Shown here piece after piece: positions 1 to 32,000 of a stretch of DNA of 32,000 bases. Below the pieces are notes generated by a model. It had not been told where the DNA came from. It made no database searches and saw only the letters and a list, made by a program, of their open reading frames with translations. The stretch is from the NCBI RefSeq assembly GCF_000025945.1, contig NC_006138.1, positions 2,310,001 to 2,342,000 of the forward strand, in the 5' to 3' direction. A program made the translations under genes and the position numbers. Numbering within the stretch: position 1 is the first letter of the stretch; the number at the start of each line of letters is the position of its first letter. Source of the stretch: Desulfotalea psychrophila LSv54. Lineage in GTDB: Bacteria; Desulfobacterota; Desulfobulbia; Desulfobulbales; Desulfocapsaceae.

Positions 1-757
1 ACTGACATACATCAAGACGCAACGTGATAAGATGCACGACGAAATTGATGTTGCAGGGCTTAGCTTTATCGAAAAACTTCTCCCTAGAAGAGGTAACCCC
101 TCTGCTATCTTTTTTGCCCAAATCTACCTCGATAGTAAGACCAACACCCCAAGCATGGCAGATCTGCAAAAGCTCAACAGTGTTGTTCAAAACTATATTT
201 CAATGAAGCCTTAGCTCGATTAGACCCTTGGCCGTGGTGAGATAAACAGCAAGGTATCTCGCATAAAAGACAGAGCTCTTGATATAGTAGCAACGCCTTC
301 TGCGGCTTTGTTTTAGCCACAGAAAATCTCTCCAAAGAGCGTCTTTCAACCTACAAACGATATACCATTTTAAGATGAGCACTAGCAAAAGCTTATCCAG
401 CCAGTAAAACAGAGCGGTATTATCTGTAATAACTCAAAAATTTAAATTATTTGATTTAAAAAAAGTAACCGTGCTTTTGCACCTCTACATGCTAAGCAAT
501 GGTTGATATCATGTTTCATGATATGCTGATATTTCATGGTGGAAATTTTCTCCATTTATGCACTTAATGTTCTTTAATCATTGCTTAAAGCAAAGAATAA
601 GTGTAGATCAGAAAAAAGTAATTTCAATCCTTTGTAAGGGATAAATATAGGTGTGTAGGTTGTAATGTTGGTAAACAGATTCGTTTGTTTTCCACTCGCA
701 CTATGATGACATAGAATCATTGGGGTAAAATTTTCAAGCAACAAACAACTGTTTCAC

Positions 758-887
758 GGGCACTACACCAAAACACTGAAGCGGCCTATTCGCAAAAAGA
801 TCAGGTTGTCGAAAAGTGCTAGGCTATATGTCAGCGGTACTTTTATAGAGAGAGCATTTTACTAAACAACAAATTGGCGTAACGACC
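758..887 (+). mobile_element. IS1-family deletion derivative (MITE-like), copy A
   Basis: Left end GGGCACTACACCAAAACACTGAAG and right end CTAAACAACAAATTGGCGTAACGACC form imperfect terminal inverted repeats. The right end matches the family consensus AACAAATTGGCATCACGACC. The internal reading RLSKSARLY resembles the InsB C-terminal FSKSxELH motif seen in other copies. Confidence 0.6.
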
Positions 888-941
888 AATAGCTGTGTGG
901 TATGAAAAACAACTGAATTACAAATCAACAAAGGATGAAAT

Positions 942-1913
942 ATGTTTTCAACTGATTTATATGATAGCGTTTTACTTGCTCCAGCTACACAAGGTGCTGA
1001 CCATTTACATGTCATATCTGGATATGCAACTGCGGCAATGGCGTTTCGCCATATCAGGCATGTAAATAAACAAGGGCATGACATAAAGGTAGATTTAATA
1101 GTAGGTATGTGCCCTAATGATGGCCTGTCGATTAGTAATCACAACGGTTTTAAAAAACTTGTTGAAGATGATTTTGCTGGTAAATTCGAATGCTCTTATG
1201 TGATGGCATCACCTGCTATTCATTCAAAAGTTTATGTTTGGACAAAAGATAATAAACCTGTATTTGGTTTTGCTGGTTCTGCCAATTATACTCAAAATGC
1301 TTTTTTTTCCAAACAGCGTGAAGCAGTAGCCTCATGTGATCCTAACATCGCTTACGACTATTTCCAAAATTTACTCTCTGACACCATATGTTGCACACAC
1401 AATAATGTTGAAAACTCAATACAGTTATACAATGAAAATTACTCGAAAAAGAAGCTACAACTTGTGGAGCAAGGAGCGTTTGAGGAAACAACACCTGACC
1501 ATATAAAGGGGTTACCTAAAATAACAATCTCATTACTTGCAAATAATGGCACTTTGCCGCCACGTTCTGGATTAAACTGGGGACAACGCCCAGAACAACA
1601 CAGAGCGCCAAACCAAGCCTATATAAGATTACCTTCTACCGTTTACCGGACAGATTTTTTCCCGGAGAAGACAATTCAATTTACAGTTTTAACAGACGAT
1701 GGAGAAACAATAATGTGTACTCGTGCCCAAGAGAATGGGAAAGCAATACATAGTCCCCACAACAACAGTTTAATTGGGAAATATTTTAGGAATAGACTTG
1801 GATTAACTTCCGGTGTTTTGGTTACAAAAAACGATTTGACATCATACGGTCGTAGCGATATTACCTTTTATAAAATTGATGACGAAACATATTATATGGA
1901 TTTTTCAGTTTAG
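942..1913 (+). CDS. PLD-superfamily type II restriction endonuclease (NgoFVII/BfiI-like) with C-terminal B3-like DNA-binding domain
   Basis: 323-aa ORF with an AAAGGA RBS upstream. A single HxK PLD motif (AIHSKVYVWTKD) lies in the N-terminal half. The C-terminal LNWGQR..AYIRLP..FTVLTDDGE..YGRSDITFYKIDD pattern matches the B3-like domain of NgoFVII/BfiI-type enzymes as I recall it. Confidence 0.7.
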   Translation: MFSTDLYDSVLLAPATQGADHLHVISGYATAAMAFRHIRHVNKQGHDIKVDLIVGMCPNDGLSISNHNGFKKLVEDDFAGKFECSYVMASPAIHSKVYVWTKDNKPVFGFAGSANYTQNAFFSKQREAVASCDPNIAYDYFQNLLSDTICCTHNNVENSIQLYNENYSKKKLQLVEQGAFEETTPDHIKGLPKITISLLANNGTLPPRSGLNWGQRPEQHRAPNQAYIRLPSTVYRTDFFPEKTIQFTVLTDDGETIMCTRAQENGKAIHSPHNNSLIGKYFRNRLGLTSGVLVTKNDLTSYGRSDITFYKIDDETYYMDFSV

Positions 1914-1956
1914 CTGTGAATGGACAACTTTCCCGAGTTTTATTGCGTAAATCATG

Positions 1957-2117
1957 GGTCATGATGCCAAAACGTTGAAGTAATAGTATAGTGTATTCTT
2001 TTTAATGTTTTGATATAGCTACAGCAAAAATACCTTGTCGGTTTTGTGATAGCATTGAGTGACCGGTATTTTTACAGAAAGAGAGTTTTTCTAAAACAAC
2101 AAATTGGCATAATGACC
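1957..2117 (+). mobile_element. IS1-family deletion derivative (MITE-like), copy B
   Basis: GGTCATGATGCCAAAACGTTG at 1957 and CAACAAATTGGCATAATGACC ending at 2117 are 21-nt inverted repeats (17 of 21 nt complementary, one mismatch and a 3-nt bubble). The left 45 nt equal the reverse complement of 9118-9156. The right 55 nt match copy A. Confidence 0.75.
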
Positions 2118-2151
2118 ATTTCTTAAAACTAGTCGTTGTCACCACATTCAA

Positions 2152-2865
2152 TTGCAATATCAATACCTATTGAAGAGAAACTTGAAAAAGAACTGGAGCG
2201 AAGAAGAGTTGCGTGCCTCTGTTGATGCATATGTCGAAATGCATAGCCTCGAAGCTAGAGGCAAGCCTTTTGTAAAAAAAGCCTACTACGAGACCCTCGC
2301 CAATACATTCGGTCGCACCGTGAAGTCATACGAGTACCGCATGCAAAACATCTCTTACGTCTACTCGCTTCAAGGTCGTCAGTGGGTGTCGGGGCTAAAA
2401 CCAGCCCGGAATGTCGGTGTCAATGTGATTCAGATGCTCGAAGACCTAATTGCCAAGAGTGAAGGACAACATCTAGTTGCAATCGCTTACTTTAATGCGG
2501 CAGTAGAAAAACTCAGAAAAAGACCTCCATCTTTACCTCCAAAGGGCAATAAAAAGCCAGCGTCATTTCTGTCTTCGGGCACACGATTTGTCCGAGATCC
2601 GGAAGTTGTTGCATGGGTTCTCGCTGAAGCGGCAGGCCACTGTGAATGTTGCGAGTCATCAGCACCATTTTTGCGAGAAGACGGGTCACCATTTTTAGAA
2701 GTTCATCACGTCCAGCATTTAGCAGATCATGGTGAAGATACAATAAACAATGCAGTAGCACTCTGCCCCAATTGTCACAGCGAACTGCACTATGGTATGG
2801 GCAAAAAAGAACTGGCAGAGGAGCTACGGGCGAAGATCACCAGGCTTCAAGTGACCGGCGCGTAA
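2152..2865 (+). CDS. McrA-like HNH endonuclease (COG3183-type predicted restriction endonuclease)
   Basis: The C-terminus CECCESSAPF..PFLEVHHVQHLADHGEDTINNAVALCPNCHSELHYG is the classic McrA-type HNH motif. An N-terminal NWSEEELRASVDAYVEM module is present. The start is uncertain: TTG at 2152 with no good RBS. Confidence 0.8.
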   Translation: MQYQYLLKRNLKKNWSEEELRASVDAYVEMHSLEARGKPFVKKAYYETLANTFGRTVKSYEYRMQNISYVYSLQGRQWVSGLKPARNVGVNVIQMLEDLIAKSEGQHLVAIAYFNAAVEKLRKRPPSLPPKGNKKPASFLSSGTRFVRDPEVVAWVLAEAAGHCECCESSAPFLREDGSPFLEVHHVQHLADHGEDTINNAVALCPNCHSELHYGMGKKELAEELRAKITRLQVTGA

Positions 2866-2904
2866 TACGTATAACAAGTTGTTGCAGACATAAAACTTAT
2901 ATGC

Positions 2905-2937
2905 GAAGTAGCTGAACAACAGATTGGCATCACGACC
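2905..2937 (+). repeat. Isolated IS1-family IRR-type end directly downstream of the HNH gene
   Basis: GCTGAACAACAGATTGGCATCACGACC matches the IRR-type consensus. The same HNH-3'-end plus IRR junction recurs at 28025-28203. Confidence 0.65.
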
Positions 2938-3535
2938 TGCTTTCCATTCTCTCAAGTCACCTTTTTGTAATGTTGTTACATCATCATTTTGTAGGTATCC
3001 ACCCTCCAGATTAAGAGCATGCTGTCCCGATGATATCGTAATGTACTAAATTTCAATCAATTAATTCTCCACGGAAAACGTCATCGAACCTCATATTTTA
3101 ATACTCTGCCCCCTGCCTTGTCGAAATTTCCTCAATATTCTCTAGGTGCTACAAAGAAAATCACCAAGCTATGTTCGTAACTTCTATTTATACATAACAA
3201 TAAAAAACCTTGTCAGTTTTACGGCAACGAAAGAGGTCTTGCTCTTATTCTTTAGAAACAGCCACATATGAGCGTAAGGGCTTTACATTGTTACCTTTTT
3301 ATTCAGTTTTATTGTGTGTAAAAGATATGGCAAGAGAATCAATAACTTTTTGGCCTAATTGCAGGTTGTTATCAACACAAGTACCACTTCAGTTACAGAT
3401 TGATCTAGCAACCTATTGCGAAAACGATTAAAAAGAAGCTTCTGCGTCAAGAGCAGAAATTTTTTTTCACCAATACTGAAAGCACCTTTTAAAGAGACTT
3501 TCATCACAGATAGATAAGCATACAAAGAATAAATA

Positions 3536-4618
3536 ATGAAATTTGAACTTGCGGAACTGTTTTGCGGCCCTGGAGGAATTGCCCTGGGGGCACAACTAGC
3601 TGGTGTAGTGTACAATAACAGAAACAATGAGTCTTTCTCAATTGCCCCCAGCTGGGCAACTGATTATGATGAAGCCACCTGTCGAACTTACGCTCTTAAT
3701 ATCCATAACTCTAACGAGCTTGATCTTGACACTGTAGTTTGTCAAGATGTCCGAGAGTTAGATATAGAGGCCTTGCGTCCTCGGCAAGCGTTGGCGTTTG
3801 GTTTTCCTTGCAATGACTTTAGCAGTGTTGGTGAGACAAAAGGGCTAAATGGACAATTTGGTCCTCTTTATAAATATGGTGTTAAGTACCTTCAAACACA
3901 TCAACCACAATGGTTTGTTGCAGAAAATGTTAGTGGCTTATCTCATGCCAATGGAGGAAAAGCTTTTAAACTTATCCTGCGTGAGATGGAAGATGCTGGA
4001 TACAACATCACTCCTCACCTATACAAATTTGAAGAGTATGGTGTACCTCAAGCACGCCACCGAATAATTATTGTTGGAATCAGGAAAGATCTAAATACAG
4101 AATTTAAGGTGCCTGCCCCCACAACTCCTAATCAATATAAATCTTCTGGGGAAGCTTTAACATGTCCCCCAATTCCTGAGGACGCGCCAAATCAAGAAAG
4201 AACAAGGCAGTCTCAGCAGGTTGTTGAACGCTTAAATTACATAAGACCTGGCGACAATGCTTGGTCTGAAGATATTCCTGAGCATCTTAGGTTAAATGTC
4301 AAAGGAGCAAGACTTAGTAATATTTACAAAAGACTTAACCCAAACAAACCAGCTTACACAGTCACGGGCAGTGGAGGCGGTGGAACCCATATGTATCACT
4401 GGGAAGAGCCAAGGGCTTTAACAAACAGAGAAAGAGCGAGGTTGCAAACATTCCCTGACAACTATCGATTTTGTGGAAATAAAGAAAGTGCCCGGAAACA
4501 AATAGGTATGGCAGTTCCACCTCAAGGGGTAGCTGTGATTTTAAATGCAATACTTAAGAGTTTTGCGGGGAAAGATTACAATAATGTTCCAAGCAATGTG
4601 CTAATGCGTTTTTCATAG
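3536..4618 (+). CDS. dcm: DNA (cytosine-5)-methyltransferase
   Basis: Canonical C5-MTase motifs occur in order: LFCGPGG (I), GFPCNDFS (IV, catalytic PC), AENV (VI), QARHR (VIII), GMAVPP (X). Confidence 0.95.
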   Translation: MKFELAELFCGPGGIALGAQLAGVVYNNRNNESFSIAPSWATDYDEATCRTYALNIHNSNELDLDTVVCQDVRELDIEALRPRQALAFGFPCNDFSSVGETKGLNGQFGPLYKYGVKYLQTHQPQWFVAENVSGLSHANGGKAFKLILREMEDAGYNITPHLYKFEEYGVPQARHRIIIVGIRKDLNTEFKVPAPTTPNQYKSSGEALTCPPIPEDAPNQERTRQSQQVVERLNYIRPGDNAWSEDIPEHLRLNVKGARLSNIYKRLNPNKPAYTVTGSGGGGTHMYHWEEPRALTNRERARLQTFPDNYRFCGNKESARKQIGMAVPPQGVAVILNAILKSFAGKDYNNVPSNVLMRFS

Positions 4619-4636
4619 ACAAAAAAGTTTTTTAGC

Positions 4637-4883
4637 CCCCAATAGAGCCTGGCCGTGCCAAAGTGGCTTGAACTGGGGGCATAGCGTTGTTAACGGCCGC
4701 CATAGAAAATCAAACCAAGCTTATCTTTCAAACAGAAAAAAGGCGAGAACAGAAAGGGTTTTGCCAGAGTATCAGCTTACCGTCACTCTTCTTGCAGACG
4801 ATGGAAAGGTTATGAGCTGTACGGCACAACAGGAAGACAGAAAGGCTGTTTCTACGAATAAAGGAAAAATTCTGCTAGAATAG
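4637..4883 (+). pseudogene. Remnant of an NgoFVII-like endonuclease C-terminal (B3-like) domain, lacking the catalytic domain
   Basis: The reading frame opens right after a TAG, 19 nt past the dcm stop. PGRAKVALNWGH..NQAYL..LTVTLLADDGKVMSCTAQQEDRKAV parallels residues about 206-275 of ORF 942-1913 (PPRSGLNWGQ..NQAYI..FTVLTDDGETIMCTRAQENGKAI). No PLD half and no credible start. Confidence 0.6.
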
Positions 4884-5311
4884 ATTATCTTATAACAAAT
4901 TACTTCTTTGGCAACTCAGCTTAATGAGCTGACATTGATTTCCCCACCGTCCCTGCACCTTGACCAGGGAGCGATCACACTGTTGCCTAGTCTTTGTAAC
5001 AGGCACTATATTTAACCTGTGTCTAAAGCTAAAAAACATTCACAATAGGCATTCTCTAATTTTTTGTTGTGGCTGAAATGTAGATTTGTTAGTTTTGTCA
5101 AATAGTATGCTCGACCCTTGGCACCTTGACAATGGGTATGGACAGCTTACCGGATGTTTTCCTTATTGTTACTAGCATGGTTAGTGATATCAGTTGTTTT
5201 TTCTAATAGGGTAAAAAATGGCCCATTTTTCTTTAATCTAGATAAGAAATAAAGTCTATTTCGAAAGAAAATTTCCAGCTAGAAACCTTCAAAAAAGGTC
5301 TTCTGCATAGG

Positions 5312-6889
5312 ATGACAAAAGAACAAGCCCTCCTCGCCCTGGCGAAAAAGAGACAGACCACTAGGTACGACGGTTACACCTCTATCGGTGACTACAATGG
5401 TGGTGTTTGGGAGTGTGATTATGTCTCCCCCTACAGTAAATCCGCCCATAATGTTGATGCCAGGGTCATGGCCGTTTTGCAAGACTGGTGCTCATCCGAT
5501 GCTTTTACAGGTGACATTTGTGTGGAAGATTTGAGCCTTGGCTATGATAGCACGGCAAAAACTAATATTAGCTTAATGACCCTGCTCCAGAACCATTTTG
5601 GCCTCTCCCTGCAGGATACTTATACGACCAATCTGTTTCCCTATATCAAGCCTGGTGCTATGAACGCACTTATCTCCATTAAAGATCTTACTCGCGCCGC
5701 CAAAGATTTTACCCTACCCATGGTGGAAATTATTCAGCCACAGCTGGTTATCTGCTTTGGCAAAAATACCTTTAACGTCATGCGTAGGGCCTGCGGTATG
5801 GGGGATACCAATAATGTGGCAGAGGCCATCGATTCAAGTTTTCAATATCGGGGTGCCACTCTTTGCTGTCAATCCCATCCGGGGCAGTTGGGTAAAAACA
5901 ATAGAAATAAGGGTGGAGTCGATAGGGCATCCGCCGACTGGCAACGGCTAAAGACCGTATTGGACGAGAATAAAATAGAGAAACCCTCTTCAGACGTTCT
6001 CTCACCATCCACCAATAAAACAAACATCATGACTGCTAAAAAACATACAGGATTTATTCAGTGGTTCGGCCCCCTATTAAATGCCCTGCGGGACCTGGGT
6101 GACTCTGGCAGGCCCAGGGAGGTCTCTGCGAAAATAGCCGAGAACCTCAAATTACCCGATACCATCCTCGATGCAAGCTTCAAGAGTGGTACACAGAAAT
6201 TCCACAATCAGGTCTGTTGGGCCCGGCAATATCTGGTATGGGCAGGGTTCCTCGACTCGTCCATCCATGGTACCTGGAAACTGACTGAAAAGGGGCAGGG
6301 GGCACACCTCAGCGTAGATGAAGCCGCGGCTCTTACTCGAAAGTGGAAGGCTATCCATCAGGAAAGACGAAAACAGCGGCCATCTGCAGAGCATCCCGAG
6401 GCGGAAGAGATAGAGAACTTCCCCCAACCGGAAAATGATCTTCTTACCGTGCTACGTTCCATCTCCCCCACAGGTTTTGAAAAGGTTACCAGAGAGCTGT
6501 TGCGAGAATCAGGTTTTGAGAAAGTTGAAATCACAGGTGGTTCAGCAGATGAAGGTATAGATGGCTATGGTGTCCTGGCGCTGAACCCCTTTGTTAGCTT
6601 CAAGGTGATCTTTCAGTGTAAGCGCTATCAGGAGGGTAATAATGTTGGCCGAGTCCAGGTGGCCGATCTTCGTAACTCCATGTTGGGCCGTGCTGAAAAG
6701 GGTATCATCATCACCACCTCAACATTTACTCAGGCAGCTCTTAAGGAAGCAAACCGAGACGGTGCTGCCACCATAGAACTCGTCGATGGCGAAAAACTGG
6801 TAGAGATGTTCCAGAAGGTACAACTCGGCCTCACTCAGAGGGTTGTCTACGATATCGATCAAGAATATTTTGCCAAATATGCGGAGTGA
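5312..6889 (+). CDS. Fusion protein: N-terminal uracil-DNA-glycosylase-superfamily-like domain plus full Mrr (Mrr_N winged helix plus Mrr_cat PD-(D/E)xK nuclease)
   Basis: The N-terminal part carries UDG-fold landmarks in order: VMAVLQDW, TNLFPYIKPG, LVICFGKNTF, CCQSHPGQLG. The middle (LLNALRDLGDSGRPREVSAKIAE..WARQYLVWAGFLD..GTWKLTEKG) reads as Mrr_N. The C-terminus (FEKVTRELLRESGF..DEGIDGYG..FQCKRY..GIIITTSTFTQAA..IELVDGEKLVEMF) reads as Mrr_cat. Confidence 0.7.
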   Translation: MTKEQALLALAKKRQTTRYDGYTSIGDYNGGVWECDYVSPYSKSAHNVDARVMAVLQDWCSSDAFTGDICVEDLSLGYDSTAKTNISLMTLLQNHFGLSLQDTYTTNLFPYIKPGAMNALISIKDLTRAAKDFTLPMVEIIQPQLVICFGKNTFNVMRRACGMGDTNNVAEAIDSSFQYRGATLCCQSHPGQLGKNNRNKGGVDRASADWQRLKTVLDENKIEKPSSDVLSPSTNKTNIMTAKKHTGFIQWFGPLLNALRDLGDSGRPREVSAKIAENLKLPDTILDASFKSGTQKFHNQVCWARQYLVWAGFLDSSIHGTWKLTEKGQGAHLSVDEAAALTRKWKAIHQERRKQRPSAEHPEAEEIENFPQPENDLLTVLRSISPTGFEKVTRELLRESGFEKVEITGGSADEGIDGYGVLALNPFVSFKVIFQCKRYQEGNNVGRVQVADLRNSMLGRAEKGIIITTSTFTQAALKEANRDGAATIELVDGEKLVEMFQKVQLGLTQRVVYDIDQEYFAKYAE

Positions 6890-7085
6890 TTTTTCTTAGT
6901 CTCTCCTTCTGAGGGATTAAGTGGTCAATGATTGATCTCAATGCAGTTTACGATTATATAGAAGTAGAGGATGATGAGTAATCGCCTAACGGGGATAGGT
7001 ATGGATATTCCAAGGCCGTTCTACTTGCTGATCACTGCTTATGCAGTTATTATAGTCAATATTATGAACAAATTTTGAGGGATTT

Positions 7086-7259
7086 ATGATTAATAAAAAA
7101 ATAGAAATATACGGAGTCAAAGCCGTTGTACGACCCAAGATCAAGGCACTGAAAAGCCTTAATTTATCAGGGGGTGGGGGTAAACAAATCGTCAAATCAG
7201 AGACGAAATTAGTTTTAAGAACACACAAAAAAACTTTCAAAAAACTGGCTGATATGTAA
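7086..7259 (+). CDS. Small putative antitoxin (57 aa) translationally coupled to doc
   Basis: ATG at 7086; the stop TAA overlaps the doc ATG (TAATG). MINKKIEIYGVKAVVRPKIKALKSLNLSGGGGKQIVKSETKLVLRTHKKTFKKLADM. It is below the 60-aa track cutoff. A paralogous decayed copy lies at 14394-14568. Confidence 0.5.
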   Translation: MINKKIEIYGVKAVVRPKIKALKSLNLSGGGGKQIVKSETKLVLRTHKKTFKKLADM

Positions 7260-7660
7260 TGAATATAATTAGATTTCCTTTTGAAAGGGTCATAGAAATA
7301 AACAACTACATATTAGAGCATGAGCCAGGCATGAAAGGCTCTATTGACATCCCTAAACTTCAAGGCGCTTTGGCTCGTATTGACAATGCAATTGTCTACT
7401 CTGGTCTCGATGATGTCTTTGAAATAGCAGCAACATATACTGCATGTGTAGCTGTTGCCCACGCCCTCCCTGATGCCAACAAGCGTACAGGCTTAGCCGT
7501 TGCCTTAGAATACTAATCGCTCAACGATTTTGAGCTCACAGCAGATAACGAATTGCTTGCCGATGCAGTGAGAGATTTAGTCATCAAAAAAATTAGTGCA
7601 GATGATTTTGCTGATTTACTCTATGCACAGCACATAAAAGAAAATCCAACCTCAATATAA
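7259..7660 (+). pseudogene. doc: Doc (death-on-curing, Fic-fold) toxin interrupted by an in-frame TAA at 7514-7516
   Basis: Doc signature AHALPDANKRTGLAVALEY, then TAA, then the same frame continues SLNDFELTADNELLADAVRDLV..ENPTSI to a TAA at 7658-7660. Total 133 codons, the normal Doc length. Confidence 0.8.
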
Positions 7661-7669
7661 CATTCAAAT

Positions 7670-7789
7670 CTACTGCTCGTTTTTTCGAAGCTTTATGAGT
7701 TTCTTTCTCAGGGCATAAACAGATTCAAGCCGTTCATACTCAGCCTTAACCCCATCTTTTTTCAAAGCCTTTTTTTTGAATTTTTTCAT
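7670..7789 (-). pseudogene. Possible N-terminal remnant of an XRE/HigA-type antitoxin (39 aa)
   Basis: MKKFKKKALKKDGVKAEYERLESVYALRKKLIKLRKNEQ resembles the pre-HTH leader of HTH antitoxins, but it stops before any HTH. Confidence 0.25.
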
Positions 7790-7944
7790 AAAATTTTTTA
7801 TTTATTCTAGGGTTTTCACAAAAAATAAAGGGTAATAATCTCTCTTCCCATGCTAAAAGTAAACACGGGATAGGGGGAAGTCTACCTATCCACAAAGCAC
7901 TCCGTTCCAGAAAATTACATAAAGCCAGCGGGAGTGTTCAAGGG

Positions 7945-8742
7945 TCACCCCTCAAGACCTTCCATGATAGCCTGAGCACGAGCATTCCCTTGTTGGGCGC
8001 TCTTATCAAGCCAGAAAAATGTCTTATTCAGATCTTTTACAGTCCCCTGGCCCTTATAATACATTAATCCTAGCCGATATTGAGCGACAGCATCCCCTAG
8101 TAGAGCACTCTTTTCAAACCAGCTGAATGCTTTCTTCAAGTCTTTCGCAGTCCCTTGCCCCTTATAATACATGTAACCTAAATTATACTGAGCATTACTA
8201 TTTTCTTGTAGAGCACTCTTTTCAAGCCAAACAAGAGATTGCTTTAAGTTTTTCGGGGTACCTTTACCAGTATAGTGCATTACTCCTAGTTGAAACTGAG
8301 ATAAAGCCTGCCCCTGCAGAGCACTCCTTTCAAACCAGATAAATGCTTCCTTCAAGTCTTTCGCAGTACCCTCGCCAGTGTAGTACATTAATCCTAACCG
8401 CATTTGAGCTAAAGCAGCTCCCTGCAGGGCACTCCTTTCAAACCAGGCAAATGCTTCCTTCAAGTTTTTCGTAGTTCCCTTTCCATTATAATACATATCT
8501 CCCATATTGTATTGAGCTGTGGAATATCCCTGCTGAGCGCTCTTTTCAAACCAGATAAATGCTTCCTTCAAGTCTTTCGACACACCCTCACCAGTGTAGT
8601 ACATTAATCCTAACCGAGATTGAGCTATGGCGTTTCCCTGTTGAGCCTTTTCCATTATTTCGCTTCCATGGCAAAATGTTGCAAAAAAAAGTAACGTCCA
8701 AACAGTAATAAGAATTTTATATTTCATCCTAAAGCCTTTCAT
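7945..8742 (-). CDS. Secreted Sel1-like repeat (SLR/TPR-like) protein
   Basis: N-terminal signal peptide (KILITVWTLLFFATFCHG), then seven tandem ~36-aa units of the form AQxxLGxMYYxGxGxxKDLKEAFxWFEKSA. The DNA is visibly periodic at ~108 nt. Confidence 0.9.
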   Translation of the reverse strand: MKGFRMKYKILITVWTLLFFATFCHGSEIMEKAQQGNAIAQSRLGLMYYTGEGVSKDLKEAFIWFEKSAQQGYSTAQYNMGDMYYNGKGTTKNLKEAFAWFERSALQGAALAQMRLGLMYYTGEGTAKDLKEAFIWFERSALQGQALSQFQLGVMHYTGKGTPKNLKQSLVWLEKSALQENSNAQYNLGYMYYKGQGTAKDLKKAFSWFEKSALLGDAVAQYRLGLMYYKGQGTVKDLNKTFFWLDKSAQQGNARAQAIMEGLEG

Positions 8743-8751
8743 TAAGTAATT

Positions 8752-9156
8752 GGTTATGATACCAATCTGTTATTTAGTAAAATTTTCACTTTATTAAAGT
8801 ACCAATATCATGCAACTTAGCGCTTTTTGAAAATCCGATTATTTTGCGTTTAAGACGCTTATAGCGTGGCGCCCATGTGTACCACAGGTACCCTTAAGAA
8901 CTCTTGCAGTATCACTAAGCAGCCATCATTGGCAGGAGCTGTATCTTTCGTTGCGAATCGGCTTCACAGGCGTAGTCTATCTGGAAGGTTCGCTTGCAAT
9001 CTGAACAACGAAATCTTTGATTTCCATTACTGCCCTTGCCGTGCCGCCTTACCTTATCAATACCACCGCAAAAACGGCAGGAACTTTTATTGTAACCATA
9101 TCAGAACCTTAAAAAAGTACACTATACCATCACTTCAACGTTTTGGCATCACGACC
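8752..9156 (-). mobile_element. Decayed IS1-family element (longest copy): IRL, frameshifted insA-like zinc-finger ORF, insB 3' end, IRR. Most of insB is deleted.
   Basis: The minus strand starts GGGTCGTGATGCCAAAACGTTGAAGTGATGG and ends ..CTAAATAACAGATTGGTATCATAACC. Translation gives SCRFCGGIDKVRRHGKGSNGNQRFRCSDCKRTFQ (compare IS1 InsA CPSC..[24 protein letters not shown], from memory). Near the other end it gives GFSKSAKLHDIG (compare IS1 InsB SFSKSVELHDKVIG). The ends resemble IS1 IRs GGTGATGCTGCCAACTTACTGATTTAGTG and AATAAGTTGGAGTCATTACC, from memory. Confidence 0.75.
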
Positions 9157-9277
9157 CGTTTGCCAGGCCTCACCTTCTGGGTACAAAATATACTTTCTTT
9201 AGCTGCCTTAAATAGATAATATTAGAGAGTGATCTTGGGAAATTTGAATTTTATATAAAACCTTTATCGTACTGAGA

Positions 9278-10402
9278 GTGTTCATGAAAACATTCATCTG
9301 GGACAAAACATTTACAACAGGAATTAGCAAGATTGATGAACAACACCATCATATTGTCGAAGTTATAAATAAATTCGTCTTTGCCTTTAGCGAAAACACC
9401 ATAGATAAGGACTTCATCTTGCACGTCTCCAAAGAACTTATGGACTATGCGCAAAATCATTTTAAAACAGAAGAAAAGATCATGCTGGCCGAGAAGTTAG
9501 ATCCACTTTTCATTTCTCAACATATAGACACACACAATGCTTTTAGCCAACAAATAAAAATTTTTACCACCAATCCTGATTTTACAAACCATAATTTTTT
9601 TCGTCAAATACTAGCTTTTCTCATCCATTGGCTGGATGACCATATACTCAATATTGATCAAAGCATGGCCAGGCAGATAACCGCCATAAAAAACGGTATA
9701 TCTCCAGCACTCGCCTATCGACAGGAGCAAGAGCAGAACACACGGCACAACGAACCACTTCTGCTGGCACTCAACCAACTCTTTGAAACCGTCTCCCTGC
9801 GCAACAACGAACTCAGCCAACTGAACCGAAATCTGGAACAGCAGGTACAGGAGCGAACGACAGAACTGCGAAAGGCCAACAGAGACCTGGAAAAAATATC
9901 CCAAACCGATCCCCTCACGGAACTTGCCAATAGACGTTATGCCATGGATCAAATACACCTGCTCTGGGACAAGTCCAAAATCGCCTCCCACCCTCTCTGT
10001 TGTTTTATAATAGATGTGGATTGCTTTAAGGAGGTAAATGACACCTATGGCCACGATGCAGGCGATCTTGTCCTCAAAAATATTGCCAAGATACTGGTTG
10101 ACTCGGTCCGGGCCAGAGATATTGTCTGCCGACTTGGCGGGGATGAATTTTTTATCATCTGTCCCAGGACACCTCTTAAGGAGGGGATGGAAATTGCCAG
10201 GAGAATCAGGAAAAATGTATCTCAGACAAAAACAGTCTTTGGCAACAATTATTGGCAGGGCTCCGTCAGCATCGGGGTAGCCTGTAATAACGAAGAAATC
10301 AACAAGGTCAGCGATCTGCTTAAGGCAGCAGATGAAGGTGCTTATATGGCAAAAAACGATGGTAGAAACTGCGTCCGCTCAAAAATGATAAAAATACGAT
10401 GA
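9278..10402 (+). CDS. Hemerythrin-like domain / coiled coil / GGDEF diguanylate cyclase
   Basis: N-terminal bacteriohemerythrin pattern (WDKTFTTGISKIDEQHHHIVEVINKF, HFKTEEKIM, HWLDDHILNID). A coiled-coil linker follows. GGDEF domain with RLGGDEFFII and DAGD. An alternative ATG start lies at 9284. Confidence 0.9.
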   Translation: MFMKTFIWDKTFTTGISKIDEQHHHIVEVINKFVFAFSENTIDKDFILHVSKELMDYAQNHFKTEEKIMLAEKLDPLFISQHIDTHNAFSQQIKIFTTNPDFTNHNFFRQILAFLIHWLDDHILNIDQSMARQITAIKNGISPALAYRQEQEQNTRHNEPLLLALNQLFETVSLRNNELSQLNRNLEQQVQERTTELRKANRDLEKISQTDPLTELANRRYAMDQIHLLWDKSKIASHPLCCFIIDVDCFKEVNDTYGHDAGDLVLKNIAKILVDSVRARDIVCRLGGDEFFIICPRTPLKEGMEIARRIRKNVSQTKTVFGNNYWQGSVSIGVACNNEEINKVSDLLKAADEGAYMAKNDGRNCVRSKMIKIR

Positions 10403-10487
10403 ACCCTGCTAAAAAGCTCGCCATATTAGCTCGAATTGGCTATCAAATAGGCAGATCGATAAGTAGCAGAATATGCATCCGGCTCGT

Positions 10488-10647
10488 GGTTGTGACGCAA
10501 TTTGTTATTTAGCAAACTGCTCGTTTTATATGTGCGATAACGTGCAGTTCGGTGCTTTTTGAAAATCCGATTGTTTTGCAATTGAGCCGTTTTATAGCCT
10601 TGTTCGCAAATTCAGATTATGCCGTTCAATGCGTTGCCATAGCTTCC
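10488..10647 (-). mobile_element. IS1-family deletion derivative (MITE-like), copy F, degenerate
   Basis: It starts GGTTGTGACGCAATTTGTTATTTAGC (inverted IRR type). Internally, GCTTTTTGAAAATCCGATTGTTTTGC is the reverse complement of 23545-23570. The right end GTTCAATGCGTTGCCATAGC is a degraded IRL type. Confidence 0.65.
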
Positions 10648-10752
10648 TCACAAGATGCTTTTCCCCAGGCAACTCAGCATAGCTCCCATGCGTACCATAG
10701 CCACTGTTGGATATTCCTGTTACCAACACGACCACACTACACCTACAACTGG

Positions 10753-11973
10753 TTATAGTTGTTCGTTTTCCCCAGATACATCCTCCTTCTCACCCGCCTC
10801 GTGCATTGCCTCAATAGCTCTCTCCACACTTTTGCGGACAGGGTCCACCGTCAGATAGGCATAGTGTGCCGTGGCCTGCTCTGACTTATGTCCCAGGGAA
10901 GCACCAATTATCTTTGTACTCGATCCTGATATTGCCTGCCAACTCCCCAATGTCCTGCGGATATCATGAAAACGATAACTTGTTGGTAATTCGGCATCTG
11001 CTAAGAATTTTTTCCATAGTCGCCGGGGTTCATTTATATGTCCTGTCTTACTTTTATGAGAGATAAAAACAAAGTCACCACCATACCTCTCCTTTCTCTT
11101 CGCAAGAATAGTGATAGCCTGACTGGCCAGAGGGATAACCATCGGCTCTGCATTTTTACTCTTATCAGCGGGTATAATCCATAACTGAGTTTTCAGGTCA
11201 ATTTCAGACCAGCGCATAGATCGAATATTTGCTTGACGAGCACCAGTATAAAGAGAGAGCAGGAGGTAATCTCGTAGGAGCTCATCTGTTGCTTCATGGT
11301 CAAGGCGGCTGAAGAATTGCTTTAAATGGTCCGAACCTAAAAACTCCGTTCGTTTTTTTTCCTTATACCGTTGCACCTTGCTGCATGGATTATCGATATT
11401 TGCAGCAGCCTTTCCAAAAATGGAGGAGAGTGTAACAAAAGCTCTATGTGCCATAGCGGTTGACAGACAGTCATTTCCTCGCTGTTTCTTCTGTTTAAGA
11501 AGAGCATTTCTCCAGGTCAGAATCACATCGGGAGTAATTTCACTAAGCTTTTTTTTCCCTAACCGTCGTTTTATATAAAGCTCATAGCGTCTCACCTCTT
11601 CAGGCCATCTCTTGATATTCAGCTTTGCATGGGTATTAAGCCAAATGTCAAAAACATCGTCGAGTGACTGCTCGGCCCGTTCCTGCTTTTTTCTCTCCTG
11701 TACATCAATACCTTTGGCAATATCCGACACTCGGGCAACCACAATGTCTCTGGCGTCGTTGATGGAAAGTTCAGGAAATTCACCCAAGTTTTCTTGCACC
11801 TCTTTTTTCTTGGAAGTGTCCCAGATACGAGCCCTCAATATCTTGCGGCCGTTTGCCTTCACTCTCAACATCAAACCCTTCATACCTGTGTCGAAAAAAT
11901 GAATATCCTTGCCCGTGGTATTCTGTATTTTTACCAATCTCGTCTTAGTAAAGTTAAATTTATTATCACTCAT
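10753..11973 (-). CDS. int: Tyrosine recombinase, P4-type genomic-island integrase
   Basis: 406 aa. The N-terminal arm-type region (LMLRVKANGRKILRARIW) reads like DUF4102. Catalytic residues: TGARQANI (R), HDIRRT (HxxR), GHKSEQATAHYAY (H..Y). Confidence 0.9.
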   Translation of the reverse strand: MSDNKFNFTKTRLVKIQNTTGKDIHFFDTGMKGLMLRVKANGRKILRARIWDTSKKKEVQENLGEFPELSINDARDIVVARVSDIAKGIDVQERKKQERAEQSLDDVFDIWLNTHAKLNIKRWPEEVRRYELYIKRRLGKKKLSEITPDVILTWRNALLKQKKQRGNDCLSTAMAHRAFVTLSSIFGKAAANIDNPCSKVQRYKEKKRTEFLGSDHLKQFFSRLDHEATDELLRDYLLLSLYTGARQANIRSMRWSEIDLKTQLWIIPADKSKNAEPMVIPLASQAITILAKRKERYGGDFVFISHKSKTGHINEPRRLWKKFLADAELPTSYRFHDIRRTLGSWQAISGSSTKIIGASLGHKSEQATAHYAYLTVDPVRKSVERAIEAMHEAGEKEDVSGENEQL

Positions 11974-12218
11974 CTTGGCATCACCTCTCTTAAAATCATA
12001 CCCAAATTACGGCCCAACCTAACTAGGCGTAGTCTTTAAATGTGGGACGGCTGTGGGACGGTAATGGGACGGTAAACGCCATTATTTTCCATTATTCCCC
12101 GTGTCCAATCGTGATAACAATAAGAGGGTTTTGCTTCCATGTCAATGTAATTGCGTCATAAAATTATCTGCGGTGATTTTGCGTGATTGCCTAGCGACTC
12201 CCTCGTAAAGCGTAGGCC

Positions 12219-12246
12219 AGCGGTTCGATCCCGCTTGTTGGCTCCA
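12219..12246 (+). other. tRNA 3'-end fragment (T-arm, acceptor strand, CCA): candidate att site / displaced tRNA 3' end
   Basis: AGCGG-TTCGATC-CCGCT is a perfect T-arm, followed by TGTTGGC-T-CCA. No matching 5' acceptor strand (GCCAACA) or anticodon arm could be folded in the 90 nt upstream. It is therefore a fragment, not a whole tRNA. Confidence 0.55.
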
Positions 12247-12254
12247 AGAAATGC

Positions 12255-12292
12255 AAGGACTTAAGAGATATTCTCTTAGGTCCTTTTTTTTT
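12255..12292 (+). terminator. Rho-independent terminator
   Basis: AAGGACTTAAGAGA-TAT-TCTCTTAGGTCCTT forms a 14-bp stem (one G-U pair) followed by a run of 9 T. It lies 8 nt after the tRNA-like CCA. Confidence 0.85.
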
Positions 12293-12688
12293 CCAGTTGA
12301 CTACATTTTTTAGAGCCTTATTTCCTTCCTATTATTTTTACTCGGTTTTATTTTCTAAACAAGCATTCCATTACTTCATTATGGCATTGCTTTTGTTCAA
12401 CCTCAAGCCCCAATATATTACTCCATTTCCCATGCCCTTGTCCTTCCTATCAGTTCTTGAATCTTTTTTAAGAAGATAAGCTGTTACATGGATAAGATGA
12501 CATTCTCAATACTTATCTGTTATAAGTATTTTACCGACTGCGTTGATGGAAGGAAAGACTTTCCAGAGGCGATATAAGTTGTTTTCCCATGATCTGAAAA
12601 TACTGCTTTACTTAGTATTTCAAAGCCTTAACTTTAGTTCCGTTAATAAGAAGGGATATTATAAAACTTGGCTCATGCTCGACTTGGT

Positions 12689-13191
12689 TTATGACGCTGG
12701 CTCTCGACAAGTCGATGGAAGCCATTCTAGTTTGAATGGTTGCACATTATTTGGTCCGCAGGTCCAGGTGATACTGCCTTCAGAGGTGGCATCACCTTCC
12801 ATTCTAATTTGACTGTGTTTATTACCGTCAATACGGAAATAGACATCCTTTTGTAACTTGGCCTCTATACGTACTTTCGGGCAGCCGGCTTTGACATTAC
12901 AGACCTCTCCCTTAACCTTCCTAACCCTAAGCCTTCGGATAGTGGGTGTTGTCTGAGTTAACAATATTTAAAGTCCGCGCGCTCAGCACCGTTGACGGGA
13001 AAGCGGTTATGTTCGGCATAAAACACGCTCAAATCATTTTTAGCCTTAGCAACTTCGGCTAACGGCTCTGTGACCTTAGCCCGAATGACATAGTCGCGAA
13101 GCAAAGGGAATGCGATGGCGGAGAGAATGCCGATGATTGCCACGACGATCATGATTTCGATCAGGGTGAATCCCTTTTGGGGTTGTTTCAT
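12689..13191 (-). pseudogene. Type IVa pilin (PilA-like) split into 77-aa and 91-aa ORFs by a frameshift/stop near 12958-12966
   Basis: N-terminal prepilin signature [24 protein letters not shown]. The second ORF ends with the pilin D-region ITWTCGPNNVQPFKLEWLPSTC. Combined length of about 168 aa is typical for a pilin. Confidence 0.7.
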
Positions 13192-13322
13192 CTCGGTTAT
13201 CCTTGCTTTCTTTAGCTATCTCTTTGATAGAAGTATTCTTTTAGCCTATAGAATCATTCTTATAAAGGCAATGAAAAAAAATTCCCCTCAGTCGTATATC
13301 TATCCTTAGTTGTATGATTTAT

Positions 13323-13420
13323 CCTTTCAAAAGATGATCCATCATCAGGTTATGACGGATTTCAAGTTTGGTGTCGAGGTCTTTGCCTGAGGTTTTACTC
13401 TCTTCACGCTGCCTGCCCCC
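13323..13420. repeat. Direct repeat DR1 (97 nt), about 88% identical to 14204-14300
   Basis: CCTTTCAAAAGATGATCCATCATCAGGTTATGACGGATTTCAAGTTTGG.. On the minus strand it reads as a gene 3' end: ..KDLDTKLEIRHNLMMDHLLKG-stop. Confidence 0.85.
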
Positions 13421-13560
13421 CTTCCCTGCCAGTTCACTTTCTCCACAGAATCACGACAAACCGATGAAGACCTGCAGAGACCATGCTGACAAATTCATAC
13501 AGACTATGTATGTTCACCGTGAAGCTGTTGATCTTATTCACGAAAAAAAATGGAGCAGGC

Positions 13561-14196
13561 ATGGCAGAGAAAGTGAAAGCATTTTGGCAAAAGCATGGCA
13601 CCGTCACAGCTTGTTTCGTAAATCTTGCTGTTATTATTGGGGTAATTTGTGCCACATTCACAAGCTCACCCGAAATACGTAGAGATATACTGGGAAGTTT
13701 CTCAGATCTGGGAACATGGATGGCAGGAGTTGGGACTATTGGGCTTTTAGTTGTTGCACTAAAAACAATAAATGACTGGAAAAAAAAACTACGTCATGAC
13801 ACTCTTTTTCAATGTATTGTCAAAATAAAATATGCCATAAGAGAATTAAAAATTCACAGTAAAATAATGACTGACACAGGATCTCCAGTCTTTAAATTTT
13901 CTTACGCACAATTCTACGAAACTCAACACAGCCATTTTCTTGCCCAAAAAAAACACTTCATTTCAATCAAAAAAAATATAGTGAAATTAGACATTATCTT
14001 ACAAAAAGAGGACCAGTCCATTGTCGAACTTGTTTCCATGGCAGAAAGCATGTATTCAGGTATCAGTTCCTTATTGCTAAATACTCCTAAAGAAATGCCA
14101 GACGAAACTCTAGCGTTTCATATGGAAAATTTTATCAATTCATATCCAAGCCTACTTGCTATAATTGAAGAAAGTATAAATAGTGATCTATTATAA
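13561..14196 (+). CDS. Hypothetical two-TM membrane protein with a cytoplasmic helical domain
   Basis: ATG at 13561 has a GGAG 6 nt upstream (the track start 13483 is less likely). Hydrophobic segments: VTACFVNLAVIIGVICATF and WMAGVGTIGLLVVAL. I recognise no family. Confidence 0.55.
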   Translation: MAEKVKAFWQKHGTVTACFVNLAVIIGVICATFTSSPEIRRDILGSFSDLGTWMAGVGTIGLLVVALKTINDWKKKLRHDTLFQCIVKIKYAIRELKIHSKIMTDTGSPVFKFSYAQFYETQHSHFLAQKKHFISIKKNIVKLDIILQKEDQSIVELVSMAESMYSGISSLLLNTPKEMPDETLAFHMENFINSYPSLLAIIEESINSDLL

Positions 14197-14203
14197 CACT
14201 CAC

Positions 14204-14300
14204 CCCTTCAAGAGATGATCCATCATCAGGTTATGGCGGATTTCAAGTTTGCTGCCGAGGTCTTTGCTTGAGGTTTTGCTCTCTTCAAGCTGCCTGCCCC
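14204..14300. repeat. Direct repeat DR2, partner of 13323-13420
   Basis: CCCTTCAAGAGATGATCCATCATCAGGTTATGGCGGATTTCAAGTTTGC.. The minus-strand reading is ..KDLGSKLEIRHNLMMDHLLKG-stop. Confidence 0.85.
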
Positions 14301-14393
14301 TTTCCAAACGAAAGATATACCAGGACCTGGTCTTAGGTTATATTTTCATATGCAGAGAGATTGTAATAAATATCAAAGACGGATCTTGAGGGA

Positions 14394-14568
14394 ATGATGA
14401 TGAACAAAAATATAGAACTATACGGGGTGAAGGTCGTTGCCCGACCTAAGATCAAGGCAGAGAAAAACCTCAATTTATCAGGGGGAAGCGGCAAACAGAT
14501 CGTAAAATCGGAAACAAAATTAGTTTTAAGAACACATAGGGCCTGTTAAAAAATTGGCTGATATGTAA
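14394..14568 (+). pseudogene. Decayed paralog of the 7086-7259 antitoxin, without a toxin partner
   Basis: MMMNKNIELYGVKVVARPKIKAEKNLNLSGGSGKQIVKSETKLVLRTH, then a premature TAA at 14547. The nucleotide homology (..AAAAAATTGGCTGATATGTAA) continues out of frame to 14568. Confidence 0.65.
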
Positions 14569-14897
14569 AAGAGAATAACATCTAAGTGCACTCAAGCTCA
14601 TCCTGATCATCCTCCTTGCCAAGCAAGGATACCCCTCTCTTTCCTCTCACGGACAGTGCTCTGGCATGGAGAATAGCCTTTTCTCTTCAATGCCCTAGCA
14701 TCTACCCTCACCTTCATAAATTGCTGTCTAAGCACATCTCCTACTCTTTGTTAGATACCACATAGTGGTACTCTGGAAAACGCCGCTCCTTGGCATCCCT
14801 GCCACCGCAGCATACCTCCCATCCATGGGCATAAAAACATAAAGAAAAAAGGTGGTTGCCATGTCCTAACAACTGCTGTACAAATTGTTTTAGCTGT

Positions 14898-15233
14898 TAA
14901 GATTGTGCTCTTAGAGGGGGGGGCGACTCTTCCCTCGCCCAACGGACCGACACCTTCAACATCGATGGACGAAAAGTTAAGGTAAGCTATCGCCAGACAG
15001 GCAGCACAATCAAAACCAAAGGTTTCATTAAGGGTGGTGCCCCCTGCAAGCAACTCAACGTCGACATCTTCTTGGACAACAGCAAAAAGGAAGACACTGC
15101 CCACACCGAGACAACGATCCGCCACTACAAACCCAAAGGCCGCAACTTCTCAGCAGAAAGAGAAACCTACCTGCATAAAAAATACCGCTCCGGCTGGTAC
15201 GTCAGCAACATCTATTTGCAGTGTATGAAGTAG
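14898..15233 (+). pseudogene. Start-less protein-like reading frame (about 110 codons), possible gene fragment
   Basis: The frame reads ..DTFNIDGRKVKVSYRQTGSTIKTKGFIKGGAPCKQLNVDIFLDNSKKEDTAHTETTIRHYKPKGRNFSAERETYLHKKYRSGWYVSNIYLQCMK-stop. There is no ATG/GTG/TTG near its 5' end. A G8 tract lies at 14916-14923, just upstream. Confidence 0.3.
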
Positions 15234-15254
15234 CACGCTAGGAAAGAAAATCGC

Positions 15255-15283
15255 CTAGCGGAAGGGGTTTCCCCTTCCGCTAG
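15255..15283 (+). other. Perfect 13-bp hairpin (no T tract)
   Basis: CTAGCGGAAGGGG-TTT-CCCCTTCCGCTAG, 22 nt after the stop of the start-less frame. Confidence 0.6.
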
Positions 15284-15465
15284 CATAACAATGCAATATT
15301 AGTAACAGGCCAGGATCTTTTACAAAATATAGATTACGCTGGGCACAACTTGCCTTGGGTCAAAACCCACAAAACCTAGCAGTTTATCCGCATAGGTACA
15401 TAAACATTGACAGAACAACCCACTATGGGTAACTACTTGACTGGAGCAAATTAAAGACATATCCT

Positions 15466-15843
15466 ATGAACAACCTAAAAAAATTTTGTGCTATCTGCTC
15501 CGAGGAACCAAAAAAAGTAGCAATAAACAGACAAGTTTCTTCAGACGCAAGTAACATATTAGGATTGCACACAAAAGAAGCAATAAAAGCCTTTGTTGGT
15601 GATGGTGGCATCGAAACACCAACATACATCAACTCTAAAATTTGGGAAAAAAACCCAAACCCAGAGAACAAAATGACTGTTTATGCTTACAGTTTCACTT
15701 CTTTGCACGAACAATTATATTTGGCTTTTTTCCACAATTACCTAACTGGTTTCTGGGTACTAAAATCATTGCATAAAACTAACAATCCCAACCCTACGCT
15801 TGGAAGTATATTTGATCAGAAAATGTTAAACCAAAACTTTTAA
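15466..15843 (+). CDS. Putative MqsR-like toxin
   Basis: 125 aa, located upstream of a zinc-ribbon/HTH protein (toxin-first order as in mqsRA). SDASNILGLHTKEAIKAF and VYAYSFTSLHEQLYLAFFHNYLTGFWVLKSLHK resemble the MqsR ..LYLKITV..LIVSFKEK C-terminus as recalled. The similarity is weak. Confidence 0.45.
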   Translation: MNNLKKFCAICSEEPKKVAINRQVSSDASNILGLHTKEAIKAFVGDGGIETPTYINSKIWEKNPNPENKMTVYAYSFTSLHEQLYLAFFHNYLTGFWVLKSLHKTNNPNPTLGSIFDQKMLNQNF

Positions 15844-15860
15844 GATCAGGAGAAATAGCT

Positions 15861-16481
15861 ATGACACAACTTACATGCCCCGCTTGCGGTTCTCATAACA
15901 TTACTCAACAAAAAGAAATAAAAAAAATATTCACCGATCACCTAGATAAAGAAACACATATAGAGACACTCTACGAAGAATGTCAAGAATGTGGAATGGA
16001 CGGAGAATTTTCTATAGATAATGATGAAATAATAAACAATGCCCTGGCTGATACTAGATCAGAAACTATATCTAAAATACTCACTGAACTATCAAATCAC
16101 CATAGCTTAGCTGGGATAGAAAGATCTCTTGATCTACCACAACGCACACTTAGCAAATGGAAAAACGGGACCAAGCCAACTCGATCCGGCACAACACTTG
16201 TAAAGTTAATTGCCATATTCCCTTGGTTAATTAAAATTGCACAAAGCAAATATAATCCTGAAAAAATGGCTGCAATATTTGGTCATGCTTGCGTCGATTA
16301 CCACCTAAATATGTCCAATGACAAACCTCCTTTCAATTCATTAAATTTTATTGGGGTTCAACAAAACAATATAAATATTAGCTTTACTGTTAATATTCAT
16401 AACGATTCAACAACACCAAAAGAATCAAAAAGAATCAACCAAACACAATCTGAACTTACTGTAAAAAGTTCTTTATCATAA
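15861..16481 (+). CDS. MqsA-like antitoxin: N-terminal zinc ribbon plus HTH, with a 70-aa C-terminal extension
   Basis: CPACGS..(32 aa)..CQECG zinc ribbon. LAGIERSLDLPQRTLSKWKNGTKPTRSGTTLVKLIAIFPWLIKIA parallels MqsA LTQKEAAEIFGGGVNAFSRYEKGNAQPHPSTIKLLRVLDKHPELL. An AGGAG RBS is present. Confidence 0.6.
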   Translation: MTQLTCPACGSHNITQQKEIKKIFTDHLDKETHIETLYEECQECGMDGEFSIDNDEIINNALADTRSETISKILTELSNHHSLAGIERSLDLPQRTLSKWKNGTKPTRSGTTLVKLIAIFPWLIKIAQSKYNPEKMAAIFGHACVDYHLNMSNDKPPFNSLNFIGVQQNNINISFTVNIHNDSTTPKESKRINQTQSELTVKSSLS

Positions 16482-16495
16482 AAAACAAGATTACT

Positions 16496-16936
16496 ATGAA
16501 AATCACAGATTTTATTATTTGCGAAGATATTCGCCATGAAGTAGGAGATCAATATTCCTTAATGGGAATACTAGAAACCCCCATGGTATTCTCCCAAGAA
16601 GAAAATGGAGAAAATTGGCCAAGAAGAATTGTCTTTTGCATGATGGTTAGAGTGCAAATTCCTCAAAATGGAATATATGAAAGCGTATCTTCATTATCTG
16701 TAACAATAAAAATAAATAAAGAAGAGACCCTCATTGGCAAACAAGAAATAGAAACTGAAAAGCTTTCAAGTAAAGATTCTTTTATCAGTTCTAGCGCCTA
16801 TGCAAAGATCAACAATATAGAAGCAAAAGGGCCTGGGCAATTAAGCGTCATTATAAGACTATACAATAGCAATAATGAATTACTAGAAGAACAGGAATCT
16901 CCAAGAAGCTTCCGCATTGAATTGGCAGAAAAATAA
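16496..16936 (+). CDS. Hypothetical protein (146 aa), third gene of the MqsRA-like operon
   Basis: Starts 14 nt after the previous stop. The beta-rich sequence is MKITDFIICEDIRHEVGDQYSLMGILE... No confident family assignment. Confidence 0.55.
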   Translation: MKITDFIICEDIRHEVGDQYSLMGILETPMVFSQEENGENWPRRIVFCMMVRVQIPQNGIYESVSSLSVTIKINKEETLIGKQEIETEKLSSKDSFISSSAYAKINNIEAKGPGQLSVIIRLYNSNNELLEEQESPRSFRIELAEK

Positions 16937-16946
16937 TAAGAAAAGC

Positions 16947-16976
16947 TAGTTGGGGTCTTTATTGAGATCCCAACTA
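16947..16976 (+). terminator. Terminator-like hairpin after the three-gene operon
   Basis: TAGTTGGGGTC-TTTATTGA-GATCCCAACTA forms an 11-bp stem (one G-U pair). The T tract is weak. Confidence 0.45.
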
Positions 16977-17299
16977 TCTAAATAAAAGCTAAAGTTTTTT
17001 TTAGTAAAAACAAATAATAATCCAGAGCCTTATTAAAAACGGAAAAAAACAAAACTGCACAAATACATACAGAGAAAATTCAAGATACTAGCAGTCCCTG
17101 CAACAAATACCTCGCGGCCAATGTGCTTACGCTCTGAAAGAGGATCTCATGAAAAATGCACCTTGTCTCTCACCTTTTTTTCCTGTATATCTAGATAAAT
17201 ATAAATTTTTTATATGTAAAAAAAGATGGCAAATGCCTGATTCTCTTTGAGAGGTTTTTCTCATTTTTTCATGATAGACGGATAAAATATTACCGATAG

Positions 17300-18130
17300 G
17301 TGATATCCGTAGATTTTCCCCATCTTACGCCAATGTCAAAGCTTATGAGCAAGGTATCACCGTTAGAAACGATAAAAAAAATCCTATTTTTCGATACATT
17401 CCCTTTTCTTTGTCGGTTAATTGCAACCACTCTAATTTTATTGGCTTTTTATTCTATTGGAATCCCGCCAGAAAAGGATTTGAATCCATCAGCAATAATG
17501 CTGCTGGTTTTTTCAGCATTTTTCTTCCTTTTGCCAATCGCGAAAAAAATGAGCATTGGCAGGTTGCTTACCTATGAAAAACAAGTCGAAAAAGTCAAAA
17601 CAGAGGTAAGTGAATTTAAAACTGAGACAAGAGAGTTTCTCGGTATTTATAGTAACATGATCACCGCCATTTCGAATACCGTAAATCAAACTGTTAATGT
17701 TAATCTTCCAGGTCAAGCTGAGGCACAGCAAGCGAAAGAAGACCTTGATGCCTCTATTGAAAAACCAGAAGAGGCATCCACTATTGAAAAAAGTGTTTCC
17801 ACTTTTATCAGGGAGGCAGACGGAGACTTCAATTTTGCGCTTGCGAAACTTCGCATGGAAATTGAAAAATCTTTGCGTGAAGCTCTCAGAAAACGAACTA
17901 TTACAGCTGACCCACATGCAATGAAAGGGACGTTCCTATCTGCTAGACAGCTATTTAGGCAATTCACGATCCAATACCCAAAGTACGAAAATATGCGTAG
18001 CTCTTTCGATTACATTCTGAAGGTTTGTAATGCGGCAATACATGGACAGCAAGTGTCAGAGAGGTATGCCCATGAGGCAATTTATATGGGCACAAGAATG
18101 TTGAAAGAGATAAAAAGTGCCAGCGAGTAG
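17300..18130 (+). CDS. Membrane-anchored coiled-coil protein with a DUF4145-like C-terminal domain
   Basis: Two or three N-terminal TM segments (LCRLIATTLILLAFYSIGI, AIMLLVFSAFFFLLPIA) and a coiled coil. The C-terminal LAKLRMEIEKSLREAL..FDYILKVCNAAIHGQQVSERYAHEAIYMGTRMLKEI resembles the DUF4145 pattern (lR..gN.aaH). The start is uncertain: GTG at 17300 or ATG at 17333. Confidence 0.55.
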   Translation: MISVDFPHLTPMSKLMSKVSPLETIKKILFFDTFPFLCRLIATTLILLAFYSIGIPPEKDLNPSAIMLLVFSAFFFLLPIAKKMSIGRLLTYEKQVEKVKTEVSEFKTETREFLGIYSNMITAISNTVNQTVNVNLPGQAEAQQAKEDLDASIEKPEEASTIEKSVSTFIREADGDFNFALAKLRMEIEKSLREALRKRTITADPHAMKGTFLSARQLFRQFTIQYPKYENMRSSFDYILKVCNAAIHGQQVSERYAHEAIYMGTRMLKEIKSASE

Positions 18131-18234
18131 AAGTTTTAACAAGCGAAAGCACGCGGATCAATTTTTCGCTGTGTGCCCAATTTGCCCAGTGGTGCCGGTG
18201 CTCGACCTAAAAGTATCATATTTCAGGAGCAGTT

Positions 18235-19339
18235 ATGTCTATTTCAAAAGAATTATTTAAAATCGCTAATAATTTAGGGGCATATAGTGATTATAAGACT
18301 CCACAGATTCAAAACTTAATTGACTCAGCTACCGCTGTTGGTAAGTCATGGAGTGGGTCTTGGTTGGGGTATCATTCCAGAGTATATTATACTGCCTTTG
18401 AAACGCCACCTCCTGGGGCAGTATTTAGTGCAGAATGGGGATTAGAAAATAACTTTTCTGGGGGGTCAAGAGGTGCTTGGCTTGAGTATAGTTTTGATGA
18501 CGTGGTGAGTTATATTAATCAACAAGCTGGTGCCCCCAATACTGATAAATTATCCAGTGATGGAGACCAAGCAACGTTACTGTATGAAGATTCAAAATCT
18601 GATTTACTAGTCAATAATTTACTCGAATTTGCCAGGAGAAAAAGATAGTTTCCTCCAAGGGCTTGTTGATAAAATAGAATCTGAAAAAATACTTTCCGAA
18701 GATGATTTTCTGAAATATCAACGGCCAACAGGCCAAATAATGTCAAGAGATTCTTTAGCCGTACATTGCGGGTTAGTTGTTCCTCCTCATATTGCTGTAC
18801 TATCTAAAGCATACGCAACTATGCAACCCTTTCAATCATGTTCGAACCTTAAAAAAACAACATTAAAAATAGCTAATCACATGCGTAACTTAGAAAAAAA
18901 ATCAGTGGTGGAAGATCGCATTGGAACAAATATTTTTATTGGGCATGGTCGCTCTCATTATTGGAGAGAACTCAAAGATTTTGTAAGTGAGAGGCTCCAT
19001 TTACCATGGGATGAGTTTAATAGAGTCCCTGTTGCAGGAGTCACAAATATAACTCGACTTGCACAAATGCTTGATCAATCTTGTATTGCATTTTTGGTTA
19101 TGACTGCTGAAGATGAGCAACAAGATGGTAATATGCACGCTCGAATGAATGTAGTTCATGAAGTAGGATTGTTCCAAGGTCGGCTTGGCTTTGAACGAGC
19201 CATCGTCGTATTAGAAGAAGGTTGTGAGGAATTTTCAAATATTCAAGGTTTAGGTCAAATAAGGTTTCCCAAGGGAAATATTTCGGCAATTTTTGATGAA
19301 ATACGACAAATTTTAGAACGAGAGAAAATCGTTGATTAA
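18235..19339 (+). CDS. TIR-like (Cap12/PycTIR-type, Pfam PF10137 as recalled) effector with an unknown N-terminal domain. It is split into two ORFs by a 1-nt shift in an A5 run.
   Basis: ORFs 18235-18648 and 18629-19339 overlap by 20 nt. Removing one A from AAAAA at 18639-18643 fuses them (..EFARRK-DSFLQGL..). The C-terminus IFIGHGRSHYWRELKDF..AFLVMTAEDE..HARMNVVHEVGLFQGRLGFERAIVVLEEGCEEFSNIQGLGQIRF matches the vFIvHG..AivLlTpDD..RaRQNVifElGyf.GkLGr.rV..L pattern. Confidence 0.7.
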
Positions 19340-19604
19340 GTGCTTCATAGTAAAACTAATTCGAACGTCACAAAGCTGCTCCGCTCATTTCTTATTACGC
19401 AACTTTGTGACGCCGATTATTTAAAAGTTAAACAATCGTATTGCTCCTCTTCTGGAAATGCCGACAACCCTCTGCTATTTTTTGTCCCTGCCCCTTTCTG
19501 GCCCAAAAGCATTGCTAGAGAGCCAACCTTGGTGTTACAATGAAACAGCAAAATGCTGTAAAGGCAGTGAAAATGGCATAATTTGAAGTCAAAGAAGAAA
19601 AAAT

Positions 19605-20085
19605 ATGGCTGACTACACAAAACTGGATTATTTGAAAAAAAACCTCGATTCTTACCGCCCTTTGCCTGCCGAGGTAGTCTCAAACCTTCATGAAGATCTT
19701 GTCCTGCGCTGGACCTGGTGCCATAGAGGGTAACAGCCTGACCCTGAAAGAGACTAAAGTTGTCTTGGAAGGTATTGCTGTTGGTGGCAAGACCATACGT
19801 GAACATCTTGAGGCGATCAACCACCGGGAGGCCATCTACTTTGTCGAAGAGTTGGTGGAGAAAGGGCAGATCCTCTCAGAGTGCCAGATCAAATCCATCC
19901 ACCAGTTGGTATTGAAAAATATTGATGATAAGCATGCTGGAACCTATAGAAAAAACAATGTTATTATCTCCAGTACAGATCATCATCTACCAGATGCAAT
20001 ACACTTCTCGCCCTTCTACCCCCTTCTCCGTTTACCTGGTGGCCCTATAGGTGGCAGAGTGTTTACAAAAGTCAAACCTCTTTGA
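19605..20085 (+). pseudogene. Fic-domain protein, frameshifted near codon 38 and truncated before the HPFxxGNGR motif
   Basis: MADYTKLDYLKKNLDSYRPLPAEVVSNLHEDLVLRWTW, then a stop. A second frame continues AIEGNSLTLKETKVVLEGIAVGGKTIREHLEAINHREA..HAGTYRKNNVIIS. No Fic active-site motif follows. Confidence 0.75.
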
Positions 20086-20206
20086 GTTGATGCCGCTTTT
20101 ATGATATCATTCTTAGTAAATGCTAGTCTGTGTTTATCTGGAATGATACCAGAAAACTGGATAATAACTTGTTATGTTTTTAGGTTGATTCAACTAGGAG
20201 TCTATA

Positions 20207-20632
20207 ATGAGCAATATTTATCAAAGAGATCTAATAATTTCTCTTCTTGCTAAGAATTACGATACCCATATGAATATCATCTGGGCAACGATCGGTTTAT
20301 TACTTGGTGCAATTGGATGGATTATTACGTCTCGTGAGGCTAGAAGCTATCTGACTAGTCCAAAGTTAAATAAAATAGTTAGTCTAGTTGTGATCATTGC
20401 GATGGCAATCATGCATTACTATCTCCTTTGGCAAACGATGGAGTATTCGATAGATTTGAAATCAGAATTGATAAAGGTTGTAGGTGAAAATGTAGACGTG
20501 ATTAATACAAGTGAGTTTATTTATCTAATCTCATATTACATGTTTTCCGCGAGAGCATTTGTCACATTTATATTATTTGGATTTCTTAGCTTTTTAGTCA
20601 TCAAAGGTGAAAAACACATAACAAGCAGATAA
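20207..20632 (+). CDS. Hypothetical integral membrane protein (about 4 TM)
   Basis: AGGAG RBS. Hydrophobic segments: IIWATIGLLLGAIGWIIT, IVSLVVIIAMAIMHYYLLW, FVTFILFGFLSFLVI. Confidence 0.6.
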   Translation: MSNIYQRDLIISLLAKNYDTHMNIIWATIGLLLGAIGWIITSREARSYLTSPKLNKIVSLVVIIAMAIMHYYLLWQTMEYSIDLKSELIKVVGENVDVINTSEFIYLISYYMFSARAFVTFILFGFLSFLVIKGEKHITSR

Positions 20633-20649
20633 GTGATAATTTCTGGGAG

Positions 20650-20904
20650 TTGATCGATTGGCAAGGGGAACAGGGAGAACTATACCAAGCCCATTACAAT
20701 AAAACTTATGAGTCTGGCGTTCTGGACACTAAAACCAAACGGCTGATGGCAATGGGTGCAGCTATAGTTATGGGGTGTAAGGGTTGTATTTTAGGACAAA
20801 CACAAAAGGCTATTGATGCAGGAGCAACACTAAATGAGCTCATGGAAACCTGCTCTGTTATGCTTTCTCTTGGTGGAACTATTGAAAGAGATTGGTATGA
20901 TTGA
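20650..20904 (+). CDS. Carboxymuconolactone decarboxylase/AhpD-like family protein, short and possibly truncated
   Basis: GVLDTKTKRLMAMGAAIVMGCKGCILGQTQKAIDAGATLNELMETCSVMLSLGG carries the CxxC core of the CMD/AhpD family. It has a TTG start and short N- and C-termini. Confidence 0.6.
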   Translation: MIDWQGEQGELYQAHYNKTYESGVLDTKTKRLMAMGAAIVMGCKGCILGQTQKAIDAGATLNELMETCSVMLSLGGTIERDWYD

Positions 20905-21135
20905 TGTTAATGTAGCCGACGCAAAAAGCCGCGCGGCCGACTAGCGGCGTTAAAATGAAAACTATCCTGCCATGTAGGGTTAGTCTTAATCTTGCTTGAT
21001 CAGTAGAATATAAGTCAAAAAGAAACCGATCACCTGTTCACAAAACAAGTGCTAGGAATAAACCCAACCTAAAGGAGTGTCAATGGTTGCTAACGTTGAA
21101 CACTCTAGCTACAAAACATTTTGGAGAATTTATCA

Positions 21136-21213
21136 ATGGCTTATGTGATCAATGCTGATGCCTGTATTGATTGTGCTGCTGTTTGCCCTGTAAATTGCAT
21201 CTTTGAGACATAA
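21136..21213 (+). pseudogene. 25-aa ferredoxin-like remnant
   Basis: MAYVINADACIDCAAVCPVNCIFET, preceded by GGAG. It resembles the start of a 4Fe-4S ferredoxin, but the CxxCxxC cluster motif is incomplete. Confidence 0.4.
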
Positions 21214-21460
21214 GTGCCATGTCAAAGCCGGAATTGAATAAAACGGTGCCAGGTTCATCGTTAATCAACTTTCATCTAGGCCGCTGGTGATGCAGGCGTT
21301 TAACTCTCATGGGCTTCGGCCCGTGCGAGTTCGAATCTCACTCTAACCGAAAAACAGAGCCTTGTCCAAACCCTACAACCCAGAGCTGATTTCCCTTTTT
21401 ATCCCTTCCCCCTTTACACTAGCCTGTCTGGAGAATCATCTAAAGCCCCCTTGTTGTTTT

Positions 21461-21593
21461 CTGCAACAAACGCCTAAGTCTCCTACACATATCCAAAAAA
21501 CATTGCAAATCAGGCAATCTTGTTGTTAGCATGCAGTCTACTTAAAATGCCGTAGAGGCAGGAAAACTGCCATAACCTAAAGTCAAAGTAGAA
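21461..21593 (+). repeat. Third copy of the Fic-gene 5' leader, without the gene
   Basis: CTGCAACAAACGCCTAAG..ATCCAAAAAACATTGCAA..CCGTAGAGGCAGGAAAACTGCCATAACCTAAAGTCAAAG aligns with 27693-27828 and, more loosely, with 19500-19604. Homology stops where the ATG would be. Confidence 0.8.
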
Positions 21594-21692
21594 GGCAGTC
21601 CGTAAGATCACATCCAACAAAAGGTAAAAGCTGACGGCTGATGGCTTCCCTTCCAACCGACGCCACAAACTGCGCAAAAAGCCAAGCCACTG

Positions 21693-21916
21693 CCCCCCCC
21701 ACCTTTCACCAGCCCCCTCCCATGTTGGGGGCAATGCCCATTCTACCAAGCTGAGCAGCGGAGAAGTTGGCGGAAATAGAGTTTGAGCTATTTGAGCTAG
21801 CCTTCTTAAACTCTCGTGGGGCTTGGCAACTGGGCCGGGGCGGCATGGGGTGCAAAGGGGGGAACGCTTCCCCCTTTGGCCAGCTGTCGTATCCGTTCCA
21901 TATAGTCACTACCGCG
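21693..21916. repeat. Composite GC-rich repeat (family 2), copy a
   Basis: CCCCCCCCACCTTTCACCAGCCCCCTCCCATGTTGGGGGCAATGCCCATTCTACCAAGCTGAGCAGCGGAGAAGTTGGCGGAAATAGAGTTTGAGCTATTTGAGCTAGCCTTCTTAAACTCTCGTGGGGCTTGG plus CAACTGGGCCGGGGCGGCATGGGGTGCAAAGGGGGGAACGCTTCCCCCTTTGGCCAG recur at 24614-25028. The tail CTGTCGTATCCGTTCCATATAGTCACTACCGCG recurs at 23161-23193. Confidence 0.85.
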
Positions 21917-22086
21917 CGGCTGACCTCTGAACGGGCCTGCTGACCACGACCGATGGAAAAGAATGCTCCGTTAATTCGTAGAGTGCGGGACCTGTAACTG
22001 GCTCGCAGATACAGATCGATAATTGCTTGAGCAAAAGTGAAGGATTCTTCTTCCCAGCTCCAGTGATTGAGGAGATCACGGTCCAT
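21900..22086 (-). pseudogene. N-terminal fragment of a phage-type DNA-binding/replication-associated protein, truncated by repeat family 2
   Basis: GGAGGG RBS then MDRDLLNHWSWEEESFTFAQAIIDLYLRASYRSRTLRINGAFFSIGRGQQARSEVS. This fits the common prophage pattern F..qAw.dLll.A....v.inG..i.i.rGQ...S. The rest of the annotated ORF reads into the repeat. Confidence 0.4.
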
Positions 22087-22394
22087 TTTTACCACCCTCC
22101 TCTTTTGTGAATAAGGGTGCGGACATCTTTAAGACAGAGACGAATGGTGCTGTTAAGAGCCTCACCATAGAAGGGATGTTCGTTGTCGCCAATTACAAAA
22201 AGGGCATACCATGTGGATTGGCGTACCGGTAACCAGAACCGGCGGGTCAGAGACCCTCCATACAGCCCGCCTAAAATTTGGAGCAAGGCTATGAATTTGG
22301 ATACAATTATGCCAATAACAGGGCCCAAAAAAAACACCACGCAAAAGGTGGCGGTGCATTTTCTATTGCCTTTCAGTAGCCCACAGGATACACT

Positions 22395-22697
22395 ATGGGT
22401 ATGGAGTATGAAATTGATCGTACAAAAAAATTTGATAAGTGGCTGAAAAAGCTTAAAGAAACTGAAGCTAAACTCACTATCCTTGCAAGGATAGACAGAG
22501 TGAAGATTGGTCATTTCGGTGACCAAAAACAGCTTGAAGAAAATTTTTTCGAAATCCGTCTTTTTACAGGCCCAGGCTATAGAATCTATTACACCATCAG
22601 AGGTGGCAAGATTGTTTTGTTGCTTTTGGCAGGTGATAAAAGTAGCCAGAAAAAAGATATAAAGAAGGCCAAAGAGCTTATTAAAAAGCTTGAATAA
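22395..22697 (+). CDS. RelE/ParE-superfamily addiction-module killer protein (HigB-like, COG3657-type)
   Basis: YEIDRTKKFDKWLKKLKE..ARIDRVKIGHFGDQKQLEENFFEIRLFTGPGYRIYYTIRGGKIVLLLLAGDKSSQKKDIKKAKEL is the typical family pattern. It sits upstream of its antidote. Confidence 0.85.
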   Translation: MGMEYEIDRTKKFDKWLKKLKETEAKLTILARIDRVKIGHFGDQKQLEENFFEIRLFTGPGYRIYYTIRGGKIVLLLLAGDKSSQKKDIKKAKELIKKLE

Positions 22698-22709
22698 GAG
22701 GTTAATGCT

Positions 22710-22985
22710 ATGGCTAAAACAGCTTCCTACAATCCATTTGACTATCTCACCACAGAAGAAGAGATACGAACATACCTTGATAATGCCTCCAGAGATGAAG
22801 ACCCAAGAATTTTTGTTATAGCTCTTGGCTATCTGGCAAAAAAACGTGGCATGAAAGCAACCGCTAAAAAAGTTGGTGTAAGCCGTGAGAGTCTTTACAA
22901 ATCTCTTTCTGGAAAAGGTAACCCAAAATATGACACAATCCGCAAAGTGACCCAAGCGCTGGGCTACCAAGCACGGGTAAAGTGA
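22710..22985 (+). CDS. Addiction-module antidote protein (HigA-family HTH, COG3636-type)
   Basis: FDYLTTEEEIRTYLDNASRDEDPRIFVIALGYLAKKRGMKATAKKVGVSRESLYKSLSGKGNPKYDTIRKVTQALG is the typical family pattern. It starts 12 nt after the toxin stop. Confidence 0.85.
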   Translation: MAKTASYNPFDYLTTEEEIRTYLDNASRDEDPRIFVIALGYLAKKRGMKATAKKVGVSRESLYKSLSGKGNPKYDTIRKVTQALGYQARVK

Positions 22986-23160
22986 CCAATTAATTTGGAG
23001 ACTCCCCTTGTTGTTAAAAAGAAAAAACATATTAGCTCCTGTCATCTTTTATACCTTTGAATTCTTCTCACATACCAGGGAGGCGAAGCTGATTCTCCTC
23101 GCCCGGTAATAGGTTACGCTTTTTCTTTGGTCTGGCGGATGTTCTTCGTTGGTTGGCGCG

Positions 23161-23193
23161 CTATCGTATCCGTTCCATATAGTCACTGCCGCG
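23161..23193. repeat. Family 2 repeat, short copy c
   Basis: CTATCGTATCCGTTCCATATAGTCACTGCCGCG matches 21884-21916. Confidence 0.7.
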
Positions 23194-23505
23194 TATACGG
23201 CCACCAACAATGCCCGTTATCTTGCTATTCATCTTAGACGCCCTCCTGTATTTTAAATACAGGACCCATCATTTGACCTGCTGGCTCCAAAGCATCTCGC
23301 TTAGTAATTTGCCTAAAGATAGCTAACTCACAGACCAGAGACATCAGCTCTGCCCTGCTCAGGCGCAAAACTCTCCTGCGAAGTTTTGCATCGGGAATAA
23401 TTGATTTGACTTCCTCCCAAAAAAAGAACCATTGTGAATTAAGTGATTTCTGCCTAACCTTAAAAAGGTGATCACCCTGTGAAAAAATCACGTTCTTCAG
23501 AATAA

Positions 23506-23634
23506 CAAATCGTAAGGATTTTGAACGAGGTTGAAGCGCTTAATCACAAAACAATCGGATTTTCAAAAAGCACCGAGCTGCACGTTATCGCACGGAGTGA
23601 GAATTTCACTAAACAACAAATTGGCATCACAACC
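23506..23634 (+). mobile_element. IS1-family remnant (insB 3' end plus IRR), copy G, abutting the cat start
   Basis: It reads ..LNHKTIGFSKSTELHVIARSENFTKQQIGITT through ..CACTAAACAACAAATTGGCATCACAACC. There is no IRL. 12 nt separate the IRR end from the cat GTG. Confidence 0.7.
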
Positions 23635-23645
23635 GGAGATTTCCT

Positions 23646-24281
23646 GTGAAGAAAAAAATAGATATTAGCAATTATAAACGAAAAGGAATGTTTGAAGCTT
23701 TTAAAGATCGTGATATGCCATATCTATCAACAACCAGCCATGTGGACATAAAAAATCTAAAGCCATTTATAGATAATCACAAATATGGATTTTTTATATC
23801 TATTAGTTATTTAATATCAAAAGCAGTAAACCTTATCCCAGAATTGAGGCATAGGATAATTGATGGTGAATTGTACGAGTATGACAGGGTGGACCCTGGC
23901 TATACAGTCTTACTAGAAGATGAAACGTTCTCATTTTGCGACTCTTGTTACTTCGAAGATTTTCAAAAATACAGTGAATATTCCAGCACTAAGATAAATG
24001 AGGTTAAAGCAAAACCTGACAATGGTGTTGGCGAGAAACACCATATGTTTTTTATTACGAACATACCTTGGTTCAGTTTCACTTCGATTGTTCACCCGCA
24101 TGATAAAGTGTATGCATCGATTCCGATAATTACTATCGGGAAATATTTTAAACAGGGAGATCAGCTGTTGCTACCTATTGGGATTCAAGTTCATCATGGA
24201 GTAGTAGATGGGATTCATCTAGGTAAATTTTATACCCACTTATCAAATTTTTGTGCCGATCCAGCTTTATGGTTGGTCTAA
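23646..24281 (+). CDS. cat: Chloramphenicol O-acetyltransferase, classical type A CAT family
   Basis: 211 aa. FFITNIPWFSFTSIVHP..IPIITIGKYFKQGDQLLLPIGIQVHHGVVDGIHLGKFY aligns with CAT [47 protein letters not shown], including the catalytic His. GTG start with GGAG 8 nt upstream. Confidence 0.9.
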   Translation: MKKKIDISNYKRKGMFEAFKDRDMPYLSTTSHVDIKNLKPFIDNHKYGFFISISYLISKAVNLIPELRHRIIDGELYEYDRVDPGYTVLLEDETFSFCDSCYFEDFQKYSEYSSTKINEVKAKPDNGVGEKHHMFFITNIPWFSFTSIVHPHDKVYASIPIITIGKYFKQGDQLLLPIGIQVHHGVVDGIHLGKFYTHLSNFCADPALWLV

Positions 24282-24576
24282 AAGGGGGTCGTGGTACAAT
24301 CTGCTGTTGAGGGAGCTTCCCTCTTGATGATATTGAATTTACTTTATTATATAGACCTGAGTTACTGGAATAATCCTCATTGTTATACAACTGAGCCTTT
24401 CTATATTTTAGCATCACCACCCATTTCGGAGACCAGGATAACTGCCTGAAACCCTGGAACAGTATCTTCATCACCCCACCCCACAACCAGCAACGATCTC
24501 CCCCGCCACTCCTAAGCAGACATTGACTCCCGAACCACACACCTTAACAATAGAAAAGCCACGGCTTGCGAGGCCT

Positions 24577-24611
24577 AGCTGATAGCTGACAGCTGACAGC
24601 TGACGGCTGAC
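24577..24611. repeat. Heptanucleotide tandem repeat (AGCTGAC) x5
   Basis: AGCTGAT AGCTGAC AGCTGAC AGCTGAC GGCTGAC. The equivalent position of repeat copy a (21629-21642) has 2 units. Confidence 0.9.
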
Positions 24612-24613
24612 AG

Positions 24614-25028
24614 CCCCCCCACCTTTGACCAGCCCCCTCTCATGTTGGGGCAATGCCCATTCTACCAAGCTGAGTAGCGGAGAAGTTGGCAGAAATAGAG
24701 TTTGAGCTATTTGAGCTAGCCTTCTTAAACTCTCATGGGGCTTGGAAGAGCAGTCCAACCCCTCTGTCATGCACCATCATTTCAACGCGTTGGCGTTACG
24801 ACCGTATTAGGCTGGAGGCGGTAGGCTCTCACTCTTGCTCTCCCCATCTCAAGTTGCCCGAACGAAGTGAAGCTGACGCGTGAGCAGGTCAGGACGAACT
24901 GCTAGCTACGAGGGCAGGAGCCCGTTCGTAGCGCTAGCGGAAGCTGAAACGAGAGTGAGGATTAGCAACTGAGCCGGGGCGGCATGGGGTGCAAAGGGGG
25001 GAATGCTGCTGTTTCCCCCTTTGGCCAG
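24614..25028. repeat. Composite GC-rich repeat (family 2), copy b, carrying a 220-nt insertion (24746-24965)
   Basis: 24614-24745 matches 21693-21826 and 24966-25028 matches 21827-21883. The intervening 220 nt are absent from copy a. Confidence 0.85.
24771..24803 (-). repeat. Isolated IS1-family IRL-type end inside the 220-nt insertion
   Basis: GCACCATCATTTCAACGCGTTGGCGTTACGACC aligns with 9124-9156 (ATACCATCACTTCAACGTTTTGGCATCACGACC). Confidence 0.6.
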
Positions 25029-25084
25029 TGTGGCTGGCAAGCCACGATCCGGTGACTACCATCAAACCCGGGAAACTCGATCGA

Positions 25085-25500
25085 GGATCGTGATGCCAAT
25101 TTGTTATTTTGATAAAATATCGCTCTGTGCGATGTAACTCAACCCCTTTTGAGTAAAAGAGATGAATAATAATATTCACCTTGAGGAGTTTGCTGAACAG
25201 TCCATGGTCCATCTCCCCACAATGTGCTTTTTCACAGGTAACTCAATATGATAGGTTTTCAAGTTATCAGTGCAGAAAAATCTTAGGCGTTGTCAATAAT
25301 AACCTGAAAGCTTCGCTATCCTGCCAAAAGCAGGTTTGATGATCCCCAGGGTGATTCCCACGCATACCACAGCCATCTCTGGTTTTTCTTATCCTTAAAC
25401 CACGGTGACCACTCCGCAAACAAGCTCTATGTGTTTGATTTTGTCTAAAAACCTAGTCACTTGTCTTGGTTTGATTTTTTTAAAGTGGGTAAACATCCCC
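25085..25500 (-). mobile_element. Decayed IS1-family remnant retaining much of an insB-like gene (multiple frameshifts) plus IRR. IRL and insA are missing.
   Basis: It starts GGATCGTGATGCCAATTTGTTATTTTG (inverted IRR). Minus-strand frames give FYSKGVELH (IS1 FSKSVELH), VGRWTMDCSANSSR (IERHNLNLRQHLAR), CFWQDSEAF (DGWPLYESRL) and KPRQVTRFLD (KSRQRWLFYAYD). The comparisons are from memory and the upper boundary is approximate. Confidence 0.55.
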
Positions 25501-25545
25501 CCTCCCTCTGCAAGATGAGCATCCTTCAGGGGTAGGGGGAGTTTT

Positions 25546-25953
25546 TCATTTTTCTTCAACAGGAAATTTTGCCCTGGACCATTCCCGCCATCCACCTTTC
25601 AGAGCATGGACTGAAGAGAAACCGTCTGCAGTAAGCTTACGCGCCAAACTGGCGCTGGTGGATTCGTTGGGTCATGCGCAATAAAGGACGATCTTTTTAT
25701 CCTTGGCAAATTTTGATTTCCAGGTATCCAATTTGCCTGGATTGGCCCGATGGGCCCCTTTTATTTTAAATTCCGATGAGGTCCAATCCCTTCCCTGACG
25801 GGCATCGAGAATGACCACATCGCCGTTATCCATCCAGCCCTTCACTATCTCCTTACTCACAACAGACACCGGGGCTGCCATTGCTGGTACAGCCAATGCA
25901 GCGATAAAGGTCAAAGCAATCAACCAGCCAAAGCAAAAGTTTAATTTTTTCAT
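25546..25953 (-). CDS. Periplasmic single-domain rhodanese with an in-frame TGA (25672-25674) at the catalytic Cys position: candidate selenoprotein (135 aa, U94)
   Basis: Signal peptide ending ALAVPAMAAP. Beyond the TGA the frame stays open for 41 codons: PNESTSASLARKLTADGFSSVHALKGGWREWSRAKFPVEEK. From the TGA, U-PNESTSASLARKLTADGFSSVHALKGGWREW aligns without gaps to E. coli GlpE [32 protein letters not shown] (G18, aromatic 19, V22, GG27-28, W32). Confidence 0.7.
25641..25655 (-). promoter_or_regulatory. Candidate bacterial SECIS hairpin
   Basis: On the mRNA, 16 nt after the UGA: GCGCCA-GUU-UGGCGC, or a 5-bp stem with loop AGUUU. The G/U-containing apical loop lies about 22 nt from the UGA, within the usual window for bacterial SECIS elements. 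Confidence 0.45.
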
Positions 25954-27119
25954 AATGAACTCCTTTTTTCGTGATTGTGTGGCATTTTATTGGATATTAA
26001 ACTCAGGATAAGTCCTGTAAGCAGGATACATCCCATATAAAACAGCGTCAGCAGGGGCGCTTCCCCTGAAAATAGAATTGCCCCGCCCCCTGCGATGAGA
26101 AGGCTTGCTAGCAGAAATTTTTTCAGGGAGTAGCCCTGTCGGGCATACCCCAGGAGCCAGAGCAAAAAAGCTGCCCGGATCCAGAGTTCGAGTTTTTCAC
26201 TGCCGGCCATGCCCAGGGCCATCATCAGGCCCACAGCAAGGCCCAGGAAGATGGGCACCACAAAGGGCTTTGCGGTCCATGGGGGAAGTTTTCCCCGCTC
26301 TGTCAGTTGTTTTACCGTATAGTCACAACCCAGGAAAAGCGCATTTACGGCTGCCAAAGTGCCTGATATGACAGCAATACCCATGATGATCCTGCCGGTT
26401 TGCCCCAAAACGATCCTGGCGACTTTCATGTTGGGAATTCCCGAGTCAGCCAATTTTTCTAAAGGAAGATGGGAAATGGAGACCAGCCCCCAGAGGAAAA
26501 ATATAAGTCCTGCCACGGCAATGGCGGCCAGGCACGGCATCTTACCGCTATCTTTGGAATTTACAGCTCCTGCCAGGTCAAACCCAACCCAGAGCAGCAA
26601 GGGAAGGCTTAAGATCCCAATGCCTGGAACTTCCACCATCTGGGCCGCCGGCCCAGTTACACCCGGCCCGGTGCTGCTAAGGCCTGACACTATGAGTATG
26701 CCAAGGGCGGAAAGAACCGTTCCGATAAAAAGCACCTGGGCCCTGAGGATGACAATAGGTCCGGCCAATTGTATCCCAAGGACAAGGCCTAACAGTAAAA
26801 AGGCAAACCCGAAGTTGGGAAACCAATAGACGAAAACCTCATTAAAAACAAAGCCCGATGAAACCAAAATACCTGTGGAAAGAAAAACGGCGGCGGCAAA
26901 TTTAACAGCCAGGGTAAACGGCGTCGCCACGGTGAAGTTTTCTATGCTTTGGGCGATAACAAAAAACAGGGCCATGGCCGCGGGTATAAGCCATAGGCCC
27001 AGGCGACCGGTATACCCCATGAAATTTCCCAGGCCCACAAAGGTGTCGGGTGAAACCATAACGCCCAAGCCAATGGATGTGGCTGTCAATCTAAAGCGAT
27101 GGCACTTATCCATTTTCAA
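25950..27119 (-). CDS. Polytopic membrane transporter (APC-superfamily-like permease), translationally coupled to the rhodanese
   Basis: 389 aa with about 11 hydrophobic segments. Its stop overlaps the rhodanese start (ATGA at 25950-25953). Confidence 0.65.
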   Translation of the reverse strand: MKMDKCHRFRLTATSIGLGVMVSPDTFVGLGNFMGYTGRLGLWLIPAAMALFFVIAQSIENFTVATPFTLAVKFAAAVFLSTGILVSSGFVFNEVFVYWFPNFGFAFLLLGLVLGIQLAGPIVILRAQVLFIGTVLSALGILIVSGLSSTGPGVTGPAAQMVEVPGIGILSLPLLLWVGFDLAGAVNSKDSGKMPCLAAIAVAGLIFFLWGLVSISHLPLEKLADSGIPNMKVARIVLGQTGRIIMGIAVISGTLAAVNALFLGCDYTVKQLTERGKLPPWTAKPFVVPIFLGLAVGLMMALGMAGSEKLELWIRAAFLLWLLGYARQGYSLKKFLLASLLIAGGGAILFSGEAPLLTLFYMGCILLTGLILSLISNKMPHNHEKRSSL

Positions 27120-27692
27120 TCTCCGTTGCTTAGCCGTTTGCTTTTAAGGATAAGGCATTTTATTTTATTATTCCAGCCAACCTAATTTTTTTAGGAATAA
27201 ATAATTATTTTAAACAAACATAATCTCTGATTCTTTTGTTTCAGCCGACAGCAGGGCCATGGACACTTTTGCAACCGCAACTTCCAGCACAGAGGCTGGA
27301 AGGGTACGGAGTCATTTTTGGAATCACCTGACGCGTCTATACGGGCATGACCTAACAAGTTCTGTGGCCGACAATGATAAAGATTATGGCCCTGTTTTTC
27401 TTTCCACAGGCCTCCAGCTCCCCAATGTCTCTGAATCCATGCGGTTGGATGCAGTCAGACAGGCTGAAGAATTTTTCTGGAGTAAAAGTTAAGACTAAGC
27501 TTTGTTATAGGCGTGTTATATGAAACACCTTCTTAGGTTAGGTATTTTGTATGGCACACATGAAAACACCAGAAGATACTGGGGAAGAGTATAAAGAGAG
27601 GTTTCTCTTGGCCAGAATATACCAGAACTTTGAAGTAACGGAGTTAATGTGTTGATCGTAAAGGTCGTCGCCAAAGTTGGTATCCTCCCTTT

Positions 27693-28018
27693 CCACAACA
27701 AACACCTAAGCCCTCTCTGTATCCAAAAAACATTGCAACTCAGACAACCTTATTGTTACCATACAATCTACCTAAAACACCGTAGAGGCAGTAAAACTGT
27801 CATAATTTAAAGTCAAAGAAGAAAAGATATGGCTGACTATACAAAACTGGATTATTTGAAAAAAACCCTCGATTCCCATCGCCCGCTGCCTGCCGAGGTA
27901 GTCTCAAACCTGCATGAAGATCTTGTTCTGCGCTGGGCCTGGCGCCATTGAGGGAAATACCCTGACCCTAAAAGAGACTAAGGTTGCCCCGGAAGGTATT
28001 ACTGTTGGCGGCAAGACC
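27693..28018 (+). pseudogene. Second Fic 5' leader plus N-terminal fragment (ATG at 27829), with the same frameshift region, cut off at about codon 63
   Basis: About 85-90% identical to 19500-19795. MADYTKLDYLKKTLDSHRPLPAEVVSNLHEDLVLRWAWRH-stop. Homology ends at ..GGCGGCAAGACCA. Confidence 0.8.
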
Positions 28019-28024
28019 AGGTGA

Positions 28025-28132
28025 GCACTTTGCCCCAATTGTCACTGCGAACTGCACTATGGTACGGGCAAAAAGGAACTGGCAAAGAATCTATGGGCGA
28101 AGATTGCCAGGCGTCAGGTCTCCGGTGCGTAA
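28025..28132 (+). pseudogene. 3'-terminal fragment of an HNH gene paralogous to 2152-2865, fused to the Fic fragment
   Basis: AGCACTTTGCCCCAATTGTCACTGCGAACTGCACTATGGTACGGGCAAAAAGGAACTGGCA..GGTGCGTAA aligns with 2757-2865 (ALCPNCHSELHYGMGKKELAE..). Confidence 0.8.
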
Positions 28133-28203
28133 TACGTATAACAAATAGTTGCAGGTTTGAAACTTATCTGCGAAGCGGATGGACAACAGGCTGGAATCAC
28201 TCC
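28133..28203 (+). repeat. Degenerate copy of the post-HNH spacer plus IS1 IRR-type end
   Basis: TACGTATAACAAATAGTTGCAGGTTTGAAACTTATCTGCGAAGCGGATGGACAACAGGCTGGAATCACTCC aligns with 2866-2937. Confidence 0.6.
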
Positions 28204-28512
28204 ACTTTTACAAGGCTCCCCTTTGTATAAGGAGATAAATTGATTTATGAAAACGTGAGGGTTTTGGATCATATAGTGATATCAAGTTAGAAACCATGTA
28301 CCATGGATGAAAAAATTGTTTTCAAATTGTGTTTACCTGGAATGATATCAGGAAACCGGATAATAACTTGTTAGCTTCCCCGGTAAATTAAGAGCACGAA
28401 AAACACTATAATAGTCCTTATTTCATTTTTATATTGTCTGGTTGCTTTGGGTAAAAGTCCCGTAATATAATATAGATATAAAATTGCGGACCTGACCCCT
28501 TTTTGAGGTATT

Positions 28513-29193
28513 ATGAATCCCTGGGAATTATTAGATAAAACAGAAATACCCAATGACGGCGGACAGCTTGAATTACTGCAAAGAGGGGATGAATTCTCCA
28601 TCCGCCTTTCCGGTAATCGAGGTGAGCTAATGAATAGCCGATTGCATAATTCGGAAGAAGCACTTGCTGAACTCGGATGTGCGCATCTCAAATCGACAGT
28701 TGACGCACAGGTCTTGGTAGGTGGCCTGGGAATGGGATTCACGCTGGCCGCTGCTCTAAAAGTAGTTTCTCAATCGGCAAAAATAACGGTGGCAGAACTG
28801 ATACCTGCAGTTGTGGAATGGAATCGAGGCGCTTTGGGCGAACGAGCTGGAAGACCATTGCTGGATGAACGTGTACTTATTCATACTGGTGATGTCATTG
28901 ATTTGTTCAGCAAAAACAAATCAATCTTCAACGCCGTTTTGCTTGATGTAGATAACGGTCCTGAAGGGCTTACTCATTCAGCAAATGATCACCTTTATTC
29001 TTTGAACCGCTTAAAAGCAATTTATAATTCTTTGCGCACTGAAGGCATGCTCGCCATTTGGTCGGCTGCGCCAGATGATACTTTTCTTCGTTCTTTGAAA
29101 AAGGTGGGTTTTAAAGTCACTACTCAAACTGTGAGAGCAAGAGTTGGTAAAGGAAGCCGTCATACGATCTTCCTAGCAAAAAAACTTAATTAA
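28513..29193 (+). CDS. Spermidine-synthase-like class I SAM-dependent methyltransferase-fold protein
   Basis: VLVGGLGMGFTLAAAL (glycine-rich motif I), VAELIPAVVEW, FNAVLLDVDNGPEGL, GMLAIWS. This is the typical spermine/spermidine-synthase-like family pattern. Confidence 0.7.
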   Translation: MNPWELLDKTEIPNDGGQLELLQRGDEFSIRLSGNRGELMNSRLHNSEEALAELGCAHLKSTVDAQVLVGGLGMGFTLAAALKVVSQSAKITVAELIPAVVEWNRGALGERAGRPLLDERVLIHTGDVIDLFSKNKSIFNAVLLDVDNGPEGLTHSANDHLYSLNRLKAIYNSLRTEGMLAIWSAAPDDTFLRSLKKVGFKVTTQTVRARVGKGSRHTIFLAKKLN

Positions 29194-29507
29194 ATTAGAA
29201 AAGCAATTAAGAAAAGGGGTCAAGTCTGCTCTTGACTCTTGTTGCAACTTTTTATAACCAAATAATGCACCGGATAAACCGGTGATCATTATGTTATGTG
29301 TCATGAGATTTTAGAAGAATGGAAGTAATATAGCTAGGATTTATATAATTAACTCAGGCGAGCTATCAGTATTCTTCACTGTACTATTGAACATCATGAT
29401 TAAAATCCAATTGGTTTTATTATTAAATAAAAGGTAAAAGAAAGTAAACTTTACTTTGACCCTTTTTCTCTCAGTTTTTAACTGACTTCACTCTAGATAT
29501 CTACTTT

Positions 29508-30487
29508 ATGAAAAATGAATCTGACTTCGCAAGACTCACTCCTGATTTAATTCTTGAAGCAATCGAATCCGCTTTGGGCAAGAGAATGTCCGGTTTGACT
29601 CTCCACTACCAAGCTATATAAACCGTGTCTATGAACTTCAGACCATGGATGAAACACGGATTATTGCTAAATTTTATAGACCAGGCAGATGGAGTATTGA
29701 TGCTTTAAGAGATGAGCATCGATTTATGGTGGATTGTGCCACAGCGGAAATCCCCGTAGTATTGCCGCTGATGTTGGCCAATGGAGAGACAATTGATGAA
29801 GTGGATGGATTTTATTTTTCCCTGTTTCCTAAAAAAGCAGGACGTGAGTTCGAAGTAACCTGCGATGAAGACTGGCGTAGAATAGGTCAACTTATTGGCA
29901 GGATTCATCTTGTCGGTAGCACTAAAACCGCTGATGATCGGATTGTTCTCCATCCTTCACAATCCACGGTAGCTGACATCGCGCAGCTTGTTGGTGCTGG
30001 ATTTGTTAGCACAACGCATCTAGACGAATTTATTGAGATTACCGGAAAAATTGTGGAGATCGCCGAGAGGGGATTCAAGGATATTGAGTTGATCCGAATT
30101 CATAGTGATTGTCATAGTAGGAACATTCTGAATCGCCCCGAAGAAGGTCTCATGATTATTGATTTTGATGACATGGTGACAGGTCCTCCCGTTCAAGATA
30201 TTTGGCTTTTATTGCATGATTATGCTGATAGATCCCAAAGGGAGATAAATCTTATATTAGAAGGGTATGAACAGTTTCGGGAATTTGATGATAGGAGCTT
30301 GAAGCTGATCGAACCGTTGCGTGCGATGAGAATGCTCCATCACTTAGCCTGGTGCAGCAAACAGGTTAATGATTTTCAGTTTAATAAAAACTTTCCAGAT
30401 TGGGGAAGCGATGCTTTTTGGCAAAGAGAAATATCGGATCTTCGGATTCAGTTGCAGATTATTCTAGAAAAGCACTCCACTGGTTAA
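29508..30487 (+). pseudogene. srkA: SrkA/RdoA (YihE)-like Ser/Thr protein kinase, N-terminus displaced by a 1-nt frameshift near 29598-29606
   Basis: MKNESDFARLTPDLILEAIESALGKRMSGLT in one frame. Then ..PLPSYINRVYELQTMDETRIIAKFYRPGRWS..IHSDCHSRNIL..IDFDDMVTGPPVQDIWLL..IEPLRAMRMLHHLAW in another. This parallels E. coli YihE LTPLNSYENRVYQFQ..VVKFYRPERW..LHGDCHAGNIL..DLDDARNGPAVQDLWML..IEPLRAMR. Confidence 0.8.
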
Positions 30488-30782
30488 TATGAATTAGTTA
30501 AAGAATTTTTCCGATATGAGTCAAGGTGAGAAATACGAGTAAAAGGCATTGGTCGAGATGTAATGACCTATTGGGCCAGAGAATATAAGAAATAAGCAGT
30601 AAATGGAAATGACATAACAAATGAATTCACAAAGATTGCTGACCCTACGTTTTTTCTCGAAAGGTTTTGCAAGGTTCAAAGATCATCTTTCTCTCTAAGT
30701 TCAATGCTGGGCCAGCAACTTGTGATCCAGACGTTAGTATTCCCTGTGTTGAAAATCGACTCTTCACAGGCAGTAAAAAATT

Positions 30783-31396
30783 ATGATTTATTATATGGGG
30801 TTAATCGGAATAGCCGCTTTTGCCATAACAGGGGTAATTGCAGCCGGTAAAAAAGGGATGGCTATATTCAGCGTTGTCCTGCTCGGTGTTGTTACCGCGC
30901 TCGGAGGCGGCACTCTGCGTGATGTGATTATAGATTCTGGCCCGGCCTTCTGGGCTAACGATTTACTTTATCTATGGATAGCCGTGTCGGCTTCTGTCAT
31001 AACATTTTTTCTGATCCAGCATGTGCGTCATGCTCTGAAACTACTGCTGTTCGTTGATGCATTCGGCCTATCTCTTTTTACCGTTCTTGCAACGGAGAAA
31101 ACTCTTGTTCTGGGCTTTTCTGAGCCGGTTGCTGTATTAATGGGGTGATCACCGGAATCGCGGGCGGCATGATCCGTGACATGCTGACAGGCCGAATGCC
31201 TCTGCTTTTAGGCAGGGAATTCTATGCGACTCCCGCGCTGCTCGGAGCCGTTGTATTTTGCCTCATCCGTTATTATTTCCCTCTGCATGGCTTTAACATC
31301 ATTTACGCCGTCGGTATTATATTCATACTCAGATCATCTGCGATTCAATGGGGGCTGTATTATCCGAAATGGCTTATTTACAGTGAAAAAAACTGA
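30783..31396 (+). CDS. UPF0126 (YadS/YicG, TRIC-like) membrane protein, split by a 1-nt shift in a G4 run at 31142-31145
   Basis: Two half-domains each carry the GGGxxRD signature (ALGGGTLRDV and IAGGMIRDML). ..PVAVLMG-stop is followed in the +1 frame by VITGIAGGMIRD. One extra G would restore a normal ~204-aa protein. Confidence 0.8.
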
Positions 31397-31478
31397 ACAG
31401 ATTAAGTGTTTCAGTCAGATTTATATGTCTTTCAAACAGAACCAATCGTAGGGAACTCAACAACTAAGGGGATAGCAA

Positions 31479-31601
31479 CTAGCCTCCGGGATAAAATTCA
31501 CCAGTGCCTGGATTAACTGCACCATCATCCCAGTCATCTTCAGCATAGGCCGTGGATGATAATAAGACTGCTGCCAGTACTAAAATGATAAACTGTTTCA
31601 T
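31479..31601 (-). CDS. Small secreted peptide (40 aa), hypothetical
   Basis: MKQFIILVLAAVLLSSTAYA-EDDWDDGAVNPGTGEFYPGG. A clean signal peptide with an AYA cleavage site. A G-rich RBS lies 4 nt upstream. Confidence 0.35.
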   Translation of the reverse strand: MKQFIILVLAAVLLSSTAYAEDDWDDGAVNPGTGEFYPGG

Positions 31602-32000
31602 ACACCCCCCCCGTTGTTGAGACTTCTTTAAAAGAAGTGATCTCTTCATAAGCTAATTTCCTTTTTAAGGTTAGGTGAAAAGCACCTGATTCACAAAGGT
31701 TCTTTTTTGGGGGGAGAGGTCAAGGTTGTAGTAGACGTGGGCTCTTTCTCCCTCCCCTCGCTATTAAATTGGTAACATTCACAGGTGGTAAGCACCTGGT
31801 AAACAACTCGTCAACTCTTACCTTTTAGCGTGGATTTTGTCAAAATACACCCCTTCCTCTCCCTGGTATGTGATATGGTTGAGGCAGGATTTAAACCATA
31901 TTGGTATGCACTCTCCATCACTCCATAAGCCCGCTCTATCTTAAGACTTAATTTCTAGCAATGGCACAAGAATTATGAATTTCGGAACAATCAAACATTG

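Follow-up and report, generated by a model that had tools for sequence, protein, structure and literature searches.

We have found that a 525-amino-acid protein of Desulfotalea psychrophila unites, in a single open reading frame (ORF), a domain of the uracil-DNA glycosylase (UDG) superfamily and a complete Mrr type IV restriction endonuclease. This architecture is real and undescribed, and the fusion is unique to the D. psychrophila genome among the databases searched. Our preferred reading, to which we assign a probability of about 0.55, is that the protein is the product of a lineage-specific, in-frame fusion of two complete, otherwise separate genes for modified-DNA enzymes, which are now tethered in one protein. 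The gene and its features are listed in Table 1, with positions numbered within the window, i.e. the whole stretch of 32,000 nt of DNA that was analysed. A D. psychrophila protein of equal length, encoded on a chromosome of 3.52 Mb and annotated as 'restriction endonuclease / related to Mrr', matches the product of the ORF with 100% identity.

A preliminary description of this DNA had proposed that one ORF unites a UDG-like N-terminus with a full Mrr. Structure prediction (AF2 with Foldseek) and the Pfam matches to Mrr_N and Mrr_cat bear this out, and every one of the sequence landmarks quoted for the two parts is present in the protein, including LQDW, TNLFP, SHPG and FQCK. The architecture had also been taken to be uncharacterised; in agreement with this, a search of the literature for fusions of a UDG with Mrr, or of a glycosylase with a type IV enzyme, brought up nothing relevant and no description.

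Table 1. Features of the fusion gene and of the neighbouring restriction genes in the window.
Feature	Position	Strand	Basis and remarks
Neighbouring restriction-modification unit (context)	942..4618	+	Pfam matches
NgoFVII-type PLD REase	942-1913	+	Pfam; GC3 0.28
HNH protein	2152-2865	+	Pfam; GC3 0.45
Dcm methyltransferase	3536-4618	+	Pfam; GC3 0.32; ~700 nt upstream of the fusion
Whole ORF, UDG-like domain plus Mrr	5312..6889	+	ORF list; 525 aa, ATG start; stop codon 6887-6889
UDG-superfamily domain, residues 1-221	5312..5974	+	AF2, Foldseek, homologue lengths, alignment A1; equals a complete stand-alone protein of ~220 aa
Motif-1 position L56-Q57-D58-W59, C-terminal end of strand beta1	5477..5488	+	DSSP strand residues 52-58
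T106-N107-L108-F109-P110 in strand beta2, with N107 equivalent to the Asn reading the flipped pyrimidine	5627..5641	+	HMM alignment
Motif 2, S188-H189-P190-G191	5873..5884	+	H189 corresponds to the leaving-group-stabilising His, present in 131/131 representatives
Codon 221, AAA (Lys)	5972..5974	+	Commonest stop position of stand-alone homologues
18-codon linker I222-I239 (IEKPSSDVLSPSTNKTNI)	5975..6028	+	Alignment A1; without counterpart in either family
Internal ATG, M240, equivalent to the start of stand-alone Mrr genes	6029..6031	+	Alignment A1
Mrr_N winged-helix domain, residues 250-329	6059..6298	+	Pfam PF14338, E=2e-18, 66.8 bits (cut-off 29.5)
Mrr_cat PD-(D/E)XK nuclease domain, residues 381-499	6452..6808	+	Pfam PF04471, E=1.7e-29, 102.7 bits (cut-off 21)
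Mrr catalytic D in ADEGIDG, residues 412-418	6545-6565	+	Motif located
Mrr FQCK, residues 434-437	6611-6622	+	Motif located

The N-terminal half is a UDG-superfamily domain

The AF2 model of residues 1-222 has a pLDDT of 95.4 and a pTM of 0.92 and, as modelled, these residues adopt the four-stranded parallel alpha/beta fold of the UDGs. The best PDB matches found with Foldseek are the family-4 UDGs of T. thermophilus (UDGa, 1ui0/1ui1), S. tokodaii (4zbx) and T. maritima (1l9g), with E-values from 3e-9 to 1e-8, a probability of 1.0 and TM scores of 0.55-0.62, and they are followed by UdgX, SMUG1 and TDG. There are 73 structural matches in the PDB at E<=1e-3, and the 50 listed among them are UDG, UdgX, SMUG1 and TDG chains together with one phage DNA polymerase (9qhs). 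It is structure that settles the assignment, since the sequence signal is sub-threshold: the N-terminal half scores 16-18 bits against the Pfam UDG model, whose cut-off is 24.3, and stays below the cut-offs of the NCBIfam family-4 models (TIGR00758, 19.6 versus 125.3 bits; NF040953, 19.5 versus 250 bits). A search of PDB sequences with the single protein gave no match, and in a profile search of these sequences the family-4 UDGs were the only significant match, a weak one (E=3e-4). The UDG fold that had been proposed for the N-terminal ~230 residues is thus upheld by the model and its structural matches, the profile HMMs alone being below their cut-offs.

The domain has the base-reading Asn and the motif-2 His in common with the family-4 UDGs but differs from them in motif 1, which is GE(A/G)PG in family 4 and LQDW here (V-L-Q-D-W-C-S at the site), confirming the earlier observation that GExPG is missing. 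The set of four conserved Cys that binds the [4Fe-4S] cluster in family 4 is likewise missing: in alignment A2, of 63 sequences, C35 is the only Cys conserved at the 90% level, and across 148 wider representatives this position is a Cys in 85 of 136. A likeness to the family-1 UNG enzymes is seen in the Q-D doublet directly after strand beta1, the Asn on beta2 and the His in motif 2 (PMC5387724). The surrounding motifs differ, being QDW(C/S)S and H(T/P)G in the UDG-like family versus GQDPYH and HPSPLS in UNG, and when the family profile was compared with E. coli UNG by hhalign, the probability was 0.6% and the only match a spurious one of 8 residues. The equivalence of the two QD doublets is therefore positional and does not come from an alignment. 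No family-1 chain appeared in the PDB sequence search with the family profile, and of the characters of family 1 (GQDPYH, HPSPLS and an alignable sequence) the domain has the QD doublet and the His only.

Active-site residues of the UDG-like half

The motif-1 residues are strongly conserved among the representatives of the family (Q57 in 132, D58 in 142 and W59 in 141 of 143). N107 aligns with N82 ('ITNV') of the S. tokodaii UDG in the HMM alignment, and this position is Asn in 128 and Asp in 15 of 147 representatives. For family-1 UNG, the QD doublet has been described, as have the roles of the doublet, the Asn and the His; the Asn of the S. tokodaii enzyme reads the N3 and O4 of uracil, and the motif-2 His (Tth H155, Eco H187) stabilises the leaving group (PMC5387724). 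The domain accordingly has the motif-2 His and the beta2 Asn expected of the UDG superfamily, and all residues that are invariant in the UDG-like family are intact in the D. psychrophila protein.

The preliminary description had called the domain possibly non-catalytic. We do not favour this view, because D58 and H189 are near-invariant and the QD doublet and the Asn are retained. These residues make an active, monofunctional glycosylase the most likely identity of the UDG-like half, excision being its predicted activity, and a uracil- or thymine-type target base is plausible. The part of the earlier suggestion of a uracil- or hmU-type modified target that stands is therefore the uracil/thymine type, for which the correspondence of N107 to N82 of the S. 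tokodaii UDG speaks.

The Mrr half and the junction

The remainder of the protein is a full Mrr, as had been described: both Pfam domains score above their cut-offs, and the D...QCK motif is intact, the same catalytic D and FQCK being present in the aligned stand-alone Mrr homologues. This half also matches the PADLOC model mREase_IV (E=7e-24). Residues 240-525 correspond to a full-length Mrr type IV REase and are 63-69% identical to stand-alone Mrr proteins of ~291 aa from many phyla. What distinguishes the D. psychrophila protein is its N-terminal extension of 239 residues, consisting of the glycosylase-like protein and the linker, which occurs in no other Mrr of the searched databases. On the basis of its sequence, the Mrr half is predicted to be a canonical Mrr type IV endonuclease whose cleavage is modification-dependent.

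Of 112 stand-alone homologues of the UDG-like half, 54 end 9-11 residues past the conserved D209-W210, and the mode, 10 residues, corresponds to codon 221. At the other end of the linker, MTAKKHTGFIQWFGPL at M240 aligns with Met-1 of the Mrr proteins P0122, P0123 and P0125 (MSPKKQAEFVKWFGPL). The full-length model has a pTM of only 0.47, and residues 224-245 have a pLDDT below 50. We read the junction as that of two complete genes, since the Met of Mrr has been kept and the 18-codon spacer starts immediately after the modal stop. The linker is probably a former intergenic spacer, and we infer that codon 221 arose from TAA by a change to AAA. Its appearance is that of two adjacent genes joined by the loss of a stop codon, and less that of a system that has evolved as such. 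When the spacer was shuffled, it was free of in-frame stops in 44% of the trials, and no Shine-Dalgarno-like sequence is visible in the DNA 5' of the internal ATG.

An assembly chimera of two genes, which had been named as a possible refutation, is not borne out, because the sequence is that of a complete chromosome, the GC3 values of the two halves match (0.514 and 0.517), and no terminator-like or promoter-like site was found between them. The reading frame is unbroken over 1,578 nt.

The fusion is a singleton

In a full-length search of 5.8e9 proteins, the only full-length match was the protein itself; the other matches covered 54-56% of the query and were Mrr proteins, nearly all of 289-298 aa. 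The N-terminal query retrieved 246 proteins, with lengths of 215-240 aa in nearly all of the 120 listed. Similarly, a profile search of 1.84e9 representatives gave 257 clusters at E<=1e-30, the matches listed being mostly of single-domain length, and none of the 15 longer family matches examined contains Mrr sequence. A scan of metagenomes with a junction-spanning peptide found no contig covering both sides. The fusion is seen in one assembly only, on a single contig. The best matches are 62% identical for the UDG-like half and 69% for the Mrr half, and, as neither half has a close relative, the fusion cannot be dated and selection on it cannot be measured.

The two families are not neighbours elsewhere either. 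An Mrr-type ORF lies within 6 kb in 2 of 80 UDG-like loci, adjacent in neither and fused in none, and a UDG-like gene is absent from the examined contexts of the Mrr relatives P0122 and P0125. The recurrent co-occurrence or fusion that would mark a 'glycosylase plus nuclease' system was thus not found. This speaks against a recurrent, evolved architecture of a reader joined to a nuclease, since the fusion is a singleton and the relatives of either half are separate.

Genomic context

The restriction-island setting proposed for the gene (PLD REase, HNH and Dcm) is confirmed by Pfam matches of the neighbours, and an integrase gene lies downstream of the fusion. The fusion and the REase and Dcm genes were probably acquired separately, because the GC3 of the fusion (0.51-0.52) is unlike that of these two genes. 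A Doc/Fic gene adjoining the fusion appears disrupted.

The stand-alone 'QDW' family

The UDG-like half belongs to a family of proteins of ~220 aa, here called 'QDW', which forms ~250 clusters at 50% identity. In 185,579 species genomes, 94 matching stretches encode a relative, of which we kept 80 loci, from MAGs and isolates labelled as belonging to >10 phyla, with 33-55% identity. The family is thus a small accessory branch of the UDG superfamily that is sporadically distributed across many phyla; our searches of phage and plasmid collections gave no matches. In several loci, e.g. L020, L062 and L063, the family match is split over two ORFs. DUF4268, which is linked to type IV restriction enzymes, is found fused to two members, one of which is cargo beside relaxase, MobC and integrase genes.

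We found no conserved partner gene: after clustering of 620 neighbours of 82 loci, no family was present in >4 loci, and the 150 nearest neighbours, scanned with Pfam and PADLOC, showed no enrichment worth naming. Ordinary genes prevail directly beside the stand-alone members, and integrase, toxin-antitoxin and defence matches are few, so the survey for defence-island neighbourhoods that had been recommended does not point to such islands. A defence role for the family is consequently no more than plausible. The near-invariance of D58 and H189, the conservation of Q57 and N107, the sporadic spread and the DUF4268 fusions nevertheless make it reasonable to regard the 'QDW' family as a candidate new group of defence glycosylases. 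The idea that its Vibrionaceae members are integron cassettes was rejected, as no attC-like repeat arrays were found at these loci.

Comparison with known systems

Anti-phage defence by enzymes with a UDG fold is established for Brig1 (PMC11078745), Brig2 (bioRxiv 10.1101/2025.10.29.685425) and Brig3 (bioRxiv 10.64898/2026.02.25.707755), which share with the 'QDW' family a single-domain UDG-superfamily architecture and a sporadic occurrence with horizontal spread. Brig1 is an alpha-glucosyl-hmC DNA glycosylase (Hossain et al. 2024, PMC11078745), and its best structural matches are also family-4 UDGs, e.g. that of S. tokodaii (4ZBY). The two families differ in motif 1, which is GLNPG in Brig1 and LQDW here, and at the base-reading position, where Brig1 has Glu147 and the 'QDW' family has Asn107. 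An hhalign comparison with Brig1, in which N107 was aligned opposite E147, detected no homology (probability 0.3%, E=0.23), and the D. psychrophila domain lacks the Brig1 characters (profile homology, GLNPG, Y121 and E147). Brig2 targets phages with modified thymidine, the base class that N107 suggests here (Getz et al. 2025, bioRxiv 10.1101/2025.10.29.685425). Neither Brig2 nor Brig3 was recognisable among the 50 listed PDB structural matches, and the 'QDW' family was compared with both by description only. A nuclease fusion has been reported for none of the three.

Getz et al. describe the glycosylases as compact and single-domain, and type IV enzymes as having separate binding and cleavage modules (bioRxiv 10.1101/2025.10.29.685425). 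The modular layout of the D. psychrophila protein, with a module for modified bases tethered to a nuclease, is that of reader-plus-nuclease type IV or modification-dependent enzymes, such as GmrSD with DUF4268 and MdgA/MdgB. It differs from them in that its N-terminal module appears to be an enzyme itself, its Mrr has its own reader, and its architecture occurs in no conserved family. Phage family-A DNA polymerases with a UDG-like domain (PDB 9qhs, phiLo polymerase) also join a UDG-fold module to another DNA enzyme, but there the partner is a polymerase, the protein is phage-encoded and the similarity is weaker.

Origin and meaning of the fusion

In our preferred reading, that of an in-frame fusion of two complete genes, the upstream gene would have lost its stop at codon 221, and the 54-nt spacer, by chance stop-free and in frame, would then be read through into the start codon of Mrr. 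The UDG-like half would act by base flipping and excise a uracil- or thymine-type base, which may carry a substituent at C5. With each half keeping its own chemistry on a flexible tether, the protein would be a two-headed enzyme for modified DNA. Through the tether, the nuclease may become enriched on DNA that the glycosylase has engaged; such coupling need not have been selected for.

The preliminary description had raised a different possibility, in which the UDG-like domain is a non-catalytic, base-flipping reader that aims Mrr at uracil, hmU or otherwise modified DNA. The protein would then be a type IV enzyme that has evolved a new sensor. The missing GExPG motif is consistent with this, as are the position of the gene beside a restriction-modification unit, the family members with other C-terminal modules, including the type IV-associated DUF4268, and the fusion of UDG-like domains to other DNA enzymes, e.g. 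the phage family-A DNA polymerases (PDB 9qhs; BFVD matches). We nevertheless consider it quite unlikely, as D58 and H189 are essentially invariant, also in this protein, which is unexpected in a degenerate reader; moreover, the domain reproduces in full a protein that functions on its own in hundreds of genomes, Mrr already has a reader domain of its own (Mrr_N), and the fusion is unique and joins families that do not co-occur. It is likewise improbable that the fusion is a sequence artefact, in which a base-calling error has removed the stop between two co-directional genes that are 54 nt apart in the cell. For this, one substitution would be enough, from TAA to AAA at 5972-5974, and it falls at the modal stop of the homologues, both other reading frames have stops at 5967-5977, and the protein is known from only one assembly and contig; yet this sequence is a complete chromosome and not a draft, and the internal ATG is without a Shine-Dalgarno-like sequence. 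The chance that a 54-nt spacer is in frame and stop-free is ~0.44 x 1/3, which is not improbable, but an error would not require the spacer to be so.

By analogy with Vsr and Mig.MthI, the UDG-like half might also serve in DNA repair, e.g. as a deamination companion of the adjacent Dcm, with the fusion to Mrr being incidental. The proximity of the Dcm gene, the similarity of the active-site set to that of uracil-specific UDGs and the many housekeeping genes among the neighbours of stand-alone members would fit such a role, but we give it only a small chance of being correct: the 94 matches in the species genomes are scattered over phyla, unlike a core repair function, the fusion is unlike the REase and Dcm genes in GC3, and a Dcm-type methyltransferase lies within 6 kb in 0 of 80 stand-alone loci, on which ground the Vsr- or Mig-like companion idea was rejected. 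Finally, the fusion, as a singleton, could be a neutral or mildly harmful accident heading for decay, with one or both halves non-functional, and disruption is indeed suggested by the split family matches at L020, L062 and L063, and the adjoining Doc/Fic gene appears disrupted. This seems very unlikely for the protein itself, in which the UDG half keeps all family-invariant residues, the D...QCK of Mrr is intact and the ORF runs uninterrupted over its whole length.

A bolder proposal, which we put forward tentatively and regard as rather unlikely in its entirety, is that 'QDW' is a new, Brig-like family of antiviral glycosylases reading uracil- or thymine-type modified bases, and that the D. 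psychrophila protein is the first natural hybrid of a base-excising glycosylase and a type IV nuclease, in which double-strand cutting by Mrr would be licensed, or concentrated, by base flipping or abasic sites on foreign DNA. The defence glycosylases (Brig1-3, Dag) and the type IV REases are now described as separate answers to phage DNA with modified bases, and a natural tether of the two would allow a direct test of whether excising bases and cleaving both strands are more effective in combination. Being a single occurrence that probably resulted from stop-codon loss, the fusion may carry no evolved functional meaning.

Annotation of the stand-alone homologues

Some of the 220-aa homologues bear the JGI name 'restriction system protein'. 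For two proteins named in this way, P0068 and P0077, a link to Mrr was considered and rejected, as they have neither an Mrr domain nor an Mrr neighbour. The name has probably been propagated from the D. psychrophila fusion.

Domain identity and genomic setting

The open reading frame lies where the preliminary description had placed it (see table), starts with ATG and encodes 525 residues. Its product is identical to a protein encoded on the D. psychrophila chromosome, whose annotation reads [quoted passage not shown]. The C-terminal part contains a full Mrr enzyme, as had been proposed: the Pfam models Mrr_N and Mrr_cat score well over their curated cut-offs, and the PADLOC type IV restriction endonuclease (REase) models concur. 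For the N-terminal 235 residues, all matches to uracil-DNA glycosylase (UDG) sequence models are sub-threshold (16-18 bits versus a cut-off of 24.3 for Pfam UDG; about 19 bits versus cut-offs of 125-250 for the NCBIfam family-4 models) and, therefore, the identity of this region is not settled from sequence alone. The UDG fold claimed for it was confirmed by structure prediction. An AlphaFold2 model of residues 1-222, built with a 63-sequence alignment of the UDG-like family (A2), has a mean pLDDT of 95.4 and a pTM of 0.92, and its top Foldseek matches in the PDB are family-4 UDGs (E=3e-9 to 1e-7) of T. thermophilus (1ui1/1ui0), S. tokodaii (4zbx/4zby) and T. maritima (1l9g/1vk2), followed by UdgX, SMUG1 and TDG.

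Features of the fusion gene and its surroundings (nt, window positions)
Feature	Position (nt)	Residues	Strand	Remark
NgoFVII-type PLD REase and Dcm methyltransferase	942-4618			HNH protein between them
HNH protein	2152-2865			
UDG-like/Mrr fusion	5312-6889	1-525	+	
Codon 221 (AAA)	5972-5974	221	+	matches modal stop position of stand-alone UDG-like proteins
Linker, IEKPSSDVLSPSTNKTNI	5975-6028		+	18 codons; counterpart in neither family
M240 (ATG)	6029-6031	240	+	Mrr half's own methionine
Mrr_N		250-329		Pfam E=2e-18
Mrr_cat		381-499		Pfam E=1.7e-29
Phd-like small ORF	7086-7259			57 aa; downstream of fusion
Fic/Doc-family ORF	7259-7516			85 aa only
Further ORF	7553-7660			35 aa

The restriction-island context also held, with the NgoFVII-type REase, the HNH protein and Dcm upstream of the fusion, and a Fic/Doc fragment and an integrase downstream. 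The GC3 values of the adjacent REase (0.28) and of Dcm (0.32) are far below that of the fusion (0.51-0.52; 0.514 and 0.517 for its two halves), which suggests separate acquisition. Directly downstream of the fusion, the small ORFs together resemble a Doc-type toxin-antitoxin pair that has been disrupted. In Photobacterium damselae (L086:11869-12693), a homologue of the HNH protein (E=8e-20) is located about 5 kb from the UDG-like gene.

A unique fusion and its junction

The UDG-like/Mrr fusion is unique to D. psychrophila. When the full-length protein was searched against about 5.8 billion proteins, it found itself; the other matches span only 54-56% of the query and are stand-alone Mrr proteins, nearly all of 289-298 aa, with 62-67% identity. 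The N-terminal half retrieved 246 proteins (best identity 59-62%), and, of the 120 listed, almost all have a length of 215-240 aa. Searched exhaustively with a profile, 1.84 billion cluster representatives gave 257 clusters at E<=1e-30; most matches listed are of single-domain length, and the longer ones inspected among them lack Mrr. No metagenomic contig covered both sides of a junction-spanning peptide.

Nor are the two families associated in other genomes. Among 80 genomic loci with a UDG-like family member, only two have an Mrr-type ORF within 6 kb, one of them 4 kb off on the opposite strand and the other a weak match 3 kb downstream; conversely, no UDG-like gene was found in the contexts of Mrr relatives that were examined. 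The loci compared revealed no conserved partner gene of the stand-alone family. JGI labels several single-domain UDG-like proteins of 219-238 aa (P0011, P0068, P0077, P0087 and P0120) "restriction system protein", a name probably propagated from the D. psychrophila fusion; the two checked, P0068 and P0077, have neither an Mrr domain nor an Mrr neighbour.

Alignment across the junction shows why the fusion is unique. The start of the Mrr half at M240 (MTAKKHTGFIQWFGPL) lines up with Met-1 of stand-alone Mrr proteins (MSPKKQAEFVKWFGPL), and 54 of 112 stand-alone UDG-like proteins stop 9-11 residues (mode, 10) past the conserved D209-W210; the linker between these points is unmatched. In the full-length AlphaFold2 model, residues 224-245 have a pLDDT below 50 and the overall pTM is only 0.47 despite well-folded domains; the protein is modelled like beads on a string, its domains not docked with confidence. 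Most simply, two co-directional genes 54 nt apart would have become joined when the first of them lost its stop codon, for instance through a TAA to AAA change, the spacer being by chance in frame and stop-free. Of shuffled spacers with the same composition, 44% had no stop, and one in three frames is correct, so that a read-through fusion by chance is not unlikely. The fusion occurs only once, and how it could have arisen by accident is obvious. An assembly chimera was rejected: the source is a 3.52-Mb contig of whole-chromosome size, the halves are alike in GC3, and no promoter-like or terminator-like site was found between them.

Active site of the UDG-like half

Conservation was counted across 148 family representatives. 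P40 (138/138), D58 (142/143), W59 (141/143), K113 (144/147) and H189 (131/131, in motif 2) are nearly invariant, Q57 is present in 132 of 143, and position 107 is Asn in 128 and Asp in 15 of 147. D58 is the last residue of strand beta1 (residues 52-58 by DSSP), at the motif-1 position of UDGs. In family-1 UNG, motif 1 has a Q-D doublet whose Asp activates water, an Asn makes bidentate contact with uracil N3/O4 and the motif-2 His steadies the leaving group, whereas the corresponding residues of family 4 are E-G (Xia et al., PMC5387724). The UDG-like family therefore combines a family-4-like overall shape with a family-1-like active-site set, the predicted signature of an active enzyme. HMM alignment places N107 opposite N82 of the S. 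tokodaii UDG and E147 of Brig1, a position predicted to read the flipped base on its Watson-Crick face. The Asn suggests a substrate of uracil or thymine type rather than of cytosine type; Brig1, a glycosylase of a cytosine derivative, has Glu here.

Family-4 membership was rejected: the canonical GExPG motif is absent, as had been noted, scores are far under the family-4 cut-offs, and C35 is the sole Cys reaching the 90% level in A2. Relatedness to Brig1 was not detectable by hhalign (probability 0.3%). The stand-alone proteins, which we call the QDW family, form a branch of the UDG superfamily that is as yet uncharacterised. In about 10% of representatives (e.g., P0248 and P0385), Asp replaces Asn at position 107; 15 representatives, the same number, have Val for Pro at position 110 ("TDLFVF" in P0385). 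These changes, whose co-occurrence was checked by eye in a few sequences, may distinguish a sub-clade of another base specificity.

Distribution of the UDG-like family

Patterns of the family matched only 94 places in 185,579 species genomes. By their record titles, the loci kept come from more than 10 phyla, among them Pseudomonadota, Acidobacteriota, Planctomycetota, Chlorobiota, Latescibacterota, Bacteroidota, Nitrospirota, Myxococcota and Cyanobacteria, and identity to the D. psychrophila protein is about 50% across phyla; this rarity, breadth and similarity indicate horizontal spread. In several loci (L020, L062 and L063, each with its UDG-like gene near 6000-6700), the match is split over two ORFs, as if by a frameshift, stop codon or insertion, consistent with a dispensable accessory gene. 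Candidatus Latescibacterota MAGs carry tandem duplicates: two UDG-like domains in one 438-aa ORF (L052:5380-6696), and several adjoining copies or fragments (L032:2572-6753). A C-terminal module of about 130-250 aa without a Pfam match, seen by eye and unaligned on P0078, P0247 and L102:1-540, may be recurrent.

Interpretation

We favour, with a probability of roughly 0.55, the view that two enzymes acting on modified DNA, each functional by itself, became fused by read-through in this lineage alone. Each half would retain its own chemistry, and the flexible tether may bring the Mrr nuclease to DNA held by the glycosylase; selection for such coupling is without support. That the protein is a glycosylase-licensed restriction enzyme, and its relatives a new family of defence glycosylases, seems rather unlikely. 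The horizontal spread of the family, with its split ORFs and tandem duplicates, counts in favour of a defence role. UDG-fold defence glycosylases are established, namely Brig1 (PMC11078745), Brig2 (Getz et al., bioRxiv 10.1101/2025.10.29.685425) and Brig3 (bioRxiv 10.64898/2026.02.25.707755). Two family members (P0007 and P0273; L092:7001-8128) bear a C-terminal DUF4268, a domain found in association with GmrSD type IV enzymes and also in MdgA and MdgB, two proteins of defence against phages T4 and Mu; P0007, the closest relative (62% identity), is cargo adjoining relaxase, MobC and integrase genes. The nearest neighbours of stand-alone members are mixed (housekeeping enzymes, a few integrases, ParE toxins, Schlafen/AlbA and scattered defence-model matches), the immediate neighbours show no defence-gene enrichment, and the family was not found in the phage and plasmid collections searched. 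The case for defence is circumstantial.

The preliminary description had viewed the UDG-like half as a possibly non-catalytic reader; the conserved Q57-D58, N107 and H189 predict an active enzyme, so this view is disfavoured and we consider it improbable. A repair enzyme fused incidentally has a low probability as well: Dcm is a neighbour here, but a Vsr/Mig-like companionship is not a family trait, with a Dcm-type gene within 6 kb in none of the 80 loci. There is a similarly small chance that a sequencing error hides a stop codon, and a decaying accident is very doubtful.

New here is the joining of two known kinds of enzyme, a UDG-superfamily glycosylase and Mrr. Consistent with the preliminary description, which did not recognise the architecture as characterised, our literature search turned up no fusion between a glycosylase and a type IV restriction enzyme, and Getz et al. 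draw an explicit contrast between defence glycosylases, with one domain, and type IV enzymes, with several (bioRxiv 10.1101/2025.10.29.685425). Phage family-A DNA polymerases with embedded UDG-like domains, which were among the structural matches (PDB 9qhs; in BFVD, e.g., A0A127AW86 of Bacillus phage SP-15), are a separate case in which the UDG fold is joined to a different DNA enzyme.

Follow-up and report, generated by a model that had tools for sequence, protein, structure and literature searches.

The window analysed here is a 32,000-nucleotide stretch of the Desulfotalea psychrophila LSv54 genome. In its central part, three open reading frames (17300-18130, 18235-18648 and 18629-19339) are present as described in a first-pass annotation, which took the first to encode a membrane/coiled-coil protein and the others a TIR-like protein. 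The features discussed below are:

15861-16481: MqsA-like gene
17300-18130, + strand: unrelated solitary gene encoding two TM helices, a coiled coil and a helical C-terminal domain (homologs, AF2)
18235-19339, + strand: split gene for a 367-aa protein (unnamed N-terminal domain, then a Cap12/PycTIR-type TIR-like domain), with a +1 frameshift
18235-18919, + strand: N-terminal domain, residues 1-228, alpha-rich, portable and of no known family (conserved motifs, AF2, profile search)
18639-18643, + strand: A5 homopolymer run with one A in excess, which breaks the frame (repaired junction fits the homolog consensus)
18929-19267, + strand: TIR-like domain CAP12-PCTIR_TIR (PF10137), residues 232-344 (Pfam E=2.6e-20)
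19142-19162, + strand: R303-M-N305-V-V-H-E309, presumed NADase active-site motif (alignment with SfSTING)
19690-20085: Fic fragment, matching FICD at E=1e-7
22395-22985: HigB/Gp49-like gene and its antidote

A single gene split by a frameshift

The A5 run reported at 18639-18643 is present, and removing one A from it fuses ORFs 18235-18648 and 18629-19339 into one reading frame with end-to-end homologs. The proposal of one frameshifted gene is therefore correct in all but the length of the product, which is 367 aa after repair and not 366 aa. The deletion gives back ...RRKDSFLQGLVDKIE, and the repaired junction, ...EFARRKDSFLQGLVDKIE, agrees with the family consensus ...DKFL..LVEKIE in the homolog alignment. 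Over 100% of its length the repaired translation shows 55-68% identity to its homologs (68% for the nearest), hundreds of which are intact and 365-370 aa long. The start signals point the same way: a Shine-Dalgarno sequence (AGGAG) lies 7 nt 5' of the ATG at 18235, and none was found 5' of the TTG at 18629. The motifs on which the TIR-like assignment had been based (FIGHG, AFLVMTAEDE, ARMNVVHEVGLFQGRLGFERAIVV and SNIQGLGQIRF) were all found in the translation of 18629-19339.

Programmed frameshifting was also considered, and was rejected because the best tblastn segment is unbroken across 93-100% of the query at 80 of 80 TIR-family genomic loci.

We conclude that 18235-19339 is, very probably, a single gene inactivated, or misread, through one extra A in the A5 run, and that it is solitary and not half of a two-gene module. 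The full protein cannot be made from the D. psychrophila copy as sequenced. Quite apart from mechanism, the extra base may be a sequencing error in the assembly, with the gene intact and functional in the organism. The lesion is one surplus base within a homopolymer, and the remaining conserved positions are kept (80 of the 82 columns invariant among 31 homologs, and 133 of the 137 conserved at ≥90% in the homolog alignment). However, an A5 run is short for such an error, and adjoining genes on the island are visibly decayed (the Fic fragment, and many short ORFs between 12 and 23 kb). We consider an error possible but somewhat unlikely.

The upstream gene and the genomic setting

The upstream ORF opens at a GTG (17300), and an ATG at 17345, giving 261 aa, is favoured by homologs and by the RefSeq model. 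Its 147 homologs are about 255 aa long. The expectation of a '2-3 TM', coiled-coil protein was borne out by the AF2 model, which shows two hydrophobic helices (33-53 and 63-82), a long helix (86-128) and a helical C-terminal domain; the last carries the motifs ALAKLRME.E and CNAAIHGQ. PADLOC returned no match for the protein, and no viral contig was found to carry the gene.

The C-terminal domain had also been likened to DUF4145, an identity that we could not sustain at HMM significance. Pfam scans at E≤1 were empty for the window protein and for each of 37 homologs, hhalign against a genuine DUF4145 protein (from locus L083) gave a probability of 0.2%, and a Foldseek search of the compact domain against PDB found nothing significant, the best weak matches being HEPN toxins at E>2. 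Among distant relatives of the domain, DUF4145 (PF13643) was the best match in 5 of 9, at a sub-threshold 15-20 bits against a cut-off of 23.1 (E=8e-4 to 0.02), followed by HepT-like or HEPN_Swt1. The motif of one genuine member, ...RKIGNIGAH, resembles ...ILKVCNAAIHG in the upstream protein, but its arginine faces a leucine there, and the upstream protein differs from the DUF4145/HEPN clan in being membrane-anchored. The likeness would seem to be a weak, transitive resemblance.

The first-pass annotation joined this protein and the TIR-like protein in a two-gene abortive-infection module. The genes do lie on the same strand, separated by a 104 bp gap that holds no terminator-like site, and both belong to one low-GC island. 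In other genomes, however, the arrangement disappears: the upstream gene was found within 8 kb at 0 of 80 TIR-family loci, and a TIR-like gene within 8 kb at 0 of 80 loci of the upstream family. In neither family is any neighbouring gene conserved. All-against-all clustering of the ORFs within 5 kb of the 80 TIR-family loci gave nothing common beyond antisense shadow ORFs, with no neighbour gene cluster shared by more than 5 of the 80, and the same clustering for the upstream family (36 full-length loci plus the window) was likewise negative. The families also differ widely in abundance, with 147 matches for the upstream gene against thousands for the TIR gene. Since such a lack of co-occurrence is the very outcome that the annotation itself had named as refuting, we regard the module as refuted and give it next to no credence. 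The upstream gene (17300/17345-18130) is an independent solitary membrane protein, outside the TIR system.

The description of the surroundings as toxin-antitoxin modules and Fic debris holds: the HigB/Gp49-like gene with its antidote, the MqsA-like gene and the Fic fragment were all recovered. The TIR gene sits in a low-GC stretch to the right of an integrase, with restriction-modification genes and toxin-antitoxin pairs nearby; no tRNA was found in the window as an island attachment site. Elsewhere, genomes from 185,579 species yielded 558 tblastn-confirmed stretches of the TIR family, which represent many phyla. Only 1 of 5,426 complete E. coli genomes carries it, at the end of an inovirus-like prophage and adjoining hipBA, and a copy on a Klebsiella plasmid adjoins other TIR genes and has Tn3 transposase and resolvase genes close by. 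Among neighbour domains, DNA methylase, helicase/ResIII, PIN, transposase and integrase are seen most often, and many neighbours are ordinary housekeeping genes. The family is sporadic, on mobile or variable DNA.

A TIR-like, presumed NADase domain joined to an N-terminal domain of no known family

The TIR-like similarity passes HMM significance comfortably: PF10137 matches residues 232-344 at E=2.6e-20 (73 bits, Pfam gathering score 24.7), over positions 1-117 of the 119 in the profile. The TIR part also matches the PADLOC 'Effector TIR' model (1.7e-12), Cap12 (9lmq, 2.4e-5) and PycTIR (8jsj, 0.029) in a PDB profile search, and the phage family phrog_16442, whose match in PHROGs is to this part only. 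Foldseek aligned it with TIR-STING 9lmq (E=1e-4) and more weakly (E 0.005-0.08) with 7un8, SARM1 and the SPARTA TIR; the AF2 model of this half is of only moderate confidence (pLDDT 50-87). Among solved structures, we count only those of Cap12 and PycTIR as its relatives. In the PDB profile alignment, R78-D-N80-V-V-F-E84 of SfSTING aligns with R303-M-N305-V-V-H-E309, and R303, N305 and E309 are invariant across 32 sequences. In SfSTING, E84 is the catalytic residue and R78/N80 are substrate-binding (PMC9402430); the catalytic glutamate of this domain type lies on helix alphaC.

The N-terminal part, some 220 aa that the first-pass annotation could not recognise, found no match in Pfam, NCBIfam, PADLOC, PDB or BFVD. 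A Pfam scan of the whole repaired protein returned only PF10137 and nothing over the N-domain, NCBIfam, PADLOC and PHROGs were equally silent over this region, and a PDB sequence profile search gave spurious matches only (E>0.1). Foldseek against PDB and BFVD gave TIR-type or insignificant matches, the query being the whole-protein model, in which a weak match to the N-domain alone could be outranked. The domain carries invariant motifs (WSGSWLGYHS..YY...PPPGA.FS.EWG, SRD and PPH), residues 1-220 are modelled by AF2 as mostly helical with pLDDT mostly 80-96, and a long helix connects it to the TIR domain. A profile search with the N-domain found 1191 representative clusters, among them proteins in which it is fused to TIR_2, to a DpnII/MboI-type nuclease (REase_DpnII-MboI), to Hypoth_Ymh, to TM helices, to a Ser/Thr kinase (Pkinase) or to GGDEF; only 4 viral contigs carry it. 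Judged from these searches, the ~225-aa N-domain is a new, portable module of no known family.

Three known systems come close to this architecture. PycTIR, the Pycsar effector (e.g. PDB 8jsj), has the same order, an N-terminal sensor followed by a C-terminal PF10137-type TIR domain, and a homologous TIR domain; its NADase becomes active when a ligand makes the sensor oligomerise (PMC11224242). However, the cyclic-nucleotide-binding domain of PycTIR is missing here (no cNMP_binding match at E≤1, an alpha-rich N-domain and no Foldseek match), the PADLOC PycTIR model matches only residues 265-358 of the repaired protein, and the pyrimidine cyclase PycC is not adjacent in the window or in the 80 loci. 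The CBASS effector Cap12/TIR-STING (PDB 7un8, 9lmq) provides the solved structures nearest to the TIR domain, and its R78/N80/E84 (SfSTING) are kept as R303/N305/E309. Its order is reversed, TIR then STING, and the STING domain is absent here: Foldseek aligns only about 135-155 TIR columns, and the NCBIfam equivalogs for Cap12 reach 36 and 30 bits where the cut-off is 450, on the TIR part only. Nor is there a CD-NTase operon partner near 17-20 kb in the window or a conserved neighbour in the 80 loci. Finally, PDC-S35, a candidate single-gene system in PADLOC, is likewise a stand-alone PF10137 protein and matches significantly (E=3e-11 to 8e-8), but the match is confined to residues 200-360 (linker plus TIR) and to the C-terminal portions of the models, and the PDC-S35 models, at 231-278 aa, are without the 225-aa N-domain. 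Of the protein, PADLOC models of known and candidate defence systems cover only the TIR part.

Proposed function of the sensor-TIR family

Taken as a whole, with the defence mechanism included, the explanation towards which we lean is that the gene encodes a solitary, single-protein sensor-effector, an abortive-infection-type NADase, and that this copy, on a low-GC, integrase-linked island, is frameshifted. Cap12 and PycTIR offer the precedent: in both, a fused sensor domain turns on the TIR NADase through ligand-induced oligomerisation (PMC9402430; PMC11224242). The sporadic occurrence on mobile or variable DNA and the pairing of the N-domain with other toxic or signalling modules speak for this explanation as well. 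An abortive-infection-type role appears the most plausible one for the TIR protein. We infer a mechanism, NADase activity, activation via oligomerisation, kind of cue and anti-phage role included, in which the N-domain would be a sensor or regulator. A cue, either an infection-associated ligand or a protein, would cause the N-domain to drive oligomerisation; the TIR domains would thereby be brought together, completing the NADase site (R303/N305/E309); and depletion of NAD+ would cause the infected cell to cease growth. Several observations speak against this reading: many neighbours are housekeeping genes, PADLOC defence models match the TIR part only, and fusions to kinase and GGDEF could also belong to a sensor domain for signalling in general. 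The N-domain, moreover, is strongly conserved across phyla, in contrast to phage-protein sensors, which evolve fast; this points to a small-molecule ligand.

A related proposal casts the protein as the effector in a signalling system whose arms are split, its N-domain binding a nucleotide second messenger that would come from a phage or from a synthase (CBASS, Pycsar, Thoeris or cOA-like) encoded at another place in the genome. The architecture mirrors that of PycTIR (sensor plus TIR) and of Cap12, and the N-domain is paired with TM, nuclease, HEPN-type and TIR effectors, as CBASS/Pycsar receptors are. Its invariant aromatic and polar residues (W39-S48, Y51, Y52, E67-G69, S170-D172 and P183-H185) suggest a conserved pocket. 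The synthase, however, is not to be found nearby. As the first-pass annotation had noted, no cyclase (CD-NTase/PycC) adjoins the pair in the window, where the sole cyclase-type gene among the scanned ORFs is a hemerythrin-GGDEF gene 8 kb off and past the integrase; across genomes, the 5-kb surroundings of 80 loci hold no conserved cyclase, CD-NTase or TIR-synthase gene, and neither do the nearest flanking ORFs of 35 loci. Foldseek, too, gave no structural similarity to SAVED, CARF, STING, SLOG or CNBD. Such an orphan receptor is unlikely.

The family might instead have no part in immunity: the N-domain would be a sensor of general use in housekeeping signalling, and the TIR-like domain would, as part of normal physiology, process a nucleotide or a metabolite related to NAD. 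Ordinary metabolic genes flank many loci, the N-domain has GGDEF and Ser/Thr kinase fusions, and the superfamily related to PF10137 holds non-immune nucleoside-processing enzymes such as MilB (PMC9402430). We consider this quite unlikely given the very patchy distribution (the single E. coli genome in 5,426), copies on a prophage and, on a plasmid, near transposon genes, alternative N-domain partners from among the classic toxic effectors (REase, Hypoth_Ymh, TIR_2 and TM helices), and the retention of the NADase active-site residues.

More tentatively, the N-domain itself may represent a sensor module, widespread yet undescribed, on which single-protein immune systems rely without a dedicated signal synthase. 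It would recognise a conserved infection-associated small molecule or state and activate effectors of six or more kinds (PF10137 TIR, TIR_2, DpnII/MboI-type nuclease, Hypoth_Ymh/HEPN-type, membrane helices, and kinase or GGDEF). The gene in D. psychrophila would be one member, broken recently. This is a speculative extension to which we give less weight than to the sensor-effector reading of the protein.

For the window, the result is mostly corrective: it holds a frameshifted stand-alone gene and no new two-gene system, so that it would be a mistake to clone 17200-19400 as a 'module'. The sensor-TIR protein is a widespread, unstudied stand-alone family with no conserved partner gene. A literature search (PF10137, PDC-S35, COG4271, Cap12-like and related) found no paper on it, and a domain-centric screen left out single-gene systems (PMC13069673). 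The family pairs a well-understood killing domain, the Cap12/PycTIR-type NADase, with a conserved, structurally unmatched N-domain, which comes without a partner gene and turns up again joined to nucleases, membrane effectors and other TIRs. Handy test material is offered by intact homologs in E. coli (such as WP_001419848.1 of O55:H7 DEC5E), Klebsiella (WP_228298560.1 of K. variicola), Proteus and Pectobacterium, and the identity of the activator would reveal how such an NADase fires without a dedicated cyclase.

Frameshift and repair of the TIR gene

The TIR gene (18235-19339, forward strand) is split into ORFs 18235-18648 and 18629-19339 by one A too many in an A5 run at 18639-18643 (forward strand). 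The first-pass annotation had proposed both the ORF coordinates and the repair, and both were borne out: removing one A in silico fused the two ORFs into a 367-aa protein, with a junction (...EFARRKDSFLQGLVDKIE) that lines up with the family consensus (...DKFL..LVEKIE). In a search of 5.8 billion proteins, the repaired protein was matched over 99-100% of its length by hundreds of 365-370-aa proteins with 55-68% identity, the closest relative reaching only 68%. Full-length homologs came from Vibrio, Pectobacterium, Dickeya, Klebsiella, Methylomonas, Sulfurovum and Cyanobium, among others. Of 82 columns invariant in 31 homologs, the repaired protein retains 80, the two departures being L to V and V to I; of 137 columns conserved at a level of at least 90% it retains 133. 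An AGGAG lies 7 nt before the ATG at 18235; inspection of the sequence before the TTG at 18629 revealed no comparable Shine-Dalgarno-like sequence. The publicly annotated 236-aa ORF (18629-19339) is therefore an artefact of the frameshift. Its product is 100% identical to a D. psychrophila protein, and the upstream protein too has an identical D. psychrophila entry. The extra A itself may be either a mutation or an assembly error. Since the best tblastn segment was unbroken over 93-100% of the query in all 80 retrieved genomic loci, frameshifting is not a property of the TIR family.

Domains and distribution of the TIR family

To the C-terminal part, Pfam CAP12-PCTIR_TIR (PF10137) matched at residues 232-344 (E=2.6e-20), confirming the earlier TIR-like call, and the PADLOC models CBASS 'Effector TIR', PDC-S35 and PycTIR matched the same part. 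The only solved structures found by the family profile were Cap12 (9lmq, 7un8) and PycTIR (8jsj). Foldseek with an AF2 model of the repaired protein (mean pLDDT 79.7) returned TIR-STING (E=1e-4) and, more weakly, the SARM1 and SPARTA TIR domains (E=0.006-0.08). In SfSTING, E84 is catalytic and the substrate is held by R78/N80 (PMC9402430); these residues align (HMMER) with R303/N305/E309 of the repaired protein, all three invariant in the family. Taken together, the Pfam, PADLOC, profile, Foldseek and active-site evidence places the protein in the TIR-like domain family. As a whole protein, however, it is neither Cap12 nor PycTIR: the Cap12 equivalog model gives it 36 bits against a cut-off of 450, it carries neither the STING nor the CNBD domain of those proteins and, as already remarked in the first-pass annotation, its gene lacks their cyclase neighbour.

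The N-terminal domain (residues 1-228) is predicted with high confidence to be mainly helical with a small beta element, and in the AF2 model a helix of ~45 residues runs from it into the TIR domain. Its invariant residues (W39-S48, Y51, Y52, P58-A62, E67-G69, W82, E84, S170-D172 and P183-H185) include many aromatic and polar ones. The observation that this part resembles nothing recognised extended to every sequence and structure database searched: Pfam, NCBIfam, PADLOC, PHROGs, PDB sequences, PDB structures and BFVD gave no match. When 1.84 billion proteins were searched with a profile restricted to this domain, 1,191 representative clusters matched. Among the best 150 clusters, 83 carry a PF10137-type TIR, ~50 are truncated metagenomic fragments and 16 have another C-terminus: a Ser/Thr kinase, GGDEF, Hypoth_Ymh (TIGR02391), a canonical TIR_2 domain, a DpnII/MboI-type restriction-endonuclease domain, one to four transmembrane helices, or unknown domains. 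By analogy with the effectors of CBASS, Pycsar and Thoeris, a conserved N-terminus with swappable, putatively toxic C-termini is the pattern of conflict-system sensor-effector proteins.

Full-length relatives were examined in 80 loci from one-genome-per-species contigs (558 stretches confirmed in the scan). These loci belong to Gamma- and Alphaproteobacteria, Campylobacterota, Planctomycetota, Acidobacteriota, Verrucomicrobiota and Poribacteria, plus a single archaeon of the Methanotrichaceae. When the four closest ORFs on the flanks of 35 loci were scanned (140 ORFs), the commonest domains were N6_N4 DNA methylase (5/140), DEAD/ResIII helicases, PIN_12, IS66 transposase and phage integrase; ordinary metabolic genes were numerous among the same ORFs. 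The gene is present in one of 5,426 complete E. coli genomes (O55:H7 DEC5E, L166:8910-10016), where an inovirus-like prophage (zonular occludens toxin, II/X replication protein) carries it at its end as cargo, adjoining hipBA. On a Klebsiella variicola plasmid its neighbours are two further TIR genes and the genes of a TPR and a DUF4231 protein, and genes for Tn3 transposase and resolvase follow within a few kb. Plasmids (7 records) and viral contigs (4 loci) rarely carry the family. Such a distribution is that of an accessory gene that moves horizontally. In a Poribacteria MAG (L019:8001-9640), a TIR-only partial copy (query residues 230-366, 69% identity) lies directly upstream of the full-length gene, a tandem partial duplication.

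The upstream gene and its island

Homologs of the upstream protein, ~255 aa long, favour the ATG at 17345 as its start. In the model, two hydrophobic helices are followed by a coiled coil and then by a helical C-terminal domain, which bears the motifs ALAKLRME.E and CNAAIHGQ. The membrane and coiled-coil parts of the first-pass description thus stood, whereas its DUF4145 assignment was not confirmed: no Pfam family matched, and hhalign against a true DUF4145 protein was not significant. For five of nine distant relatives DUF4145 was the best Pfam match, below threshold (HepT-like or HEPN_Swt1 being weaker). These relatives, a larger group of proteins that are likewise membrane proteins, share the C-terminal domain only (24-33% identity). 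Foldseek gave only weak HEPN-toxin matches; the upstream protein may be a remote relative of DUF4145 or the HEPN clan. A large group of soil/sediment metagenome proteins of 270-320 aa (L130-L159, e.g. L130:2290-3123 and L140:7809-8636) has an N-terminal TM region, a GDFEAEIDP motif, a DUF4145-like ALAKLRIE.E...ICNRAIHGE domain and an extra conserved C-terminal domain (YRLTTVIPYV...LEGY.EYAEFIV), the last absent from the window protein.

The two genes had been proposed to form a defence module. The upstream protein gave no tblastn match below E=0.6 in the 80 TIR-family loci; none of 80 metagenomic loci encoding upstream-protein relatives has a TIR-like gene. Clustering of all flanking ORFs found no conserved neighbour for either family, nor any conserved partner of the upstream gene. 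The pair is absent from both locus sets, an outcome that the proposal itself counted as refutation, and a single module is ruled out by this lack of co-occurrence. That they adjoin in D. psychrophila most likely reflects two cargo genes, independent of each other, on one island. Features of the window on either side of the pair:

942-1913, NgoFVII-family PLD restriction enzyme, left of the integrase
2152-2865, HNH protein, left of the integrase
3536-4618, C5 cytosine methylase, left of the integrase
5312-6889, Mrr_N+Mrr_cat protein, also matching the PADLOC PDC-S02 and type IV mREase models
9278-10402, hemerythrin-GGDEF diguanylate cyclase gene, 8 kb from the TIR gene, beyond the integrase
10753-11973, reverse strand, tyrosine integrase with Arm-DNA-binding domain, left of the pair
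15861-16481, MqsA-like gene (206-aa zinc-ribbon and HTH protein; sub-threshold MqsA-family and Lar matches)
19690-20085, truncated Fic-family gene (131-aa ORF), right of the pair, matching FICD residues 130-220 (E=1e-7)
Right of the TIR gene, HigB/Gp49-antidote pair

The pair sits in a stretch of 33-41% GC; the D. psychrophila genome averages ~47%. Right of the integrase, at ~12-23 kb, GC is low and short ORFs abound, suggesting an integrated island in decay; no tRNA gene was found anywhere in the window. The toxin-antitoxin modules and Fic debris noted earlier were accurately described: the HigB/Gp49-antidote pair and the MqsA-like gene are present, as is the Fic fragment, which lacks the Fic motif region. 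The 125-aa ORF just before the MqsA-like gene matched no family, and 15466-16481 may be an MqsRA-like toxin-antitoxin pair. The genes at 942-6889 form a cluster of restriction type, and on the right side of the window lie chloramphenicol-acetyltransferase-family and APH-type phosphotransferase-family genes (23646-24281 and 29645-30487). TIR-STING is activated by c-di-GMP; no link between the hemerythrin-GGDEF gene and the TIR gene was seen in the window.

A model for activation

In PycTIR and TIR-STING, ligand-induced oligomerisation of the sensor domain switches on the TIR NADase (PMC11224242, PMC9402430). By analogy, a cue would oligomerise the N-terminal domain, gathering the TIR domains and completing the NADase site. 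The strong conservation of the N-terminal domain across phyla suggests a ligand that is small and conserved rather than a variable phage protein. Since there is no linked synthase, its source would have to be the phage, general metabolism or a system whose genes lie elsewhere.

As sequenced, the gene at 18235-19339 is a broken member of a family of solitary sensor-TIR proteins that is widespread and uncharacterised. Interest in the locus itself is modest; this family, above all through its portable N-terminal domain, is a reasonable candidate for study via the intact enterobacterial homologs.

What the first reader, a model, noticed from the sequence alone, without database searches (positions are those of the whole stretch)
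25546..25953. Rhodanese with TGA exactly at the catalytic cysteine position: probable selenocysteine-containing, exported sulfurtransferase
**Reading frame.** The annotated ORF stops at a TGA (25672-25674), but the frame continues for 41 more codons. Those codons encode the missing half of the rhodanese fold.

**Alignment.** The alignment to GlpE is gap-free, with the TGA aligned to the active-site Cys: U-PNESTS.. versus C-YHGNSS.., and conserved G, V, GG and W downstream.

**SECIS.** A GC hairpin with a G/U loop (GCGCCA-GUU-UGGCGC) lies 16 nt after the UGA.

**Context.**
- The protein has a signal peptide.
- It is translationally coupled (ATGA) to an upstream permease, which hints at a periplasmic sulfur/selenium-handling pair.
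- Rhodanese-type selenoproteins have been predicted computationally. An exported one coupled to a transporter is worth a look.
Basis: partly seen in the sequence, partly recalled or inferred. Interest (0 to 1): 0.66.

Follow-up and report, generated by a model that had tools for sequence, protein, structure and literature searches.

The report
Known exported selenocysteine rhodanese (LYCAU family)
The in-frame TGA is a real selenocysteine codon in a small exported rhodanese, but this selenoprotein family was predicted in 2005 and already has a curated NCBI model; the only new lead is its conserved pairing with an uncharacterised membrane permease.

Summary
The minus-strand ORF 25953..25672 stops at TGA after ...IVLYCA. 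The frame then runs 41 more codons, and the Pfam rhodanese domain spans the TGA.

In 83 related loci, almost all Desulfobacterota, the same codon is TGA. The 41-42 codons after it are under stronger purifying selection than the codons before it. A 6-bp hairpin with a G-U loop, 22 nt after the UGA, is conserved with compensatory changes and suppressed synonymous variation. It meets all four published bacterial SECIS constraints. Cysteine-containing homologs exist, and the distant ones lack the hairpin.

The family is already known. The protein scores 167 bits against a cutoff of 115 on NCBIfam NF041203 'rhodanese_LYCAU, rhodanese-related (seleno)protein'. This CxU form was first predicted by Zhang & Gladyshev in 2005.

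One correction: an invariant Cys lies two residues before the Sec. Profile alignments and an AlphaFold model put that Cys, not the Sec, at the canonical catalytic site.

Extra result: the upstream APC-type permease is the neighbour in 72 of 84 loci, overlaps by ATGA in 17 of 68, and is fused in frame in two. Function remains untested. Sec machinery could not be checked within 32 kb.

The parts
25546..25953 (-). Full coding sequence of the rhodanese-related selenoprotein: 135 residues including Sec94, with the final TGA stop at 25548..25546.
   Evidence: Translation. Pfam PF00581 E=3e-13 across the TGA. NCBIfam NF041203 rhodanese_LYCAU at 167.2 bits against a cutoff of 115.
25672..25674 (-). 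In-frame UGA read as selenocysteine (residue 94).
   Evidence: The same codon is TGA in 86 of 89 motif-bearing loci. The downstream 39 codons show pairwise differences of 0.232/0.187/0.533 at codon positions 1/2/3.
25678..25680 (-). Codon of Cys92, the invariant Cys of the CxU (LYCAU) motif. It is the probable canonical rhodanese catalytic Cys.
   Evidence: TGC or TGT in all loci with the motif. Aligned to the catalytic Cys of 6mxv and GlpE by HMMER and hhalign. In the AF2 model the strand ends just before it.
25641..25655 (-). SECIS hairpin: 5' arm 25655..25650 (GCGCCA), loop 25649..25647 (GUU), 3' arm 25646..25641 (UGGCGC). The loop starts 22 nt after the UGA.
   Evidence: 96.9% of cells are paired in 80 sequences, reached by 0 of 500 shuffles. 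Pair 30/42 is UA:67, CG:9, UG:3, CA:1. Loop base G35 is invariant. Free energy is -8.7 kcal/mol. It meets the bSECIS constraints quoted from PMC13188914. Third-position entropy is 0.09-0.63 bit here against 1.5-2.0 bit elsewhere.
25876..25953 (-). Predicted Sec-type signal peptide, residues 1-26: MKKLNFCFGWLIALTFIAALAVPAMA, with cleavage after AMA.
   Evidence: Sequence features and a hydropathy peak at residues 11-25. All orthologs carry a comparable N-terminal hydrophobic segment. No SignalP run was possible.
25573..25851 (-). Rhodanese domain (residues 35-127).
   Evidence: Pfam PF00581. The AF2 model of Cys homolog P0003 has pLDDT 89.7. Foldseek top hits are the rhodanese structures 6mxv, 3tp9 and 2hhg.
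25960..25965 (-). Shine-Dalgarno-like AAGGAG, 6 nt before the rhodanese ATG and inside the end of the permease gene.
   Evidence: Read directly from the sequence.
25950..27119 (-). Partner gene: a 389-aa polytopic membrane protein, a divergent APC-superfamily permease. Its TGA stop overlaps the rhodanese ATG (ATGA).
   Evidence: ORF list. Same-strand upstream neighbour in 72 of 84 loci. ATGA overlap in 17 of 68 loci, and in-frame fusion in L016 and L036. The profile of 51 orthologs hits xCT 7ccs_B at E=4.7e-7 and LAT2 at E=7e-4. Pfam AA_permease_2 is found in 6 of 51 members.

Best explanation
**What it is.** Window 25953..25546 (minus strand) encodes one 135-residue protein. It is a member of the known selenoprotein family NF041203 ('rhodanese_LYCAU', the CxU form of rhodanese-related sulfurtransferase).

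**Recoding (shown by comparison).** The UGA at 25674..25672 is recoded as selenocysteine. The signal is a minimal bacterial SECIS hairpin embedded in the next codons: a 6-bp stem and a G-U-N loop, 22 nt downstream of the UGA.

**Export (inferred).** The protein carries a Sec-type signal peptide and is exported to the periplasm, where it folds as a single rhodanese domain.

**Active site (inferred).** The active-site loop carries an invariant Cys92 and Sec94 two residues apart. Most likely Cys92 occupies the canonical persulfide-carrying position. Sec94 sits in the cradle loop as a more reactive partner. It would either take over or resolve the sulfane sulfur (or selenium), or form a Cys-S-Se-Sec selenenylsulfide.

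**Partner (association shown, joint function inferred).** The gene is co-transcribed and translationally coupled with an uncharacterised APC-superfamily permease. The two form an autonomous two-gene cassette in Desulfobacterota. I infer that the rhodanese processes or hands over a small sulfur- or selenium-containing substrate on the periplasmic face of the permease. The substrate is unknown.
For: **Family membership.**
- NF041203 at 167.2 bits against a cutoff of 115, E=1.2e-49.

**Translation through the UGA.**
- TGA is at the same codon in 7 of 7 metagenome loci and 72 of 76 species-representative loci.
- In 83 loci the ORF continues for 41 codons (70 loci), 42 (12) or 44 (1). The true stops are TAA 38, TAG 34 and TGA 11.
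- Pairwise differences at codon positions 1/2/3 are 0.232/0.187/0.533 downstream, against 0.332/0.288/0.61 upstream.
- Cys homologs carry YCACPNE.

**SECIS.**
- RNAalifold independently predicts the same hairpin, and compensatory UA-to-CG changes occur.
- Synonymous variation is suppressed: Ala +7 is GCC in 78 of 79 sequences, whereas Ala +23 uses all four codons.
- All four bSECIS constraints are met.
- The distant Cys forms L089 and L090 lack the hairpin.

**TGA is otherwise a stop here.** Five of 13 domain-supported genes in the window end in TGA, and none has an internal TGA.

**Fold.** AF2 pLDDT is 89.7, with rhodanese structures as top Foldseek hits.

**Cys92 at the canonical site.** HMMER against 6mxv, hhalign against GlpE, and the AF2 strand 86-90 / loop 91-96 / helix 97-108 layout. 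L050 keeps the Cys but has Leu at the Sec position.

**Permease link.**
- Neighbour in 72 of 84 loci. Most of the misses lack upstream DNA.
- Gaps are mostly 50 nt or less, with two in-frame fusions.
- No other conserved neighbour exists.

**Precedent.** A periplasmic selenoprotein with a cleaved signal peptide has been shown experimentally: MccSep of Geobacter (PMC13510729).
Against: - No Sec machinery (selA, selB, selC, selD) can be shown for this genome. None lies in the window, no tRNA is present, and the source contig is not on record.
- Sec insertion, export, sulfurtransferase activity and any interaction with the permease are all untested. The family is 'predicted' in the literature.
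- The assignment of the catalytic residue is ambiguous. A gap-free alignment puts the Sec on the catalytic Cys, with canonical spacing to the conserved Gly and Gly-Gly and a canonical T-S after the loop.
- The window's own permease has no Pfam or NCBIfam hit. The APC assignment rests on a family profile.
- About nine loci with enough upstream DNA lack the permease.
Confidence: 0.9

Rival explanations
1. The TGA is a genuine stop. The gene is a truncated 93-residue rhodanese fragment or pseudogene, and the downstream open frame is chance.
For: - Gene callers annotate about 35 orthologs as 88-96-residue proteins ending in LYCA.
- A 41-codon open stretch is not rare by itself.
- One ortholog (L016) has TAA at the position.
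Against: - The downstream frame is conserved in 83 loci, with third-position-dominated variation and a fixed length of 41-42 codons.
- The rhodanese domain is complete only when read through the TGA.
- The SECIS hairpin is conserved and covaries.
- Full-length Cys homologs exist.
Confidence: 0.02
2. The UGA is read as a standard amino acid (Trp, Gly or Cys) through a reassigned genetic code or leaky read-through, not as selenocysteine.
For: - Two database homologs (P0002, P0006) are written with W at the position.
- Sec machinery was not observed for this genome.
Against: - TGA serves as the normal stop of 5 of 13 domain-supported genes in the window. It also ends the permease gene and the rhodanese gene itself. 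Trp is TGG.
- The position aligns with Cys in the non-TGA homologs, which is the hallmark Sec/Cys pair.
- The hairpin fits the SelB-dependent bSECIS model.
- The carriers are Desulfobacterota, described as the bacteria most enriched in selenoproteins (PMC13188914). They include the Olavius Delta 1 symbiont (L013), where Sec-rhodaneses were reported (PMC1976440).
Confidence: 0.04
3. Sec94 itself is the catalytic nucleophile at the canonical rhodanese Cys position. Cys92 is then an auxiliary or resolving residue at the end of the preceding strand.
For: - The gap-free phmmer alignment to both domains of 6mxv puts U on the catalytic Cys.
- The distances from U to the conserved Gly (17) and Gly-Gly (26) equal those from Cys65 of GlpE.
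- U+5 and U+6 are T-S, as in the canonical CxxxxR/T-S loop.
Against: - Profile HMM alignment and hhalign prefer Cys92 on the catalytic Cys, with a two-residue insertion.
- In the AF2 model the strand ends at Tyr, and the six-residue loop starts at the Cys equivalent to Cys92.
- L050 keeps Cys92 but has Leu at the Sec position.
Confidence: 0.4
4. The cassette works on selenium rather than sulfur. The periplasmic Sec-rhodanese would capture or reduce selenite-derived selenium and feed it to the permease, giving a dedicated selenium uptake route.
For: - The cassette is confined to heavily Sec-using Desulfobacterota.
- The review states that no specific high-affinity selenium transporter is known in prokaryotes (PMC13188914).
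- In Geobacter, a rhodanese-like lipoprotein ExtH is linked to selenite uptake by the porin ExtI (a reference cited in PMC13510729).
Against: - There is no direct evidence.
- No sel genes or other selenium-metabolism genes are conserved next to the cassette.
- A selenium importer that itself requires selenium would be awkward.
- Rhodaneses are generally sulfur carriers.
Confidence: 0.12

Closest known systems
NCBIfam NF041203 'rhodanese_LYCAU', rhodanese-related (seleno)protein. [quoted passage not shown]
   Same: - Full-length match above the curated cutoff.
- The same LYCA-U-PNE motif, the same single Sec and the same size.
- The same taxa, including the Olavius symbionts.
   Different: Nothing at family level. 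This sequence is at most 75% identical to any database member over the first 93 residues, and 67% to the best species representative. The permease partnership and the fusions are not mentioned in the reviews I could read.
E. coli GlpE and PspE, single-domain rhodaneses (thiosulfate sulfurtransferases). PspE is periplasmic.
   Same: - Same fold and size.
- Same DxR ... C-loop ... GG-x-x-W layout.
- PspE is also exported. That statement rests on my own knowledge.
   Different: - GlpE and PspE have a single catalytic Cys in a six-residue loop.
- This protein has Cys-x-Sec and, by profile alignment, a loop two residues longer.
- The NCBIfam GlpE model scores 23.6 bits against a cutoff of 102.
Sud, the periplasmic polysulfide-sulfur transferase of Wolinella succinogenes (PDB 1qxn).
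   Same: A periplasmic single rhodanese domain that serves a membrane protein complex. It is detectable by sequence (E=1e-6 with the family profile) and by fold.
   Different: - Sud has Cys only.
- It delivers sulfur to polysulfide reductase, not to an APC-type permease.
- Its genes are arranged differently.
Periplasmic selenoprotein MccSep (ExtKL), with the rhodanese-like lipoprotein ExtH and porin ExtI, in Geobacter sulfurreducens.
   Same: - It shows that Sec-containing proteins with cleaved signal peptides work in the periplasm on polysulfide and selenite.
- It shows that a periplasmic rhodanese-like protein can be tied to chalcogen uptake (PMC13510729).
   Different: - MccSep is a multiheme cytochrome, and ExtH is not reported there as a selenoprotein.
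- The partner is an outer-membrane porin, not an inner-membrane APC permease.
APC-superfamily transporters (SLC7 xCT and LAT2, AdiC, YjeH), for the partner gene.
   Same: - The profile of 51 orthologs matches xCT (E=4.7e-7) and LAT2 (E=7e-4) over about 280-380 positions.
- A minority of members pass Pfam AA_permease_2.
   Different: - Very divergent. The window's copy hits no Pfam or NCBIfam model.
- It has a distinctive invariant GFxFNEVFxYWFPNFGF motif.
- The substrate is unknown.

Membership tests
NCBIfam NF041203 rhodanese_LYCAU (seleno)protein | Whole-protein HMM score at or above the curated cutoff (115 bits). | tested here: met
   167.2 bits, E=1.2e-49, covering profile positions 5-126 of 126, with Sec written as Cys.
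NCBIfam NF041203 rhodanese_LYCAU (seleno)protein | LYCAU motif with the U encoded by in-frame TGA (CxU). | tested here: met
   ...IVLYCA-TGA-PNE at 25689..25663. The same motif is found in 86 of 89 related loci.
Bacterial selenoprotein gene (general criteria) | Protein-level conservation continues downstream of the UGA. | tested here: met
   Differences at codon positions 1/2/3 are 0.232/0.187/0.533 over 39 downstream codons in 83 loci. ORF length after the UGA is fixed at 41-42 codons.
Bacterial selenoprotein gene (general criteria) | A bSECIS element: 3-9 nt apical loop, 4-16 bp stem, G in the first two loop positions, 16-37 nt from UGA to loop, and MFE of -7.5 kcal/mol or lower (PMC13188914, Fig. 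2). | tested here: met
   Loop GUU (3 nt), 6-bp stem, 22 nt from the UGA, -8.7 kcal/mol. The hairpin is conserved and covaries in 80 sequences.
Bacterial selenoprotein gene (general criteria) | Homologs with Cys at the Sec position. | tested here: met
   P0003/L018 (TGT), P0007, P0014/L089 and P0043/L090 carry YCACP.
Bacterial selenoprotein gene (general criteria) | The genome encodes selA, selB, selC (tRNA-Sec) and selD. | not testable with these tools
   None lies in the 32-kb window, and no tRNA is found. The source contig is not on record. Support is only indirect: the carriers are Desulfobacterota, a phylum rich in selenoproteins.
Bacterial selenoprotein gene (general criteria) | Selenium is actually incorporated at the UGA. 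| not testable with these tools
   This needs 75Se labelling or mass spectrometry. The family is listed as 'predicted'.
Rhodanese / sulfurtransferase (Pfam PF00581) | Rhodanese domain and fold. | tested here: met
   PF00581 at 50.5 bits against a cutoff of 22.2. AF2 pLDDT is 89.7. Foldseek top hits are rhodaneses, with TM-score 0.66-0.70 normalised to the query.
Rhodanese / sulfurtransferase (Pfam PF00581) | A catalytic Cys as the first residue of the active-site loop, between the central strand and a helix. | tested here: inconclusive
   A nucleophile is present, but which one occupies the site is unresolved. Cys92 is favoured by HMMER, hhalign and the AF2 secondary structure. Sec94 is favoured by the gap-free alignment.
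Exported (periplasmic) rhodaneses such as PspE and Sud | A cleavable N-terminal signal peptide. | tested here: inconclusive
   The N-terminus has a positive start, a 17-residue hydrophobic core and an AMA|AP site. A hydropathy peak is seen, and the feature is conserved in orthologs. In two species the segment links permease and rhodanese as a fusion. No signal-peptide predictor or localisation data were available.
APC transporter superfamily (partner gene) | Significant profile match to APC-fold transporters. | tested here: inconclusive
   The family profile hits xCT at E=4.7e-7 and LAT2 at E=7e-4. Six of 51 members pass AA_permease_2. The window's own copy has no Pfam, NCBIfam or PDB hit.

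The most novel reading that the evidence does not exclude
The permease plus exported CxU Sec-rhodanese pair is a self-contained chalcogen uptake or trafficking module of Desulfobacterota. The periplasmic selenoenzyme would load or convert a sulfane-sulfur or selenium species for a dedicated APC-type permease. In the most novel version it is the specific selenium importer that reviews say has not been found in prokaryotes. The gene pairing is solid: 72 of 84 loci, ATGA coupling, two in-frame fusions and no other conserved neighbour. It is not mentioned in the papers I could read. The function is pure inference.
Probability: 0.12. Interest if true: 0.6.

Novelty: already known. Interest (0 to 1): 0.22.

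Why it matters
**As a selenoprotein call.** It adds nothing new. The family was predicted in 2005, is tabulated in the 2022 and 2026 reviews, and has a curated NCBI model. NCBI uses such models to name proteins in its genome annotation.

**Practical value.**
- Standard gene callers still truncate this gene at LYCA. About 35 database entries are 88-96-residue fragments.
- The comparative data here give a clean, well-controlled example of a minimal coding-region SECIS. It shows covariation, suppression of synonymous sites, loss of the hairpin in old Cys forms and retention in recent ones.

**The one forward-looking point.** This widespread, functionally uncharacterised periplasmic selenoprotein has an obligate-looking partner, an uncurated APC-type permease. 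The pairing gives a concrete handle for genetics in cultured carriers such as Desulfosarcina alkanivorans and Desulfosediminicola ganghwensis.

Tried and rejected
- **Rfam.** A scan of the whole window at gathering thresholds found nothing.
- **tRNA.** ARAGORN found no tRNA or tRNA-Sec in the window.
- **Single-sequence folding.** Folding the 81 nt around the UGA is not exceptional (z = -0.86), so one sequence cannot validate the SECIS. Only the comparison across loci does.
- **Other selenoprotein genes in the window.** I looked for further candidates, which would have shown indirectly that the organism uses Sec. Only chance-looking TGA-bridged frames turned up, for example 19690-20253 and 21583-22095.
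- **Source contig.** Exact-protein look-up of the permease and of the 93-residue fragment found nothing on record.
- **Distant Cys homologs.** I checked whether P0014 and P0043 also sit next to the permease. The contigs are too short, and P0043 has a different upstream gene, so this is uninformative.
- **Permease alone.** The window's permease has no hit in PDB, Pfam or NCBIfam. Only the 51-sequence profile reached APC transporters.
- **Literature search for 'LYCAU'.** It returned only irrelevant substring hits.
- **UxU (double-Sec) form.** The form reported from the Olavius symbionts was not present in the 88 loci examined.
- **Promoter and terminator scan.** Nothing useful was found on the minus strand around the cassette.
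- **Catalytic residue from the AF2 model.** Only secondary structure is returned, not coordinates, so the question stays open.
Full report
**1. The observation**

On the minus strand an ATG at 25953 opens a 93-codon ORF. It ends ...KDKKIVLYCA followed by TGA at 25674..25672. The same frame stays open for 41 more codons, PNESTSASLARKLTADGFSSVHALKGGWREWSRAKFPVEEK, up to a TGA at 25548..25546.

With the TGA position written as Cys, Pfam's Rhodanese domain matches residues 35-127 (E=3e-13). The domain therefore straddles the TGA.

The stop of the upstream 389-residue membrane ORF (27119..25950) overlaps the rhodanese start as ATGA. An AAGGAG lies 6 nt before the ATG. The hairpin GCGCCA-GUU-UGGCGC lies 16 nt after the UGA, at 25655..25641.

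**2. Is the UGA translated?**

A protein search returned about 35 orthologs of 88-96 residues that all end in exactly ...LYCA. It also returned a few full-length homologs with YCA-C-PNE, and two with YCA-W-PNE.

I fetched the DNA of seven metagenomic loci and of 80 species-representative genomes. The 80 were the best of 210 confirmed hits.
- After the stragglers were resolved, it is TGA in 86 of 89 motif-bearing loci, duplicates included. Two have Cys, one has TAA (L016) and one has Leu/TTA (L050).
- In 83 loci the frame continues for 41 codons (70 loci), 42 (12) or 44 (1). It ends at TAA (38), TAG (34) or TGA (11).
- Mean pairwise differences at codon positions 1/2/3 are 0.232/0.187/0.533 in the 39 codons after the UGA. 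In the 39 codons before it they are 0.332/0.288/0.61.

This is a clear coding signature. The part after the 'stop' is the better-conserved half of the protein. A truncated gene or pseudogene is excluded.

Within the window TGA is otherwise an ordinary stop. Five of 13 domain-supported genes end in TGA, none has an internal TGA, and Trp is TGG. A reassigned code is therefore excluded too. The 'W' in two database entries is most simply a gene-caller artefact.

**3. The SECIS element**

I aligned 80 sequences covering 9 nt before the UGA to 57 nt after it. The alignment has no gaps.
- 96.9% of cells are paired, a value reached by 0 of 500 column shuffles.
- Sliding the 3' arm by 1-3 columns drops pairing to 19-53%.
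- Pair 30/42 is U-A in 67 sequences, C-G in 9, U-G in 3 and mismatched in 1. Both columns are third codon positions, of Ser and of Ala.
- Pair 33/39 has one C-G to A-U double change, in the cultured Desulfosarcina alkanivorans.
- Loop base G35 is invariant, and U36 is above 90%.

Synonymous variation is suppressed in the hairpin codons. Third-position entropy is 0.09-0.63 bit at codons +6 to +10. Ala +7 is GCC in 78 of 79 sequences. Fourfold-degenerate sites elsewhere show 1.5-2.0 bit, and Ala +23 uses GCC 33, GCA 18, GCT 18 and GCG 11.

The published consensus model of bacterial SECIS elements sets four constraints (PMC13188914): an apical loop of 3-9 nt, a stem of 4-16 bp, a G in the first two loop positions (usually followed by G or U), 16-37 nt from UGA to loop, and MFE of -7.5 kcal/mol or lower. 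The window's element has a GUU loop, a 6-bp stem, 22 nt of spacing and -8.7 kcal/mol. All four are met.

As a control, the distant Cys homologs L089 and L090 encode similar residues but have no hairpin (-1.0 and -1.9 kcal/mol). The close non-TGA variants keep it as an apparent fossil: L018 (TGT), L016 (TAA) and L050 (TTA).

**4. What it is**

The protein matches NCBIfam NF041203.1, named 'rhodanese_LYCAU', an equivalog model described as 'rhodanese-related (seleno)protein'. The score is 167.2 bits against a curated cutoff of 115 (E=1.2e-49).

The literature already covers this family.
[quoted passage not shown] - Rhodanese-related sulfurtransferases were the third most abundant selenoprotein family in the Olavius algarvensis symbionts, where a UxU variant was noted (PMC1976440). 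Two of my loci come from those symbionts (L013, L019).

The finding is therefore real, but it is an equivalog-level member of a known family.

**5. Which residue is catalytic?**

From U94 to the conserved Gly is 17 residues, and to Gly-Gly is 26, as from Cys65 of GlpE. Single-sequence phmmer aligns U to the catalytic Cys of both domains of 6mxv.

However, the family has an invariant Cys two residues earlier, with TGC or TGT in every locus. Three lines of evidence favour that Cys as the canonical one.
- The family-profile search aligns it to the catalytic Cys of 6mxv.
- hhalign against GlpE does the same, treating Ala-Sec as a two-residue insertion.
- An AlphaFold2 model of the Cys homolog P0003 (pLDDT 89.7) ends the central strand at the Tyr. 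It then has a six-residue loop, C-A-C-P-N-E, and starts the helix at the next residue.

L050 also keeps this Cys while carrying Leu at the Sec position. I could not inspect coordinates.

Either way the two chalcogen atoms sit in one active-site loop. They could form a selenenylsulfide or pass sulfane sulfur between them.

**6. Localisation**

The N-terminus has the n-, h- and c-regions of a Sec-type signal peptide (MKK, 17 hydrophobic residues, AMA|AP). It has no twin-arginine motif and no lipobox. Every ortholog has a comparable segment. I infer export; it is not shown here. Periplasmic selenoproteins with cleaved signal peptides have been demonstrated experimentally elsewhere (MccSep, PMC13510729).

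**7. The partner**

tblastn with the window's permease finds a same-strand homolog immediately upstream of the rhodanese in 72 of 84 loci. Of the 12 misses, five have too little upstream DNA (168-1416 nt). The loci that clearly lack it are L001/L002, L006, L008, L021, L024, L061 and L087; L071, with only 1.8 kb upstream, also shows none.

The spacing between the two genes is tight.
- It is -4 (ATGA) in 17 of 68 loci.
- It is 50 nt or less in most of the others.
- In L016 and L036 the two ORFs are fused in frame. The signal-peptide segment would then serve as one more membrane span.

Clustering all flanking ORFs found no other neighbour conserved in more than 13 loci. The pair is therefore an autonomous cassette in variable contexts. 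In the window it sits in an island-like region, described in section 8.

The permease itself is poorly characterised.
- The window's copy has no Pfam, NCBIfam or PDB match.
- A profile of 51 orthologs reaches xCT/SLC7A11 (E=4.7e-7) and LAT2 (E=7e-4).
- Six of 51 members pass AA_permease_2.
- Four of 51 weakly hit the YjeH model.
- Database names are 'hypothetical protein' or 'amino acid transporter'.

It is a divergent, uncurated APC-superfamily branch with an invariant GFxFNEVFxYWFPNFGF motif. Its C-terminal tail is positively charged. That fits a cytoplasmic C-terminus and a periplasmic rhodanese in the fused forms.

**8. Window context**

The rest of the window encodes restriction-modification and defence genes, an integrase, a chloramphenicol acetyltransferase and an aminoglycoside phosphotransferase. 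It contains several repeats. There are no sel genes and no tRNA. Rfam found nothing at gathering thresholds.

**9. How it most likely works**

Shown by comparison: the UGA is decoded, a SECIS hairpin is under selection, the fold is rhodanese, and the gene is tied to the permease.

Inferred:
- SelB-dependent Sec insertion.
- Sec-pathway export.
- A Cys92/Sec94 pair that carries or resolves sulfane sulfur (or selenium).
- Functional hand-over to or from the permease.

Substrate and direction are unknown. I rank sulfur trafficking (thiosulfate or polysulfide-derived sulfane sulfur, or a thiol/disulfide substrate) above selenium acquisition. I put the latter at about 0.12.

**10. Verdict**

The phenomenon is already catalogued, so interest is low. 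The conserved permease partnership and the natural fusions are a modest, testable lead on the function of a widespread uncharacterised selenoprotein.

Noticed in passing
L016:1630-3417 and L036:1564-3357: In two species (an uncultured Desulfobacterales MAG and a 'delta proteobacterium' MAG) the permease ORF runs in frame, with no stop, into the rhodanese ORF. This would give a permease-rhodanese fusion of about 590 residues, with the Sec codon still inside. L016 has TAA instead of TGA at that codon.
   Followed up: partly
L050 (Desulforhabdus MAG), L018 (Desulfatitalea MAG), L016: Three close relatives have lost the TGA: TTA/Leu with a changed loop (LKGEGTS), TGT/Cys, and TAA. All three still carry an intact SECIS hairpin. 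These look like recent conversions or errors (L050 has only about 3x coverage). The distant Cys forms L089 and L090 have no hairpin.
   Followed up: partly
L040:333-1631: The permease ortholog of an uncultured Desulfobacula MAG has a single in-frame TAG at residue 295 inside an otherwise conserved alignment. It could be a pseudogene, an assembly error or a pyrrolysine codon. Some marine Desulfobacterota decode both Sec and Pyl (PMC8318568).
   Followed up: no
window 19550-20174 and 27774-28373: Direct repeats bracket the segment that holds the CAT gene and the permease-rhodanese cassette: 246 nt at 87% identity plus 46 nt at 91%. Both copies encode the N-terminus of a similar protein (MKIL[SF]CAGPGAIEGN[ST]LTLKETKV...).
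   Followed up: no
window 21728-21868 and 24647-25007; 23587-23630 and 25090-25133: A 99-nt direct repeat (97% identity) with an adjacent 64-nt repeat (84%), and a 44-nt inverted repeat (82%) flanking the chloramphenicol acetyltransferase gene (23646-24281). The stretch 24300-25500, just downstream of the rhodanese gene, has no convincing ORF. The pattern suggests cassette-like or mobile DNA.
   Followed up: no
window 942-11973 and 18629-19339: A defence and mobility island: an NgoFVII-type restriction enzyme, an HNH endonuclease, a C-5 cytosine methylase, an Mrr-type endonuclease, a Sel1-repeat protein, a hemerythrin-GGDEF protein, a tyrosine integrase and a CAP12/Pycsar-type TIR effector.
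   Followed up: no
P0016 (database homolog, 88 residues): One truncated ortholog ends ...IVLYWA, with Trp in place of the otherwise invariant Cys at position -2. It comes from a single 1.6-kb contig, so it may be a sequencing error.
   Followed up: no
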